Origin: a virus
Reading direction: 5' to 3' (one strand)
IMG/VR virus record: IMGVR_UViG_3300037458_000312
Length of the DNA stretch: 40,483 nt
Shown here: piece after piece, positions 1 to 40,483 of the stretch
Layout of the letters: every line of letters begins with the position of its first letter
How positions within the stretch are numbered: the stretch's first letter is position 1
Made by a program: the position numbers and the translations under genes
Notes under the pieces: generated by a model
The model's input: only the letters and a program-made list of their open reading frames with translations
What the model was told of the DNA's origin: nothing
The model's database searches: none

Positions 1-127
1 ACCATCAGGCCGCCGTCGAAGCGGTGCAAGTCGATCCGGTGGCGCGGGAGAAAGTGGATGCGGCACTGCGGGCGCAGTTCTTCGACCTGATGAAATATGC
101 CCAGGAGCAGGAAACTGCGGCTTGGGA
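1..127. repeat. Terminal overlap: nt 1-127 are identical to nt 40357-40483, so the contig closes on itself (unique length 40,356 bp)
   Basis: Direct base-by-base comparison of both window ends. Confidence 0.9.
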
Positions 128-434
128 ACGATCGGAGAAGAGCGTCGGCGATGCGCGCTCCTTTGCTGAGAAGATGCTAGGGCAGGAGGGCTGGCAGTCA
201 ATCGGATTTGGCGCGTTGATTGGCGTTCTGGCCATCCTGATTATCGTCGGCGCCGGATGGATGCTGTGGCGCATCGCCGAGCTTGCCACTACGGACCAGA
301 CCACCCGCGGGCTCATCGTCGGCGCGGCGATCGCCATGCTTGGGCAGGTTGTTTCCTACTTCTTTGGCAGCAGTAGCTCGAGCCGGCAGTCGGGCGAGGC
401 GCTGCGCAACATCGCCCAGGGGAAGCAGCAATGA
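1..434 (+). CDS. 3' part of the lysozyme/3-TM holin ORF that begins at 39594 and wraps across the contig junction
   Basis: Track ORF 24..434 is in frame with 39594.. through the 127-nt overlap. Hydrophobic helices GFGALIGVLAILIIVGAGWMLW and GLIVGAAIAMLGQVVSYFF. From memory it resembles the GTA-type 3-TM holin family. Confidence 0.6.
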   Translation, partial: HQAAVEAVQVDPVAREKVDAALRAQFFDLMKYAQEQETAAWERSEKSVGDARSFAEKMLGQEGWQSIGFGALIGVLAILIIVGAGWMLWRIAELATTDQTTRGLIVGAAIAMLGQVVSYFFGSSSSSRQSGEALRNIAQGKQQ

Positions 435-604
435 AGTTCGTGATCTACCAGAGGTCCGACGGTGACTGGACGTGGAGCCTAAAAGCGCGAAATGGCAAGA
501 CGATCGGCGACGGCAGCGAGGGCAACAGACGCAAGGCTTACGTCGTCGCCATGTGCAAGCGCATCAACCCCAACATTACGAGAGAGGTGAAGAATGGATC
601 ATGA
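431..604 (+). CDS. YegP/DUF1508-like small protein (57 aa)
   Basis: Below the track size cutoff. Its ATG overlaps the upstream stop (ATGA at 431-434). MKFVIYQRSDGDWTWSLKARNGKTIGDGSEG fits the DUF1508 pattern. Confidence 0.5.
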   Translation: MKFVIYQRSDGDWTWSLKARNGKTIGDGSEGNRRKAYVVAMCKRINPNITREVKNGS

Positions 605-866
605 TCCGAGAATGACCATCGCTGCTCAGGCGACTGGCATCCACGATTACACCGGGTTCAAGCACTCAGTGCGCCCGATCCCAGATCATTTGGCGAATGC
701 TTACATACCACCCCAATACGTCGGCCGTCCGCTGCCGGCGGGGGCATTCAAGTCGCTGTGGCCCAACGGTGCCGGCATCGACTGGAACAAGAACAAGCCC
801 GAAAACTGGACGCCCGACTGGCGCCCGCCGTTCTGGACGTACCGTCCTGAACTTTACGAGGAGTGA
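594..866 (+). CDS. Hypothetical 90-aa protein; stand-alone copy of the C-terminal domain of CDS 34040..34993
   Basis: Track ORF. AYIPPQYVGRPLPAGAFKSLWPNGAGIDWNKNKPENWTPDWRP versus AYIPPQYIGHALPAGAFKSLWPNSVGTDWVKAKPEGWSPTWRP. Confidence 0.5.
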   Translation: MDHDPRMTIAAQATGIHDYTGFKHSVRPIPDHLANAYIPPQYVGRPLPAGAFKSLWPNGAGIDWNKNKPENWTPDWRPPFWTYRPELYEE

Positions 867-868
867 AA

Positions 869-1246
869 ATGAAGCGCGCAATTCTGGCAGCGGCAATCTT
901 GGCAATCTCGATCCCGGCGCAGGCTGGACTCTGGTGCCGCAACAGCAACGGCGAAACGCTGGGCTGGCAGATCGCCCAGCCGAGGCCCGCCAATGCGGCG
1001 CAATTTGGCAATGCGGAGGAGGTCGTCTGCATGGTCAACGCGCAGATCTACCGCGACATGGCATCCGGCGCGCTGGGCCTGCGCGACTTCCCGGTGCAGG
1101 CGGCGATCCCGGGCACGCTGGTTGCCGGGCCGCAGGGCAACGGCGCAATCTACCGGGGCAACTGGGCGCGGTGGCTGATCGACAACCTGCCGTCGAGCTA
1201 TGGCTGGTACGCCGATTGGGGCTACTTCGAGGCGATCCAGCCGTAA
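869..1246 (+). CDS. Secreted/periplasmic protein of unknown function
   Basis: Track ORF 863..1246. ATG 869 lies 5 nt after GAGGAG. Signal-peptide-like KRAILAAAILAISIPAQA; no lipobox. Confidence 0.6.
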   Translation: MKRAILAAAILAISIPAQAGLWCRNSNGETLGWQIAQPRPANAAQFGNAEEVVCMVNAQIYRDMASGALGLRDFPVQAAIPGTLVAGPQGNGAIYRGNWARWLIDNLPSSYGWYADWGYFEAIQP

Positions 1247-1317
1247 CGCCCAGCCGGGCGAGCCGCGTATCACCGGCAGCGCGGGCGCCGACTCCTCCGC
1301 GGCGTGACCGCGCCGGG

Positions 1318-1333
1318 CGGCCCGAAAGGGCCG
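1318..1333. terminator. GC hairpin (CGGCCC-GAAA-GGGCCG) between convergent late and early-left operons; possible bidirectional terminator
   Basis: Perfect 6-bp stem with a GAAA loop read in the sequence; only a weak T tract follows. Confidence 0.3.
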
Positions 1334-1384
1334 TTCGTCATCTGCTCCCGGTCAGGCTGGCGAGGTCGGCGGCGGTCAGGAACA

Positions 1385-1703
1385 TCACGCCGCCTTGATC
1401 GCAGCGACCTGGGCGATCCGATGGCCTATCCACGCCATGCACGGCACGGCCATGCTGTTGCCAAGTGCCTTGTAGCGCGGGCCGTCGGCGGCGGGCTTGT
1501 TGCGATACGAGATCAGCGTGTAGTCGTCGGGGAAGCCCTGTAGGCGCTCGCATTCGCGCGGCGTCAGAGCGAAAGACCTTGACGAGCCGATCCGGGATGT
1601 TCGACGGCCACTGCTCGCGCGGCACGGATTGCAGCGCATCGGGCTGCTTGGCGTTGTCGCGCGCAAGCTGACGGCGCTGAGCGCGGGTGACGGTGATCGT
1701 CAT
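1385..1703 (-). pseudogene. Chimeric remnant: a 43-aa N-terminus of a phage protein (VPREQWP...VFRS type) joined out of frame to the last ~60 aa of a C5 cytosine DNA methyltransferase
   Basis: The ATG at 1703 is coupled (ATGA) to the upstream gene and gives MTITVTRAQRRQLARDNAKQPDALQSVPREQWPSNIPDRLVKVFRS, followed by a non-protein-like tail. A second frame reads ALTPRECERLQGFPDDY...YKALGNSMAVP (C5-MTase motifs IX/X). No motifs I-VIII are present in any frame. Confidence 0.55.
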
Positions 1704-1936
1704 CAAAAGGTCGTCGGTTGAGCCACGGCGCGCACCAGCGCCATCGTGCCGGTTTGGAGGTCGGTCGCGCCGATGCTGACCCACCGCTGGTCGAGGCCAT
1801 CGGTTGCACGAAGCTTCGCCACAAGCTCGCCAAGCGCCACGCCGTGCGCCTTGATCTCGTTCATCAGCGCGGCCTCCTGCTCGTTTAGTTGGCGATAGCC
1901 TGTCACTTTCGGTTGCACGAACGTTTCCATGTTCAC
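1703..1936 (-). CDS. Acb2-like small protein (candidate cyclic-oligonucleotide sponge / anti-CBASS)
   Basis: 77 aa. GYRQLNEQEAALMNEIK...DQRWVSIGATDLQTGTMALVRAVAQPTTF matches my recollection of the Acb2/Vs.4 family pattern. Y14 and K29 have the same 15-residue spacing as the reported Y11/K26. Confidence 0.45.
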   Translation of the reverse strand: MNMETFVQPKVTGYRQLNEQEAALMNEIKAHGVALGELVAKLRATDGLDQRWVSIGATDLQTGTMALVRAVAQPTTF

Positions 1937-2109
1937 AGTCCTTTCTGTTTAGCAATCCAATCACTGATGACGATGGTCCCGTTGCCCAAGCGATCGAAGT
2001 GCATCGATTCGACCTGCGACAGCGGAATCCATACTTCTTCGCCGTCAACGTCTATCAGCACGGCGTTTTCGGTTTCGTACTTACGCACGCATTCAACGGT
2101 TATGCTCAT
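1933..2109 (-). CDS. Hypothetical small protein (58 aa, MSITVECVRKYETENAVLIDVDGEEVWIPLSQV...)
   Basis: Internal ATG of track ORF 1933..2154. ATGA coupling at both ends. Confidence 0.5.
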   Translation of the reverse strand: MSITVECVRKYETENAVLIDVDGEEVWIPLSQVESMHFDRLGNGTIVISDWIAKQKGL

Positions 2110-2207
2110 AGCATCCTCCACGCCCACCGCGCCGCCGCGAGGTCTTTCTTGCATTGCTGAAGTTCTGCACAGACGGCTAAATACTGATCCCGTGGTGTGC
2201 TGCTCAT
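2106..2207 (-). CDS. Hypothetical micro-protein (33 aa, MSSTPRDQYLAVCAELQQCKKDLAAARWAWRML)
   Basis: Hand-translated. Its start overlaps the stop of 2204..2467 (ATGA), and its stop overlaps the start of the next gene (ATGA). Confidence 0.4.
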   Translation of the reverse strand: MSSTPRDQYLAVCAELQQCKKDLAAARWAWRML

Positions 2208-2467
2208 TTCTTCTCTCCGGCGAGCGCGGCGTCGATGCTGTCGCGGAGTGCGCTTTGTCGGGACTCCCACGGGTCTAACCAACCGCGCGCTTCCAACAGC
2301 AGCGCCCGCGCCGCCGCGAGGTCGGCCCGCAGGGCGGTGATGGCGCGCTCCATGTCTCTTACAAGGTAACTGGTGCCCATGTGCATCGCCATTGGCTGAC
2401 CGGGTAGCTCCAGCATCTGGAATTGCAACGCGCGCTCTAGCAGCGCATCAAGTTCGTCGTTCGTCAT
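2204..2467 (-). CDS. Hypothetical early protein ending ...IDAALAGEKK
   Basis: Track ORF; ATGA coupled. Its C-terminal module is shared with 4012..4236. Confidence 0.55.
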   Translation of the reverse strand: MTNDELDALLERALQFQMLELPGQPMAMHMGTSYLVRDMERAITALRADLAAARALLLEARGWLDPWESRQSALRDSIDAALAGEKK

Positions 2468-2865
2468 TTCTGCTCCTTGAGGGCGGCGTCGATGTCCAGC
2501 ATCAGCACGCCGCGATCCTTGTCGGTCTTTACGCCAATCGGAACGTGCGCCACGACGTAGCAGTACGCGTTAAGCAGTAACGCGCGCATCCTCTCCAACT
2601 TCCCCGCCTGCTCCGCTGCGATGGCTTCCGCTTTCCTCTTGTCCGCATCCGCCGCAGCGGCCAGCGCCTGCCATTGATCGCGTTCGTGGCGGAAAGCGTC
2701 GTTTTCCATAGCCAGCTTGATGCATTGCTCTAGCGCATCGGCGTCTGCTGTGTAGTCATCCGCGAGCCACTTTGCCGCCGCATCAGCGGCGCCGCGACGG
2801 TGAAAGGCAATGCGCTGCTGAACGCGCCGGAACATTTCATCTCTATCCATTTCTCTCATTTCCAT
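2464..2865 (-). CDS. Hypothetical coiled-coil early protein ending ...IDAALKEQK (Ead/Ea22-like modular style)
   Basis: Track ORF. The start is ambiguous (ATG at 2865, 2859 or 2850). Shares the AAEQAGK.E and C-terminal modules with 3641..4015. Confidence 0.55.
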   Translation of the reverse strand: MEMREMDRDEMFRRVQQRIAFHRRGAADAAAKWLADDYTADADALEQCIKLAMENDAFRHERDQWQALAAAADADKRKAEAIAAEQAGKLERMRALLLNAYCYVVAHVPIGVKTDKDRGVLMLDIDAALKEQK

Positions 2866-3325
2866 CTGACAGAAATGCGTCTAGCACTTCGTTGCTGATG
2901 CGAATAGCGGACTCAGTTGCCACAAGCGCAGCGGGCAATTCGTCGTTACCGTGCAATGCGTCCAGCACGATTGAGTCGGCGCGAATCAAGCGACACAAAT
3001 GCCGCGCTTTGTCCGTTGCCCGAGCAAGCGCCGACAGCAATGCGTCATGCTGTCCTTTGTCGTTGGGAGACGGGTGTGCATAAAGCGGTCGCCACTCCTG
3101 CGCGTTGTCTATTGGCGGCGTCATACGAATCCATGTCTCGGCGGTGCCGCGACAAGAAACCAACTGCCACGCCACGGGCTGCGAAGATATTGCCGACCGT
3201 AGCCTCTCAATCTCCTCCGCCTGCTCGCTCGCGATGGCGACGTGGCGGGCGATGTCGTGGCGCAGTGCGGCGCACTCAGGGCATGGTGGCGGCGGGTCGT
3301 CGCGTAGGCTGATGTTGTAGCTCAT
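2843..3325 (-). CDS. Hypothetical early protein with an ALRHDIARHVAIASEQAEEIERLR module
   Basis: Track ORF 2843..3355. ATG 3325 forms ATGA with the upstream stop. Confidence 0.55.
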   Translation of the reverse strand: MSYNISLRDDPPPPCPECAALRHDIARHVAIASEQAEEIERLRSAISSQPVAWQLVSCRGTAETWIRMTPPIDNAQEWRPLYAHPSPNDKGQHDALLSALARATDKARHLCRLIRADSIVLDALHGNDELPAALVATESAIRISNEVLDAFLSDGNERNG

Positions 3326-3516
3326 CCCCGCACCATCCACCGCCACGCCGCCCACGAGATCAGCAGCAGCACCGCCCAGAGCACCGTCCCGCCGATGACC
3401 GCGGCGACGATCCTGAGCGGGCGCGGGAAGTCGGGCCGCAGCGCGATCCGTTCGCGCACCTGTCGCGGCGTCATGTCGAGTAGCGCGCCGATGGCGGATG
3501 CGGAAAGCCAGTTCAC
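3322..3516 (-). CDS. Small protein: N-terminal AlpA/PrtN-like HTH-like segment plus a C-terminal TM anchor
   Basis: GTG start overlaps the upstream stop (GTGA). LLDMTPRQVRERIALRPDFPRP is followed by VIGGTVLWAVLLLISWAAW. The tail is paralogous to the tail of 4418..4681. Confidence 0.45.
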   Translation of the reverse strand: MNWLSASAIGALLDMTPRQVRERIALRPDFPRPLRIVAAVIGGTVLWAVLLLISWAAWRWMVRG

Positions 3517-3644
3517 TTCACGCTCTCCCCTCTCGCCAGATCGTGATCCTTGCTCGCCGCGGGGTCGATTGCGTCGGCGGCACGAGCGCGGGCAGCGTAA
3601 CGCAGGTCGTCCACCAGCGCATCAAGCTCTTTGTCCGAGATCAT
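3513..3644 (-). CDS. Hypothetical micro-protein (43 aa, MISDKELDALVDDLRYAARA...)
   Basis: Hand-translated; ATGA/GTGA coupled at both ends. The N-terminus resembles MTNDELDALLERAL of 2204..2467. Confidence 0.4.
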   Translation of the reverse strand: MISDKELDALVDDLRYAARARAADAIDPAASKDHDLARGESVK

Positions 3645-4015
3645 TTCTGCTCCTTGAGGGCGGCGTCTACCACTTCATCGATTGTCGATGCTCGAAACGT
3701 CGTGGTTTCGTGATACCAGCGGCGCGTGAGGTAGGACAGATCGGTGCCGGGGAATTCTTCGTGCGTCGTCCAAGTCATGTGTTCGCGCAGCCACCGATAC
3801 CGCAGCGCGTCCTGACGCAACTGTTCAATCTCCCCCGCCTGCTCCGCTGCGATGGCGACGTGGCGGGCGATGTCGTGGCGCAGGGCGGAGACTTCTGCCG
3901 CCAGCGCGTCGTTGTTGCTGGTGATGTCGATGCTCATTGGCTTTGGTTCTTTCCATTCGTCGCGGCATTTCCAACATTCATATCGGACTAGCTTGTGTTG
4001 GCATTGCGCGCTCAT
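3641..4015 (-). CDS. Hypothetical early protein (Cys-rich N-terminus, ALRHDIARHVAIAAEQAGEIEQLR module, ends ...VDAALKEQK)
   Basis: Track ORF; ATGA coupled. Confidence 0.55.
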   Translation of the reverse strand: MSAQCQHKLVRYECWKCRDEWKEPKPMSIDITSNNDALAAEVSALRHDIARHVAIAAEQAGEIEQLRQDALRYRWLREHMTWTTHEEFPGTDLSYLTRRWYHETTTFRASTIDEVVDAALKEQK

Positions 4016-4236
4016 TTCTTCTCCCCGGCGAGGGCGGCGTCGATCAATGCTTTCGCGGTATGGTAGTACCCACGATCAATCCGTTCGCTAACAGCCGCTA
4101 GTGCCGCCCGCGCCGCTGCGAGTTGGGCGCGCAGCCGCTGTACCTCATCCACGGCAGCAATCACGGCATCCTGCGTGCCGCGCGTCGGGTATGTCTGCGC
4201 GATGCGGCGCAGGTCTGATAGCACTTTGTCTGTCAT
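4012..4236 (-). CDS. Hypothetical early protein (74 aa) ending ...IDAALAGEKK
   Basis: Internal ATG 4236 of track ORF 4012..4410 forms ATGA with the stop of 4233..4421. Confidence 0.5.
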   Translation of the reverse strand: MTDKVLSDLRRIAQTYPTRGTQDAVIAAVDEVQRLRAQLAAARAALAAVSERIDRGYYHTAKALIDAALAGEKK

Positions 4237-4421
4237 AGCAATATCGCAGCCAACCATAGCCGCACTGACAGCGGAGCAATGAAAATTAGGCCAACGCAAA
4301 TTAGCCACTTGCCAGCGCGCGTCCCGCCGGGGAATTCCTCCGCCGCCATGCCAACGCCCAATGACGAGATGACGACTCCAATCATGGTGAGCACGGCTGA
4401 TGCAACCCATCCTTCTGTCAT
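4233..4421 (-). CDS. Small 2-TM membrane protein (62 aa)
   Basis: MTEGWVASAVLTMIGVVISSLGVGMA...KWLICVGLIFIAPLSVRLWLAAILL; ATGA coupled at both ends. Confidence 0.5.
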   Translation of the reverse strand: MTEGWVASAVLTMIGVVISSLGVGMAAEEFPGGTRAGKWLICVGLIFIAPLSVRLWLAAILL

Positions 4422-4681
4422 AGCGAAAACGCCCGCCACGCCGCCCAGGCCGTGAGCAGCACGAACGCCCAGATCAGCAGCCCTCCGATGACCCCGGCCA
4501 CGATCCCGCGCGCGGCCCGGCGGTGTGCCGGCACATACCGGATCTCGCGCGGAAGGTGGATGCCGCGATCCATCTGCTCGCGCTTCCAGATCATTGTCGA
4601 AGTGTGGTCGATCCCGAACTCATAAGGTTCTTTTGGGATCAGATGCAATCTGCCCGGATTCATATAAGAGTCGTTCCGCAT
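4418..4681 (-). CDS. Hypothetical protein with a C-terminal TM anchor
   Basis: Track ORF. The tail is GVIGGLLIWAFVLLTAWAAW. The N-terminus MRNDSYMNPGRLHLIPKE is echoed by the HNH gene upstream. Confidence 0.55.
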   Translation of the reverse strand: MRNDSYMNPGRLHLIPKEPYEFGIDHTSTMIWKREQMDRGIHLPREIRYVPAHRRAARGIVAGVIGGLLIWAFVLLTAWAAWRAFSL

Positions 4682-4693
4682 TTGATGTGTTCC

Positions 4694-5245
4694 TTATGAG
4701 CGAACGCTTCGATCTGATTTGCGAGCCATCACATGAGTTTCTAAGTGATGTTTCTTGCATAACCAAATCACGTCAAGCGGAAGGCTGTATGCTGGATGAT
4801 GCGCTTCTATGTGATCTGTTGCGCCACAAGCCCAACAAGGAAACGGAAACAATCTTCCATCTCGAATGGCATTATTTACAGCATTGTTGGCGATGTATCG
4901 CTGCCGAGACTTTTCTCTTCGCCTCCTTGTTGCTTCCATAGTGGCTATTTTCCCGGCCTCGCTGTGCCTGTACTCTTTATGCCAAGCAATCGTGCTTGGT
5001 AATGCGTCATAAGCGCGCCGCCATTCTTGGATCTTTTCAAAGTTCTTTGCGTAATGCTCTTTGTGATAAGCAGAAATACATGTTTTGCAACGTGAGTTTC
5101 TTCCGTATTTTGCTGTGTTGTGCAAATGAAACTCATCTAATGATTTAGTTTCTCCGCACTTGGCGCAGGTCTTTTCTTTAGGCACGCATTTCTTCTTCGG
5201 CTGTAAGTGCATCCGGCCGAGGTTCATGGTCGAATCGTGTCTCAT
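4694..5245 (-). CDS. HNH-family endonuclease (free-standing homing-endonuclease-like insertion)
   Basis: CWACGATDHIEAHHPAYSLPLDVIWLCKKHHLETH (HNH motif) plus N-terminal CxxC...CxxC. The region is visibly AT-richer than its flanks. ATG 5245 forms ATGA with the exonuclease stop. Confidence 0.7.
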   Translation of the reverse strand: MRHDSTMNLGRMHLQPKKKCVPKEKTCAKCGETKSLDEFHLHNTAKYGRNSRCKTCISAYHKEHYAKNFEKIQEWRRAYDALPSTIAWHKEYRHSEAGKIATMEATRRRREKSRQRYIANNAVNNAIRDGRLFPFPCWACGATDHIEAHHPAYSLPLDVIWLCKKHHLETHVMARKSDRSVRS

Positions 5246-6402
5246 ACCTTGAGCTCCTCTTGCGGCGTCCCCGTGTCCCACGGCAAGTCGTCAACAAAGT
5301 CATCGCCGCGCGGCATCGGCTCGCGCTTCGTCTTCGGCGACGGGATGATCCGCGCATGACCGAACACGCCCTTAAACTGATCGACGCCTTCGTCGCCGAG
5401 CAGGCGCTTGTCCTCGGCCGCGACGAACTCCTTCGACAGATACTCTGGCTGCCTGAAATAGGCGCCGGTCAACTTGTTGCGCCAAGTCGTGACGCCATCC
5501 TCGTCGTTCTCGATCTCGGCAAAGTTCTCGACCAGGCGCGGGATGAAGCGGTGGTCGTCACAGCCGACGCGCTGGAAATCCAACGGGATCGTCTCGCGGT
5601 CGTTCCGCGCACACGTCCAGGTGCCATCCTGCTCCGGCGTGACATGGGCGCACGTGCGGCATGAGACATCGGGTGCCGCGGTGCCATGGCAGATCGACGA
5701 ATAGGGGCACCACTTGCAGAGCCAGAACGCCGGGTCGGTGCTGATCTTCTCCGTCGGCGATGCCGCGAAGATGATCTTCTCGCAGCGGTCGAGCAGGGCC
5801 GTCGCCTTATCTGCCTGGTACTCGGTGCGCACGGCAATCGTCTCTCGCCCGCCTGGCGTGCTGACGGTGAGGTAGTGCCGCTTGAGCTCGGCGTGCTTCA
5901 TATACAGCTGCGCTTGGGCGAAATAGACCTTGTCCCAAGCCTCGAGGGCGTCCTTCTCGCCCTTGTCGGCGACCGCCTTCTGCAGGGCCTTGAACTTGTC
6001 CGGGTTGACCTGCTTGTGCTCCCAGACGTGAGCGGTCTTCGGCGCCTGCAGGAGCCCGACGACGACGCCGTCAAGGTGCCCGCGCAGATGTCCGCCGCAG
6101 GCTTGCAGGGCGAACTGCTGCCCGTGCTCGTCGGCGGTGTAGAGCTTCAGCCCGGGCACCAGGCGCAGCCGGGCGGCCTGCAGCGCCTCGCCGGCATGGC
6201 CGTCGGCAAACGCCTTCAGCGTCTTGGCGCTGAACTGCTCGCGCGCTGCCCAGCGAAAGCGTAGCCACAGTTTCCGGGCGCATTCGTCGCCGGCCGAGCT
6301 CATGCCGAAGTACGGCCGCGGCTCTTCGCTGGCCGCGGCTGCCTCGAGGGCAGCGTCGATCGCAGCCAGCGTCGGGTCGAGCGTGATATCGGGCAGCTTC
6401 AT
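5242..6402 (-). CDS. PD-(D/E)XK (Cas4/YqaJ-like) recombination exonuclease with a Cys-rich C-terminal extension
   Basis: 386 aa. FGMSSAGDECARKLWLRF..., HLDGVV...WEHK, C-terminal WLCKWCPYSSIC and further Cys clusters. Sits next to the Sak4/SSB genes. Confidence 0.6.
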   Translation of the reverse strand: MKLPDITLDPTLAAIDAALEAAAASEEPRPYFGMSSAGDECARKLWLRFRWAAREQFSAKTLKAFADGHAGEALQAARLRLVPGLKLYTADEHGQQFALQACGGHLRGHLDGVVVGLLQAPKTAHVWEHKQVNPDKFKALQKAVADKGEKDALEAWDKVYFAQAQLYMKHAELKRHYLTVSTPGGRETIAVRTEYQADKATALLDRCEKIIFAASPTEKISTDPAFWLCKWCPYSSICHGTAAPDVSCRTCAHVTPEQDGTWTCARNDRETIPLDFQRVGCDDHRFIPRLVENFAEIENDEDGVTTWRNKLTGAYFRQPEYLSKEFVAAEDKRLLGDEGVDQFKGVFGHARIIPSPKTKREPMPRGDDFVDDLPWDTGTPQEELKV

Positions 6403-6872
6403 GCCGCACGGGACCAGGGGCGGGCGGGCTTGGCGGCCGGCGCCGCGGCAGGGGCGGGCGTGGCCGGCTTGGGCGCTGCGTTGCCGGCGGCCATGTACGC
6501 CTTGATGCGGTTGTTCTCGTTGCCGTCCTTCACTTCGACCGCGACCTCGATCTGCAGCGGCTTGTCGTGCAGTTCGGCCGAGTCCTTCGCGGCCTTGATG
6601 CCGAGCGCCTGATAGATGGCAGCGAGCTCGCGGCGGGCGATCTCGACCGCGGTCTGGTTCGGATTGTCCAGGTTGAGCCGAGCCCAGACCTTACGGTTGG
6701 CGTGCGGCCCGTCGAGGACGGTGAACTCGAGTTGCAGGTAGGCGCCGGTCCCGCTCTTGGTCTGCTTCTCCTCGGAGGCGGTGATCATCGCGGTGTAGCG
6801 CCCGCGCGGCAGCACGGTCATCGGTTGCAGCGGTTCGACTTCGGATGCGTTGAAAAAGCTAAGGTCGGCCAT
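6399..6872 (-). CDS. DUF669-like phage ssDNA-binding protein
   Basis: Internal ATG 6872 of track ORF 6399..7286. MADLSFFNASEVEP...GRYTAMITASEEKQTKSGTGAYLQLEFTVLDGPHANRKVW. Pro/Ala-rich tail. Typical partner of Sak4. Confidence 0.6.
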   Translation of the reverse strand: MADLSFFNASEVEPLQPMTVLPRGRYTAMITASEEKQTKSGTGAYLQLEFTVLDGPHANRKVWARLNLDNPNQTAVEIARRELAAIYQALGIKAAKDSAELHDKPLQIEVAVEVKDGNENNRIKAYMAAGNAAPKPATPAPAAAPAAKPARPWSRAA

Positions 6873-6895
6873 GATGGGTCCTTTGGGTGGGTGGA

Positions 6896-7651
6896 TCAGG
6901 CCGCAAGCGCGGCCGGGGAAACAAGCTGAGACGCAAGTGCATCCCAACTCAGGGAACAGTCCTTGAGCCCGAAGCGCGAACCGGACGGGTACGCCGGGTG
7001 CGCCTCGAGGTGCAGCACTCGCTCGCCGGTGGTCACGGCCTTGGCTTCCTTCTGGCCGAAGCCGGCGTCGGTCTTGCGAATGGCGATGCGGTGCGCGGCG
7101 AAGCCCACCACGTCGGCCCACTCCAGGCACAGCGCGCTGGCGCGATCGTGCAGTTTTAAGACCCAGGCGTCGTAGCCCTCGTGCGTCGGCGACTCGATGC
7201 GCTTCTGCTTGACGTGCGAGATGAGAATGACCGCCATTTGCCGTTCCTGGCGCAGCGCCTCGAAGCCGTCGAGCAGCGTGCGCCACTCAGCCGCGGCGGC
7301 GATGTAGCCCTTGCCGTAGCCCGGGCTCTCGATCGTGTCCCAACGGTTGGCGCGACAGACGTGCTCGTGGATCAGCGGCTCGGTCCAATCGAGACTGTCG
7401 AGGAACACGGTCTGGTAGTCGTGCGGCTCAGCCATCAGCGACCCGATCGCGTCGTACACGTCATCAAGCGACTTGCACAGCGGGAACGCCTGGGCATCGA
7501 TGCCCGACAGCCCGTCCTCGGTGCAGATACCGATCGCACCGGGCGCCGTGGCAGCGAAGGTCGACTTGCCGATCTTGGTGTCGCCGGCCAGGAGCATCTT
7601 CGGCGCCTGCATCCGGCGCGTGCGGGTGATGGATGCGAGGTTGATGCTCAT
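6896..7651 (-). CDS. Sak4-like (AAA_24, RecA-core) recombination ATPase
   Basis: Walker A LLAGDTKIGKST; Walker B-like VFLDSLD; overall length and genomic context fit. Confidence 0.7.
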   Translation of the reverse strand: MSINLASITRTRRMQAPKMLLAGDTKIGKSTFAATAPGAIGICTEDGLSGIDAQAFPLCKSLDDVYDAIGSLMAEPHDYQTVFLDSLDWTEPLIHEHVCRANRWDTIESPGYGKGYIAAAAEWRTLLDGFEALRQERQMAVILISHVKQKRIESPTHEGYDAWVLKLHDRASALCLEWADVVGFAAHRIAIRKTDAGFGQKEAKAVTTGERVLHLEAHPAYPSGSRFGLKDCSLSWDALASQLVSPAALAA

Positions 7652-8043
7652 GGCGCGACCTCCTCGACACTCACCGACGCCTTGGCCGGCTTGCTGGTGA
7701 TGAACACGGCTACCGACGGGTACAGGTCGGGGTGGTTCTCCTGCAGCCGGCGCACGGCCGGCAGGCTCACGTCGGCTTTCCAGTTGAAAACGTCCTGGGC
7801 GAACGCCGACAGGCTGTTCCAGTGCTGCTGCAGGGCCTTGCTGTCGACGGTGCGGCTAAGCTTGTGGGTGACCTTGATGCGCACGTTGCCGGCTTCCATC
7901 GTTTCCGTTCCTTCGAGCCCGACCGGGAACCGATCGACGATCTGCTCCTCGATCTCGAGGCGACGCGCGTTGGCGGCGCGCTCGTCGGCCTTGGCGGCTT
8001 GCCAGGCGGCGGCCAATTGGGTCAGTGTCAGCGGTGCGTTCAT
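7648..8043 (-). CDS. Hypothetical protein of the recombination module
   Basis: Track ORF; ATGA coupled to Sak4. Confidence 0.55.
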   Translation of the reverse strand: MNAPLTLTQLAAAWQAAKADERAANARRLEIEEQIVDRFPVGLEGTETMEAGNVRIKVTHKLSRTVDSKALQQHWNSLSAFAQDVFNWKADVSLPAVRRLQENHPDLYPSVAVFITSKPAKASVSVEEVAP

Positions 8044-8150
8044 CGGTTTTCCTCTCTCTCCTTGAGCCGGCGCAGCCGTTGGGCAACGCTGCGGTTGATC
8101 CAGCGGTGCAGGCGCTTGCGCGCTGCCTCAAAGACTTGGTCCAGGTTCAT
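8040..8150 (-). CDS. Hypothetical basic micro-protein (36 aa)
   Basis: Internal ATG of the long track ORF 8040..8750; ATGA coupled at both ends. Confidence 0.35.
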   Translation of the reverse strand: MNLDQVFEAARKRLHRWINRSVAQRLRRLKEREENR

Positions 8151-8332
8151 GCGGCCTCTCCCGGCACGCCCCAAGTCGCCTTCGCGCCGTCCCTGATCCA
8201 CAATCGACGACGACGCAAGTACCGGATGGCGCGAATCCACTTCGCCTGATGGTTGCGGTTGTGCGGGTGGGCGGCGATCGCCATCTGCAGCAGGTGGTCG
8301 GCCGCGGCGGCGCGAAGAGCGAAGAGCGTCAT
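8147..8332 (-). CDS. Hypothetical small protein (61 aa)
   Basis: Internal ATG 8332 of track ORF 8147..8413; ATGA coupled. Confidence 0.4.
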   Translation of the reverse strand: MTLFALRAAAADHLLQMAIAAHPHNRNHQAKWIRAIRYLRRRRLWIRDGAKATWGVPGEAA

Positions 8333-8442
8333 GGCAGCCACCAAGTGACCAGCGACAGCAGGACCAGGAAGGCGACGATCGCGATGCACACGTCGCCCAG
8401 GCGTTCGTGCCACACCTCTCCGTTCTCACCAAGCCGGCGCAT
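8329..8442 (-). CDS. Hypothetical single-TM micro-protein (37 aa)
   Basis: MRRLGENGEVWHERLGDVCIAIVAFLVLLSLVTWWLP; overlaps the upstream gene by 17 nt. Confidence 0.3.
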   Translation of the reverse strand: MRRLGENGEVWHERLGDVCIAIVAFLVLLSLVTWWLP

Positions 8443-8635
8443 CGTCGACCTCCGTCCAGTAGTACCCGCTGCCGCCGCACCAGCAGCAGCGCGCGGCCTG
8501 TTCCTCGCCACTGATGGTCACCATTTGCGTGCGGTAGCCGATCCCGGAACACATGGGGCAGCGGGTCTGCACGCACTCGCGCGGCTTGGCGGCCGGCGGG
8601 TCGGCGAGTTCGGGATAGTCGTGGCGGGATGTCAT
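8426..8635 (-). CDS. Small zinc-ribbon protein (CxxC...CxxC)
   Basis: RCPMCSGIGY...CCWCGGSGYYW. Confidence 0.55.
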   Translation of the reverse strand: MTSRHDYPELADPPAAKPRECVQTRCPMCSGIGYRTQMVTISGEEQAARCCWCGGSGYYWTEVDDAPAW

Positions 8636-8802
8636 TGCTGCACCTCAGCCTTGGCGTTTTCATCTTGCAATTCCGCTTCCCAGTAGTCGGCTTGATCGGC
8701 GGCATAGTCGCGGTCGAGGTCGCCACGGTCGAAACCGTCGAAACGATCATTACGGGAGAAGAAGGCTTCGGTTTCTTCGGCGAGGTGCGGGTGGTTGGTC
8801 AT
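8632..8802 (-). CDS. Acidic 56-aa protein; first gene of the leftward early operon
   Basis: Hand-translated MTNHPHLAEETEAFFSRNDRFDGFDRGDLDRDYAADQADYWEAELQDENAKAEVQQ. Its stop overlaps the next ATG. Confidence 0.45.
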   Translation of the reverse strand: MTNHPHLAEETEAFFSRNDRFDGFDRGDLDRDYAADQADYWEAELQDENAKAEVQQ

Positions 8803-8840
8803 GGCGGTCCTTGTTCGTTGGGCGCGTCTGGTATGGGCAC

Positions 8841-8869
8841 ATATTGACGAAACAATATCGCCGTGTCAA
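8841..8869 (-). promoter_or_regulatory. PL-like sigma70 promoter with an operator-like palindrome
   Basis: Minus strand reads TTGACA-N17-CAATAT. Inverted repeat TATTGAC(8842-8848)/GTCAATA(8865-8871). The spacer core CGATATTGTT resembles the PR spacer. Confidence 0.5.
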
Positions 8870-8889
8870 TAGGTCAGCGCAAATTTTTT

Positions 8890-9300
8890 TCAGGAGGACC
8901 GCGCCGTCGCTTTTTTGATCGGGAACGGGTTGGACTTGCTGGGCGTGACGGCAAGGTCGGCGGCTACCAGAGCGTGCCCAGTAGCGATCCAGGCGGCTCT
9001 GTGAGGCGCTGAGAGGGAGCGGAGGATGTCCAGTACCACCGCCTCGTCCGTAGACGCTCCTACGGGCTGCTGCGGATCTCCCAGGCCCGTCGCCAGCCAC
9101 TTGGCCGACACTTCCAGCGCCGCCGCCAGCCGCAGCAGGTTCGGGCCGCGCGTCCAGTGATTGTCGCCCGACTCGATGCTGCTGATGTTGGACTGGCCCA
9201 TCCCCGCCTTCTCAGCGAGCTTGACCTGGGTCAGCCCGAGAGCTCGCCGCTTCGCGCGCACCCGCTCACCGATCGTGCCCGGCACTGGTCTGGTAGCCAT
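8890..9300 (-). CDS. CI-like repressor (XRE-family HTH, no S24 peptidase domain seen)
   Basis: ATG 9300 within track ORF 8890..9366. IGERVRAKRRALGLTQVKLAEKAGMGQSNISSIESG. Divergent from the cro-like gene. Confidence 0.7.
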   Translation of the reverse strand: MATRPVPGTIGERVRAKRRALGLTQVKLAEKAGMGQSNISSIESGDNHWTRGPNLLRLAAALEVSAKWLATGLGDPQQPVGASTDEAVVLDILRSLSAPHRAAWIATGHALVAADLAVTPSKSNPFPIKKATARSS

Positions 9301-9325
9301 GAGCCAACCGTACCGCGCTAGGGCA

Positions 9326-9355
9326 TTGACATAGCGATATCGTTGCGGCCATAAT
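9326..9355 (+). promoter_or_regulatory. PR-like sigma70 promoter
   Basis: TTGACA-N18-CATAAT, ending 9 nt before the cro-like ATG. The spacer contains GCGATATCGTT. Confidence 0.5.
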
Positions 9356-9364
9356 CCTTCCATC

Positions 9365-9553
9365 ATGACCTACGCCCAAGCATTGAGCTTCTTCGGCGGC
9401 ACGCAAGTGCGCCTCGCTGCTGCGCTGGGGATCACGCAGCCGACGGTATCAGCATGGGGCGGCAAGGTGCCAGCGCAGTACCAGTACCAAATCGAAGTTC
9501 TCTCTGGCGGCAAACTGCTCGCCGATGCCGAGCTTCGCAAAGCCGCAGCGTGA
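9365..9553 (+). CDS. Cro/YdaS-like HTH regulator
   Basis: FFGGTQVRLAAALGITQPTVSAWGGKVPAQYQYQIEVLSGGKL. Confidence 0.65.
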   Translation: MTYAQALSFFGGTQVRLAAALGITQPTVSAWGGKVPAQYQYQIEVLSGGKLLADAELRKAAA

Positions 9554-9741
9554 CCCGCGACATCCCGGTGAAGACGTTCCTGAGCGCCGAGGAATTCGTC
9601 GCTTTCGGCGAAGTCGCCTAGGATGCCGGCCTGTCGCAGTCGGCCATGATCCGCAGCCTCATCAAGCGCGAGATCAACGCCCATGCCTTGAGGCTACTCG
9701 CCCTGCAGCGCAGCGATAGCGCCGACGCAGGCCAGGACTAG
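9550..9741 (+). pseudogene. Ribbon-helix-helix regulator gene interrupted by an in-frame TAG at 9619-9621
   Basis: GTG 9550 overlaps the cro stop (GTGA). Translation is VTRDIPVKTFLSAEEFVAFGEVA*DAGLSQSAMIRSLIKREI... The stop falls inside the RHH fold. Confidence 0.5.
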
Positions 9742-9747
9742 CCCACC

Positions 9748-10149
9748 ATGCCTTCCCGCCCGCCGCGTGCCGCACTGGCATCACGACCCGACCGGCCTTC
9801 CTCCCCCGGATCGACCCAACGCGGCGGGCTTTCTCTCCTCGAGGAGCAGTTCGCGCTGCAACTCCGCGCGCTCAAGCTGCCCGAGCCCGTGCGCGAGTTC
9901 GTGTTCGCCAAGCCGAGACGCTGGCGTGCCGACTTCGCCTGGCCCGAGCTCAAGGTGCTGGTCGAGGTCGAAGGCGGCACTTGGGTCAACGGCCGCCACA
10001 ACCGCGGCGCCGGGTTCGAGGCCGACCTCATCAAATACAACGCCGCGGCCTTGCTTGGCTATGCCGTGCTGCGCTTCAGCGGCGCCGCAGTCAAGTCGGG
10101 CGATGCAGCACGCACCACGGCACTGGCCCTCAACCGGAGGGCGGCGTGA
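9748..10149 (+). CDS. Vsr/DUF559-like PD-(D/E)XK endonuclease-fold protein
   Basis: RWRADFAWPELKVLVEVEGGTWVNGRHNRGAGFEADLIKYNAAALLGYAVLRF. Confidence 0.5.
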   Translation: MPSRPPRAALASRPDRPSSPGSTQRGGLSLLEEQFALQLRALKLPEPVREFVFAKPRRWRADFAWPELKVLVEVEGGTWVNGRHNRGAGFEADLIKYNAAALLGYAVLRFSGAAVKSGDAARTTALALNRRAA

Positions 10150-10625
10150 GCAAAGAGCAGGAGCTCGTGGTTGCCGGCGCCCAGATTCTCGGGCGCTTCT
10201 GTACCAACATCGAACGCGAGTACTCGCTCGACAACGGCTATCGCATCGACCTCAAGGGCGAACTCCCCAACGGGCAGTGGGCCCTGGTCGAGGTAAAGGG
10301 CTTCGATGACAACCTGACGCCGTTCATCGACGCCGTGTTTCAGGCCAAGAGCTACGCCGACGCGATCAAGTATCCGGTCTTCATCGGGCCGGTGTACGGC
10401 AATCCGTCACAGATCGCGCTCGGCTCGCACACCAACGCGCTCGGCGCCATTCACCTGATGGCTGGCCGCATGAACGTCGGCTTCCTGGTGCGCAGCAACT
10501 ACGACGAGCCGATGCTGCTCCTGCGCGGGCAGATCATCGCCGACTCGAAAGGACCGCGGCAGAACTTCGACCGCATGTGGTCGTACATCGAGCGGTTCGG
10601 CAGCCGCCAGGCGCGCAGCAACTGA
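10146..10625 (+). CDS. Hypothetical protein with a possible nuclease-like D...EVK motif
   Basis: GTG 10146 forms GTGA with the upstream stop; YRIDLKGELPNGQWALVEVKG. Confidence 0.45.
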   Translation: MSKEQELVVAGAQILGRFCTNIEREYSLDNGYRIDLKGELPNGQWALVEVKGFDDNLTPFIDAVFQAKSYADAIKYPVFIGPVYGNPSQIALGSHTNALGAIHLMAGRMNVGFLVRSNYDEPMLLLRGQIIADSKGPRQNFDRMWSYIERFGSRQARSN

Positions 10626-10634
10626 GCGGGGACC

Positions 10635-12701
10635 ATGTTGGCACTCGATCCTGCCGGCGTTGCGGTTGCCACCATCAACCGCGACGAGATCGCTTCCGCG
10701 ATCCGCGTCATCCGCCCGCAGGGCACGCTGCTGCTGGTCTGCATCGACCCGAAGCAGATACGAGATCCACAAGGCCGCACGTTCTCGCTGCCCGACCAAC
10801 TCGATGCTGCCGTCACCTGGGCGGTCGAGCGCAACGAGGCTGGCTGGGGAATGTACTTCACGCCCAACGTCGCCAACGCCGTCGTGCACAAGAAAGCGGC
10901 CAAGGGCGACATGACTTCCGGCGTGATGATGTGGACCGACGCCGACCCAGACGTTCTCATGTATCGCGGGTACGACGGCGCACGCGCTCACCTCCTGCGC
11001 CGCCTGTACCCCGAACTCGAGGCTTCGGCCTCGCTGATCATCGACAGCGGCAACGGCCTGCAGGCGTTCTGGCGCCTGGCGCATCCGGTCGACCTGCAGC
11101 ATGCCGAGAAGCGCGCCCACTACGAAGCACTGAACGACCGCGTCGGCAAGCTGTTCGACGGCCCGTCGACACACAACTGCGACCGGGTGATGCGCCTTCC
11201 GGGCACGATCAATTACCCGAACGCGACCAAGCTGGCCCACGGCTACCCAAGGGAGCCACGCCAAGCGCGCCTGCTGCACTTCAGCGACCGCACCTACACG
11301 CTGGGCGAGATTGAAGCGTTGATGCTGCGTCGTCAGTTCGACCTGTTCCTCGACGGCAACAGCCACGCGCGGCAACGCTACGACGGGCATGCCGACGGGC
11401 TGCGCGACGCTTCCGGGTCGGGGCGCGACATGAGCATGGTGCGCATGCTCAAGACGGCCGGATTCTCGCTGAACGAGATCATCGCCCTGCTCAAGTCCTG
11501 GCCGCACGGCAGCAAGGAGGGCAGGGCGCAGGGGTTCCGCTACTGGCAGCGAATGTACGACAAGCCACTGCCAGACGATGCGCCCCCGGCGGCACCAGTT
11601 ATCGATCTGCCCAGAGACCCATCGCGCCTGCGCCCGCTGACCGTTGACGACCTGCTCGCGCAGCCGTCGCAAGGCTGGCTGATCCGCGGCGTGCTGCCGA
11701 AGAACGGCCTGGGGCTGGTCTACGGCCAGAGCGGGTCGGGGAAGTCGTTTCTGACGCTCGATCTGTGCGGCTGCATCCTGCGCGGGCGCCCCTGGTACGG
11801 GCAGCGTGTCACCACCGGCAACATCATCTACATCGCCGGCGAAGGGCATCTGCGCAACCGCCTGCGCGCGTACATGTCCCAGCACGCCGTTGCGCCCGCC
11901 GAGCTCTCCGGCCTGCGCATCATCAATACCCACCTCAACCTGCGCGACCCGAAGGCCGACCTCCTGGACCTGCTGCGCGAGCTGCAGGACACGGCCACCG
12001 AGCTCGGCGGCGTCGCCCTGGTCGTGATCGACACGCTGAACAGCGTCATGGGCGCGGGCGACGAGAACGAGTCGTCCGACATGGGCGCCATGATCGAGGC
12101 CGCGCGCAAGATCGGCACCGCCACCAACGCCAGCGTGCTCTACGTCCACCACAGCGGCAAGGACGAGACGCGCGGCGCGCGTGGGCATTCCAGCCTCAAG
12201 GGCGCGCTCGACGCCGAGCTCTACGTCAAGCGCGAAGAGCACCAGCGCACTGTCACCCTGACCAAGGTCAAGGAAGGTGAGGACGGCAAGGAATTCGTTT
12301 TTGCACTGCAACCGATCGACCTCGGACCATCGACCGACCCAGACGCCGACCCCGACGAACGCGACTCATCCTGCGCCGTCATCCAAATCCACGACCAACC
12401 CGAACCACGCAAACCGACCGGCCGACCCAAGACAGGCGTTCAACTGATCGCCATTGATGCACTGCAGCAGACGATTGCAGAGTACGGCCAGCCATTGCCG
12501 TCGACCTCAGTAATCCCCAGCGGGAAGCGCGGGGTCAGGGTTGACCTTTGGCGAACCCGTTTCTATGCGATCGACCCGACTTGCTCCGACCCCGAAACCG
12601 GCAAAGATGCGCGCAGGAAGCGATTCCAGCGCGCGTTCGATGACCTGTACAAATGCTCGCAAATCGGATCGGCCGGAGGGCATGTATGGCTGAAAAAGTA
12701 G
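10635..12701 (+). CDS. Replication protein: N-terminal RepB/primase-like domain plus C-terminal RepA-like (AAA_25/RecA-fold) helicase
   Basis: GWGMYFTPN, MWTDAD, IIDSGNGLQAFWRL, RVMRLPGTINYP; then Walker A GQSGSGKS, VVIDTLNS, VHHSGKDETRGARGHSSLKGALD. Confidence 0.7.
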   Translation: MLALDPAGVAVATINRDEIASAIRVIRPQGTLLLVCIDPKQIRDPQGRTFSLPDQLDAAVTWAVERNEAGWGMYFTPNVANAVVHKKAAKGDMTSGVMMWTDADPDVLMYRGYDGARAHLLRRLYPELEASASLIIDSGNGLQAFWRLAHPVDLQHAEKRAHYEALNDRVGKLFDGPSTHNCDRVMRLPGTINYPNATKLAHGYPREPRQARLLHFSDRTYTLGEIEALMLRRQFDLFLDGNSHARQRYDGHADGLRDASGSGRDMSMVRMLKTAGFSLNEIIALLKSWPHGSKEGRAQGFRYWQRMYDKPLPDDAPPAAPVIDLPRDPSRLRPLTVDDLLAQPSQGWLIRGVLPKNGLGLVYGQSGSGKSFLTLDLCGCILRGRPWYGQRVTTGNIIYIAGEGHLRNRLRAYMSQHAVAPAELSGLRIINTHLNLRDPKADLLDLLRELQDTATELGGVALVVIDTLNSVMGAGDENESSDMGAMIEAARKIGTATNASVLYVHHSGKDETRGARGHSSLKGALDAELYVKREEHQRTVTLTKVKEGEDGKEFVFALQPIDLGPSTDPDADPDERDSSCAVIQIHDQPEPRKPTGRPKTGVQLIAIDALQQTIAEYGQPLPSTSVIPSGKRGVRVDLWRTRFYAIDPTCSDPETGKDARRKRFQRAFDDLYKCSQIGSAGGHVWLKK

Positions 12702-12703
12702 GC

Positions 12704-12824
12704 GGGACAAAACGGGACATACGGGACATTGTCCCTTTTTGTCCCGGCTGACCAGGGACGGGACATCCGGGACATTCAGCGGGGGTGGCCCCCTTTAGGG
12801 GGCCCCCGCCATGTCCCGGGTCCC
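12704..12824. promoter_or_regulatory. Iteron-like cluster: at least 8 copies of GGGACA(T)/(A)TGTCCC plus GC palindromes; candidate origin or regulator-binding array
   Basis: Direct copies start at 12704, 12714, 12723, 12755 (partial), 12760 and 12769. Inverted copies lie at 12730-12735, 12740-12745 and 12811-12817. Palindromes: GGGACATTGTCCC (12723-12735) and GGGGGCCCCC (12797-12806). Confidence 0.55.
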
Positions 12825-12857
12825 TGGAAGCCCCGCTCGAGCTCAGGAACAGGAACC

Positions 12858-13112
12858 ATGACTAAACCCCGCCCCATCAACCTCGACATCCTCCCCCACC
12901 ACGTCCACGCCGGCGCAAATGCCTCTAAACGGGCTCAGGAGCGCGCCAAACGCCTGGGCGAGGCGCGGGTACGTCACCCCCGCCCCAAAGCGCCTGTAGC
13001 CCCATTCAAGGCCATTGGCGGGCCTGTGGCAGACCTCGCCCAGGCACTGGGCTATCCGCCCGCCGTGCTTCCGCCCCTCGGTCGCGTCCACGAAAGCCCC
13101 CAGGATGACTAA
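12858..13112 (+). CDS. Hypothetical basic protein (84 aa)
   Basis: Internal ATG of track ORF 12729..13112, downstream of the repeat cluster. Confidence 0.4.
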   Translation: MTKPRPINLDILPHHVHAGANASKRAQERAKRLGEARVRHPRPKAPVAPFKAIGGPVADLAQALGYPPAVLPPLGRVHESPQDD

Positions 13113-13305
13113 GCCCGCCCCGGAGTGCTCCGACTGCCGCTACTACTTCGCCAGCTCTGTCCTGGACGAACCCGTCTGCCGCCGCGGCGTCACCTACGGC
13201 CGCCACGCCGTCCCCACCCCGTCCATCGTCACCATGCGCGACCCGCATTGGTGGGGAAACGTCGGCTGCGGCCCCGACGGCAAGCACTGGGAGCCGAAAG
13301 AATGA
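13105..13305 (+). CDS. Hypothetical Cys-containing small protein (66 aa)
   Basis: Internal ATG of track ORF 13015..13305; PECSDCRYY...CRRG...GCGPDGKHW. Confidence 0.45.
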   Translation: MTKPAPECSDCRYYFASSVLDEPVCRRGVTYGRHAVPTPSIVTMRDPHWWGNVGCGPDGKHWEPKE

Positions 13306-13709
13306 ACTCTGGAAGATGGAGTAAGGCAGGCGACATTGCCGGGGCGATCGTTCTGATAACCGACTACGGCTGCTATCCGGCAGATGCAGACTACGTTGAG
13401 CACGTCTTGAAACTGCACAAGAAAAAGACGGTAAACGGGTATGAATACCCGACAAAAGACGTACTGATCATGCTCATGTTCAACGACTTCATGGGCTATC
13501 TGGCCAACGATGAGCGCGACGATAACGAATATTTGGATTCTGTTATAGAGCGGTTTGATCGCTGCTCGACCCCAAAGAATGTACTTTTGCTGATAGAGAT
13601 AGCTAGAGCAGCACAAGAGCTGGTTGCTGTTGGAGGAGCCCACGCAGCTCGGAGGTTAGGAGATGCGCTAAGAGCCGCTGATTTATTCCCGAAAGCGCGG
13701 CATGGATGA
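13302..13709 (+). CDS. Hypothetical protein in a visibly AT-richer island (moron-like)
   Basis: ATG 13302 forms ATGA with the upstream stop. Composition differs from the flanks. Confidence 0.5.
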   Translation: MNSGRWSKAGDIAGAIVLITDYGCYPADADYVEHVLKLHKKKTVNGYEYPTKDVLIMLMFNDFMGYLANDERDDNEYLDSVIERFDRCSTPKNVLLLIEIARAAQELVAVGGAHAARRLGDALRAADLFPKARHG

Positions 13710-14046
13710 CGATCTCGATCCGCTCCACTTCATCAAGCACCGGCTCCACAACTGGGCCCGGTGGAGCCACTACGACGTGATGCCGGACCTCACCGCCAAG
13801 CTCTCGAGCCTTTGGAGTCAGTGGCTTCCCAGCCAAGCCTGGGACGCCGGCTGGGGTGACATCGGCGCCCCCGAGGAGATCGCCAAATCGATAAACGAGA
13901 TGGACGCCGAGCATCTGGACCGCGCCATCCGCGATCTGGGCCGCGTCCACCGCCAAATCCTCAAGCGCCATTACGTCGAGCACATTGGCCAGACCCGGGC
14001 CTCCCTCGACGCCGCATGCCGGGCGCTGCTGGACGTAATGCAGTAA
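13702..14046 (+). CDS. Q-like late-gene antiterminator candidate
   Basis: RLHNWARWSHYD...INEMDAEHLDRAIRDLGRVHRQILKRHYV resembles the Q82/QuuD-type pattern (LERWGAWA...DDDA...L...YY). It lies just upstream of a promoter, a terminator and the late genes. Confidence 0.45.
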   Translation: MDDDLDPLHFIKHRLHNWARWSHYDVMPDLTAKLSSLWSQWLPSQAWDAGWGDIGAPEEIAKSINEMDAEHLDRAIRDLGRVHRQILKRHYVEHIGQTRASLDAACRALLDVMQ

Positions 14047-14069
14047 TTTGTGCGGATGTCATAAATCGC

Positions 14070-14098
14070 TTGCAACCTGACAAAACCCGTACTAACGT
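14070..14098 (+). promoter_or_regulatory. Candidate late promoter
   Basis: TTGCAA-N17-TAACGT, between the Q-like gene and TerS. Confidence 0.3.
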
Positions 14099-14136
14099 AG
14101 TCGGCGGGAACGTGCGCCCGCGAACTTCGCACAACT

Positions 14137-14159
14137 GCCGCTAACCGCGGCTATTTTTT
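14137..14159 (+). terminator. Short intrinsic-terminator-like hairpin with a T tract (candidate Q target)
   Basis: GCCGC-TAACC-GCGGC followed by TATTTTTT. Confidence 0.3.
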
Positions 14160-14176
14160 CGCCTAGCGAGGCCATC

Positions 14177-14233
14177 ATGAAGAAGAAGGGCAAGGGCGGC
14201 AAGGGTAAGGGCGGCGGGAAGAAGGGCTGCTAA
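14177..14233 (+). CDS. 18-codon Lys/Gly-rich micro-ORF (MKKKGKGGKGKGGGKKGC) coupled to TerS; alternatively a non-coding AAGGGY repeat array
   Basis: ATG at 14177. Its TAA overlaps the TerS ATG (TAATG at 14231-14235). Confidence 0.25.
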   Translation: MKKKGKGGKGKGGGKKGC

Positions 14234-14580
14234 TGGAAGGCATCGCCCAGGAACTGGCCGAGCAGTGCCGGCATCCGAAGGCGTTTCCATTGGATGAGAT
14301 GAATGATCACGCTCCGCGCAGAAAGCAGAGAGTGAAAGCGGCCAACAAGCGGGCGGCCACGGACATCCGCACCGTGGCAACGATCTGTGAGGCGTTCGGG
14401 TTCGATCCGATTGAGTCGGTGATCGAAGCGCTGCAAGGAAACGAGTTGTCGATCGGCGAGAAGGTACGCACGGCGATGGGATTGGCCGAGTACATCCACC
14501 CCAAGCTGGCGCGGCAGGAGATCACCGGGGCGGAAGGCGGCCCGCTTGAACTGACGGTGAAGTGGCGCGCCGAGAAGTAG
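14233..14580 (+). CDS. Terminase small subunit (candidate)
   Basis: Lies immediately upstream of and overlapping TerL. The C-terminal ...LAEYIHPKLARQE motif resembles TerS families. Confidence 0.5.
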   Translation: MEGIAQELAEQCRHPKAFPLDEMNDHAPRRKQRVKAANKRAATDIRTVATICEAFGFDPIESVIEALQGNELSIGEKVRTAMGLAEYIHPKLARQEITGAEGGPLELTVKWRAEK

Positions 14581-15818
14581 TCATCGACTACGCACCGCGC
14601 CGGGCCTTCGTCGAGTTCCACGAGCGCCGGCAGCGGTGGGCGGTGATTGTCGCCCATCGTCGAGCCGGCAAGACTGTCGCCACTGTCAACGATCTCATCC
14701 GCCGCGCCATCCAAGACGGCAAGCAGAACGCACGCTACGCCTACATCGCCCCGCTCTTCAGCCAAGCCAAAAGCGTGGCCTGGGACTACCTGCGGCGGTA
14801 CTCGCAGCCGCTGCTGGCCAATGCCAACGAGACAGAACTGCGCGTCGATCTGATTAACGGGGCGCGTATTCGACTGTACGGGGCAGACAACCCGGACACG
14901 CTGCGGGGGATCGCCCTCGACGGCGTAGTGCTCGACGAAGTGGCCGACATGAAGCCGCGCGTATGGAGCGAGGTCATTCGCCCGGCGCTGTCGGATCGGC
15001 AGGGATGGGCGGTGTTCATCGGCACGCCCAAGGGACACAACGCCTTCTACGACATCTGGCAGCGGGCGCAGGACGATCCCGAGTGGTTCACGCTGCGGCT
15101 GAAGGCCAGCGACACGCACCTGATCGGCGAGGACGAACTGGCCAGCGCGCGGGCGCAGATGAGCGAGGATCAGTACGCGCAGGAGTGGGAGACATCGTTT
15201 GAGGCGGCGATCCAGGGCGCCTACTTTGGCAAGGAACTGCTGGAGGCCGAGCAGCAGGGCAGGATAAGTAACGTCCCGGTCGAGAAGGGCGTGCCGGTGC
15301 ATACGGCATGGGACCTCGGCATCGGCGACAGCACGGCGATATGGTTCGCGCAGCAGGTAGGAAAAGAGGTGCGGATTGTCGATTACTACGAGGCCAGCGG
15401 CGTCGGACTTGATCACTATGCCAAAGTCCTACAGGCAAAGGGTTTTGTGTGGGGCGATCACATCGTCCCGCACGATGCGTCCGTCCGCGAGTTGGGCTCG
15501 GGCAAGAGCCGCATCGAAACGCTGGCTGCTCTGGGCATTAAGGTGCGGATCGCGCCCCGGCTCGGAGTGGATGACGGCATCAATGCAGCCCGCCTGCTAC
15601 TCGCTCGATGCTGGTTCGACAAAAGCCGCACGGTTGACGGAGTGGAACTGCTGAAGCAGTACCGGCGGGCGTGGAATGAGGAGCGCAAGTGCTTCGAGCC
15701 GCGTCCATTGCACGACCATACCAGCCATGCGGCCGATGCCTTTCGCTATCTGGCGCTGGGGTTGAAGCCGGAGCGCAAGCTCGAGCCGATCAAGTACAGC
15801 AACGCGGGGATCGTTTGA
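14562..15818 (+). CDS. terL: Terminase large subunit
   Basis: Walker A VAHRRAGKT; LDEVAD (Walker B); C-terminal nuclease region with WDLGIGDSTAIWF and HDHTSHAADAFRY; GTG start. Confidence 0.85.
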   Translation: MARREVVIDYAPRRAFVEFHERRQRWAVIVAHRRAGKTVATVNDLIRRAIQDGKQNARYAYIAPLFSQAKSVAWDYLRRYSQPLLANANETELRVDLINGARIRLYGADNPDTLRGIALDGVVLDEVADMKPRVWSEVIRPALSDRQGWAVFIGTPKGHNAFYDIWQRAQDDPEWFTLRLKASDTHLIGEDELASARAQMSEDQYAQEWETSFEAAIQGAYFGKELLEAEQQGRISNVPVEKGVPVHTAWDLGIGDSTAIWFAQQVGKEVRIVDYYEASGVGLDHYAKVLQAKGFVWGDHIVPHDASVRELGSGKSRIETLAALGIKVRIAPRLGVDDGINAARLLLARCWFDKSRTVDGVELLKQYRRAWNEERKCFEPRPLHDHTSHAADAFRYLALGLKPERKLEPIKYSNAGIV

Positions 15819-15988
15819 ACATTCAAGAGTCGCGGCAGTTGATGCAGACGGTCAATGCTGCCGTCGCCATGGTGCAAGCCCTCGCTGCGCAACTGGATCG
15901 AGTAGAAGCGCGGCTGGATGAGCTAGAGCAACGGCGCGGCCCTGGCCGCCCTCCCAATAAGGTAGCCCATGAAGCTGTCCAAAGATGA
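15815..15988 (+). CDS. Small coiled-coil protein; start uncertain (TTG 15815 or ATG 15842)
   Basis: Part of track ORF 15689..15988; overlaps the portal start. Confidence 0.3.
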   Translation: MNIQESRQLMQTVNAAVAMVQALAAQLDRVEARLDELEQRRGPGRPPNKVAHEAVQR

Positions 15989-18185
15989 ATTGCTCACTGC
16001 GATAGAGCAGGAAGAGCAGTCGGCTATCAATTGGGCTGACGGCCCGCTTGCGGACCAGCGCGCGGAAGCACTGCGCCGATTCAACCGCGATCCCTATGGC
16101 AACGAGCAGGACGGGCGCTCGCAGGTAGTCACCAACGATGTGGCGGATGTGGTCGAGTCGATCATGCCCAGCCTCGCCCGCGTCTTTCTGAGCGGCGACG
16201 AGATCGGCAAATTCGAGCCCATCGACCCGAGCGATACAGGTTTCGAGGTCGAAACCGAGTGCGTCAACTGGATGTTGATGACCAAGAATCCGGGATTCGA
16301 GGTCATCTACTGCGCACTCAAGGACTCGCTATTGCTGGGCAATAGCTACATCAAGGTCTGGTGGCAAACGGATCAGCACGTCAAGGCCGAGCGGTATTCT
16401 GGGCTGTCAGACGAAGAACTGGCGATCCTAGCGCAAGACAAGGATGTGCAGATCACGGAGCATTCCGAGTCTCTGGATCAACTAGGACAGTTGCTGCACG
16501 ATCTGAAGGTGGAACGGGTGGTGCCGGATGAGTACGTTGCCATTGCTGCCGTGCCGCCGGATGAGTTGCTGGTTAGCGCCGCGCACCGGGAGGTCAGCCT
16601 AGCGAACGCCGATTTCGTCCAGCACCGCCGCACACTCAGCATTGGAGAACTGACGGCGCTGGGCTACAAGGTCGATCCGCAGATCAGTGATGACGTGGAC
16701 GACGACGATCGTCCCGAGGCCGATGCGCGGGATCGCTACGGCAGCGACCTGCTGGACGAAGAGGATGCGAGCGCGCTTGATGCCAGCCGGCGCCGGGTGA
16801 CGCTGCGCGAAACGTGGATCAGGGTCGGCGACGAGGACAACACGCAGACTTTGTGGCGCGTGTGCATCGTCGGCAAGACCATCTTGCATCAAGAAGAAGC
16901 GGACCATATCCCGATCGCCGCCTTCTGCCCGGTGTTGTATCCGCACTCGCACGTCGGCATTTCGTTCTTTAGCTTGGTGGAGGACTTGGCCGAGCTAAAG
17001 ACGACGATAATGCGGCAGTACCTGGACAACCTGTACCTGAGCAATAACGGGCGCACGGTGGTCGATATGGGAAGGGTCAATATCGACGACCTGTTGATCT
17101 CGCGTCCTGGTGGCGTGGTGCGGGTCGATGGCGACCCCGGAAGCGCACTGATGCCGCTGGTGACGCCGGACGTGGGCGGGCCGGCATTGCAGGCGCTGGA
17201 GTATCTGGAAGCGGTCAAGGAAAACCGCACCGGCATTGCTCGCGTCAACCAGGGCAGTCTCGATCCCAACGCGCTCAACCGCACGGCGACCGGCGCGAGC
17301 CTGATGATGAGTGCGGGGCAGTCGCGGCTTGAGCTCATCGCGCGTTGCCTTGCCGGCGGCATCCGCGATCTGTTCCTGCTGACTCATGCGGTCCTGCTGA
17401 AGCACAGCACCAAGCCGCTACAGATCAAGCTCCGCAACCAGTGGATTGCGGTCAATCCGCGCGAGTGGGTGCGGCGCACGGATTTCGCGCTGTCGGTGGC
17501 GCTGGGCACCGGAGCACCGGAGCAGCAACTGGCCAAGTTGCAAATGATCGGCCAGTTTATGCAGCAGGGCATGGGGCTTGGGTTGGTGACGCCGCAGAAT
17601 ATGTACGAGTGGGGGAAGGAAGTGCTGCGGGTTGCAGGTTATCGCTCGCCCGACAAGTTCCTCACTCAGCCGCAGCCGGGGCAACAGCCGCCGCAGCAGC
17701 AGAATCCGCTATTGCAAGTGGAGCAGATGAAGCAGCAATCCGAGCACGCCAAGCTCGACAAGGAACTGGCGTTCAAGGCGCAGGTGGGGCAGGCCGAAAC
17801 GCAGCAGAAGGCGGCGCTCGAGCAGCAGCGGATGCAGAACGAGATCGCCGCGCAGGCGCAGCAGGCGCAGGCGGATGCGGCGCTCGCCAAATACAAGGCA
17901 GATCTTGACGCCGAAACCACGGTTAAGACCAAACTTATCGAGATCGCCGGGCAACTGCTGGCGCAGAGTATGGCGCCCGAGCCCGAGGAGCCGGGTGGTG
18001 AGGCAGACGATGCCGAGGACATGGGCGAGGAGCAGCAGGGCAACGCTCAGATGCAGCAGATGATGCAAGCCTTGATGATGACGGTTCAGCAGTTGGCCGC
18101 CGCATCGGGCGCGCCCAAGCGCATCGTGCGCGGTCCTGATGGGCGCGCAGTGGGCGTGGAAACGGTGCAGACGGGGATGCAGTAG
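15969..18185 (+). CDS. Portal protein (P22 gp1-like, with a long Gln/Ala-rich C-terminal helical barrel)
   Basis: 738 aa; lies after TerL; C-terminal QQPPQQQNPLLQVEQMKQQ...AQAQQAQADAALAKYK coiled coil. Confidence 0.8.
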   Translation: MKLSKDELLTAIEQEEQSAINWADGPLADQRAEALRRFNRDPYGNEQDGRSQVVTNDVADVVESIMPSLARVFLSGDEIGKFEPIDPSDTGFEVETECVNWMLMTKNPGFEVIYCALKDSLLLGNSYIKVWWQTDQHVKAERYSGLSDEELAILAQDKDVQITEHSESLDQLGQLLHDLKVERVVPDEYVAIAAVPPDELLVSAAHREVSLANADFVQHRRTLSIGELTALGYKVDPQISDDVDDDDRPEADARDRYGSDLLDEEDASALDASRRRVTLRETWIRVGDEDNTQTLWRVCIVGKTILHQEEADHIPIAAFCPVLYPHSHVGISFFSLVEDLAELKTTIMRQYLDNLYLSNNGRTVVDMGRVNIDDLLISRPGGVVRVDGDPGSALMPLVTPDVGGPALQALEYLEAVKENRTGIARVNQGSLDPNALNRTATGASLMMSAGQSRLELIARCLAGGIRDLFLLTHAVLLKHSTKPLQIKLRNQWIAVNPREWVRRTDFALSVALGTGAPEQQLAKLQMIGQFMQQGMGLGLVTPQNMYEWGKEVLRVAGYRSPDKFLTQPQPGQQPPQQQNPLLQVEQMKQQSEHAKLDKELAFKAQVGQAETQQKAALEQQRMQNEIAAQAQQAQADAALAKYKADLDAETTVKTKLIEIAGQLLAQSMAPEPEEPGGEADDAEDMGEEQQGNAQMQQMMQALMMTVQQLAAASGAPKRIVRGPDGRAVGVETVQTGMQ

Positions 18186-18556
18186 TGGCCCTTACGCTGC
18201 GCCGCACCAAGGGCAAGGAACGGCGGCGTTACCTGATCGGCGAGCGCCAATACTGGGCCGATGAGTCGGAATTGCCGGGGCTGATCCTCGCCATTGCCGG
18301 CAAGCCGGAACCGGCGCCGGCGAGAGCAGAGAAAACGCGCGCTAAGGCGGCTAAACGGGCCGCAGAGGCGCCGACGCAGCAAGAGGCTATCCAGATAGCC
18401 AAGCCGCGCGAGCGCACGCTAGAAGCGGTTTTAGAGGCTCTGCGGGCGCAGTTTACGCTGGCCGAGAACGAGGTGCTGCTGCGCTCGCTGGCCATTGCTA
18501 CGGCGCGGATGGCCGAGATGGAAGAGGACGACGAAATGGTGCTGCTGCTGGCATGA
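18185..18556 (+). CDS. Hypothetical head-region protein
   Basis: Track ORF; GTG start overlaps the portal stop. Confidence 0.5.
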   Translation: MALTLRRTKGKERRRYLIGERQYWADESELPGLILAIAGKPEPAPARAEKTRAKAAKRAAEAPTQQEAIQIAKPRERTLEAVLEALRAQFTLAENEVLLRSLAIATARMAEMEEDDEMVLLLA

Positions 18557-18840
18557 ACCTCTACGACGAGACAAAACGGGCCGATGAAGCGCAACGGATG
18601 CTGGCCAATCCCCTCTACCGCGAGGCATGGGCAAGCTACGAGGCTGTACTACTGGAGCTGCTGGCGAGCGCCGCTACGACCCCCGACAAAGCCCAGGAAG
18701 TACGGGGCTGGTTGATCGGGGCGCGGAAGGCGCGGGGCCACTTGGAGCGGATCGTGTCCGAGGGCAAACTCGCCGCCGAGCAAATCCGGCAGGAGGAGCA
18801 ACGCAAGACCATAAAACAACGGATTCGCGCCGCATTCTAA
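18553..18840 (+). CDS. Hypothetical head-region protein
   Basis: Track ORF; ATGA coupled. Confidence 0.5.
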   Translation: MNLYDETKRADEAQRMLANPLYREAWASYEAVLLELLASAATTPDKAQEVRGWLIGARKARGHLERIVSEGKLAAEQIRQEEQRKTIKQRIRAAF

Positions 18841-18919
18841 GCGCGAACTAACGCCCGGCGACTTACCGGGCACCAGGGCGGGCGCTTTCGGGCGCCCGTC
18901 GTCATTTCAGAGGTAGCAA

Positions 18920-19924
18920 ATGGCAGAACAGACCACCCCGGCGACGCCGGGAGTCGCAGCGAAACCGCTGAGTGTGGAACAACGGCTGGCGAACCTGTAC
19001 GGGGCACAGATGGACGCGCCCGCACCGCCCCCGCCGCAACAGCAGGATGCGCCCGAGCCGACGGAACCGGCAGAAGCAGCAGAGCAGGACGCGGACCAAG
19101 CGGAGCTATCCCCCGACGACCTACCAGACGAAGGGGAATCAGCGGCGCCGTCGCCGACTGTGGATGAGTTCGAGCTAGTTCACAACGGCACCCAGCACAA
19201 ACTGGCCCGTGACAAGGTCATCGAACTCGCGCAAAAGGGCTTTGACTACACCCAGAAGACGCAGCAGCTATCGGCGCAACAGCGCGCGATACAGGAAACG
19301 CTCCAGCGGGCTCAGGAGATCGAGCAACTGGTGCCGGACTTGGCCAACGAGGCAGCGTCACTGCGGGCAGCAGAAGCGGCATTGGCACCGTGGCAGAATG
19401 TGGATTGGGTTCGCCTCGCAACGGACGAACCGCTGGAGTACGCGCGCTATCGTGCGCAGTATGACCAGTTGGTGAGCGCATACAACCATGTGCGCGGTAC
19501 GTTGAACCAGAAGGCGCAGGCACTCCAGCAACGCAAGGTCGAGGTAGGACGGGCGATCGTGCAGCAGGAGATGGCCAAGCTCACCGAGTTTCTGCCGCAG
19601 ATGCGTGATCCCAAGAAGTTCCAAGCGGAAGCGCAGTCGATCAAGGAGTACGGGCTCGACCGGGGTTACACGGCTGAGGAACTCGAATCCGTGACCGACG
19701 CGCGGATGGTGCGGACACTTTGGGAGGCCGCGCAGTACCGCAAACTGGTGATAGGCAAGGCCGAGCGGAACAAACAATTGCGCCAAGCGCCCCCGACGAC
19801 GAAGCCGGGTGCGGTTGGAACCACTGAATCGGCAGCCGATCAGCGGACGAAGCAGATTCGCCAGAACCTGAAGAAGTCGGGTGATTGGCGGGATGCGGCG
19901 GCCTTGCTGGGGCGCCTGAAGTAA
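18920..19924 (+). CDS. Scaffolding protein
   Basis: Acidic, helical, low-complexity N-terminus; lies directly upstream of the major capsid gene. Confidence 0.65.
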   Translation: MAEQTTPATPGVAAKPLSVEQRLANLYGAQMDAPAPPPPQQQDAPEPTEPAEAAEQDADQAELSPDDLPDEGESAAPSPTVDEFELVHNGTQHKLARDKVIELAQKGFDYTQKTQQLSAQQRAIQETLQRAQEIEQLVPDLANEAASLRAAEAALAPWQNVDWVRLATDEPLEYARYRAQYDQLVSAYNHVRGTLNQKAQALQQRKVEVGRAIVQQEMAKLTEFLPQMRDPKKFQAEAQSIKEYGLDRGYTAEELESVTDARMVRTLWEAAQYRKLVIGKAERNKQLRQAPPTTKPGAVGTTESAADQRTKQIRQNLKKSGDWRDAAALLGRLK

Positions 19925-19936
19925 AAGGACAGAATC

Positions 19937-20905
19937 ATGGCGGCGACAGTTGCTGCAAGCAAAACGTATGACCTGAGCGGTGGCGCGCTCAAGGAAGATC
20001 TTGAATCGATCATCTGGGACATCTCGCCCCAAGACACTTGGTTCATGAATTCGGTGGATCGCGTAACGGCGAAGTCCACGCTGCACGAGTGGCTCACCGA
20101 TACGCTGGTTAGCCCGGCGCAGAACGCGAAGATCGAAGGCGATGCCTTCACTGCCGTCGCGCGCACGCTGCCGGCGCGGCTGAAGAGCTACACCCAGATC
20201 TCGCGCAAGGAGTTCGAGGTCACGGGCACGGCGCAGAAGGTGGACAACGCGGGCATGAAGGAACTGCTTGGCTATCACACCGCGCGCGCCGGCAAGGAAC
20301 TGAAGCGGGACATCGAAGTATCGTTGCTGGGCGCGTATGTGTCGACGGCGGGATCGTCGGTTCTTGCGCGCACGACGTCTGGTGCCGAGAACTGGTGCTA
20401 TACCGACAACCACATCAAGCTGACCAACCAATCGGCATCGACCACGGTCGCACCGTCGAGCGGGCTGGCGGGCGCGGTGACGGCTGGAACTGCGACTGCG
20501 GTTACGGAAACCAACCTCAAGAGCGGCCTGCAACAAGCTTGGTCTTGCGGTGGTGACGTGACCACGATTTGTGTCGGCCCGGCGCTGTACAACACGATCA
20601 GCGGCTTTACCGGTCTCGCCACTCGCTTCCGAGACGTCGGCAGCCGCTCGCAAGCGCAGATCATCGGTGCGGCTGATGTGTATGTGTCGGCGTTTGGCAG
20701 TCACACGATCCGGCTGTCGCGGTATTGCTCTTCGTCAACGATTCTCGGCCTGGATATGACCGCGTGGGCGTTCGCCACGCTTCGTCCGTTCCAGACGATC
20801 GACATTGCGAAGATTGGCGATGCCGAGCGCCGGATGCTGCTCGCGGAGTACGCGCTGGTCTGCAAGACGCCGACGGCGAACTTCAAGATCACCGGCGCGT
20901 CGTAA
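19937..20905 (+). CDS. Major capsid protein (HK97 fold family)
   Basis: 322 aa. KSTLHEWLTDTL motif near the N-terminus; position after the scaffold gene; followed by a terminator. Confidence 0.8.
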   Translation: MAATVAASKTYDLSGGALKEDLESIIWDISPQDTWFMNSVDRVTAKSTLHEWLTDTLVSPAQNAKIEGDAFTAVARTLPARLKSYTQISRKEFEVTGTAQKVDNAGMKELLGYHTARAGKELKRDIEVSLLGAYVSTAGSSVLARTTSGAENWCYTDNHIKLTNQSASTTVAPSSGLAGAVTAGTATAVTETNLKSGLQQAWSCGGDVTTICVGPALYNTISGFTGLATRFRDVGSRSQAQIIGAADVYVSAFGSHTIRLSRYCSSSTILGLDMTAWAFATLRPFQTIDIAKIGDAERRMLLAEYALVCKTPTANFKITGAS

Positions 20906-20933
20906 AGCGTCTGAGTACGCTACCTTGGGCGGG

Positions 20934-20959
20934 CGGGGAGCAATCCTCGCCCGTTTTTT
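20934..20959 (+). terminator. Intrinsic terminator/attenuator after the capsid gene
   Basis: CGGGGAG-CAATC-CTC(g)CCCG stem with one bulge, followed by TTTTTT. Confidence 0.55.
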
Positions 20960-20960
20960 G

Positions 20961-21296
20961 ATGAGACGACTGATCGACCGCAATCCGGTAACCGGGGAGA
21001 CGGTCTGGTACGAGTTCAACCATGCGGACGAATCGGCGACGATTACGCATGAGCAGGATGTGCAGTTGCTGCTGGATCGCAATCGTGCGTCGGCAGCGGA
21101 CGATGACAAGACGAAGCGCGGGATAAAGAACGATTGGTGGAAGTACGCCAGCGTTCCGAACGTGGTGCAGGTTGAGTGGCGGCAGAAGTACGGTGTCGAC
21201 ATGTTCAATCGAGACCACCAGAAGGCGGTATTCAAGCTGCTGAACAGTCCCGACTACGCCTTTCTCAAGACGACGACCAAGCATCATGGCGGATGA
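20961..21296 (+). CDS. Hypothetical protein (111 aa)
   Basis: Internal ATG of track ORF 20805..21296, right after the terminator T tract. Confidence 0.5.
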   Translation: MRRLIDRNPVTGETVWYEFNHADESATITHEQDVQLLLDRNRASAADDDKTKRGIKNDWWKYASVPNVVQVEWRQKYGVDMFNRDHQKAVFKLLNSPDYAFLKTTTKHHGG

Positions 21297-22683
21297 CCTG
21301 ATCAGGGCCGCCCGTGCGGCGTGGGATCGCAACGAGTGGGGAAGTGTCTGGAAGTTCAGCAACGCAGAGCTAAACGAGCATCCAGATCGCCCGGAAGCGT
21401 TGTATCTGGCCGGGTGCGCGTTGCGGGCGCAAGGTCATGTGGCATTGGCTGCGACGGTCTACCGGAGGGCGCTGGCGCTTAACAGCACGCACCTCAACCT
21501 GTGGATGCACTACGCCGCCTGTCTGCATGACCTGCACCAGTGGGATGAAGCGCGTGAAGCGTTCCAGATGTGCGCCAAGCGCATCCCGGACGATCCGGCG
21601 CCTATGGCGAACATTGCCAGCGGTTATGTGCAGCAGGGCCGCCCGCGCGAGGCGCTGGAGTGGGCGCAGAAGGCGTTGGCACTGGACCCGGATCACTACA
21701 TCGCCCGCGTGTCGCGGTGCTTTGGCAACTTGGGCCTGGGGCGGTGGAAGGACGGCTGGATCGATGCCGAGTGGCTATACGGGCATCAGGTGCCCATCCG
21801 GGTGTATCGGGACAAGGACAACGAAGAGCCGGCGTGGAATGGGGAGCCTGGGCAGACAGTAGTGGTGCAAATGGATCAGGGGCTGGGCGACCAGATCATG
21901 TTCGCGCAGTGCCTGCCGCAGCTTATTGCCGACAGCAAGCAGGTCATCATCGAGTGTGCGCCGCGTATGGCGAACCTATGCCGGCGCAATTGGCCGCAGG
22001 CGATCGTGCAGCCGACACTGAAGACGCTCGACTTGGAGTGGCCGAAATACTTTGCTATCGATGCCCATGTGCATATCAGTTGGCTGGGCAAGTTCTATCG
22101 CAACCATGACGCAGACTTCCCGCGCCGGGCGTACCTCAAGCCGGATGCGGAGAAGGTGGCGAAGTGGAAGGAGTGGCTGGCGCAGTTCCCTGGCCCGACG
22201 CTGGGCTTGGCGTGGGAAGGCGGGCTGACGCACACCATGCGGGCGGCGCGTTCGTTCTCATTGGCCGAGCTGGAGCCGGTAATGCAGCACGCCGGGACGC
22301 TGATCGACCTGAGTTACCAAGACCACCACCGCGAGATTGCGCAGTGGAACATCGACCACCCGGAGCATCAGGTGGTGTGTCCGCCGCTGCCGGTGGATGA
22401 TTACGACGAGACGGTAGCGTTGGCGGCGGCATTGGATGACATCGTGACGGTGACGACGACGCTAGCGCACGTCTGCGGGGCATTGGGACGGCACGCGTAT
22501 GTGCTGGTGCCGCAGGCTCCGCAGTGGCGCTACCAGCACCCGTGCGGCGACGGGCTGTGGTGGTATCCCGAGGGCAGCGTGGAAATGTGCCGGCAGGCGA
22601 AGGGCGAGACATCCTGGGGGCCGGCAATCAACCGGCTGGCCGACAAGATGGGGCGGATTGCGGAGTTGCGCAGGGCGGCGTAG
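21286..22683 (+). CDS. TPR-repeat protein fused to a GT9-like (heptosyltransferase-fold) glycosyltransferase domain
   Basis: About 4-5 TPRs at the N-terminus. Then VVVQMDQGLGDQIMFAQCLPQL, LGLAWEGG...RSFSL, DDYDETVALAAALDDIVTVTTTLAHVCGALGRHAYVLVPQAPQWRY...WYP. This matches the widespread TPR+GT9-like architecture. Confidence 0.75.
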   Translation: MADDLIRAARAAWDRNEWGSVWKFSNAELNEHPDRPEALYLAGCALRAQGHVALAATVYRRALALNSTHLNLWMHYAACLHDLHQWDEAREAFQMCAKRIPDDPAPMANIASGYVQQGRPREALEWAQKALALDPDHYIARVSRCFGNLGLGRWKDGWIDAEWLYGHQVPIRVYRDKDNEEPAWNGEPGQTVVVQMDQGLGDQIMFAQCLPQLIADSKQVIIECAPRMANLCRRNWPQAIVQPTLKTLDLEWPKYFAIDAHVHISWLGKFYRNHDADFPRRAYLKPDAEKVAKWKEWLAQFPGPTLGLAWEGGLTHTMRAARSFSLAELEPVMQHAGTLIDLSYQDHHREIAQWNIDHPEHQVVCPPLPVDDYDETVALAAALDDIVTVTTTLAHVCGALGRHAYVLVPQAPQWRYQHPCGDGLWWYPEGSVEMCRQAKGETSWGPAINRLADKMGRIAELRRAA

Positions 22684-23456
22684 TGGCGACGTTTGCCCGT
22701 CGGTATGGCACATTGTGCCGGCGCTACGATTGGCGCGAGTTTCGGAGATTTGGACCCAAAAGCCAATTGGGCGATTGGGTCTTGCAGTATCAGGTCATGG
22801 ACTGCGGCCCGTATCCGGTGGTCTTTGGCATGCCGCCGTTGTTGAGCAACGGTTTTGTAGCGCAACAAAAGAAGTTCCTTTACTGCGACCACGCATACTT
22901 CGAGCGCGGATGGGACAACTTCAACTTTCGCCTGGTGCGGGATCACATTCATCTGACGACGTTGCTGGATCGCCCCGATGATCGGCTGAAGCGATGGAAG
23001 GTGCAGATCGATCCGTGGCGCAAGACAGGCCGCAGCATCGTGGTGATCCCTCCCGGTTTCTACCATACCGAGATTTTCGGTCTGGGCAAGGATTGGGCGC
23101 GGCGCATGGTGGAAAACTTGGGGCGTTGGACTGATCGCCCAGTAGTGGTGAAGTCAAGCAAAGGGCGGTTGCGCGAATTCCTGTTGGAAGAGGTGGGCGC
23201 CTTTGCCGTGGTCTGCTGCTCAAGCGTGGCTGGTATGGAAGCGGCGCTGATGGGCGTTCCCGTGTTCAGTACACCGCACTGCTGCTCATGGCCGATCAAT
23301 GCGGGCGAGGTTAAAAACATCGAGCGCCCGGAGTACCGGGAGCGACATGCCTGGGCGTGCGGGCTGGCTTATGCCAGTTGGAACGCGGAAGAGTTGGAAA
23401 CTATTGATTTTCGCGATTACTACTACAGCGTGAAGGAGCAACCTTGCGCGTCGTAA
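22683..23456 (+). CDS. Possible GT-B-like glycosyltransferase (KpsS/KpsC-like C-terminal Rossmann pattern); start uncertain
   Basis: GTG 22683 overlaps the TAG of the upstream gene. RSIVVIPPG...PVVVKSSKG...FAVVCCSSVAGMEAALMGVPVF. Confidence 0.4.
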   Translation: MATFARRYGTLCRRYDWREFRRFGPKSQLGDWVLQYQVMDCGPYPVVFGMPPLLSNGFVAQQKKFLYCDHAYFERGWDNFNFRLVRDHIHLTTLLDRPDDRLKRWKVQIDPWRKTGRSIVVIPPGFYHTEIFGLGKDWARRMVENLGRWTDRPVVVKSSKGRLREFLLEEVGAFAVVCCSSVAGMEAALMGVPVFSTPHCCSWPINAGEVKNIERPEYRERHAWACGLAYASWNAEELETIDFRDYYYSVKEQPCAS

Positions 23457-24154
23457 CAACCTGCCACAAGGCGGGGTGGGAGCAGTACGGTCAGCAGTGC
23501 CTGGACGGACTGAAGAAGTGGCCGGCAGAGGCCGAGTTCTGGTGGTACTCGGAAGGGTTCGATCTGCCGGCGCAGAAGAAGGTGCGCGAGATCAAGAACG
23601 AGCGCATGGAGCGGTTGCAGGAGTTCAAGCAACGCTATCGGCATTATCGGGCGCCCGATTGGCGGTTCGACGTGGTGCGGTTCAGCAACAAGGCATTTGC
23701 GCTGTACGACGCGCTGCGCGATCACGACGGGTTCGGCGTATGGATGGACGCGGACATCGTGACGCACAAGCGGATGCCGAAAGACTACCTGCGCAGCCTG
23801 CTGCCGAGCGATTGTTACATCGGTTTGTTCCAGCGCGACGGGATGCACAGCGAAACCGGGCTAATGTTGTTCAACTGCGCCCATCCTGCGCATACGTCGT
23901 TCATGGACACGTACATTGATTGGTACGAGTCGGGCAAGTTCAAGGGCGCGCATGAGTGGCACGACTGCATCGTGATGGACGCGGTGCTGCGGGCGTTCGA
24001 GCGTAACAGTCTGGTGAAGTCGCACAACCTGTCTGGCAAGGCGAGCGGCGTTTCGCACCCGATGGCGGTGCATGATTTTGCGCAGTACGCTGATCATTTG
24101 AAAGGCCAGAGCAGGAAGGCGCTTGGGCACTCGCCCGAGAGGAAGGCGGCATGA
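23444..24154 (+). CDS. GT-A-fold glycosyltransferase (DxD)
   Basis: TTG start 6 nt after AAGGAG; FGVWMDADIV (DxD); nucleotide-diphospho-sugar transferase-like pattern. Confidence 0.55.
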   Translation: MRVVTTCHKAGWEQYGQQCLDGLKKWPAEAEFWWYSEGFDLPAQKKVREIKNERMERLQEFKQRYRHYRAPDWRFDVVRFSNKAFALYDALRDHDGFGVWMDADIVTHKRMPKDYLRSLLPSDCYIGLFQRDGMHSETGLMLFNCAHPAHTSFMDTYIDWYESGKFKGAHEWHDCIVMDAVLRAFERNSLVKSHNLSGKASGVSHPMAVHDFAQYADHLKGQSRKALGHSPERKAA

Positions 24155-24681
24155 GGTATAGCCAACTGATCGCGGCGTGCTACCGGGCGCAACCGGCGGC
24201 GATCTTGGAGATCGGGACGTGGAACGGAGAGCGGGCGCAGCAGATGCTCCAGGTGGCGCCGGGTGCGGTGTATTACGGGTTTGATCTGTTCGAGGATGCT
24301 ACCGAGCAGACGGATGCCGAAGAAATGAACGTAAAGCGGCACGACGTGCTGGCAGAAGTGGAAGTCAGGTTGCGCGGTTATCGCGCGCACCTGACGAAAG
24401 GCAATACACGGCACACGCTCGCGGACTTCTATCATCCGGTGGATTTTGTGTGGATGGACGGCGGGCATAGCGTGGAAACCATCGCCAGCGACTTTGCCAA
24501 TGTGCGTCGATTGGCAATGCCGGATGCGGAGATCTATCTGGACGACTACTACACCGGGCCGATTGATACGGACAAGTTCGGCTGCAACAGGCTGGTGGCC
24601 GGATTGCGGCATGACGTGTTGCCGGTGACCGATCCAGTGAGCGGAGGAGGGTTCGTGCAGATGGTGCGGGTGTGGCTATGA
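24151..24681 (+). CDS. Class I SAM-dependent methyltransferase
   Basis: AILEIGTWNGERA (motif I), YYGFDLFED, FVWMDGGHS; ATGA coupling. Confidence 0.7.
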   Translation: MRYSQLIAACYRAQPAAILEIGTWNGERAQQMLQVAPGAVYYGFDLFEDATEQTDAEEMNVKRHDVLAEVEVRLRGYRAHLTKGNTRHTLADFYHPVDFVWMDGGHSVETIASDFANVRRLAMPDAEIYLDDYYTGPIDTDKFGCNRLVAGLRHDVLPVTDPVSGGGFVQMVRVWL

Positions 24682-25607
24682 GCATCACGCAGAGAATCGA
24701 CGCAGTAACCCGAATCGGCGAGAAGTATCTGGGCACCGTCCTGCCGGCGCCGCGCAGCGTCAAGATCGAACTGACGGCGAATTGCAACTATCGCTGCCGG
24801 TTCTGCGTGAAGTCGCTGCGCCCAGACGATGGGGAGATGTCGCGGGCGTTCTACTCGCGCATCATCCGCGAGATGCGCGCTGACGGGGTGGAAGAACTAG
24901 GCGTGTTCTACATCGGCGAATCGTTCACCTGCAAGTGGTTGCCGGAAGCGATAGCCGAGGCGAAGATGATCGGCTACCCGTATGTGTTCTTGACCACCAA
25001 CGGGGCGGCGAGTCATCCCGACAAGGTCAAGGCGTGCATGGAAGCTGGGCTGGATAGCCTCAAGTTCAGCATCAACTTCTACGACAAGGAGCAGTTTGCC
25101 GACGTGGCGCAGGTCAAGCCACGGCTGTATGACACGGCGATCAGCAACCTGAAGGCGGCGCGGGAGCGGCGGGCGCTGGGGCAGTACCGCACCAAGATTT
25201 ATGCGTCGTCCATTGCGTTCGATGGCGAGCAGGGCACCAAGATGCAGGGCGTCGTCGATGAGATCCGGCCCTTTGTCGATGAGTTCTACTGGCTGCCGTT
25301 GTACGGCATGGGCGGTGCGGCGAAGGAGGCGGGCTGGAAGCCGCAGCCCGGCAATCCTGGGCGGTTGGCGGCGATGCGCGATCCGCTGCCCTGCTGGAGT
25401 GTGTTCACGGAGGGGCACATTACCAAGGACGGGCTGATGTCCGCGTGCTGCTTTGGGCATGGAGTGGACGATGACATGGTAATGGCGGATCTCAACCAAG
25501 TGTCGTTTATGGATGGCTGGAATTCGGCCAAGTATCAGGCATTGCGGGCTGCGCATCTGGCGAAGGATGTCACCGGCACGCCTTGCGAAACGTGTGCAGC
25601 AGCATGA
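24678..25607 (+). CDS. Radical SAM enzyme with a Cys-rich SPASM/twitch-like C-terminus
   Basis: ELTANCNYRCRFCV (CxxxCxxC); C-terminal PCWSVFTEGHITKDGLMSACCFGHG...PCETC; ATG 24678 forms ATGA with the MTase stop. Confidence 0.75.
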   Translation: MSITQRIDAVTRIGEKYLGTVLPAPRSVKIELTANCNYRCRFCVKSLRPDDGEMSRAFYSRIIREMRADGVEELGVFYIGESFTCKWLPEAIAEAKMIGYPYVFLTTNGAASHPDKVKACMEAGLDSLKFSINFYDKEQFADVAQVKPRLYDTAISNLKAARERRALGQYRTKIYASSIAFDGEQGTKMQGVVDEIRPFVDEFYWLPLYGMGGAAKEAGWKPQPGNPGRLAAMRDPLPCWSVFTEGHITKDGLMSACCFGHGVDDDMVMADLNQVSFMDGWNSAKYQALRAAHLAKDVTGTPCETCAAA

Positions 25608-26314
25608 TCCCTATCTACCTTGGTTACGATCCGCGCGAGGCGGCGGCGTATCACGTTGCCTGTCAGAGCATTCTCGAGCGGGCGAGCGAGCCGGTGTGTT
25701 TTGTGCCGTTGGCGTTGAGCCTGCTGCGTGAGTACGACAACAGCGGAAAGGATGGCAGCAACCACTTCATCTACAGCCGGTTCCTGGTGCCGTATCTCGA
25801 GCGGTGGGGCGCGCAGCACAAGCACGCGATATACATGGATTCGGACGTGCTGTTGCGCACCGACATTGCCGAGCTATGGGCCCTGCGCAAGCACGATGTA
25901 GGCGTGCAGGTAGTCAAGCACGATTACAAGACGACGCACGCGCGGAAGTATCTGGGCACGCCGCTGGAAAGCGATAACGAGAATTACCCCTGCAAGAATT
26001 GGAGCAGCGTCATGTTGTGGAATTGCGGATTCATGGAAAACCGCAAGCTCACGCCTGATTTCGTTGCCGGTGCGACGGGCTCATTCCTGCATCGGTTCGA
26101 GTGGTTGTCGCCTAGCCGACTTGGCAGCCTGCCGATAGAGTTTAACTGGTTGGTGCGCGAGTATCCCAAGAACGATTCTGCCAAGTTGCTGCACCACACG
26201 TTGGGCTCGCCGTGCCTGGGTGGCGAGCATTGGGATCAAGAGGGCGGCCATGAGTGGCGCCGCACGCTCAAGAATGCGCTGGCGCCGATGGGCGGGCCGG
26301 CTGCGATGGGATAA
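25604..26314 (+). CDS. GT8-like glycosyltransferase
   Basis: ATG 25604 forms ATGA with the radical SAM stop; FIYSRFLVPYL, IYMDSDVLL (DxD), NWSSVMLWN. Confidence 0.6.
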   Translation: MIPIYLGYDPREAAAYHVACQSILERASEPVCFVPLALSLLREYDNSGKDGSNHFIYSRFLVPYLERWGAQHKHAIYMDSDVLLRTDIAELWALRKHDVGVQVVKHDYKTTHARKYLGTPLESDNENYPCKNWSSVMLWNCGFMENRKLTPDFVAGATGSFLHRFEWLSPSRLGSLPIEFNWLVREYPKNDSAKLLHHTLGSPCLGGEHWDQEGGHEWRRTLKNALAPMGGPAAMG

Positions 26315-26317
26315 CAC

Positions 26318-26917
26318 ATGGCGCTTGCGAACTACACGGACCTGAAGGCGGCGGTAGCGGCGTGGCTCGCCCGTAGTGACCTCACATCGCAAATCCCCGA
26401 CTTCGTCACGCTGTGCGAGGCGAAGCTGAATCGTCTGCTGCGTTGCCGGCAGATGGAGCAGCGGAGCACGGCGACGGCTACGGAATTTATGGAGTTGCCG
26501 ACGGGGTTTCTCGAGCTTCGCAATATCCAGCTAAACGAAACGCCCAAGGTGCCGTTGTCGCTGATGGCTCCAGAGTACGGTGATCTCGTCTACAGCGGAG
26601 CGACCGGAAATCCGCTGTACTACGCGATCCTCGCCAATCAGTTGCAGTTGATCCCGGCGCCGGATGGAACGTACACGGTGGAGGTTGATTATTACGAAGT
26701 GATCCCGCCGATGGCGAGCAATGCGACCAACTGGCTGCTGACGGCGGCGCCTGACATTTACCTGTACGGGTCGCTGCTCGAGGCGTCGGGTTATTTGCAG
26801 GATGACCCGCGGGTGCCCGCGTGGAATGCGGCGTATACGCAGGTATTGCAGCAATTGCAGTCCGCTGATCGGCGGGCTAAGTGGAGTGGCTCGCAGATGG
26901 TAGTGCGGCCGGCTTAG
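26318..26917 (+). CDS. Head-tail adaptor / head-completion protein (candidate)
   Basis: YTDLKAAVAAWLARSDLTSQIPDFVTLCEAKLNRLLR pattern typical of podovirus connector-region proteins; first gene after the cassette. Confidence 0.45.
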   Translation: MALANYTDLKAAVAAWLARSDLTSQIPDFVTLCEAKLNRLLRCRQMEQRSTATATEFMELPTGFLELRNIQLNETPKVPLSLMAPEYGDLVYSGATGNPLYYAILANQLQLIPAPDGTYTVEVDYYEVIPPMASNATNWLLTAAPDIYLYGSLLEASGYLQDDPRVPAWNAAYTQVLQQLQSADRRAKWSGSQMVVRPA

Positions 26918-26928
26918 GAGAATGAGAG

Positions 26929-27357
26929 ATGGCATTGGATCTTGATTATTCTGCGGCGCTGCTAAAAGCCCAGATGGACGCAATCACGACGACGGTAGGC
27001 AATGCAGCGTTGCTGCGCATTTATGGCGGCACCAAGCCTGCCGGTCCTGGCACTACGACGGCAGAAACATTGTTGGCCGAGTTGACGTGCGGTAGCCCGT
27101 TTGCAAGCGGGGCCACTTCAGCAGTCCCGAGCGTGCTCACGGTTACGGACCCGACAACTGCCAATGCTTCCGCATCGGGCACGCCAACGTGGTGGCGCAT
27201 TGCGGCATCTGGCGCAGCAGCGGGAGCGGCAGGATTCATTGATGGTACAGCGGGGCAATCGGGTACTGCAGGCGTGGATTACGAGATGATTATCGGAGCC
27301 ACCACTTCCGGTCAGCCTGTCAACGTTACAGCTTTCACGCTTACCAGTGGGACGTAA
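26929..27357 (+). CDS. Virion-region protein, Thr/Ala/Gly-rich
   Basis: Track ORF; genomic context. Confidence 0.5.
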   Translation: MALDLDYSAALLKAQMDAITTTVGNAALLRIYGGTKPAGPGTTTAETLLAELTCGSPFASGATSAVPSVLTVTDPTTANASASGTPTWWRIAASGAAAGAAGFIDGTAGQSGTAGVDYEMIIGATTSGQPVNVTAFTLTSGT

Positions 27358-27365
27358 GCAGTAAC

Positions 27366-27584
27366 GTGCTCCCTCCTGCCAGCCTCTTTGACGACGTGGT
27401 GCTGCTGGCCACGCTCAAGTCGATCAGTTGTCACTTCGACGGCGGGCAGCGGTGCGAGATCAAGTGGGTGATCGACGGCGCGCACGGGCACGAGGGGCAA
27501 CTGCGGGTGCAGACGGTGAGCAAAGAGCAGGCGGAGTTGCTGAAGGCGGGCGACGTGTACGGGTTACACCTTAGGAGATTGTGA
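27366..27584 (+). CDS. Hypothetical small protein (GTG start)
   Basis: Track ORF. Confidence 0.4.
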   Translation: MLPPASLFDDVVLLATLKSISCHFDGGQRCEIKWVIDGAHGHEGQLRVQTVSKEQAELLKAGDVYGLHLRRL

Positions 27585-28069
27585 TGGCTCTATCGGTTGA
27601 GCAGTTGGCAACACTCAAGGCGGCCATCGCTGCCGACCCGGTGCTCAATGCGCTGCCAAACAATACTGACAGCGCGTTCGAGATTGCCTATCAGATGAAT
27701 CAGCCGGCCAGCCCTGACTTCATCGTGTGGAAGTCGAACGTGTCGGTCGACAAAATCATGCGCAACGGCATGGCATGGGACAGGGTCGACAATTTGTCGG
27801 TAGGCAAGGCGCGAATTTGGGATTGGATGACGCGCCTTGGCGTCTTCGACGCCAGCAAGGCTAACATCCGCGCTGGAATCGACGCCGCTTGGGTTGGCAC
27901 CGCCGCCGATCTCGCGGTCAGGGCGACGGTGTACACGCACTGCAAGCGCAAAGCTACGCGCTGCGAGAAGTTGCTGGCATCGGGAACCGGCAGCGAGGCG
28001 GCGCCGGCAACGATGACGTTCGAAGGCAATCTGTCGTACCAAGACGCATTCAACGCAAGGAATAGTTAA
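27584..28069 (+). CDS. Virion-region protein
   Basis: ATG 27584 follows AGGAG and overlaps the upstream TGA. Confidence 0.5.
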   Translation: MALSVEQLATLKAAIAADPVLNALPNNTDSAFEIAYQMNQPASPDFIVWKSNVSVDKIMRNGMAWDRVDNLSVGKARIWDWMTRLGVFDASKANIRAGIDAAWVGTAADLAVRATVYTHCKRKATRCEKLLASGTGSEAAPATMTFEGNLSYQDAFNARNS

Positions 28070-28071
28070 TC

Positions 28072-28596
28072 ATGGCCGGCGACATCAAAGGCAAGTACAG
28101 CGCCGCCTCGACGGCAATGACGGTGACGAACTTGCACTCGCTGGCTTCGTCGCAGACGTGGATCGCGGGCTGGACTAGCGCGAGTGTCGCCAATACCAGC
28201 AACGTCGACCTCGACTATCTGGTGGGCGCTACGTTCACCACGCACGCCAGCAACCGACAGGCTGGGTCGATCAACATCTGGGTCATCGCCTCGCTGAACG
28301 ACACGCCGACGTGGCCGACAACGGCAAGCGGAACGCCGGGAACCGAGGGCGCACTGTCGTTCACGGCAGCGGAACAGGTCAACGCCTGCGCTCGCTTGCT
28401 CGGGTCGATTACAGTCAACAACACCGCCTCGCAGGTCTACGCCTTCCCGCAGACATCCATCGCGCAATTGTTCGGCTATGTGCCGACGCACTGGTGCCTG
28501 TACATCGCGCAAAACGCGGCGACAACTACCGCTGCCGGATTGGCGTCAAGTGGATCAGCGGTGTACTACACGCGCACCATCAACCAATACACCTGA
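28072..28596 (+). CDS. Virion-region protein, Ser/Thr-rich
   Basis: Track ORF. Confidence 0.5.
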   Translation: MAGDIKGKYSAASTAMTVTNLHSLASSQTWIAGWTSASVANTSNVDLDYLVGATFTTHASNRQAGSINIWVIASLNDTPTWPTTASGTPGTEGALSFTAAEQVNACARLLGSITVNNTASQVYAFPQTSIAQLFGYVPTHWCLYIAQNAATTTAAGLASSGSAVYYTRTINQYT

Positions 28597-28645
28597 TCGT
28601 GCTCCGCTTCGCTCTCTCCGCTAACCCGCTTGAGGTGGACGGCTG

Positions 28646-29926
28646 ATGGCGCGCACGCGGCAACCGCAGGGGGCGGCGGCGCTCAGTAGATACTTTGCGG
28701 AAAACGCATCGGTCGTTTATTGCCCGTCACTTGGTGCGCGCAATCTGGTCAATGGCAAGGCTCTTACGGTTGGCTCGACGCCGCCGACGCTGACGCCAAC
28801 AAAGGATGGTCTTGGGTCCAAGTGGGACACCAGCACACATTTGTCGCATGTCGTGTTGGGGAATGCCAATGAGCTTTACTCATCAACATCGGCGACATTG
28901 TTGTTGCTGCGTAACTTTTGGGGGATTGCATCTGAATCCGCTGAGTTTGGTTTCAATGTCTCCACGAGTGAGCGGTTTTTATGTCACGCGCCGTGGTCGG
29001 ATGGAAACTTGTATTTCGATCCGAGCAACGCTTCCACAAATCGCGTTACGGTTTCCGGGCAAACGTGGACAGCAGGAAAAACGGATGCGCTGGCGTTTGG
29101 ATCCTCGACCACCGGGCGCGGCACTGAGGTATGGCGTGACGGCAAGTTGATTGGATCGGGGGCGGCTACCACGCTAGACATGGAGGCGCAGCCCTTTTAC
29201 TTTGGGGGAATGCCTAAGGGTTCTGAAGTTGAAATTAATCTAAACCCAACTCAATCAAGCGGTCTGCTGATTGCGCTGTTCCCGCGCGAGTTGCCGCAAG
29301 AGCTAATCAGAGACTGGAGCGCGAACCCGTGGGGCGTCACATTCGCCCCGCAGCGCCGCCTCTGGATTCAGCTTGGCGCGGCGGCGGGGGGCGGGGTTGA
29401 TGCCGATGTCGCTGGTACGCAGGCGACAGATGTTGGTGCAATAGCCGTAGAGGCCACTACCGGCGCAGCATTAGCAGGAACACAAGCGACAGATGTTGGC
29501 GCCATAACAGTTGAAGCAACAACGGGCGCTGCCATCGCTGGCACGCAGGCGGGTGATGTTGGAGCAATAACAGCAGAGGCCACTACCGGAGCGGACATTG
29601 CTGGCGTACAGGCCAGCGATAGGGCTGCGGTAGAAGTCACTGCCAGCACGGGCGAAACAGAAGCGGTTATTGCTGGGGCGCAGGCGAGCGATGTTGGCGC
29701 TGTCGATGTAGAGGCTACGCTTGGTCTGTCCATTGCGGGCACGCAAGCAAGCGATCTTGGTTACATCGTTGTTGAGGCAACATTGCCGGCCACAATGGCC
29801 GGAACGCAAATGAGTGACGTTGCAGCTATCGCGGTGCTAGGAACGAGCATTTGGACCGATGTCGGCGTAAGTGCGGCGACGTGGACGGATGTGGGCGGGG
29901 CATCCTCTATTTGGACGGACGTGTAA
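28646..29926 (+). CDS. Tail fiber/decoration-like protein: LamG/ConA-like N-terminal domain plus seven 21-aa tandem repeats plus 3x WTDVG
   Basis: The N-terminal ~240 aa fit a Laminin_G_3-like pattern (…WTAGKTDALAFGSS…EVWRDGKLIG). Repeats are seen directly in the translation. Confidence 0.55.
   Translation: MARTRQPQGAAALSRYFAENASVVYCPSLGARNLVNGKALTVGSTPPTLTPTKDGLGSKWDTSTHLSHVVLGNANELYSSTSATLLLLRNFWGIASESAEFGFNVSTSERFLCHAPWSDGNLYFDPSNASTNRVTVSGQTWTAGKTDALAFGSSTTGRGTEVWRDGKLIGSGAATTLDMEAQPFYFGGMPKGSEVEINLNPTQSSGLLIALFPRELPQELIRDWSANPWGVTFAPQRRLWIQLGAAAGGGVDADVAGTQATDVGAIAVEATTGAALAGTQATDVGAITVEATTGAAIAGTQAGDVGAITAEATTGADIAGVQASDRAAVEVTASTGETEAVIAGAQASDVGAVDVEATLGLSIAGTQASDLGYIVVEATLPATMAGTQMSDVAAIAVLGTSIWTDVGVSAATWTDVGGASSIWTDV
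29411..29848 (+). repeat. In-frame imperfect tandem repeat, about 63 bp x 7 (AGTQA[ST]DVGAI.VEATTGA.I)
   Basis: Read from the translation and DNA; units diverge at synonymous sites. Confidence 0.85.
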
Positions 29927-31422
29927 TGCCGACGCAAATTGCTCCGGTGGTGTATTGCCCTGATCTTGACTCGAGGAACATCCCGGGATCGGCGGTGGAC
30001 ATGAAATATTGGGCGCCCCTGCGCTCGGGTTTCATGGGCAGCGTCGGCATTGTCGATCTGTGGACAACGGTTTATCTGGTGACGCTGGCGAAGACGTTTC
30101 GCAGCGTATCCGGCGGGACGGCGCGGTTTATCGTGTTTGGCGATACGACGATCGACGAGTATTCCGCAACCGGCACCAAGACCAACCGCGGCACGGGCTA
30201 CACCACGGGGAACCTCGGCTGGAGCGCAACGCAGTGGGGCGACCAGATCATCGCCACCAACTACTCCGACGCTCCGCAGTCATCGACGGGCGCCGGTTTT
30301 ACCGCGTTGTCTGGCTCGCCGCCGAAGGCGCGGTTGGTGGCGTCCAACATAAACTTTGTCATGCTGGCCGATACCAATGATGGAGTAGCGGCCTATGCGG
30401 ACGAGGTGTTTTGGAGCGGAATCCAGAACCCGGTGGCGTGGACGCCAAGCCTCGCCACGCAGTGCGGGAGAATCCGGCTGCTGGACGCACCGGGCCCGAT
30501 TACGCAGCTTGTCGCGTTCAGAGACAAGTTTTATGCGTTCAAGGAAAACTCGATCTTTGTCGGCGAGTACGTCGGACCGCCATATTTCTTCCAATGGCGG
30601 TTGATCTCGTCGCGCATCGGGGCGTGCGGTTACTACAACCAGGGCGTAACCGAGTGCAATGATCGTCTGTACTTCGCCCACGCCAGCGGATTATACGAGT
30701 TCGATGGGGCGCAACTGCGCAACGTCGGCGAGCCCGTGTGGCGAACGATCCTGGACGCTACGGGATTCGGCGGCAACCCCAAGACCGGGACAACAGGGGC
30801 GCCGTTGTCCACGATGCGGTTAGTGGTGGAGGATGTAGAGGGCGTGGTGTGGTTGATGGCGTACACGTTGCTCAGTCCCAACTACATTCCCTACACCTGG
30901 GGCTATAACACGCTCACCGGCAAGTGGGCCGCGGTTGGAGAGGATGCAACGTCGGCGGATTTACTGGCCCCGGCAACGTGGGTGCAGACGACGACGAGCG
31001 ACATGCGCAAGTTTCTCGGGTCGGCCGCCAACGCAGCGGGGCGCGTGTGGAGGGTGAGCAATGTCTACACGCCGAGCAAGTTGCAGGAGTTTCGCTATCC
31101 TGCCGATTGGACGGTGGCGGGGAGCCTGACTACGGGGCTGGCCGGATCGATCGAGCAATCAACGACCATTACCGGGCTGCAATATCGGATCGTTTTCGGG
31201 TCGGATGCCACGCCGTTTGCCAGTTGTTCGTTCAACGGCTACGCAACGGAAACGAAGCTCACTAACGCAACGTCCGCATCGGGTGCGGTGAATGCCGATC
31301 TTGATCGGTTCGATGTTACGCATTCGGCGCGCTTTCACAATGCGGTGCTCACGGGCACGGTCGGAGAGACGTGCATTCTGGCCGGCATTGGCCTGGAAGT
31401 ACCGCCGCGCGGGGTGCGCTGA
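29926..31422 (+). CDS. Large tail-associated structural protein (function unknown)
   Basis: ATG 29926 overlaps the upstream TAA (TAATG); 498 aa. Confidence 0.5.
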   Translation: MPTQIAPVVYCPDLDSRNIPGSAVDMKYWAPLRSGFMGSVGIVDLWTTVYLVTLAKTFRSVSGGTARFIVFGDTTIDEYSATGTKTNRGTGYTTGNLGWSATQWGDQIIATNYSDAPQSSTGAGFTALSGSPPKARLVASNINFVMLADTNDGVAAYADEVFWSGIQNPVAWTPSLATQCGRIRLLDAPGPITQLVAFRDKFYAFKENSIFVGEYVGPPYFFQWRLISSRIGACGYYNQGVTECNDRLYFAHASGLYEFDGAQLRNVGEPVWRTILDATGFGGNPKTGTTGAPLSTMRLVVEDVEGVVWLMAYTLLSPNYIPYTWGYNTLTGKWAAVGEDATSADLLAPATWVQTTTSDMRKFLGSAANAAGRVWRVSNVYTPSKLQEFRYPADWTVAGSLTTGLAGSIEQSTTITGLQYRIVFGSDATPFASCSFNGYATETKLTNATSASGAVNADLDRFDVTHSARFHNAVLTGTVGETCILAGIGLEVPPRGVR

Positions 31423-31973
31423 TGTTCCGCTGGCCGGTTCTGCCGCGCGTGCCAGAGTGGGGCGGCAACGGCAATCGTCTGGTTGAGCGGTTGCGTGAGC
31501 TGTTTGTGGAGTACGCCAAGATCGGGCGGCAGGATCAGTGCCCGCCTACGCTGCGGCGGACGATGGCGGCAACGCAGGCGGTATCGGCGAACGCGGCGAC
31601 CAAGGTGACGTTCGGCACTGCCGGCGGGTGGGACACGCACGGCTACTGGGACGCGACTAATTATCGGTACACGCCGCTGGACTACAGCGGCTACTACCGG
31701 GTGAGCGCCAAGTTGTCGTTCGATCCGATGACGGTGACGACGGCCAACCGGCGCTGCGCGATCTACGTCAACGGGGCCGAGTATTCGTCGGTCACGGTGC
31801 CGCAGACGACCGGGCTGCGGGTGATGGTGCTGACTACCGATCTGGTGGCGCTCAACGGTTCCACCGATTACGTCGAAGTGTTCTGCATCGCGGGGGATGC
31901 GGTGACGGTGGAAGCGGAAACCTACCGCACGTCGCTGGCGATCGAGTACGTCGGCGCAAATCAAATCCTCTGA
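31422..31973 (+). CDS. Tail fiber-like protein with a possible C1q/TNF-like jelly-roll C-terminus
   Basis: ATG 31422 overlaps the upstream TGA; YYRVSAKLSFDP...IYVNGAEYS...VEVFC pattern. Confidence 0.4.
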   Translation: MFRWPVLPRVPEWGGNGNRLVERLRELFVEYAKIGRQDQCPPTLRRTMAATQAVSANAATKVTFGTAGGWDTHGYWDATNYRYTPLDYSGYYRVSAKLSFDPMTVTTANRRCAIYVNGAEYSSVTVPQTTGLRVMVLTTDLVALNGSTDYVEVFCIAGDAVTVEAETYRTSLAIEYVGANQIL

Positions 31974-32386
31974 TGCTTTCTATTGCCGCGATGACGGGTC
32001 CGCAAGTGCGGCAGGAGTGGGGCTGGATCAGAAACGGGCTGCTCGAGATCATCGGGCGCTGCCAGGAGCGGTATAGCCCAGAAGATGTGTGGGTCGCCAT
32101 TCTCGGCAAGGATGCCTATGTGTGGCGCATTACGCTTGCGCACGACGATATTGGGTTTCTGGTGCTGCGGCAGCAGAGCGATCCTGATGGCCCGGTGCTG
32201 TTCATCTGGTGCGTTTGGGCGGAGCCCGGTGCGCTGGCCAAGCACAGCGCGGAGTTGTTTGAGCGGTTAAAGGAAGTGGCACACAGGATTGGTGCCGTGC
32301 GCTTGCGGATGGAGTCATCGCGCAAGGGTTGGGCTGCGCTGCCGTTGTTTGACGAGCGAGCCGTCATTTACGAAGCCGAGGTGTGA
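31973..32386 (+). CDS. Hypothetical protein (GNAT-like fold possible)
   Basis: Track ORF; TGATG overlap; the fold similarity is weak. Confidence 0.4.
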   Translation: MLSIAAMTGPQVRQEWGWIRNGLLEIIGRCQERYSPEDVWVAILGKDAYVWRITLAHDDIGFLVLRQQSDPDGPVLFIWCVWAEPGALAKHSAELFERLKEVAHRIGAVRLRMESSRKGWAALPLFDERAVIYEAEV

Positions 32387-32387
32387 A

Positions 32388-33455
32388 ATGGGCGGGAACA
32401 GCGGGGCCGTGCAGTCTTCCACGCAGGTATCGGAGCCGTGGGCGGAACTCAAAACGCCGATGTTGGAAACGATCAGTGCGGCCAAGAATCTCTACAGCCA
32501 GCCTTACCAGCAATACAGCGGGCAGACGGTCGCCGGCCCGTCAGATAGCACCCTGTCCGGGTATGACCTGGGAACGATGCGGGCCGTCATGGGGGCGCCC
32601 GATCTCAACGCCGCGCGAGGCTCGACGGCGGACATCAGCGGCGGCAACTTCTTTGGCGCCGGGCCGACGGCCACCAACAACTATCTGCAATCGCTGGCCG
32701 GCGGGACGGCGAATAGCCCGAGCGCGAGCAATGCGTGGCTGAACAGCACCGCGCAGGGCCAGAACCTTGCCGCCAACCCGTACCTCACGGATGCGTACAC
32801 CAACAACGCCATAGGATTCAACGCGCAGCAGATGGGCAACGCCTTCGCCACGGGGCAGGCGGCGCAGAACGACGCGCTGGCCGCGCGCGGAGGAGCCTTC
32901 GGCGGCAGTGCGTGGCAGCAGAAGCAGGGCGCGGACGCTGCGGCGATGGCGCAGCAGGTAGGCAACATGGCGAACCAGTACCAACTGGGCTTGCAGGGGA
33001 TGAAGTCGAGCGATTACAACAATGCGGTGCAGGCGGCGCTATCCGCGGCGGGGCAGCGGCAGGCGGCGTATGGCCAAGATACCAACACCGCGCTGAACGC
33101 CGCCGGGCTCCAGCAGGGCGCGTACCAATCCGACATGGGAAACATGCTCCAGGCGAATGCGCTAGCCGGGCAGTTGTCGCAGGACGATTGGCGCGGGGCG
33201 GATTACCTGCGCAGCATCGGCGCCCAGCAGGAGGGGTATCAGCAGAAGTTGCTGGATTCGGCCCGGGGCAGTTGGCAGGAGGCGATGAATGCACCCTATG
33301 CGCAGATGAACGCTTACAAGGACATCCTGGCGCAGTTTGGCGGCATGGGCAGTACCGGCACGCAGAGCCTGTACGGGGGCGGACAAAGCCCGCTTGGAAC
33401 GGTCGCCGGGTTGGGGCTGCTGGGCGCCGGGGCGTACAACGCATTCAGGGGATGA
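32388..33455 (+). CDS. Internal virion/ejection-type protein (Gln/Ala/Asn/Gly-rich)
   Basis: Internal ATG of track ORF 32289..33455; composition and podovirus gene order. Confidence 0.45.
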   Translation: MGGNSGAVQSSTQVSEPWAELKTPMLETISAAKNLYSQPYQQYSGQTVAGPSDSTLSGYDLGTMRAVMGAPDLNAARGSTADISGGNFFGAGPTATNNYLQSLAGGTANSPSASNAWLNSTAQGQNLAANPYLTDAYTNNAIGFNAQQMGNAFATGQAAQNDALAARGGAFGGSAWQQKQGADAAAMAQQVGNMANQYQLGLQGMKSSDYNNAVQAALSAAGQRQAAYGQDTNTALNAAGLQQGAYQSDMGNMLQANALAGQLSQDDWRGADYLRSIGAQQEGYQQKLLDSARGSWQEAMNAPYAQMNAYKDILAQFGGMGSTGTQSLYGGGQSPLGTVAGLGLLGAGAYNAFRG

Positions 33456-33459
33456 CGCT

Positions 33460-34047
33460 ATGAGCGGCGCGGGCAAGTGGATCAAAAAGCATCCGATGGA
33501 AACGGCGCTTATTTTGGGGGTAGCAACAGGCGGCGTGGGAATGCTCGGAGCGGCCGGCGCCGGGGCGGCGGGTGCCGCAGGAGCAGGGGCGGCCGCGGGT
33601 GGCGCTGCTCCGTTGGGCTTGGGCACGGCGTCCCTCTTTGGTGCTGAAGCAGGGCTCGGAGCCGGGCTTATGGGGGCCGCCCCAGCCGGGTCGCTAGGTA
33701 GCTCCCTTCTTGCTCCTGCGGTGGCCGCAGAGGGGCTGGGAGGTGGCTTTGCGGGTCTTGCCGGGGGGGCTTCACCGCTCGCCGCTGAGGCAGCGATGGG
33801 CGTTGCGCCGATGACCGGGTGGGAAAAGTTCGCCGCCGGCATGGGCAAGATGGAACCCTACGCCAAGCTCGCGGGGCAGGCGCAGGGACTGCTATCGCCC
33901 GATCAACAGCAGCAGATGCCGCCGATGATGCAACCGCGCCCGCAGATGATGGCGCAGGGTGGCGGTGCGGGAATGCTGCCTTACGGTGGCGCGGAGGAAG
34001 AGGAGTTGCGGCGGCGGATGCAGCAGAGCGGGAGGTTCTATGGCTAG
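33460..34047 (+). CDS. Gly/Ala-rich internal virion protein candidate
   Basis: Internal ATG of track ORF 33337..34047; hydrophobic Gly/Ala tracts. Confidence 0.45.
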   Translation: MSGAGKWIKKHPMETALILGVATGGVGMLGAAGAGAAGAAGAGAAAGGAAPLGLGTASLFGAEAGLGAGLMGAAPAGSLGSSLLAPAVAAEGLGGGFAGLAGGASPLAAEAAMGVAPMTGWEKFAAGMGKMEPYAKLAGQAQGLLSPDQQQQMPPMMQPRPQMMAQGGGAGMLPYGGAEEEELRRRMQQSGRFYG

Positions 34048-34993
34048 TAATACGCCCCCCCCGGGCCCGGGGTATGTGTGGGTAGACGGCGCGTTCTATG
34101 GCGGCGAGGGCGGATACCAATTGCCCGGCTCATGGGTGCCCAATCCCTACGCCACACTAAACGAGCAGCCGGGGCCGGTGGCGCCGCCGGTCGGGCAGCC
34201 TGGGACGACGGTGCCGGGCGTTACGGACCCCACGCAGATTGCGACGACGATCAACAAGAACTGGGCGCCGTCGGCTCCGCTACAGGCGCAATTGGCCGCG
34301 CTGCTCACAACTCGCAATTCGGGGTACGGGGCGAATCCGGGGTACATGCCGCCGGTATCGCCTGGGCGCTTCCAATTCTCGGCCACGGCTCCGGTGCCGC
34401 GGGATGCGCCGCTGGGGTGGGGCCGCTATCCTGGGGTGGATGGAGCCCCGGGCAACGCGCCGTGGCTTGCCGGGCAGACCGCGCCGCGTCCGGTGTGGGG
34501 GAATACCGGAGGGGGCTATACGCCGCCTACGATGCCATCGGTGCCGCCAACGCCGCCGCCGAATTACATCGGTGCCCCGCGCACTGGCGGCACGGGCACG
34601 ACGATCGCGCCGCCGGGAACGCCACGCAATCCCAATAGCACGCCGGGCTATACGAACAGCACGGGCACGGGCGGGCAGACGCGGGTGCCGCTTGCTCCGG
34701 CGCCGTATAACCCCGGCAACGTGTTCACCAGCCCGATCCAGAACGTCACCGGCACGTCCACGGTGGCGCAGTCCACGGGGCGGAACTACTACAACCCGCA
34801 GACGTTCGAGCACAGTATCGAGGCGCTGCCGCAGGAATTGCAGGGGGCGTACATCCCGCCGCAATACATTGGCCACGCGCTCCCCGCGGGGGCGTTCAAG
34901 TCTTTGTGGCCTAACAGCGTGGGCACGGATTGGGTGAAGGCCAAGCCCGAGGGGTGGTCGCCGACGTGGCGGCCGACGAACACGAGGGGTTGA
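34040..34993 (+). CDS. Pro/Gly-rich internal virion protein candidate; its C-terminal domain is duplicated at 594..866
   Basis: Internal ATG of track ORF 33959..34993. Confidence 0.45.
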   Translation: MASNTPPPGPGYVWVDGAFYGGEGGYQLPGSWVPNPYATLNEQPGPVAPPVGQPGTTVPGVTDPTQIATTINKNWAPSAPLQAQLAALLTTRNSGYGANPGYMPPVSPGRFQFSATAPVPRDAPLGWGRYPGVDGAPGNAPWLAGQTAPRPVWGNTGGGYTPPTMPSVPPTPPPNYIGAPRTGGTGTTIAPPGTPRNPNSTPGYTNSTGTGGQTRVPLAPAPYNPGNVFTSPIQNVTGTSTVAQSTGRNYYNPQTFEHSIEALPQELQGAYIPPQYIGHALPAGAFKSLWPNSVGTDWVKAKPEGWSPTWRPTNTRG

Positions 34994-34994
34994 G

Positions 34995-36278
34995 ATGGCT
35001 TACGATGACGTTTACTCCGAGGAAGATCGGCGCCGGGCGCTCACGCAGGGGTTGCTCGGGGCGGGGCTTGCCATGCTGGGGGCGCGCAAGGGCTCCGAGT
35101 TCAACGCCTTCGGGCAGGCCGGGCTGCTAGGCTTGGGTGGCTACAACACCGCACTGCGGGATGCTACGAACGCGCGTGAAGAGCAGGCGATGCGAAAAAT
35201 GCGCGAGCAGCAGTTTGCGATGCAAAGGGCGCAGTGGGAGCAAGCGCAGGCCGAGCGCGAGGGGATGCGGCAGGCGCATCAGGCGGCGATTATTCCTTCC
35301 GTGCCGGGTGGCGAGGCCGAGCCGCGCGAGGGCGGGATGACGCCGGGGCTGCCGGGTTGGTTCAACGATGCGGCGTACATCAATGCTTTGCGGACGAATC
35401 CCAACATCGACCCGGCGAAAGCATTGGCGTATCAGCAGTTGATCGCCAAGGACACGGCGTTCGACAAGCCCAAACCCGAGCACTGGACGCCGGCCAGCCT
35501 TGCCGAATACGCGCGCACGCGCAACCCGGCGTCGTTGGTGCCGGTGACAAATCCAGAGGCGTCGGCGGTAGGAAAGATCAACCCGAGCGACTTCACACCG
35601 GCCAGCGTTGCGGCCTTTCTGTCTGGTGGCGGCAAGAATTATCAACTGCTGGTGCCGGTAGACAAGCGCCCGGTGAGCAACGTAAGCATCAAGAATGTTG
35701 CCGAAACGGAAGAGGACAAGACGATCGGCAAGGGGCGCGGGGAGGCATTCGTGGCGATCAATGCCGGAGCCACTAAAGCCCGACACAAAATCACGTCATT
35801 GGCGGCCATTGAGTCGCTTGTGGGTGACGTTGAGACAAGCCCCCTAACGCCCATTGGGCTCAAGGTGTCGGGTGTGTTAAAGGGGGCAATGGGAATAGAC
35901 ATTGATCCATCATTGCCGCGTAAGCAGGCCGCAGAAACGATTATGAATCGCTTGGCTCTTGAAGCTAGAAGCACGGCCGACGGCGGGGGGATGCCTGGCG
36001 CCATGTCGGACGCGGATCGTGAGTTCTTGCGCAATATGAATCCGACACTTTCGCAAACAAAGGAAGGGCGTTCGTTGATCGTGAAGGTGCAGTCCAGGCT
36101 CGCCAAGCGCGAGCAGGATCTAGCGCAATGGGCGCGCGAGTACCGGGCGCAACGTGGTCGGTTCGACGAGGGTTTTCAAGATTACGCGGCAGAAAAGGCA
36201 GCACAAAGCCCTCTGTTTTCTGATCTTAATCTTGGCCAAACGAGCCGTGGATTCACTTATCTCGGAACGGTGAAGTAA
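34995..36278 (+). CDS. Internal virion/ejection-type protein
   Basis: Track ORF; genomic context. Confidence 0.45.
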   Translation: MAYDDVYSEEDRRRALTQGLLGAGLAMLGARKGSEFNAFGQAGLLGLGGYNTALRDATNAREEQAMRKMREQQFAMQRAQWEQAQAEREGMRQAHQAAIIPSVPGGEAEPREGGMTPGLPGWFNDAAYINALRTNPNIDPAKALAYQQLIAKDTAFDKPKPEHWTPASLAEYARTRNPASLVPVTNPEASAVGKINPSDFTPASVAAFLSGGGKNYQLLVPVDKRPVSNVSIKNVAETEEDKTIGKGRGEAFVAINAGATKARHKITSLAAIESLVGDVETSPLTPIGLKVSGVLKGAMGIDIDPSLPRKQAAETIMNRLALEARSTADGGGMPGAMSDADREFLRNMNPTLSQTKEGRSLIVKVQSRLAKREQDLAQWAREYRAQRGRFDEGFQDYAAEKAAQSPLFSDLNLGQTSRGFTYLGTVK

Positions 36279-36289
36279 GGGGGGGCGTC

Positions 36290-38770
36290 ATGCGTCATAG
36301 AATCCGCGTGCCCGATGGCACAGTGGTTGAGGTTGACGCGCCCGACGGCGCCACGCAGGAGGAAATTGTTGCCTTTGCTGAGAGCAATTACAAGGCGCAG
36401 AAGCCTGCGGCAGCAGCGTCATCTACTGGTGCCGATGTTGCCAAGGCGGCGGCCTATGCAGTGCCGAAAGCTGCCGTTGGCATGGCGGGACTTCCTGCTG
36501 ATTTACTCAAAATTCTCAATGCTGGCGGCGAATCGTTGGCGGCCAAGATTTATGGCGGCAAGCCCGAGGACTATCGCGGCATAGGACTAAACGTCCCTGC
36601 GGGCGGATCGGACATTCGCGGCGCGATAGAAAAGGTGACGGGGCCGTGGTTTGATCCGCAAACGCGAGCGGGGAAGGCAACGGATACGGCTGTCCAGACT
36701 GCTGCGTTAATGGGCAAGAACTGGATGACGGCGCCCAAGGAAGCGGCCAAGATCGTTGCAGGAACGACGCTAGGCACCGAGTCGGCCGGGGCGGCAACTG
36801 ACGACAACCCGTGGATGCGGATGCTTGGAGGTCTTTTTGGTGGCGGGGTTCCTGCCGTTGCCAATGCCGTGCGCAGCAGAACGGGGCAAGTGGTTCGTGA
36901 TGCTATTGGAGCGCCAACGCAGGCCGAGATTGATGCAGCGCTGGCGATGCAGGCTAGTGGACGCGCCAAGGGCGTGCCATTGATGGGCACCGAATCGCTT
37001 GATAGGGGATCGCAGTTGGCTAGTGCCATTTATGCGAGCCCGACGGGCAATAGCATCCTCGAGAGGTTCTTATCACAACGGCCCGAGCAGGTTAAGTCGG
37101 CAGTAGAGGGCGGGCTGCTGGCGCAAACCGGGCCGCGTACTGCGCCAGCCGCCAATGCGGCGCGAGCGCAAGAGGCAGCAACAGCAGTTATTGGCAACGC
37201 CGAGCGGGCGCGCACGAGGGCCGTTAACAATCTTTATGATCGGTCGCAATGGGCAACCATCCCACCGCAGGCGATGAGGCCAGTGGCCAACGAAATACAA
37301 AACCAACTGTTCAAAACGCCGATAGACTCACCGGCAGATGCAGTTATCGGGCGCTGGCATAAGCAAGCATTCCCATATGCAGTAGAGGCACCCGAGGCGG
37401 AAACGGCTGCGAGAGCAGTGCGTGGCGCGTCACGTTCTGTTGATGTACAGCAGGACGACGTGATTACTGCTATTCGCAAGTTGGGTGGCATCAATCCGGC
37501 AGACGAAGCGGTTGGTTCTTTGGCAAAGGCCAATCCGTTCCCCAACGATCCGAGGTTCGGCCCGGTGTGGCGTCGTCCTGGATTCGGCAATTCCGTAAGC
37601 AACAAGACAGTAGCCGGGCATTCACTAGATGACATGGCGGCGAAGTTGTACGAACATGGCTATATTCCAGAGCGCAATCCTGATCTAGTAATGGATGCGG
37701 TAGCGGATTCGACGATGGGACGCCCGTTGTACTCTGTTTATCGAGAGGTGCAGAACGTCGATCCGTTGGCGCAGGCGATTGACAAGCTCACTGCGCAGTT
37801 GGCATCCAAGAACGCGCCCAAAGCAACTGTTCCTGTTGCGCCTGAAGCGGCATTGCCAGAAACGAATGTTGGACGACTGACAAAGTTGTATCAGACGCTG
37901 CGCGATGAGCGGACATTGCCTGCAATCGGCGCGACTTCAGAACAAAAAGCGGCGTCGTATCCTGCCGGAAAAGTGCAGGACGTGTTGGGCGACGTGCTGC
38001 GGGCCAACAATCCCGACTTTCGGCGCGCTAACGAGCGATTCTCGGCCTACACCGAAAAAGTGGTGAATCCGCTAACGGCGGGGCCGATTGGGGTAATTGC
38101 CGGGCGGACGGGGTTTGATCCGGCAGCGCCGTCGCAGGTGCCGCGCATTCTTAACGCCATTGCCGATCCAAACGTGGCGCGTCCTGAAACGATCCGCCAT
38201 GTCTACTCGCGGCTTAACCGGGTAGATAAGCAAGCGTTTCCAGGCATCGTACAGACGCATCTGGAAAACCAGTTGAACGCCGCGTTAACGGACATTCGTT
38301 CCGGCGGCAACCCAACAGCGGGGGCGAAGTTCCGGCAGGCGATCGTCGGCACGCCGCAGGAGCAAACGAACTTCGATGAGATGATGCGCGGCGTGGCCAA
38401 GGCGCGCGGGGCGAATCCAGACGATCTGGTGCGCGGCGCTAACAACCTGCTGCAAGTGTTGGAGCGTACCGGGCGCACGCCCGGTATTGGCTCGCAAACG
38501 CAACCAAGGCAAGAAATTGCCAAAGAGCTAGGCAAGACAAAGATCGGTGATGTAGCGATGGTGGCGTCTGCGGCGCCGACCAAGACGGCGGTCGCACGGT
38601 GGAACGACTTGATCTTGCGGCGCCGTTATGAAGGGTTGGCGCAGGCGCTTACCGCAGAGGATTCGGTACAAACGCTGCTCAAGCTCGCCAAGACAAACCC
38701 GAATGGAATCACGGCCAGTTACTACGCGGCCATGCTGTTAGGGCTGGATGAGGCTACATCCGGTCAGTAA
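36290..38770 (+). CDS. Large internal virion/ejection-type protein (826 aa)
   Basis: Largest ORF; last structural gene before the lysis genes, as in podoviruses. No lysozyme motif recognised. Confidence 0.5.
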   Translation: MRHRIRVPDGTVVEVDAPDGATQEEIVAFAESNYKAQKPAAAASSTGADVAKAAAYAVPKAAVGMAGLPADLLKILNAGGESLAAKIYGGKPEDYRGIGLNVPAGGSDIRGAIEKVTGPWFDPQTRAGKATDTAVQTAALMGKNWMTAPKEAAKIVAGTTLGTESAGAATDDNPWMRMLGGLFGGGVPAVANAVRSRTGQVVRDAIGAPTQAEIDAALAMQASGRAKGVPLMGTESLDRGSQLASAIYASPTGNSILERFLSQRPEQVKSAVEGGLLAQTGPRTAPAANAARAQEAATAVIGNAERARTRAVNNLYDRSQWATIPPQAMRPVANEIQNQLFKTPIDSPADAVIGRWHKQAFPYAVEAPEAETAARAVRGASRSVDVQQDDVITAIRKLGGINPADEAVGSLAKANPFPNDPRFGPVWRRPGFGNSVSNKTVAGHSLDDMAAKLYEHGYIPERNPDLVMDAVADSTMGRPLYSVYREVQNVDPLAQAIDKLTAQLASKNAPKATVPVAPEAALPETNVGRLTKLYQTLRDERTLPAIGATSEQKAASYPAGKVQDVLGDVLRANNPDFRRANERFSAYTEKVVNPLTAGPIGVIAGRTGFDPAAPSQVPRILNAIADPNVARPETIRHVYSRLNRVDKQAFPGIVQTHLENQLNAALTDIRSGGNPTAGAKFRQAIVGTPQEQTNFDEMMRGVAKARGANPDDLVRGANNLLQVLERTGRTPGIGSQTQPRQEIAKELGKTKIGDVAMVASAAPTKTAVARWNDLILRRRYEGLAQALTAEDSVQTLLKLAKTNPNGITASYYAAMLLGLDEATSGQ

Positions 38771-38878
38771 TGTCTAGCAGCAGGATCGCCACGATTGCGA
38801 TCCCGGCGATGATGAGGAATGCGGTAATCATCCGCCAATCCTACGCCTGCCCATCCCAAACAACAATGGAGCCCACCC

Positions 38879-39316
38879 GTGGTTGATCACGAGGCAACAG
38901 AGCGCGAGATTCTGCGGTTGGTAGAGCAGGCTGACGGCCACGATCGGGCGATGTTGTTGATCATCTACCGGATGCACCAGGAGTTGATTGCCAACACGCT
39001 CAGCACGAGACAGATTGCTGCCGCGGCCGAGGATCATGCGTCTACGCTGCGACAGCACGCGCAGGACGAGATGGCGCTGATCAACCAAATCAGAGGCGGT
39101 TGGCGTGCGGCCACAGTGGCATTCGGGATTATCACGTTGCTGTTAGGTGCGCTGCAAGGGATGGCGATGCGCGAGATCAACATGGCACGGGATACGATCA
39201 TGGTGAACACCGGGCGCATCTACGCGCTTGAGGCCGAGAACGCGGTGCAGAAGGATCAACTGTGGAGCATTCGCATGAAGCTGCGGATGCAGGAATTGGC
39301 TAACGGGAAAGAATGA
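38879..39316 (+). CDS. Membrane protein with a central TM and a C-terminal coiled coil (lysis accessory candidate); start uncertain
   Basis: GTG start in the track. TM is AATVAFGIITLLLGALQGMAM, then IYALEAENAVQKDQLWSIRMKLRMQEL. Confidence 0.4.
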   Translation: MVDHEATEREILRLVEQADGHDRAMLLIIYRMHQELIANTLSTRQIAAAAEDHASTLRQHAQDEMALINQIRGGWRAATVAFGIITLLLGALQGMAMREINMARDTIMVNTGRIYALEAENAVQKDQLWSIRMKLRMQELANGKE

Positions 39317-39597
39317 TGGACATCCTGCCGGGACTGCTCGCCTTCAGCCAATGGCTGGACGAAAAGGGCAAGGCGATCAAGCGTGGCGCGCAGGTTCCGA
39401 TCGGGATACTGCAATCGCCGGAAAAGCTCAATGATGTCACCGCGTGGCTGGACAACAAGAAGCGGCAGATCGTCACCAACGCCAGCGATCCGGCGCTGCT
39501 CTACACGCGGGCGAACGAGGACGCGCGCAAGTTCCAGCGAGAGGAGCTAGAGAACTGGGGCCTGCTCGGAGCCGGAGCCTACGAGCAAGAGCAATGA
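39313..39597 (+). CDS. Hypothetical protein in the lysis region
   Basis: Track ORF; ATGA coupled at both ends. Confidence 0.45.
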   Translation: MMDILPGLLAFSQWLDEKGKAIKRGAQVPIGILQSPEKLNDVTAWLDNKKRQIVTNASDPALLYTRANEDARKFQREELENWGLLGAGAYEQEQ

Positions 39598-40483
39598 CCC
39601 TCTCTCTGGAAGGCTTGCGGGCGTTTGTCGATAACGCCAACGTCGCCGCGTCCCTGCGTTGCGTGCGCCGCAGCGAACTCCCCAAGCAGTACGCGCAGAC
39701 GGATGACGCCTACAGGGTGCTGTTCTGTGGTGAACTGATCGACGACCTGTCGCGCCATCCGCGCATTGCCAAGATGTCTCCGTGGGGCTGGACGAGCGCA
39801 GCCGGGGCTTATCAGGCGATGGCGGCCGTCCCCGGCAAGGTCACTACCGACACATGGGGCGACTTCTGCCGCGACATGGGCACGACGGCAGACGAAATGC
39901 CGTTCGACAAGGATCATCAGGACTGCTTCGCCGTCTGGTGCCTGCGCCGTCGCCACGCGCTACAGGACGCCATACAAGGCCGTTTTGAGGCCGTGGTGGA
40001 GAAATGTAGCTGGGAGTGGGCATCCTGGCCGCCGGGGCGCTACGGGCAGCCTACGGTGACGCTAGAGGCTCTGCGCGAGGTGTACGAAGAATACGGCGGC
40101 ACCTACGCCCTGTCCGATCTCATCCAGCCCGAGGCGCCTATAGAGGACCGCCCGCAGTCGTCGCGCCCCCCGGAGTCACCACAGGAGTCTCGTATGCCCA
40201 TCCCTGCCATCATCCTCGGGTTGATCCAGGCCGCTGCCAGTGTGCTGCCGGTCATCGCGCAGATCCGCGGCGACAAGGAACAGTCGTCGGCAACCAAGAA
40301 CGTCGCCATTGCCAGCAAGGTGCTGGACGTTGCGGTGACGACGCTGGGCGCAACCAACCATCAGGCCGCCGTCGAAGCGGTGCAAGTCGATCCGGTGGCG
40401 CGGGAGAAAGTGGATGCGGCACTGCGGGCGCAGTTCTTCGACCTGATGAAATATGCCCAGGAGCAGGAAACTGCGGCTTGGGA
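39594..40483 (+). CDS. Lambda R-like lysozyme/lytic transglycosylase (GH104-type). It has no stop and continues in frame into the 3-TM holin (internal RBS and ATG at 40194), running off the window end and wrapping to 434.
   Basis: Hand translation shows no stop from 39594 to 40483. RSEL...FCGELIDDLSRHPR...SAAGAYQ...CSWEWASWPPGRYGQP parallels lambda R (WSEGT...GGELFTDYSDHPR...TGAGRYQ...CSNIWASLPGAGYGQ). AGGAG lies 6 nt before ATG 40194. Confidence 0.7.
   Translation, partial: MTLSLEGLRAFVDNANVAASLRCVRRSELPKQYAQTDDAYRVLFCGELIDDLSRHPRIAKMSPWGWTSAAGAYQAMAAVPGKVTTDTWGDFCRDMGTTADEMPFDKDHQDCFAVWCLRRRHALQDAIQGRFEAVVEKCSWEWASWPPGRYGQPTVTLEALREVYEEYGGTYALSDLIQPEAPIEDRPQSSRPPESPQESRMPIPAIILGLIQAAASVLPVIAQIRGDKEQSSATKNVAIASKVLDVAVTTLGATNHQAAVEAVQVDPVAREKVDAALRAQFFDLMKYAQEQETAAW
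40357..40483. repeat. Second copy of the terminal overlap (identical to nt 1-127)
   Basis: Direct comparison. Confidence 0.9.

Follow-up and report, generated by a model that had tools for sequence, protein, structure and literature searches.

A six-gene sugar-transferase and tailoring cassette between the capsid and head-tail adaptor genes of a podovirus: a candidate virion-glycosylation module

What do six sugar-transferase and tailoring genes do between the capsid and head-tail adaptor genes of a complete 40 kb podovirus genome (IMG/VR record IMGVR_UViG_3300037458_000312), and what would their product decorate? All positions below refer to the window, i.e., the whole 40,483-nt stretch that was analysed. 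With somewhat less than even confidence, we favour the reading that this cassette (c1–c6; 21286–26314, + strand) is a late, cytoplasmic protein-glycosylation module that would decorate a phage structural protein, the putative acceptor being most likely the major capsid protein or some other protein exposed on the virion surface.

Boundaries and gene order of the cassette

Upstream lies a major capsid protein gene of the SU10/HK97 type (19937–20905, + strand; Pfam SU10_MCP, 1.8e-73; phrog_1328, 1.4e-75), followed by an intrinsic terminator-like hairpin with a 13-pair stem and a U6 tract (20927–20959, + strand). A simple consensus scan did not pick up this element, which forms a strong stem-loop ahead of its U-tract (−28.1 kcal/mol; z = −3.17 relative to shuffled sequences) and probably attenuates transcription into the cassette, i.e., acts as a leaky terminator. 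Between hairpin and cassette is orfX (20961–21296, + strand; 111 aa; phrog_3982, 6.4e-15), which encodes a conserved head-module protein, lies 3′ of the capsid gene in all relatives and overlaps the c1 start with its stop. Because phage phiM5, which is without the cassette, has a homologue (gp15; hhalign 99.3%, E = 3.3e-20), orfX is not cassette-specific. The six genes are coupled and overlapping: c1 and c2 share a TAG/GTG overlap (22681–22685), c3 has an AAGGAG (23433–23438) and a TTG start (23444) that overlaps the c2 stop (23454–23456), and the last three junctions are ATGA overlaps (24151, 24678, and 25604). The c6 stop (26312–26314) is separated by 3 nt from the ATG of the head-tail adaptor gene, the downstream boundary of the slot (26318–26917, + strand; Pfam SU10_adaptor, 2.1e-35; phrog_2941, 1.1e-53). 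All six + strand reading frames, the coupling signals and the flanks (capsid gene, terminator, small ORF, adaptor gene) claimed in the initial annotation were located, and expression of the cassette from the late head operon is supported.

A hydrophobicity check found no membrane-protein-type segments in c1–c6, in agreement with the earlier claim that the six lack transmembrane segments, and the cassette holds no flippase, polymerase, lipid-carrier or membrane-associated enzyme. Together with the enzyme domains described below, this upholds its description as a cytoplasmic multi-enzyme glycan cassette. The claim that nucleotide-sugar synthases are absent holds within this window and fails for the relatives, which encode such genes.

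Predicted activities of the six enzymes

The first enzyme, c1 (21286–22683, + strand), joins an N-terminal TPR domain (Pfam; residues ~1–166) to a C-terminal GT-B domain, and its AF2 model (pLDDT 92.4) has two Rossmann lobes. Against the PDB, Foldseek placed full-length c1 closest to SPINDLY, XcOGT, and OGT (1e-10 to 1e-8), with TM-scores that are low (0.3–0.4) and owed partly to the TPR half; against BFVD, it returned phage TPR proteins (TMq 0.73) and stand-alone phage GT9 proteins (TMt 0.71), including RfaF- and GT9-annotated ones, with Aah/TibC-annotated proteins lower in the list. In sequence searches no GT41 Pfam signal was found in c1, Pfam GT9 gave E = 0.054 (13.2 bits against a cut-off of 22), and the best match to a real enzyme was WaaF (PDB 1psw; E = 0.14), with whose motifs the N-lobe “QGxGD” and the C-lobe “TTTxAHxxGAxG” of c1 both line up. 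The model thus suggests a GT-B catalytic domain with a GT9-like fold, closer to GT9 than to the GT41-type (OGT/SPINDLY), while GT9 membership is without support from sequence statistics; of the initial “TPR plus GT9-like” assignment, the TPR half stands by Pfam and the GT9 half by structure but not by sequence. GT9 heptosyltransferases (the Aah/TibC BAHT family; WaaC/WaaF) share the GT-B fold and the aligned motifs, but TPR fusion is not their feature and c1 scores below significance in sequence.

This TPR fusion is kept across more than 215 c1 homologues. FlmG, OGT, and SPINDLY likewise are soluble, cytoplasmic enzymes with an N-terminal TPR and a C-terminal GT-B domain, and they O-glycosylate Ser/Thr; Caulobacter FlmG binds its flagellin acceptor with the TPR half and transfers the sugar with the GT-B half (PMC7591256). 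GT41 OGT/SPINDLY are the top structural matches of full-length c1, whereas FlmG was compared by architecture (c1 has ~4 TPR pairs, FlmG 313 residues of TPR). These likenesses agree with the earlier statement that such architectures typify protein O-glycosyltransferases, and we propose that c1 is the initiating, acceptor-recognising transferase.

Two further enzymes are GT-A transferases. For c3 (23444–24154, + strand), to which no Pfam family was assigned, the AF2 model (pLDDT 95.2) points to a GT-A fold of retaining type (Foldseek against the PDB: BoGT6a, 1.3e-8, also LARGE1, alpha-1,3-GalT, LgtC, GlyE, and XXYLT1), and D102-x-D104 is invariant in an alignment of 37 sequences. The Foldseek check suggested with the initial annotation returned glycosyltransferase folds for both c1 and c3. 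The GT8-like c6 (25604–26314, + strand; phrog_28018, 7.6e-32) falls slightly below the Pfam GT8 cut-off (5.6e-5; 23.3 against 24.3 bits) and matches the GT8 domain of WbbM (2.1e-5) and GlyE (3.8e-3) in profile searches of the PDB; D79 and D81 of its DxD motif (D79-S-D81) are invariant. It is a core cassette gene, almost always adjoining c5. The relatives of both c3 and c6 include GlyE, which belongs to GT8 and lengthens a glycan attached to protein. By contrast, c2 (22683–23456, + strand), found in only ~8 of 25 cassettes, belongs as an accessory protein to a large family (E ≤ 1e-3 for 1096 relatives) and has no sequence match in Pfam or the PDB. Weak family matches to DUF6716 (“putative glycosyltransferase”), and fusions in which the c2-type domain often lies C-terminal to GT4-type domains (Glycos_transf_1), suggest that it is probably a glycosyltransferase-like or sugar-nucleotide-binding module.

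The tailoring enzymes are c4 (24151–24681, + strand), carried by about half of the cassettes, and c5 (24678–25607, + strand). The former is a class I SAM-dependent methyltransferase (Methyltransf_24, PF13578, 1.4e-12; 48.8 bits against a cut-off of 26.3), and weak profile matches to cation-dependent enzymes suggest that it is probably an O-methyltransferase. The latter belongs to the radical SAM enzymes (Pfam Radical_SAM, 1.6e-12), has a single auxiliary cluster site of the Twitch/SPASM type (SPASM, 8.9e-9), and carries invariant cysteines (C36/C40/C43 and C239/C257/C258/C303/C306). The initial calls for c3 (GT-A with DxD), c4 (class I methyltransferase), c5 (radical SAM with a Cys-rich C-terminus), and c6 (GT8-like) are all borne out. 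The second-best PDB sequence match of c5 is BtrN (2.8e-4), aligned only over the N-terminal radical SAM core. BtrN, a Twitch-type dehydrogenase of the butirosin pathway, is likewise small, combines a radical SAM core with a single auxiliary-cluster domain, and has a similar Cys spacing, and its substrate is carbohydrate-like; its pathway partner BtrS is a DegT-family aminotransferase, and an aminotransferase of this family adjoins c5 in three related contigs (L012, L028, and L031). This likeness is one of sequence; the true orthologues of c5 lie in the anaerobic regulons of bacteria and are uncharacterised.

Relatives and the capsid–adaptor slot

More than 25 independent metagenomic contigs, whose capsid proteins are only 35–74% identical, share the gene order capsid, orfX, c1, variable genes, c6, adaptor, as does MW202512.1. 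Such recurrence is far beyond chance, and the proposed survey of related phages found the cassette always adjoining the capsid gene. In relatives, the variable part includes GDP-mannose 4,6-dehydratase (GDP_Man_Dehyd, 2.8e-102), DegT aminotransferase (3.1e-61), additional methyltransferases (FkbM and others), and transferases; given these NDP-sugar genes, the locus builds a diversified glycan and is clearly a diversifying glycan-assembly locus, headed by an apparently protein-directed transferase. Near the same slot phiM5 carries an SGNH hydrolase instead. As the orfX–adaptor slot is a general insertion hot spot, with unrelated cargo in phiM5, position alone is weak evidence of function. The same phage bears on the Ser/Thr/Ala-rich capsid loop (residues ~163–192) initially put forward as a glycan target: the loop has equal length and composition in cassette-less phiM5, so it is not cassette-linked.

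Virion or host as the target

Virion glycosylation is favoured because the cassette is packed and coupled behind the capsid terminator, synteny is kept across diverged capsids, c1 combines a protein O-glycosyltransferase architecture with a GT9-like catalytic domain, export machinery is absent (no transmembrane segments, flippase or polymerase), c3/c6 relatives include GlyE, related phages bring NDP-sugar genes into the slot, and precedents exist among mycobacteriophages and chloroviruses. Before or during head assembly, the c1 TPR domain would bind the acceptor protein and c1 would add the first sugar—possibly heptose from the host ADP-heptose pool—to Ser/Thr; c3, c6, and probably c2 would extend the chain with host NDP-sugars, c4 would O-methylate a sugar, and c5 with c6 may introduce a radical, oxygen-independent modification (at best guess, the sugar or nucleotide-sugar would be rearranged, or oxidised much as by BtrN). 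If so, a variable glycan coat would alter the virion surface, with consequences for masking, stability, adhesion, and the avoidance of re-adsorption or recognition.

The initial annotation overstated the novelty of such a system: in mycobacteriophages (Che8, Corndog/cluster O), according to the account in PMC11600133, an O-methyltransferase and three glycosyltransferases modify capsid and tail-tube proteins (Freeman, 2023). As described there, those operons resemble the cassette in their tandem phage glycosyltransferases and O-methyltransferase, cytoplasmic action, and varying gene content. They differ in host, which is actinobacterial there and probably proteobacterial here, and in virion type, a siphovirus as opposed to an SU10-like podovirus; the cassette, moreover, is fixed between capsid and adaptor genes. 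We know of no TPR-GT9-like enzyme, radical SAM or GDP-mannose dehydratase/aminotransferase module in the mycobacteriophage operons. Chloroviruses also glycosylate their major capsid protein with their own cytoplasmic enzymes, yielding an unusual methylated glycan (PBCV-1 A064R has two glycosyltransferase domains and a methyltransferase domain), although here the virus is a eukaryotic giant virus with atypical N-linked glycans and unrelated enzyme lineages without radical SAM.

It is unlikely that the enzymes instead work at the cytoplasmic face on the lipid A-core/LPS of the host, or that they glycosylate a flagellin/pilin-like host surface protein, e.g., as a late receptor change that excludes superinfection or prevents progeny from re-adsorbing to debris. 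LPS inner/outer-core assembly typically relies on soluble GT9-like and GT8-like transferases (waa clusters), so a host-envelope target is compatible with absent transmembrane segments, and a soluble GT9, GT8, and GT4-like set describes such assembly equally well. The RfaF/GT9-annotated structural matches and WaaF sequence match of c1, the O-antigen role of WbbM (the best solved relative of c6), the moron-like, fast-changing cargo of the slot, and the c6 homologues that many unrelated phages carry apart from capsid genes all fit. Yet lipid-linked core assembly has no use for the TPR fusion, the genes sit in a late head operon (a scan of the ten largest early ORFs found no integrase), new LPS would hardly reach the surface ahead of lysis, membrane-associated and lipid-carrier enzymes are absent, and the strict capsid–adaptor association across deep divergence is left unexplained.

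Distinctly unlikely, in our judgement, is that the cassette is not one pathway, the transferases and methyltransferase forming a glycan module and c5 being a separate auxiliary metabolic gene that supplies during infection the same oxygen-independent reaction as its bacterial orthologue under anaerobiosis. The 348 bacterial relatives of c5 (53–74% identity), a widespread but uncharacterised enzyme, lie near Fnr/FtrB-type regulators (33 of 73 loci), NarK/NarG, MogA, NrdD/G, UbiU, NnrS, and cytochrome bd, with no glycan genes in the neighbourhoods examined; its initial casting as a sugar tailor is thus not evident, and a glycan-pathway role is conjectured from its repeated adjacency to c6. Moreover, c5 is lacking in roughly 40% of cassettes and, within the same contigs, is more conserved than every structural gene (65–71% identity, against 35–55% for the capsid protein). 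Against separation, phage c5 almost always lies directly beside and overlaps a GT8-like gene; among these genomes it is found elsewhere only in L011, L002, and L003, in the last two of which c6 has moved along with it. In a neighbour-joining tree, phage-type sequences branch inside different bacterial clades (L019/L028/L117, L077/L079, L086, L104, and L074), which suggests that phages captured c5 several times, each time beside a GT8-like gene; this re-created adjacency argues for functional coupling of c5 and c6.

Finally, it is very improbable that the product is a small molecule or peptide bearing sugar and methyl groups (RiPP/cofactor-like), or that the cassette glycosylates phage DNA: although radical SAM/SPASM, glycosyltransferase, and methyltransferase enzymes also make up mycofactocin-type pathways, c5 weakly matches the peptide maturases PqqE and SkfB, and phages reportedly carry glycosyltransferase arrays that hypermodify DNA, neither a precursor peptide nor a RiPP recognition element was found, phages without the cassette keep orfX as well, the early ORFs scanned included no hydroxymethylase, TET or DNA-base-modifying genes, and the TPR–GT fusion and GDP-mannose dehydratase-type genes better suit a protein-linked glycan.

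Position of the cassette in the phage genome

The two ends of the window share a perfect 127-nt direct repeat (bases 1-127 = 40357-40483), which marks it as a complete phage genome whose unit length is 40,356 bp; the repeat itself is either a circular-assembly overlap or a short terminal repeat. The genome (~61% G+C) carries in its late region a structural module of the SU10/LUZ24/phiM5 podovirus type, comprising terminase (14562-15818), portal (15969-18185), scaffold (18920-19924), major capsid protein (19937-20905; SU10_MCP, 1.8e-73) and adaptor (26318-26917; SU10_adaptor, 2.1e-35), with further virion proteins downstream. No near-identical phage was found in INPHARED, where the closest capsid proteins are 35–44% identical to that of the window, and the region 20900-26400 gave no megablast match to INPHARED phages.

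The cassette is real, strongly conserved and well delimited. ORF calling confirmed the six plus-strand ORFs (c1 to c6, in order) that the initial annotation had placed at 21286-26314, and the coupling signals it had listed are all present: a TAG/GTG overlap at 22681-22685, AAGGAG-N5-TTG at 23433-23446 (overlapping the c2 stop) and ATGA junctions at 24151, 24678 and 25604. With the stop of orfX (the small ORF that precedes the cassette) overlapping the c1 start and a spacer of 3 nt before the adaptor start, every cassette junction is an overlap or near-overlap. Just 3′ of the capsid gene lies a hairpin of 13 pairs followed by U6 (20927-20959; −28.1 kcal/mol, z = −3.2), and the cassette would therefore be read by terminator read-through, an expected mode of expression for enzymes that are required at much lower levels than the capsid protein.

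In a hydrophobicity scan, none of the six proteins showed a transmembrane-like segment above the typical threshold, and none of them had a Gtr-related Pfam match. Both results agree with the earlier view that the cassette differs from Gtr-type O-antigen conversion modules, whose GtrA (flippase), GtrB (bactoprenol glycosyltransferase) and GtrC (serotype-specific glycosyltransferase) are membrane proteins, unlike those encoded here. PADLOC defence models did not match c1–c4 or c6, and a defence role for c5 was rejected, as its similarity to pVip (viperin) models is generic and confined to the radical SAM N-terminal core (2e-9).

Two sets of repeats lie outside the cassette. ORF 28646-29926, whose 426-aa product is a structural protein of the downstream region that matches no family, holds four copies of a 63-nt (21-aa) repeat at 29411-29734, three of them in tandem, with units that read AGTQA(T/S)DVGAI(A/T)VEATTGAA-like; it may encode a fibre or a decoration protein whose repeat length is polymorphic. 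In the early region (2585-4533), several diverged direct repeats (41–101 nt, 73–91% identity, spaced by ~615 and ~1093 nt) point to small early genes that are paralogous, or else to regulatory elements present more than once.

A conserved slot with variable cargo

Contigs from IMG/VR, ENA and GenBank with relatives of c1 or c5 were compared with the window gene by gene; for c1, a single-protein query found no such loci, and an alignment-based query did. The adjacency of cassette and capsid gene extends well beyond the window, as >25 contigs share the order capsid, orfX, c1, [c2], c3, variable genes, c6, adaptor, with capsid proteins 35% to 74% identical to that of the window. The labels of MAG bins that hold cassette contigs (Rhodocyclaceae, Rubrivivax and Planctomycetota) give a weak hint at the hosts, with L039 and L040 pointing to Rhodocyclaceae or Rubrivivax-like ones.

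The core of the cassette consists of c1, c6 and mostly c3, while c2, c4 and c5 come and go. At the variable positions, relatives carry a GDP-mannose 4,6-dehydratase (2.8e-102; loci L008, L028, L031), a DegT/DnrJ/EryC1 aminotransferase (3.1e-61; L012, L019, L025, L028, L031), methyltransferases of the FkbM, Methyltransf_11 and Methyltransf_23 types, another nucleotide-sugar transferase (L020) and, by a weak match, a GT29-like protein (L033). The initial annotation's statement that no nucleotide-sugar synthase is present thus holds for the window but not for the locus, given the dehydratase and DegT genes of its relatives. Judged by its predicted gene content, the locus as a whole clearly seems to make and tailor activated sugars, and it behaves as a putative glycan locus that diversifies around an initiating enzyme that stays fixed.

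HNH homing-endonuclease genes occur inside three of these cassettes (L015, 11454-12992; L012, 12139-12603; L018, 11628-12113). In L015, a duplicated 5′ radical SAM fragment (residues 1–37) is followed by the HNH gene and then by a full-length copy, an arrangement resembling the scar that homing would leave.

The interval between capsid and adaptor also takes up other genes. OrfX is homologous to gp15 of the Sinorhizobium phage phiM5 (hhalign probability 99.3%), a homologue that rules out orfX as a cassette-specific gene, and since the gp15 gene lies directly before the adaptor in phiM5, the ancestral order would be capsid, orfX, adaptor. In the phiM5 particle proteome gp15 was not flagged, and orfX is unrelated to the phiM5 virion protein gp13. 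The phiM5 insertion precedes orfX: after the capsid gene (L035, 7021-8707) come a tRNA-Met gene, the gene of a virion protein of 91 aa and that of a virion-associated SGNH hydrolase, which was detected in the particle proteome. The Manatee Spring phages (MW202711, MW202496) carry a single "putative glycosyltransferase" after orfX. The slot is a hot spot, and the presence of phiM5 cargo at the equivalent position makes the capsid–adaptor interval a general cargo slot in this lineage.

Predicted enzymes and the acceptor of the glycan

The lead protein, c1 (465 aa), has unambiguous TPR repeats at residues ~30–140, and its AlphaFold (AF2) model from 40 homologues (pLDDT 92.4) consists of a TPR superhelix (2–166) and, after it, two Rossmann-like lobes that make up a GT-B fold. 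Compared with the PDB (Foldseek), the whole model has SPINDLY, bacterial OGTs and human OGT at the top (1e-10 to 1e-8), with low TM-scores of 0.3–0.4 (TMq; best E 1.7e-10), and no GT41 Pfam family was found in c1 at E <= 0.01 or in a scan of its C-domain at E <= 10. Among viral models (BFVD Foldseek), TPR proteins from cyanophage S-SRM01 and from uncultured phages align with c1 along its whole length (TMq 0.70–0.73), while free-standing phage proteins annotated as "GT family 9" align with the catalytic half (E = 3.4e-10, TMt 0.71), as do RfaF- and Aah/TibC-annotated proteins. Full-length sequence searches of the PDB were dominated by TPR matches, and the C-domain was searched alone instead: Pfam PF01075 (GT9) scored E = 0.054 (13.2 bits against a cut-off of 22), and the C-domain family profile found only WaaF (1psw) in the PDB, sub-threshold at E = 0.14, in an alignment spanning both GT9 signature regions (N-lobe "QGxGDxIM", C-lobe "VTVTTTxAHVCGALG"). 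The GT9 link is thus no more than suggestive by sequence, and in the model the C-domain is predicted to be a GT-B fold closest, among the viral models compared, to GT9 structures. As the sequence scores are sub-threshold, we name c1 "TPR + GT-B with GT9-like fold" and not a GT9 member; of its initial description as TPR + GT9-like, the model supports the TPR domain and the GT9-like fold, but a significant GT9 family profile match was not obtained.

The second protein, c2, belongs to a large family (1096 relatives) whose domain often stands C-terminal to an N-terminal GT4-type Glycos_transf_1 in other proteins; it weakly matches DUF6716, a "putative glycosyltransferase" family, and its profile matched no PDB sequence. 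For c3 (236 aa), neither Pfam nor PDB sequence searches, profile included, gave a match, but the predicted model (pLDDT 95.2) adopts a GT-A fold, with Foldseek PDB matches to BoGT6a, LARGE1, alpha-1,3-GalT, LgtC, GlyE and XXYLT1 (1e-8 to 1e-6, TM ~0.5), and D102-x-D104 is invariant in 37 sequences. This fold and motif bear out the proposed GT-A DxD transferase, and we take c3 to be a predicted GT-A retaining-type transferase of the GT6/GT8 clan, with no CAZy or Pfam family assigned. Likewise, c4 stands as a class I SAM methyltransferase by Methyltransf_24 (PF13578; 48.8 bits against 26.3), and its weak similarity to cation-dependent O-methyltransferases suggests that it may act in O-methylation of a sugar. 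The last protein, c6 (236 aa), falls one bit short of the gathering cut-off for PF01501 (GT8; 23.3 against 24.3); its family profile matches the WbbM GT8 domain (2.1e-5) and GlyE (3.8e-3) in the PDB, and its DxD (D79, D81) is invariant.

That these genes encode a glycan-building pathway is highly probable. The best reading, which we put forward tentatively, is virion glycosylation, i.e., a cytoplasmic protein-glycosylation pathway for which we infer a phage structural protein as acceptor; it is favoured because a TPR–GT-B fusion is accompanied by extending GT-A enzymes and a methyltransferase, by optional NDP-sugar genes and by solubility of proteins encoded in a head operon. The TPR domain of c1 would bind the acceptor and its fused GT-B domain would catalyze transfer, after which two or three GT-A enzymes would extend the chain and the methyltransferase would methylate a sugar. 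Remodelling of the LPS core or host envelope is an unlikely alternative, even though soluble GT9-like and GT8-like enzymes are exactly the kit that assembles the LPS core at the cytoplasmic face and the lack of TM segments is therefore compatible with it; arguments against it are the TPR fusion, which is universally conserved, the place of the cassette in the late operon and its strict confinement to the capsid–adaptor interval.

As for the acceptor, the Ser/Thr/Ala-rich capsid loop proposed in the initial annotation is not linked to the cassette, as neither its length nor its Ser/Thr content differs in phiM5 or the other relatives, and we rejected it as a carrier-specific insertion that would point to the capsid. 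The motif "TT(T/P)APVSG" is conserved among close cassette carriers, which could reflect phylogenetic inertia.

Several known systems resemble parts of this pathway. FlmG binds flagellin through its TPR half and uses its GT-B half for sugar transfer (PMC7591256); c1 shares this TPR + GT-B architecture, as it does with SPINDLY/OGT (GT41). The account in PMC11600133 that cites Freeman 2023 describes mycobacteriophage operons with an O-methyltransferase and three glycosyltransferases that modify capsid and tail-tube proteins. By gene content and position, the cassette of the window is a candidate for a system of this type. Virus-encoded capsid glycosylation also occurs in chloroviruses and other giant viruses. 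With precedents established in mycobacteriophages and giant viruses, the kind of system is therefore known; the present case differs in its SU10-like podovirus lineage, in being led by a TPR-GT9-like enzyme, in having tailoring genes that are swapped within a fixed slot and in its recruited radical SAM enzyme, and literature searches found no published description of this cassette.

Glycosylated virions in this clade would mean that capsid glycosylation by phage enzymes reaches beyond the actinobacteriophages, into a large group of podoviruses that is common in the environment and whose hosts are probably Gram-negative. In that case the locus would act as a viral counterpart of the O-antigen locus (fixed position, conserved initiating enzyme, swappable tailoring set), with a bearing on the surface chemistry of the phage, on its adsorption and stability and on how immune systems and predators recognise it. 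The TPR-GT9-like enzyme would represent a new protein glycosyltransferase class of use in glyco-engineering.

The radical SAM enzyme

The initial description of c5 as a radical SAM enzyme with a Cys-rich C-terminus is well founded: C36-x3-C40-x2-C43 is invariant in 15 sequences and Radical_SAM (PF04055) scores 48.4 bits against 29.5, which places c5, by these matches, as a predicted member of the superfamily. Its C-terminal part matches SPASM (PF13186; 36 bits against 21.5) and NF033640 (twitch; 1e-8), with only five invariant Cys (C239, C257, C258, C303, C306). A full SPASM domain has a 7-Cys motif and two auxiliary clusters, a Twitch domain one cluster; the five Cys would fit a single auxiliary cluster (Twitch-like) better than full SPASM.

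A scan of GTDB species genomes yielded 348 bacterial relatives of c5 (53–74% identity), and such relatives lie in bona fide chromosomes, e.g., CP019169.1 (complete; L049), a 3.46-Mb Ferrovibrio contig (L098) and many Usitatibacter/Burkholderiales MAGs. A ~315-aa radical SAM/Twitch enzyme of 55–65% identity is found in L049, L098, L046, L047 and ~60 other bacterial loci, with hosts among Beta- and Alphaproteobacteria, Planctomycetes and others. In the chromosomal neighbourhoods examined (ORFs on GC-rich loci called with a GC3 filter), no glycan genes were seen beside these relatives. Fnr/FtrB-type regulators adjoin them in 33 of 73 loci, and other neighbours are NarK-NarK-NarG, MogA, NrdD/NrdG and UbiU, along with NnrS-like, hemerythrin-like and cytochrome bd-like proteins (these three and NrdG assigned by sequence inspection, not family search). 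No NCBIfam model naming the bacterial relative was found, and models for NirJ, PqqE, the tungsten-cofactor maturase and MoaA all fall far below their cut-offs; it appears to be an orphan, anaerobically regulated enzyme. MoaA itself, an idea raised by the narG/mogA neighbours, was rejected (38–57 bits against cut-offs of 231–325), and its C-terminal Cys pattern presumably differs from that of c5.

In a neighbour-joining tree—a quick one without support values, so that the number of captures is tentative—most phage copies of c5 form one clade, and at least five phage-type lineages (L019/L028/L117, L077/L079, L086, L104, L074) branch among bacterial sequences, each with a GT8-like gene adjoining c5. 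We read this pattern as one bacterial enzyme that phages may have captured repeatedly and that would be functionally coupled to c6. Recruitment beside a GT8-like gene also offers a tractable route to the function of the highly conserved orphan bacterial enzyme. That c5 is instead an independent auxiliary metabolic gene strikes us as distinctly improbable. A RiPP- or cofactor-like product, for which no precursor peptide was found, and DNA glycosylation, for which the early ORFs scanned contain no base-modifying genes, are very improbable.

For the chemistry of c5, our best guess, made with low confidence, is an oxidation of the BtrN kind that needs no oxygen, or else a radical rearrangement with a sugar or nucleotide-sugar as substrate. 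This guess is suggested by a core-only PDB match to BtrN (2.8e-4), by Cys spacing that we take to be Twitch-like and by a DegT aminotransferase beside c5 in several cassettes, which presumably mirrors the BtrN/BtrS pair. A strict c5–DegT pairing of the DesI/DesII kind was rejected, as each occurs without the other. A more specific proposal, to which we assign a low probability, is that c6 and c5 work as an obligate pair, placing a radical-modified sugar on a virion protein, and that the bacterial enzyme has been captured repeatedly for this purpose. Were it true, the phage cassette would provide the first access to the function of a widespread family of orphan bacterial enzymes, and a TPR-GT9-led, hypervariable "capsid glycan locus" would be a hallmark of a large uncultured clade of proteobacterial podoviruses.

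Three further arrangements of the radical SAM gene were observed. A 208-kb contig of the Candidatus Intricatilinea gracilis MAG (L041) holds a gene 70% identical to c5 and inside the main phage clade, near which no other cassette or capsid gene was detectable; this copy may be a phage-to-bacterium transfer or the product of a chimeric contig. In L002 and L003, the radical SAM and GT8-like genes stand together upstream of the portal gene and not after the capsid gene, i.e., the pair moves as a unit. In L006, a 385-aa protein (8890-10047) with a weak ART-PolyVal (ADP-ribosyltransferase) domain match (5.9e-6, below the Pfam cut-off) is encoded between the radical SAM and GT8-like genes.

Follow-up and report, generated by a model that had tools for sequence, protein, structure and literature searches.

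The window analysed here is the whole of a 40,483-nt stretch of viral DNA (IMG/VR record IMGVR_UViG_3300037458_000312), in which bases 1-127 are identical to bases 40357-40483. This 127-bp terminal repeat gives a circular contig of 40,356 bp, from an uncultured, podovirus-like tailed phage of ~40.4 kb. A 398-codon ORF with no stop inside runs from an ATG at 39594 to 40483, resumes at 128 and ends with a TGA at 432-434. The features of the locus, in order around the circle, are as follows.

38879..39316, + strand: 145-aa protein with one central TM segment and a C-terminal coiled-coil-like region; candidate holin or lysis partner, two genes upstream of the fused gene
39313..39597, + strand: 94-aa ORF whose stop overlaps the fused-gene start
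39594..40483, + strand: fused gene, first 890 nt (aa 1-297), resuming at 128
39594..40106, + strand: lambda-R-type lytic transglycosylase domain, aa 1-171 (phrog_90, 1AM7/3D3D, Foldseek)
40107..40193, + strand: disordered Pro/Ser/Glu-rich linker, aa 172-200, with a conserved QPxAPIEDR motif
40183..40187, + strand: internal Shine-Dalgarno (SD) AGGAG, followed by the spacer TCTCGT (40188-40193), 6 nt before the ATG
40194..40196, + strand: nested start ATG, Met201, of the predicted 198-aa module (from conservation of Met/Val and SD)
40197..40265, + strand: helix 1, aa 202-224, hydrophobic with a narrow polar face (KD 2.19)
40266..40483, then 128..191, + strand: acidic all-helical soluble domain, aa 225-318 (pLDDT about 90)
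1..434, + strand: end of the fused gene; 1-127 duplicate 40357-40483 (assembly overlap), the unique part is 128-434, TGA 432-434
192..269, + strand: TM2, aa 319-344 (KD 2.55; at least 1.6 in 97% of the family)
312..368, + strand: TM3, aa 359-377, after a 14-aa loop (KD 1.86)
369..434, + strand: basic C-terminal tail, aa 378-398, and stop (family mean K+R 3.7, net +1.9)
431..604, + strand: 57-aa DUF1508 gene whose ATG overlaps the fused-gene stop; the same neighbour occurs in the related locus L013

The first-pass annotation of this DNA had read an endolysin that continues in frame, without a stop, into a membrane protein opened by a nested AGGAG-N6-ATG at 40194, and had placed the end of the lysozyme domain near 40110, a Pro/Ser/Glu-rich linker behind it and three TM segments in the 198-aa nested product. 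All of these elements are present in the sequence: the 398 codons stay open across the junction to 434, the enzyme domain extends to about aa 171 (nt 40106), the linker covers aa 172-200, and hydrophobic stretches lie at aa 202-224, 319-344 and 359-377. Because the fused gene is contiguous at 3001-4197 in independent assemblies (L009-L011), the wrap-around join is real. The ATG at 39594 shares the sequence ATGA with the stop codon (TGA) of the 94-aa ORF before it, and homologues begin MTLSLEGL, which supports this start. The AGGAG of the nested start is among the strongest SDs in this genome; the fused gene's own start has no SD, so the full-length product is probably initiated by coupling to the upstream ORF, and the overlap of the two reading frames likewise suggests translational coupling. 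No internal promoter or terminator signals were found within the fused gene. By eye, the N-terminus of the 94-aa ORF resembles the start of a 330-aa protein upstream of the fusion in L012.

Residues 1-171 matched the phrog_90 endolysin family (1.8e-22) and the structures 1AM7/3D3D (E 6e-9 for the single sequence, E 4e-27 for the profile), and the predicted structure of this domain, with pLDDT above 95, aligned with the lambda lysozyme fold in Foldseek (E 8e-7, TM 0.81-0.83). Furthermore, Glu28 is invariant in 56 homologues and aligns with the catalytic Glu19 of lambda (profile offset 18 to 9, with Y40/Y33 as anchor). These sequence, profile and fold matches agree with the lambda-R-like assignment made earlier; the N-terminal half is a lambda-R-type lytic transglycosylase with a GH104-like lysozyme fold, its activity being predicted. 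Behind it, pLDDT falls below 50 at residues 186-204, in the region of the linker. A SAR-type signal anchor is absent, since the N-terminus (MTLSLEGLRAFVDN...) is hydrophilic and no TM segment precedes aa 202. The relatives P0087-P0089 have an N-terminal TM segment and lack the module.

The C-terminal 198 aa matched only phrog_1544, whose function is not annotated, over 6-191 of its 200 positions. No match was obtained to holin families in Pfam, PHROGs or NCBIfam, with Pfam and NCBIfam giving no family at all, and the predicted structure found nothing significant in the PDB or BFVD (best, Vibrio phage VHML ORF20 at E 0.08). Across the family, helix 1 is of borderline hydrophobicity (median KD 1.64, only 56% at or above 1.6) and low pLDDT; the soluble domain that follows has a mean net charge of -2.3 and a median length of 95 aa, and the TM2-TM3 loop has a median of 13 aa. 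The basic tail points to a cytoplasmic C-terminus.

An identical 398-aa protein was found on 7 contigs from at least three sources (JGI, NCBI and Logan), and the frame is also intact in ~85 full-length homologues of 350-450 aa, whose identity goes down to 29%. The module alone was represented by 161 sequences at E<=1e-3 after 50% clustering; among the 124 representatives examined, 94 were fused to an enzyme domain, which was lambda-type in 33, GH24 in 22, GH19 in 14-27 and SLT-like in 2 (P0018, P0024). The missing stop is thus genuine and conserved, a stop being normally absent in the homologous phages, and the first-pass framing of the gene as a singular oddity has to be given up, since the architecture is widespread. 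Halves also move independently: P0007 shares 95% identity with the gene in its N half and 23% in its C half, while P0009 shares 38% and 89%. Enzyme and module halves have, as judged from these alignments, been exchanged between lineages at the linker, and the module is best described as a predicted endolysin-partner membrane protein, mostly fused in frame to any of four muralytic domain types. About a hundred divergent lineages of phages share this layout, which is previously undescribed.

One unfused module was verified. In L016/L017 (P0109), 'ACGGAGGATTAAATG' joins a 181-aa GH19 endolysin to a 192-aa module; the TAA stop of the GH19 gene lies directly 5' of the module ATG, so that the module is a separate gene with the same SD spacing. 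This was the only verified separate module gene among five stand-alone calls inspected. The other four (P0091, P0096, P0112 and P0123) were rejected as ends of contigs under 1.1 kb, the frame being open upstream in P0091, P0096 and P0112. With four of five calls at short contig ends, unfused genes are rare and their frequency is uncertain. Among cultured phages, tblastn of two module variants against 50,697 records gave no match, no record (0) held a full-length relative at 80% coverage or more, and searches with full-length GH24- and GH19-type fusions gave no genuine full-length relative. Two long GH19 matches were set aside: the 136-aa protein encoded downstream in Achromobacter phage 2-1 has four TM segments and is unrelated, and in Mycobacterium phage Julie1 the match falls inside LysA and the 'holin' there is unrelated. 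Searches for related loci found nothing among viral contigs (with P0001), only 3 loci in metagenomes and, in genomes, only lysozyme-domain relatives (Roseateles, Aquabacterium and others), all without the module.

The junction between the two halves carries the signals of a start site. GGAG stands 6-9 nt 5' of the nested start in 7/7 distinct fused genes with DNA sequence, compared with 2.8% of other codons at the same spacing and 0/49 other in-frame ATGs; since this test draws on related sequences, its seven cases are only partly independent. Of the 94 fused representatives, 76 have Met and 15 have Val at the junction (Met or Val in 91/94), and Met also occupies it in 42/56 close homologues; both Val junctions checked (2/2) are GTG with GGAG-N6, and Glu occupies position -3 relative to the junction residue in 42/76. 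In L015, Trp-Ser codons in place of Glu make the GGAG. In addition, short module gene calls begin at the aligned Met201 position or a few residues off, typically with MPxP, and the RNA near the nested start is less structured than its shuffles (z +1.6). Comparison among the relatives indicates that the nested start is under selection, with SD and start codon kept far beyond chance. What the first-pass annotation had proposed as a nested start holds as a conserved signal, SD with ATG or GTG being kept across fusions to four enzyme families, and two products are very probably made from the one gene.

It is quite improbable that only the 398-aa membrane-anchored endolysin matters, and that the internal Met and the purine-rich codons persist because the protein needs them or because they are the relic of a former gene boundary. 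Endolysins with a C-terminal TMD that is needed for lysis are known (PMC7143992, PMC8943055, PMC8879335), and the strong conservation of the fusion itself would suit a single product. However, the junction alternates between Met and Val, the latter written as GTG, which are the two start codons; the spacing of the GGAG is fixed even where the amino acids differ, as in L015, and its frequency is far above background; the module is found on its own as a gene whose SD has the same spacing; and a relic would not persist at 20-30% identity.

A gene for a small TM protein lies 1-3 genes upstream of the module gene at 8/8 loci with usable flanks. In the window this is the 145-aa protein, which has no family match; in L014 it is a canonical LydA-type holin (PF16083/phrog_6384) that abuts the fusion. 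The upstream small TM proteins of different loci showed no detectable kinship, except L012 with L013, and no common partner family. Given a separate holin or small TM protein upstream at all eight loci, the module need not form holes. Like holins, the module is predicted to be a small protein of the inner membrane, has one or more TMDs and a basic tail, and adjoins or is fused to the endolysin at every locus. It has no homology to a known holin family; at 198 aa, with a soluble helical domain of ~95 aa, it is larger than most holins, and it is not the sole candidate for hole formation in the cassette, since other small TM genes lie upstream. The earlier label of 'holin' is not established as an identity, given the missing homology, the atypical size and the upstream TM genes. 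The chances that the module is a holin- or antiholin-like membrane partner are about even, and it is unlikely to be the sole holin.

A lipobox-type o-spanin was not found near the gene at any of the 8 loci, and a lipobox scan gave only spurious antisense matches, in line with the earlier report that no spanin pair could be recognised nearby. In the unfused relative the module sits 3' of the endolysin, the usual place of spanins, in the order small TM protein, small secreted protein, endolysin, module (L016). Together with cassettes that lack Rz/Rz1 and with the separate holin of L014, this could suggest that the module serves the outer-membrane step as a spanin or disruptin substitute. Such a role is hard to credit, because the charges put the ~95-aa domain and the tail in the cytoplasm and leave a periplasmic loop of just 13 aa; the module has no signal peptide, lipobox or other lipoprotein signal, no N-terminal TM segment followed by a long periplasmic domain, no periplasmic coiled-coil architecture and no similarity to spanin families.

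Ahead of the gene, at 32382-38770, lies a series of genes for putative ejection or internal proteins, with a phrog_4287 'DNA ejection protein', and the fused protein also matched phrog_17230, 'tail fiber protein/lysozyme'. Gene VII of PRD1 has the same architecture, encoding the transglycosylase P7 with the anchor P14 in its 3' part (PMC6750898), and by this analogy the product would be a virion-borne, muralytic, membrane-inserting ejection protein with a nested anchor partner. We regard such an entry function as highly improbable. The portal, terminase and capsid genes are those of a tailed phage, and nothing in the genome points to an internal membrane. Proteins packaged into a capsid would not be expected to carry strongly hydrophobic TM hairpins. 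A canonical holin abuts the L014 fusion, the endolysin of the unfused relative is an ordinary GH19 enzyme of 181 aa, and the muralytic domain of the fused gene is the only one among the window genes tested. A role in lysis is likely. An artefact in which a lost stop or a frameshift in sequencing or assembly merged two ordinary genes has a negligible chance: although the gene spans the contig junction and the relative P0019 has a frameshift-like aberrant C-terminus, the identical protein is contiguous on 7 contigs from different projects, and the ~85 full-length homologues and 94/124 distant representatives are fused as well.

The explanation that we favour, with a probability of about 0.6 that includes topology and mechanism, is that ORF 39594..434 is a late, two-product lysis gene for a tethered enzyme and a free module. 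Translation from both starts, topology, co-assembly and timing would then be as follows. The 398-aa product would consist of the lambda-R-type enzyme, the disordered Pro-rich linker and the 198-aa membrane module, and the AGGAG-N6-ATG would yield the module alone, probably in excess. Judged from charge, helix 1 would be N-out or just peripheral, the ~95-aa acidic domain cytoplasmic, TM2 and TM3 a hairpin with a 13-aa periplasmic loop, and the basic tail cytoplasmic. The free module would place its helix 1 in the inner membrane and form oligomers there, and may either make holes as holins do or assist the small TM protein encoded upstream. The full-length form, unable to push a 200-aa enzyme across the membrane, would join the assembly through two TM helices, with its tethered enzyme facing the cytoplasm, much as S107 relates to S105 in lambda. 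Once the membrane is breached, the enzyme would already be in place at the lesion and gain access to murein. We know of no pathway that exports a 200-aa N-terminal domain via a downstream TM segment, a point that counts against this reading and applies to Enc34 and M4Lys as well.

A bolder version of this mechanism would make the one ORF a complete device for lysis of inner membrane and murein: the abundant nested product would be a new class of three-helix holin and the full-length product its antiholin, with the endolysin as inhibitory N-terminal extension, so that triggering would at once turn the inhibitor into part of the hole and bring the enzyme to the lesion. The small TM proteins encoded upstream would then be accessory timers. 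We consider this version distinctly unlikely; if true, it would also explain the C-terminal-TMD endolysins Enc34, M4Lys and LysAP.

Lysis by phages of Gram-negative bacteria is taught as the work of separate holin, endolysin and spanin genes, with endolysins regarded as single globular domains. A survey of internal starts excluded these phages because their endolysins were held to be single globular domains in which internal starts were thought unlikely (PMC9430671). The family described here (161 representatives at 50% clustering) pairs an endolysin gene with a putative nested gene for a structurally orphan membrane protein, is widespread, and shows this layout with four unrelated enzyme folds. 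Current annotations name such ORFs 'muramidase / ElaB-YqjD-DUF883' or 'lysozyme' and overlook the nested product. The module may be a new membrane lysis factor, a candidate holin, antiholin or releasing factor, and the family offers a tractable model for how C-terminally anchored endolysins reach the cell wall.

Several known systems share parts of this layout. Lambda S105 and S107 arise from dual nested in-frame starts, the longer product being blocked from inserting TMD1, and are N-out/C-in proteins with three helices and a basic tail. The present gene shares with lambda S the nested in-frame starts and, by our predicted topology, the N-out/C-in arrangement of three hydrophobic helices with a basic tail. 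The lambda S products differ by 2 aa, whereas the two here would differ by 200 aa, the endolysin itself; moreover, there is no sequence similarity, and the module has an extra 95-aa cytoplasmic domain. PRD1 P7 and P14 belong to the membrane inside the virion and serve DNA entry, PRD1 lysis being left to other genes. P7 is a transglycosylase fused to an anchor, P14 is made alone from the 3' part, and a P7/P14 hetero-multimer has been proposed (PMC6750898). The likeness is one of architecture, with a transglycosylase, an anchor and, here as a prediction, a nested anchor-only product; unlike PRD1, this phage is tailed and the gene has a lysis-type context.

A natural fusion in one polypeptide, TpeE-holin::endolysin of Clostridium sporogenes, is known from six genomes (PMC9527704); there the order is reversed, with the holin N-terminal, the host is Gram-positive and a nested product was not reported. 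Caulobacter SpmX, a domesticated bacterial polarity factor, joins an N-terminal muramidase of phage type through a Pro-rich linker to two TM helices at the C-terminus, and its authors mention in passing phage muramidases with other TM segments (bioRxiv 10.1101/418723). The likeness to SpmX is in this domain layout, and the match of the L019 GH24 fusion to the SpmX model is confined to the enzyme domain.

Two-polypeptide endolysins with in-frame internal starts include Lys170, CTP1L, CD27L, phi2638A and Ms6 LysA, in which the two polypeptides form hetero-oligomers (PMC9430671, PMC4777826, PMC12203907). As in this group, one ORF here has an in-frame internal start with its ribosome-binding site ahead of a C-terminal non-catalytic domain, and would give a full-length enzyme and that domain alone. 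The group comes from Gram-positive and mycobacterial phages and its short product is a soluble cell-wall-binding domain; here the short product has a TM hairpin and no match to a CBD family, and would be an integral membrane protein.

The C-terminal-TMD endolysins comprise Hafnia phage Enc34 ORF39, Salmonella phage BSPM4 M4Lys, the Chi-like Siskin and Acidovorax phage AP1 LysAP; in the Enc34/M4Lys type the TMD is needed for lysis and the enzyme's membrane crossing is unexplained (PMC8943055, PMC7143992, PMC8879335). Like these proteins from phages of Gram-negative hosts, the fused product has an N-terminal muralytic domain without a signal peptide, a linker and C-terminal TM helices. Their anchors are one or two TM helices of ~25-60 aa, joined to PHA02564 or GH24 folds, and the available portions of those reports mention no nested start or free-standing anchor. 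In contrast, the anchor here is a module of 198 aa that includes a folded soluble domain, carries a conserved SD and start of its own and has partners from four enzyme families, and the catalytic domain is lambda-type rather than PHA02564-type, which sets it apart from Enc34 ORF39 by domain type. On the sequence evidence, the gene is best read as a variant of both the C-terminal-TMD endolysins and the internal-start endolysins.

The first and last 127 bases of the window (1-127 and 40357-40483) form an exact direct repeat, typical of circular assembly closure at k=127, and the contig is circularly closed with a true genome of 40,356 bp, compared with 40,350 and 40,651 bp in further assemblies of this phage. 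The fused gene begins at ATG 39594, which overlaps the TGA of the upstream 94-aa ORF, stays open through 40483, resumes at 128 and ends at TGA 432-434, giving 398 codons with no stop. The first-pass annotation had described an endolysin frame running without a stop into a holin-like membrane protein that continues across the contig junction, and a nested AGGAG-N6-ATG at 40194 opening a 198-aa protein with three hydrophobic segments; both were found as described. Seven contigs on record encode the identical protein of 398 aa, and the gene is contiguous, not split by a contig end, in the three sources shown (a JGI metagenome, an NCBI assembly and a Logan assembly). In addition, the comparison with homologues proposed in that annotation showed the fusion frame kept in ~85 proteins of 350-450 aa (93-100% query coverage, identity down to 29%; 5.8 billion proteins searched). 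A stop lost through read error was ruled out, since it would not recur on seven contigs and in ~85 full-length homologues.

Features of the fused gene and its product
aa 172-200: disordered Pro-rich linker (pLDDT below 50)
40122-40148 (aa 177-185): linker motif (L/I)QPAAPIE(D/E)R, from homologue alignments A1/A2
40183-40187: internal Shine-Dalgarno (SD) AGGAG, then six bases and ATG 40194 (Met201), start of the predicted 198-aa nested product
aa 202-224, 319-344 and 359-377: hydrophobic segments
431-604: DUF1508 (YegP-like) mini-gene, overlapping the fused-gene stop (ATGA)

Residues 1-171 matched phrog_90 'endolysin' (1.8e-22) and PDB 1AM7/3D3D (E 6e-9 with the single sequence, 4e-27 with the family profile), their AlphaFold model (pLDDT above 95) gave Foldseek TM values of 0.81-0.83, and Glu28, the counterpart of the lambda catalytic Glu19, was invariant. 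These results collectively agree with the lambda-R-like lysozyme noted at first reading and identify a predicted lambda-R-type lytic transglycosylase domain. Proteins P0087-P0089 (~230 aa) have the lambda-type domain behind an N-terminal TM of SAR or signal-anchor style, and protein P0075 pairs it with another C-terminal membrane segment weakly matching DUF7940 (E 0.0012, below the Pfam cut-off); this one catalytic domain thus has at least three ways of being directed to a membrane.

The membrane module (aa 201-398) matched only phrog_1544 ('unknown function'), over nearly the whole 200-position profile, and no relative was found in Pfam, NCBIfam, PDB sequences, PDB folds or BFVD folds. The module is predicted to be all-helical, the AlphaFold order being a low-confidence helix 1, a helical domain (pLDDT ~90), a long helix, a TM hairpin and a short tail helix. 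With the 198-aa query, an exhaustive HMMER search over 1.84 billion cluster representatives returned 161 proteins at E<=1e-3; among the 124 examined, 94 were of 300-465 aa with a C-terminal module, 6 were intermediate and 24 were ~165-212 aa. The N-terminal partners were all muralytic domains.

Muralytic partners of the module
Phage_lysozyme (GH24): 22 by Pfam
Glyco_hydro_19: 14 by Pfam, 27 by phmmer
lambda type: 33
SLT-like domain: 2

One SLT-like protein (P0018) carries a module 98% identical to that of the window. Homologue P0007 is 95% identical to the window protein in the enzyme half and 23% in the module, whereas P0009 and P0010 are 38% identical in the enzyme half and 89% in the module. 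By these comparisons the two halves have separate histories, with the linker as the exchange point. The linker motif is near-invariant even where enzyme halves or module halves are unrelated; it may mark a recombination joint, or act as a protease site or docking motif. HNH/NUMOD4 homing-endonuclease genes directly adjoin the fused gene in two related loci (L012 3322-3870 (-) and L013 3134-3598 (+)), which fits the mosaic exchange observed here.

To the nested start we then turned at the nucleotide level, reading junction DNA in roughly a dozen relatives; everything else on the junction comes from protein sequences. GGAG stood 6-9 nt 5' of the junction ATG in all seven distinct fused genes for which DNA was obtained.

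SD at the junction of the seven fused genes
Window: AGGAG-N6
L012: GAGGAG-N6
L013: GGAG-N6
L014: GAGGAGG, GGAG 9 nt upstream
L015: GGAG-N7
L002: GGAG-N6
L003: GGAG-N6

In the same genes such a motif preceded 2.8% of other codons and none of 49 other in-frame ATGs; the naive probability of 7/7 is 1e-11, a figure that overstates independence because the sequences are related. The L015 GGAG is encoded by Trp-Ser codons, not Glu, which points to constraint on nucleotides rather than protein. Among 56 close homologues, Met201 was kept in 42, Glu198 in 47 and Lys/Gln at 197 in 33. In 94 fused representatives sharing less than 50% pairwise identity, Met stood at the junction in 76 (42 of these with Glu at -3) and Val in 15, while Met occurs in 17% of random 10-residue windows. 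Both Val cases with DNA fetched, a GH24 and a GH19 fusion, proved to be GTG preceded by GGAG-N6, and the one property that Met and Val share at this position is a codon, ATG or GTG, able to start translation. Three truncated contigs also had GGAG and ATG at the module start with the frame open upstream. Taken together, these sequence patterns indicate that the nested start is under selection, and the strong internal start first noted in the window extends across its fused relatives. The internal SD is among the best in the window genome, and no SD precedes the gene's own start, nor the corresponding start in six of the seven homologues; more of the nested product than of the full-length protein is therefore probably made. 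RNA around the nested start was less structured than shuffled controls (z +1.6), and no internal promoter or terminator pattern was found within the fused gene.

An unfused relative was recovered from two samples (L016/L017). Its 181-aa GH19 endolysin ends in ACG GAG GAT TAA with the module ATG directly after, and the separate 192-aa module gene has its SD in the same place as in fused genes. By this alignment of signals, the two forms differ by essentially one stop codon, the fused form retaining the signals that initiate the downstream gene. Another four 'stand-alone' module calls lay on contigs under 1.1 kb; the three with DNA had an open frame upstream and were rejected as genuine stand-alone modules. 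True unfused genes thus appear to be a minority, the calls inspected being mostly contig-end pieces.

Several neighbouring features were also recorded. The DUF1508 mini-gene is a conserved neighbour of the fused gene: it lies in the same place in the locus of homologue P0046 (L013 2803-2967), and protein P0019 reads through into MKFIVYQG... sequence. The 94-aa ORF (39313-39597), which is coupled to the fused gene, resembles, by eye, the N-terminus of a 330-aa protein (L012 2350-3342; common pattern ...WLD.KKR......P.LL.TR.NEDAR..Q...) that sits at the equivalent position. The C-terminus of a 344-aa Pro-rich protein (34841-34990, …AYIPPQYIGHALPAGAFKSLWPNSVGTDWVKAKPEGWSPTWRP…) recurs in a 90-aa ORF at 594-866 (690-850, …AYIPPQYVGRPLPAGAFKSLWPNGAGIDWNKNKPENWTPDWRP…), a Trp/Pro-rich domain thus being duplicated on both sides of the lysis gene; neither protein had a family match. 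At 1703-1936 (-) and 1385-1666 (-), a small ORF has a precomputed match, in identical assemblies, to PF24729 Acb2_Tad1_hairpin, an anti-CBASS/Thoeris sponge-like domain, and its neighbour is a short fragment matching PF00145 DNA_methylase. The interval 21286-26314 (+), which separates the major capsid gene from those for virion proteins, holds five or six non-structural-looking genes. Among their products, one of 465 aa matches only phrog_36377 (unknown function) and one of 311 aa has a CNYRCRFC (CxxxCxxC, radical-SAM-like) motif; by this motif and by eye they look like sugar- or methyl-transfer enzymes, possibly for virion or host-surface modification.

We favor a role of the fused gene in lysis, with a probability of about 0.8. 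A virion-borne entry enzyme has to be considered: the gene follows a run of putative ejection/internal proteins, one matching phrog_4287 'DNA ejection protein', the portal is ~31% identical to those of LUZ24-like Pseudomonas podophages, and PRD1 P7/P14 has exactly the same architecture, a transglycosylase with a membrane anchor that is also made alone from the gene's 3' part (PMC6750898). However, the present phage is tailed, a canonical LydA-type holin (PF16083; phrog_6384, 785 and 1527) overlaps the fusion start in L014, the endolysin of the unfused relative is an ordinary small GH19 enzyme, and no further muralytic, holin or spanin family matched the window genes tested. Furthermore, 8/8 loci with usable flanks carry, 1-3 genes upstream of the fusion, a gene for a small TM protein; these proteins are mutually unrelated between loci, apart from L012 and L013, and holins typically are too.

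Within a lysis role, the first-pass annotation had called the nested product a holin. That it is a membrane protein encoded with an endolysin stands; the holin assignment is equivocal. In 180 sequences, K+R averaged 1.0 before helix 1 and 2.7 after it, 1.3 in the 13-aa TM2-TM3 loop and 3.7 in the tail, which fits an N-out/C-in layout with three helices and a basic tail like that of lambda S105. Helix 1 is marginally hydrophobic (median KD 1.64) and may be likened to the first helices of S105 and S21, which are dynamic. Against a holin are the size of the module (198 aa, including a ~95-aa acidic soluble domain), the lack of homology to any holin in family, sequence and fold searches, other candidate holins upstream of the fusion in every locus with usable flanks, canonical in L014, and the place of the module in the unfused locus, where spanins usually lie. 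A spanin fits poorly: the predicted location of the soluble domain is the cytoplasm, and a lipoprotein partner was not found, in line with the earlier remark that no recognisable spanin pair lies near the gene.

In the lysis reading, the free module would insert helix 1 and then oligomerise. In S107 an extra N-terminal charge blocks TMD1 insertion, and the full-length product would be formally like this antiholin. Having no signal peptide, the full-length protein would be unable to translocate its 200-aa N-terminal enzyme, a point that the Enc34 authors make for their own enzyme (PMC8943055), and so would join the assemblies as a two-TM subunit with the enzyme facing the cytoplasm. Whether the module or the upstream TM protein breached the membrane, the enzyme would already be at the lesion.

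We found no description in the literature of the module, the nested start or the pairing with four enzyme families, and tblastn detected no module copy in cultured phages (50,697-record collection). A small group of endolysins with C-terminal TMDs is known (Enc34 ORF39, M4Lys, Siskin and LysAP), in which the TMD is required for lysis and membrane crossing is unexplained (PMC8943055, PMC7143992, PMC8879335). In-frame internal starts yield a second polypeptide, a cell-wall-binding domain, in Gram-positive and mycobacterial endolysins, and a systematic survey omitted phages of Gram-negative hosts, where such starts were considered unlikely (PMC9430671). A C. sporogenes fusion joins holin and endolysin in the opposite order (PMC9527704). 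Caulobacter SpmX combines a muramidase, a Pro-rich linker and two TM helices, and its authors mentioned, without follow-up, phage muramidases fused to unrelated TM segments (bioRxiv 10.1101/418723).
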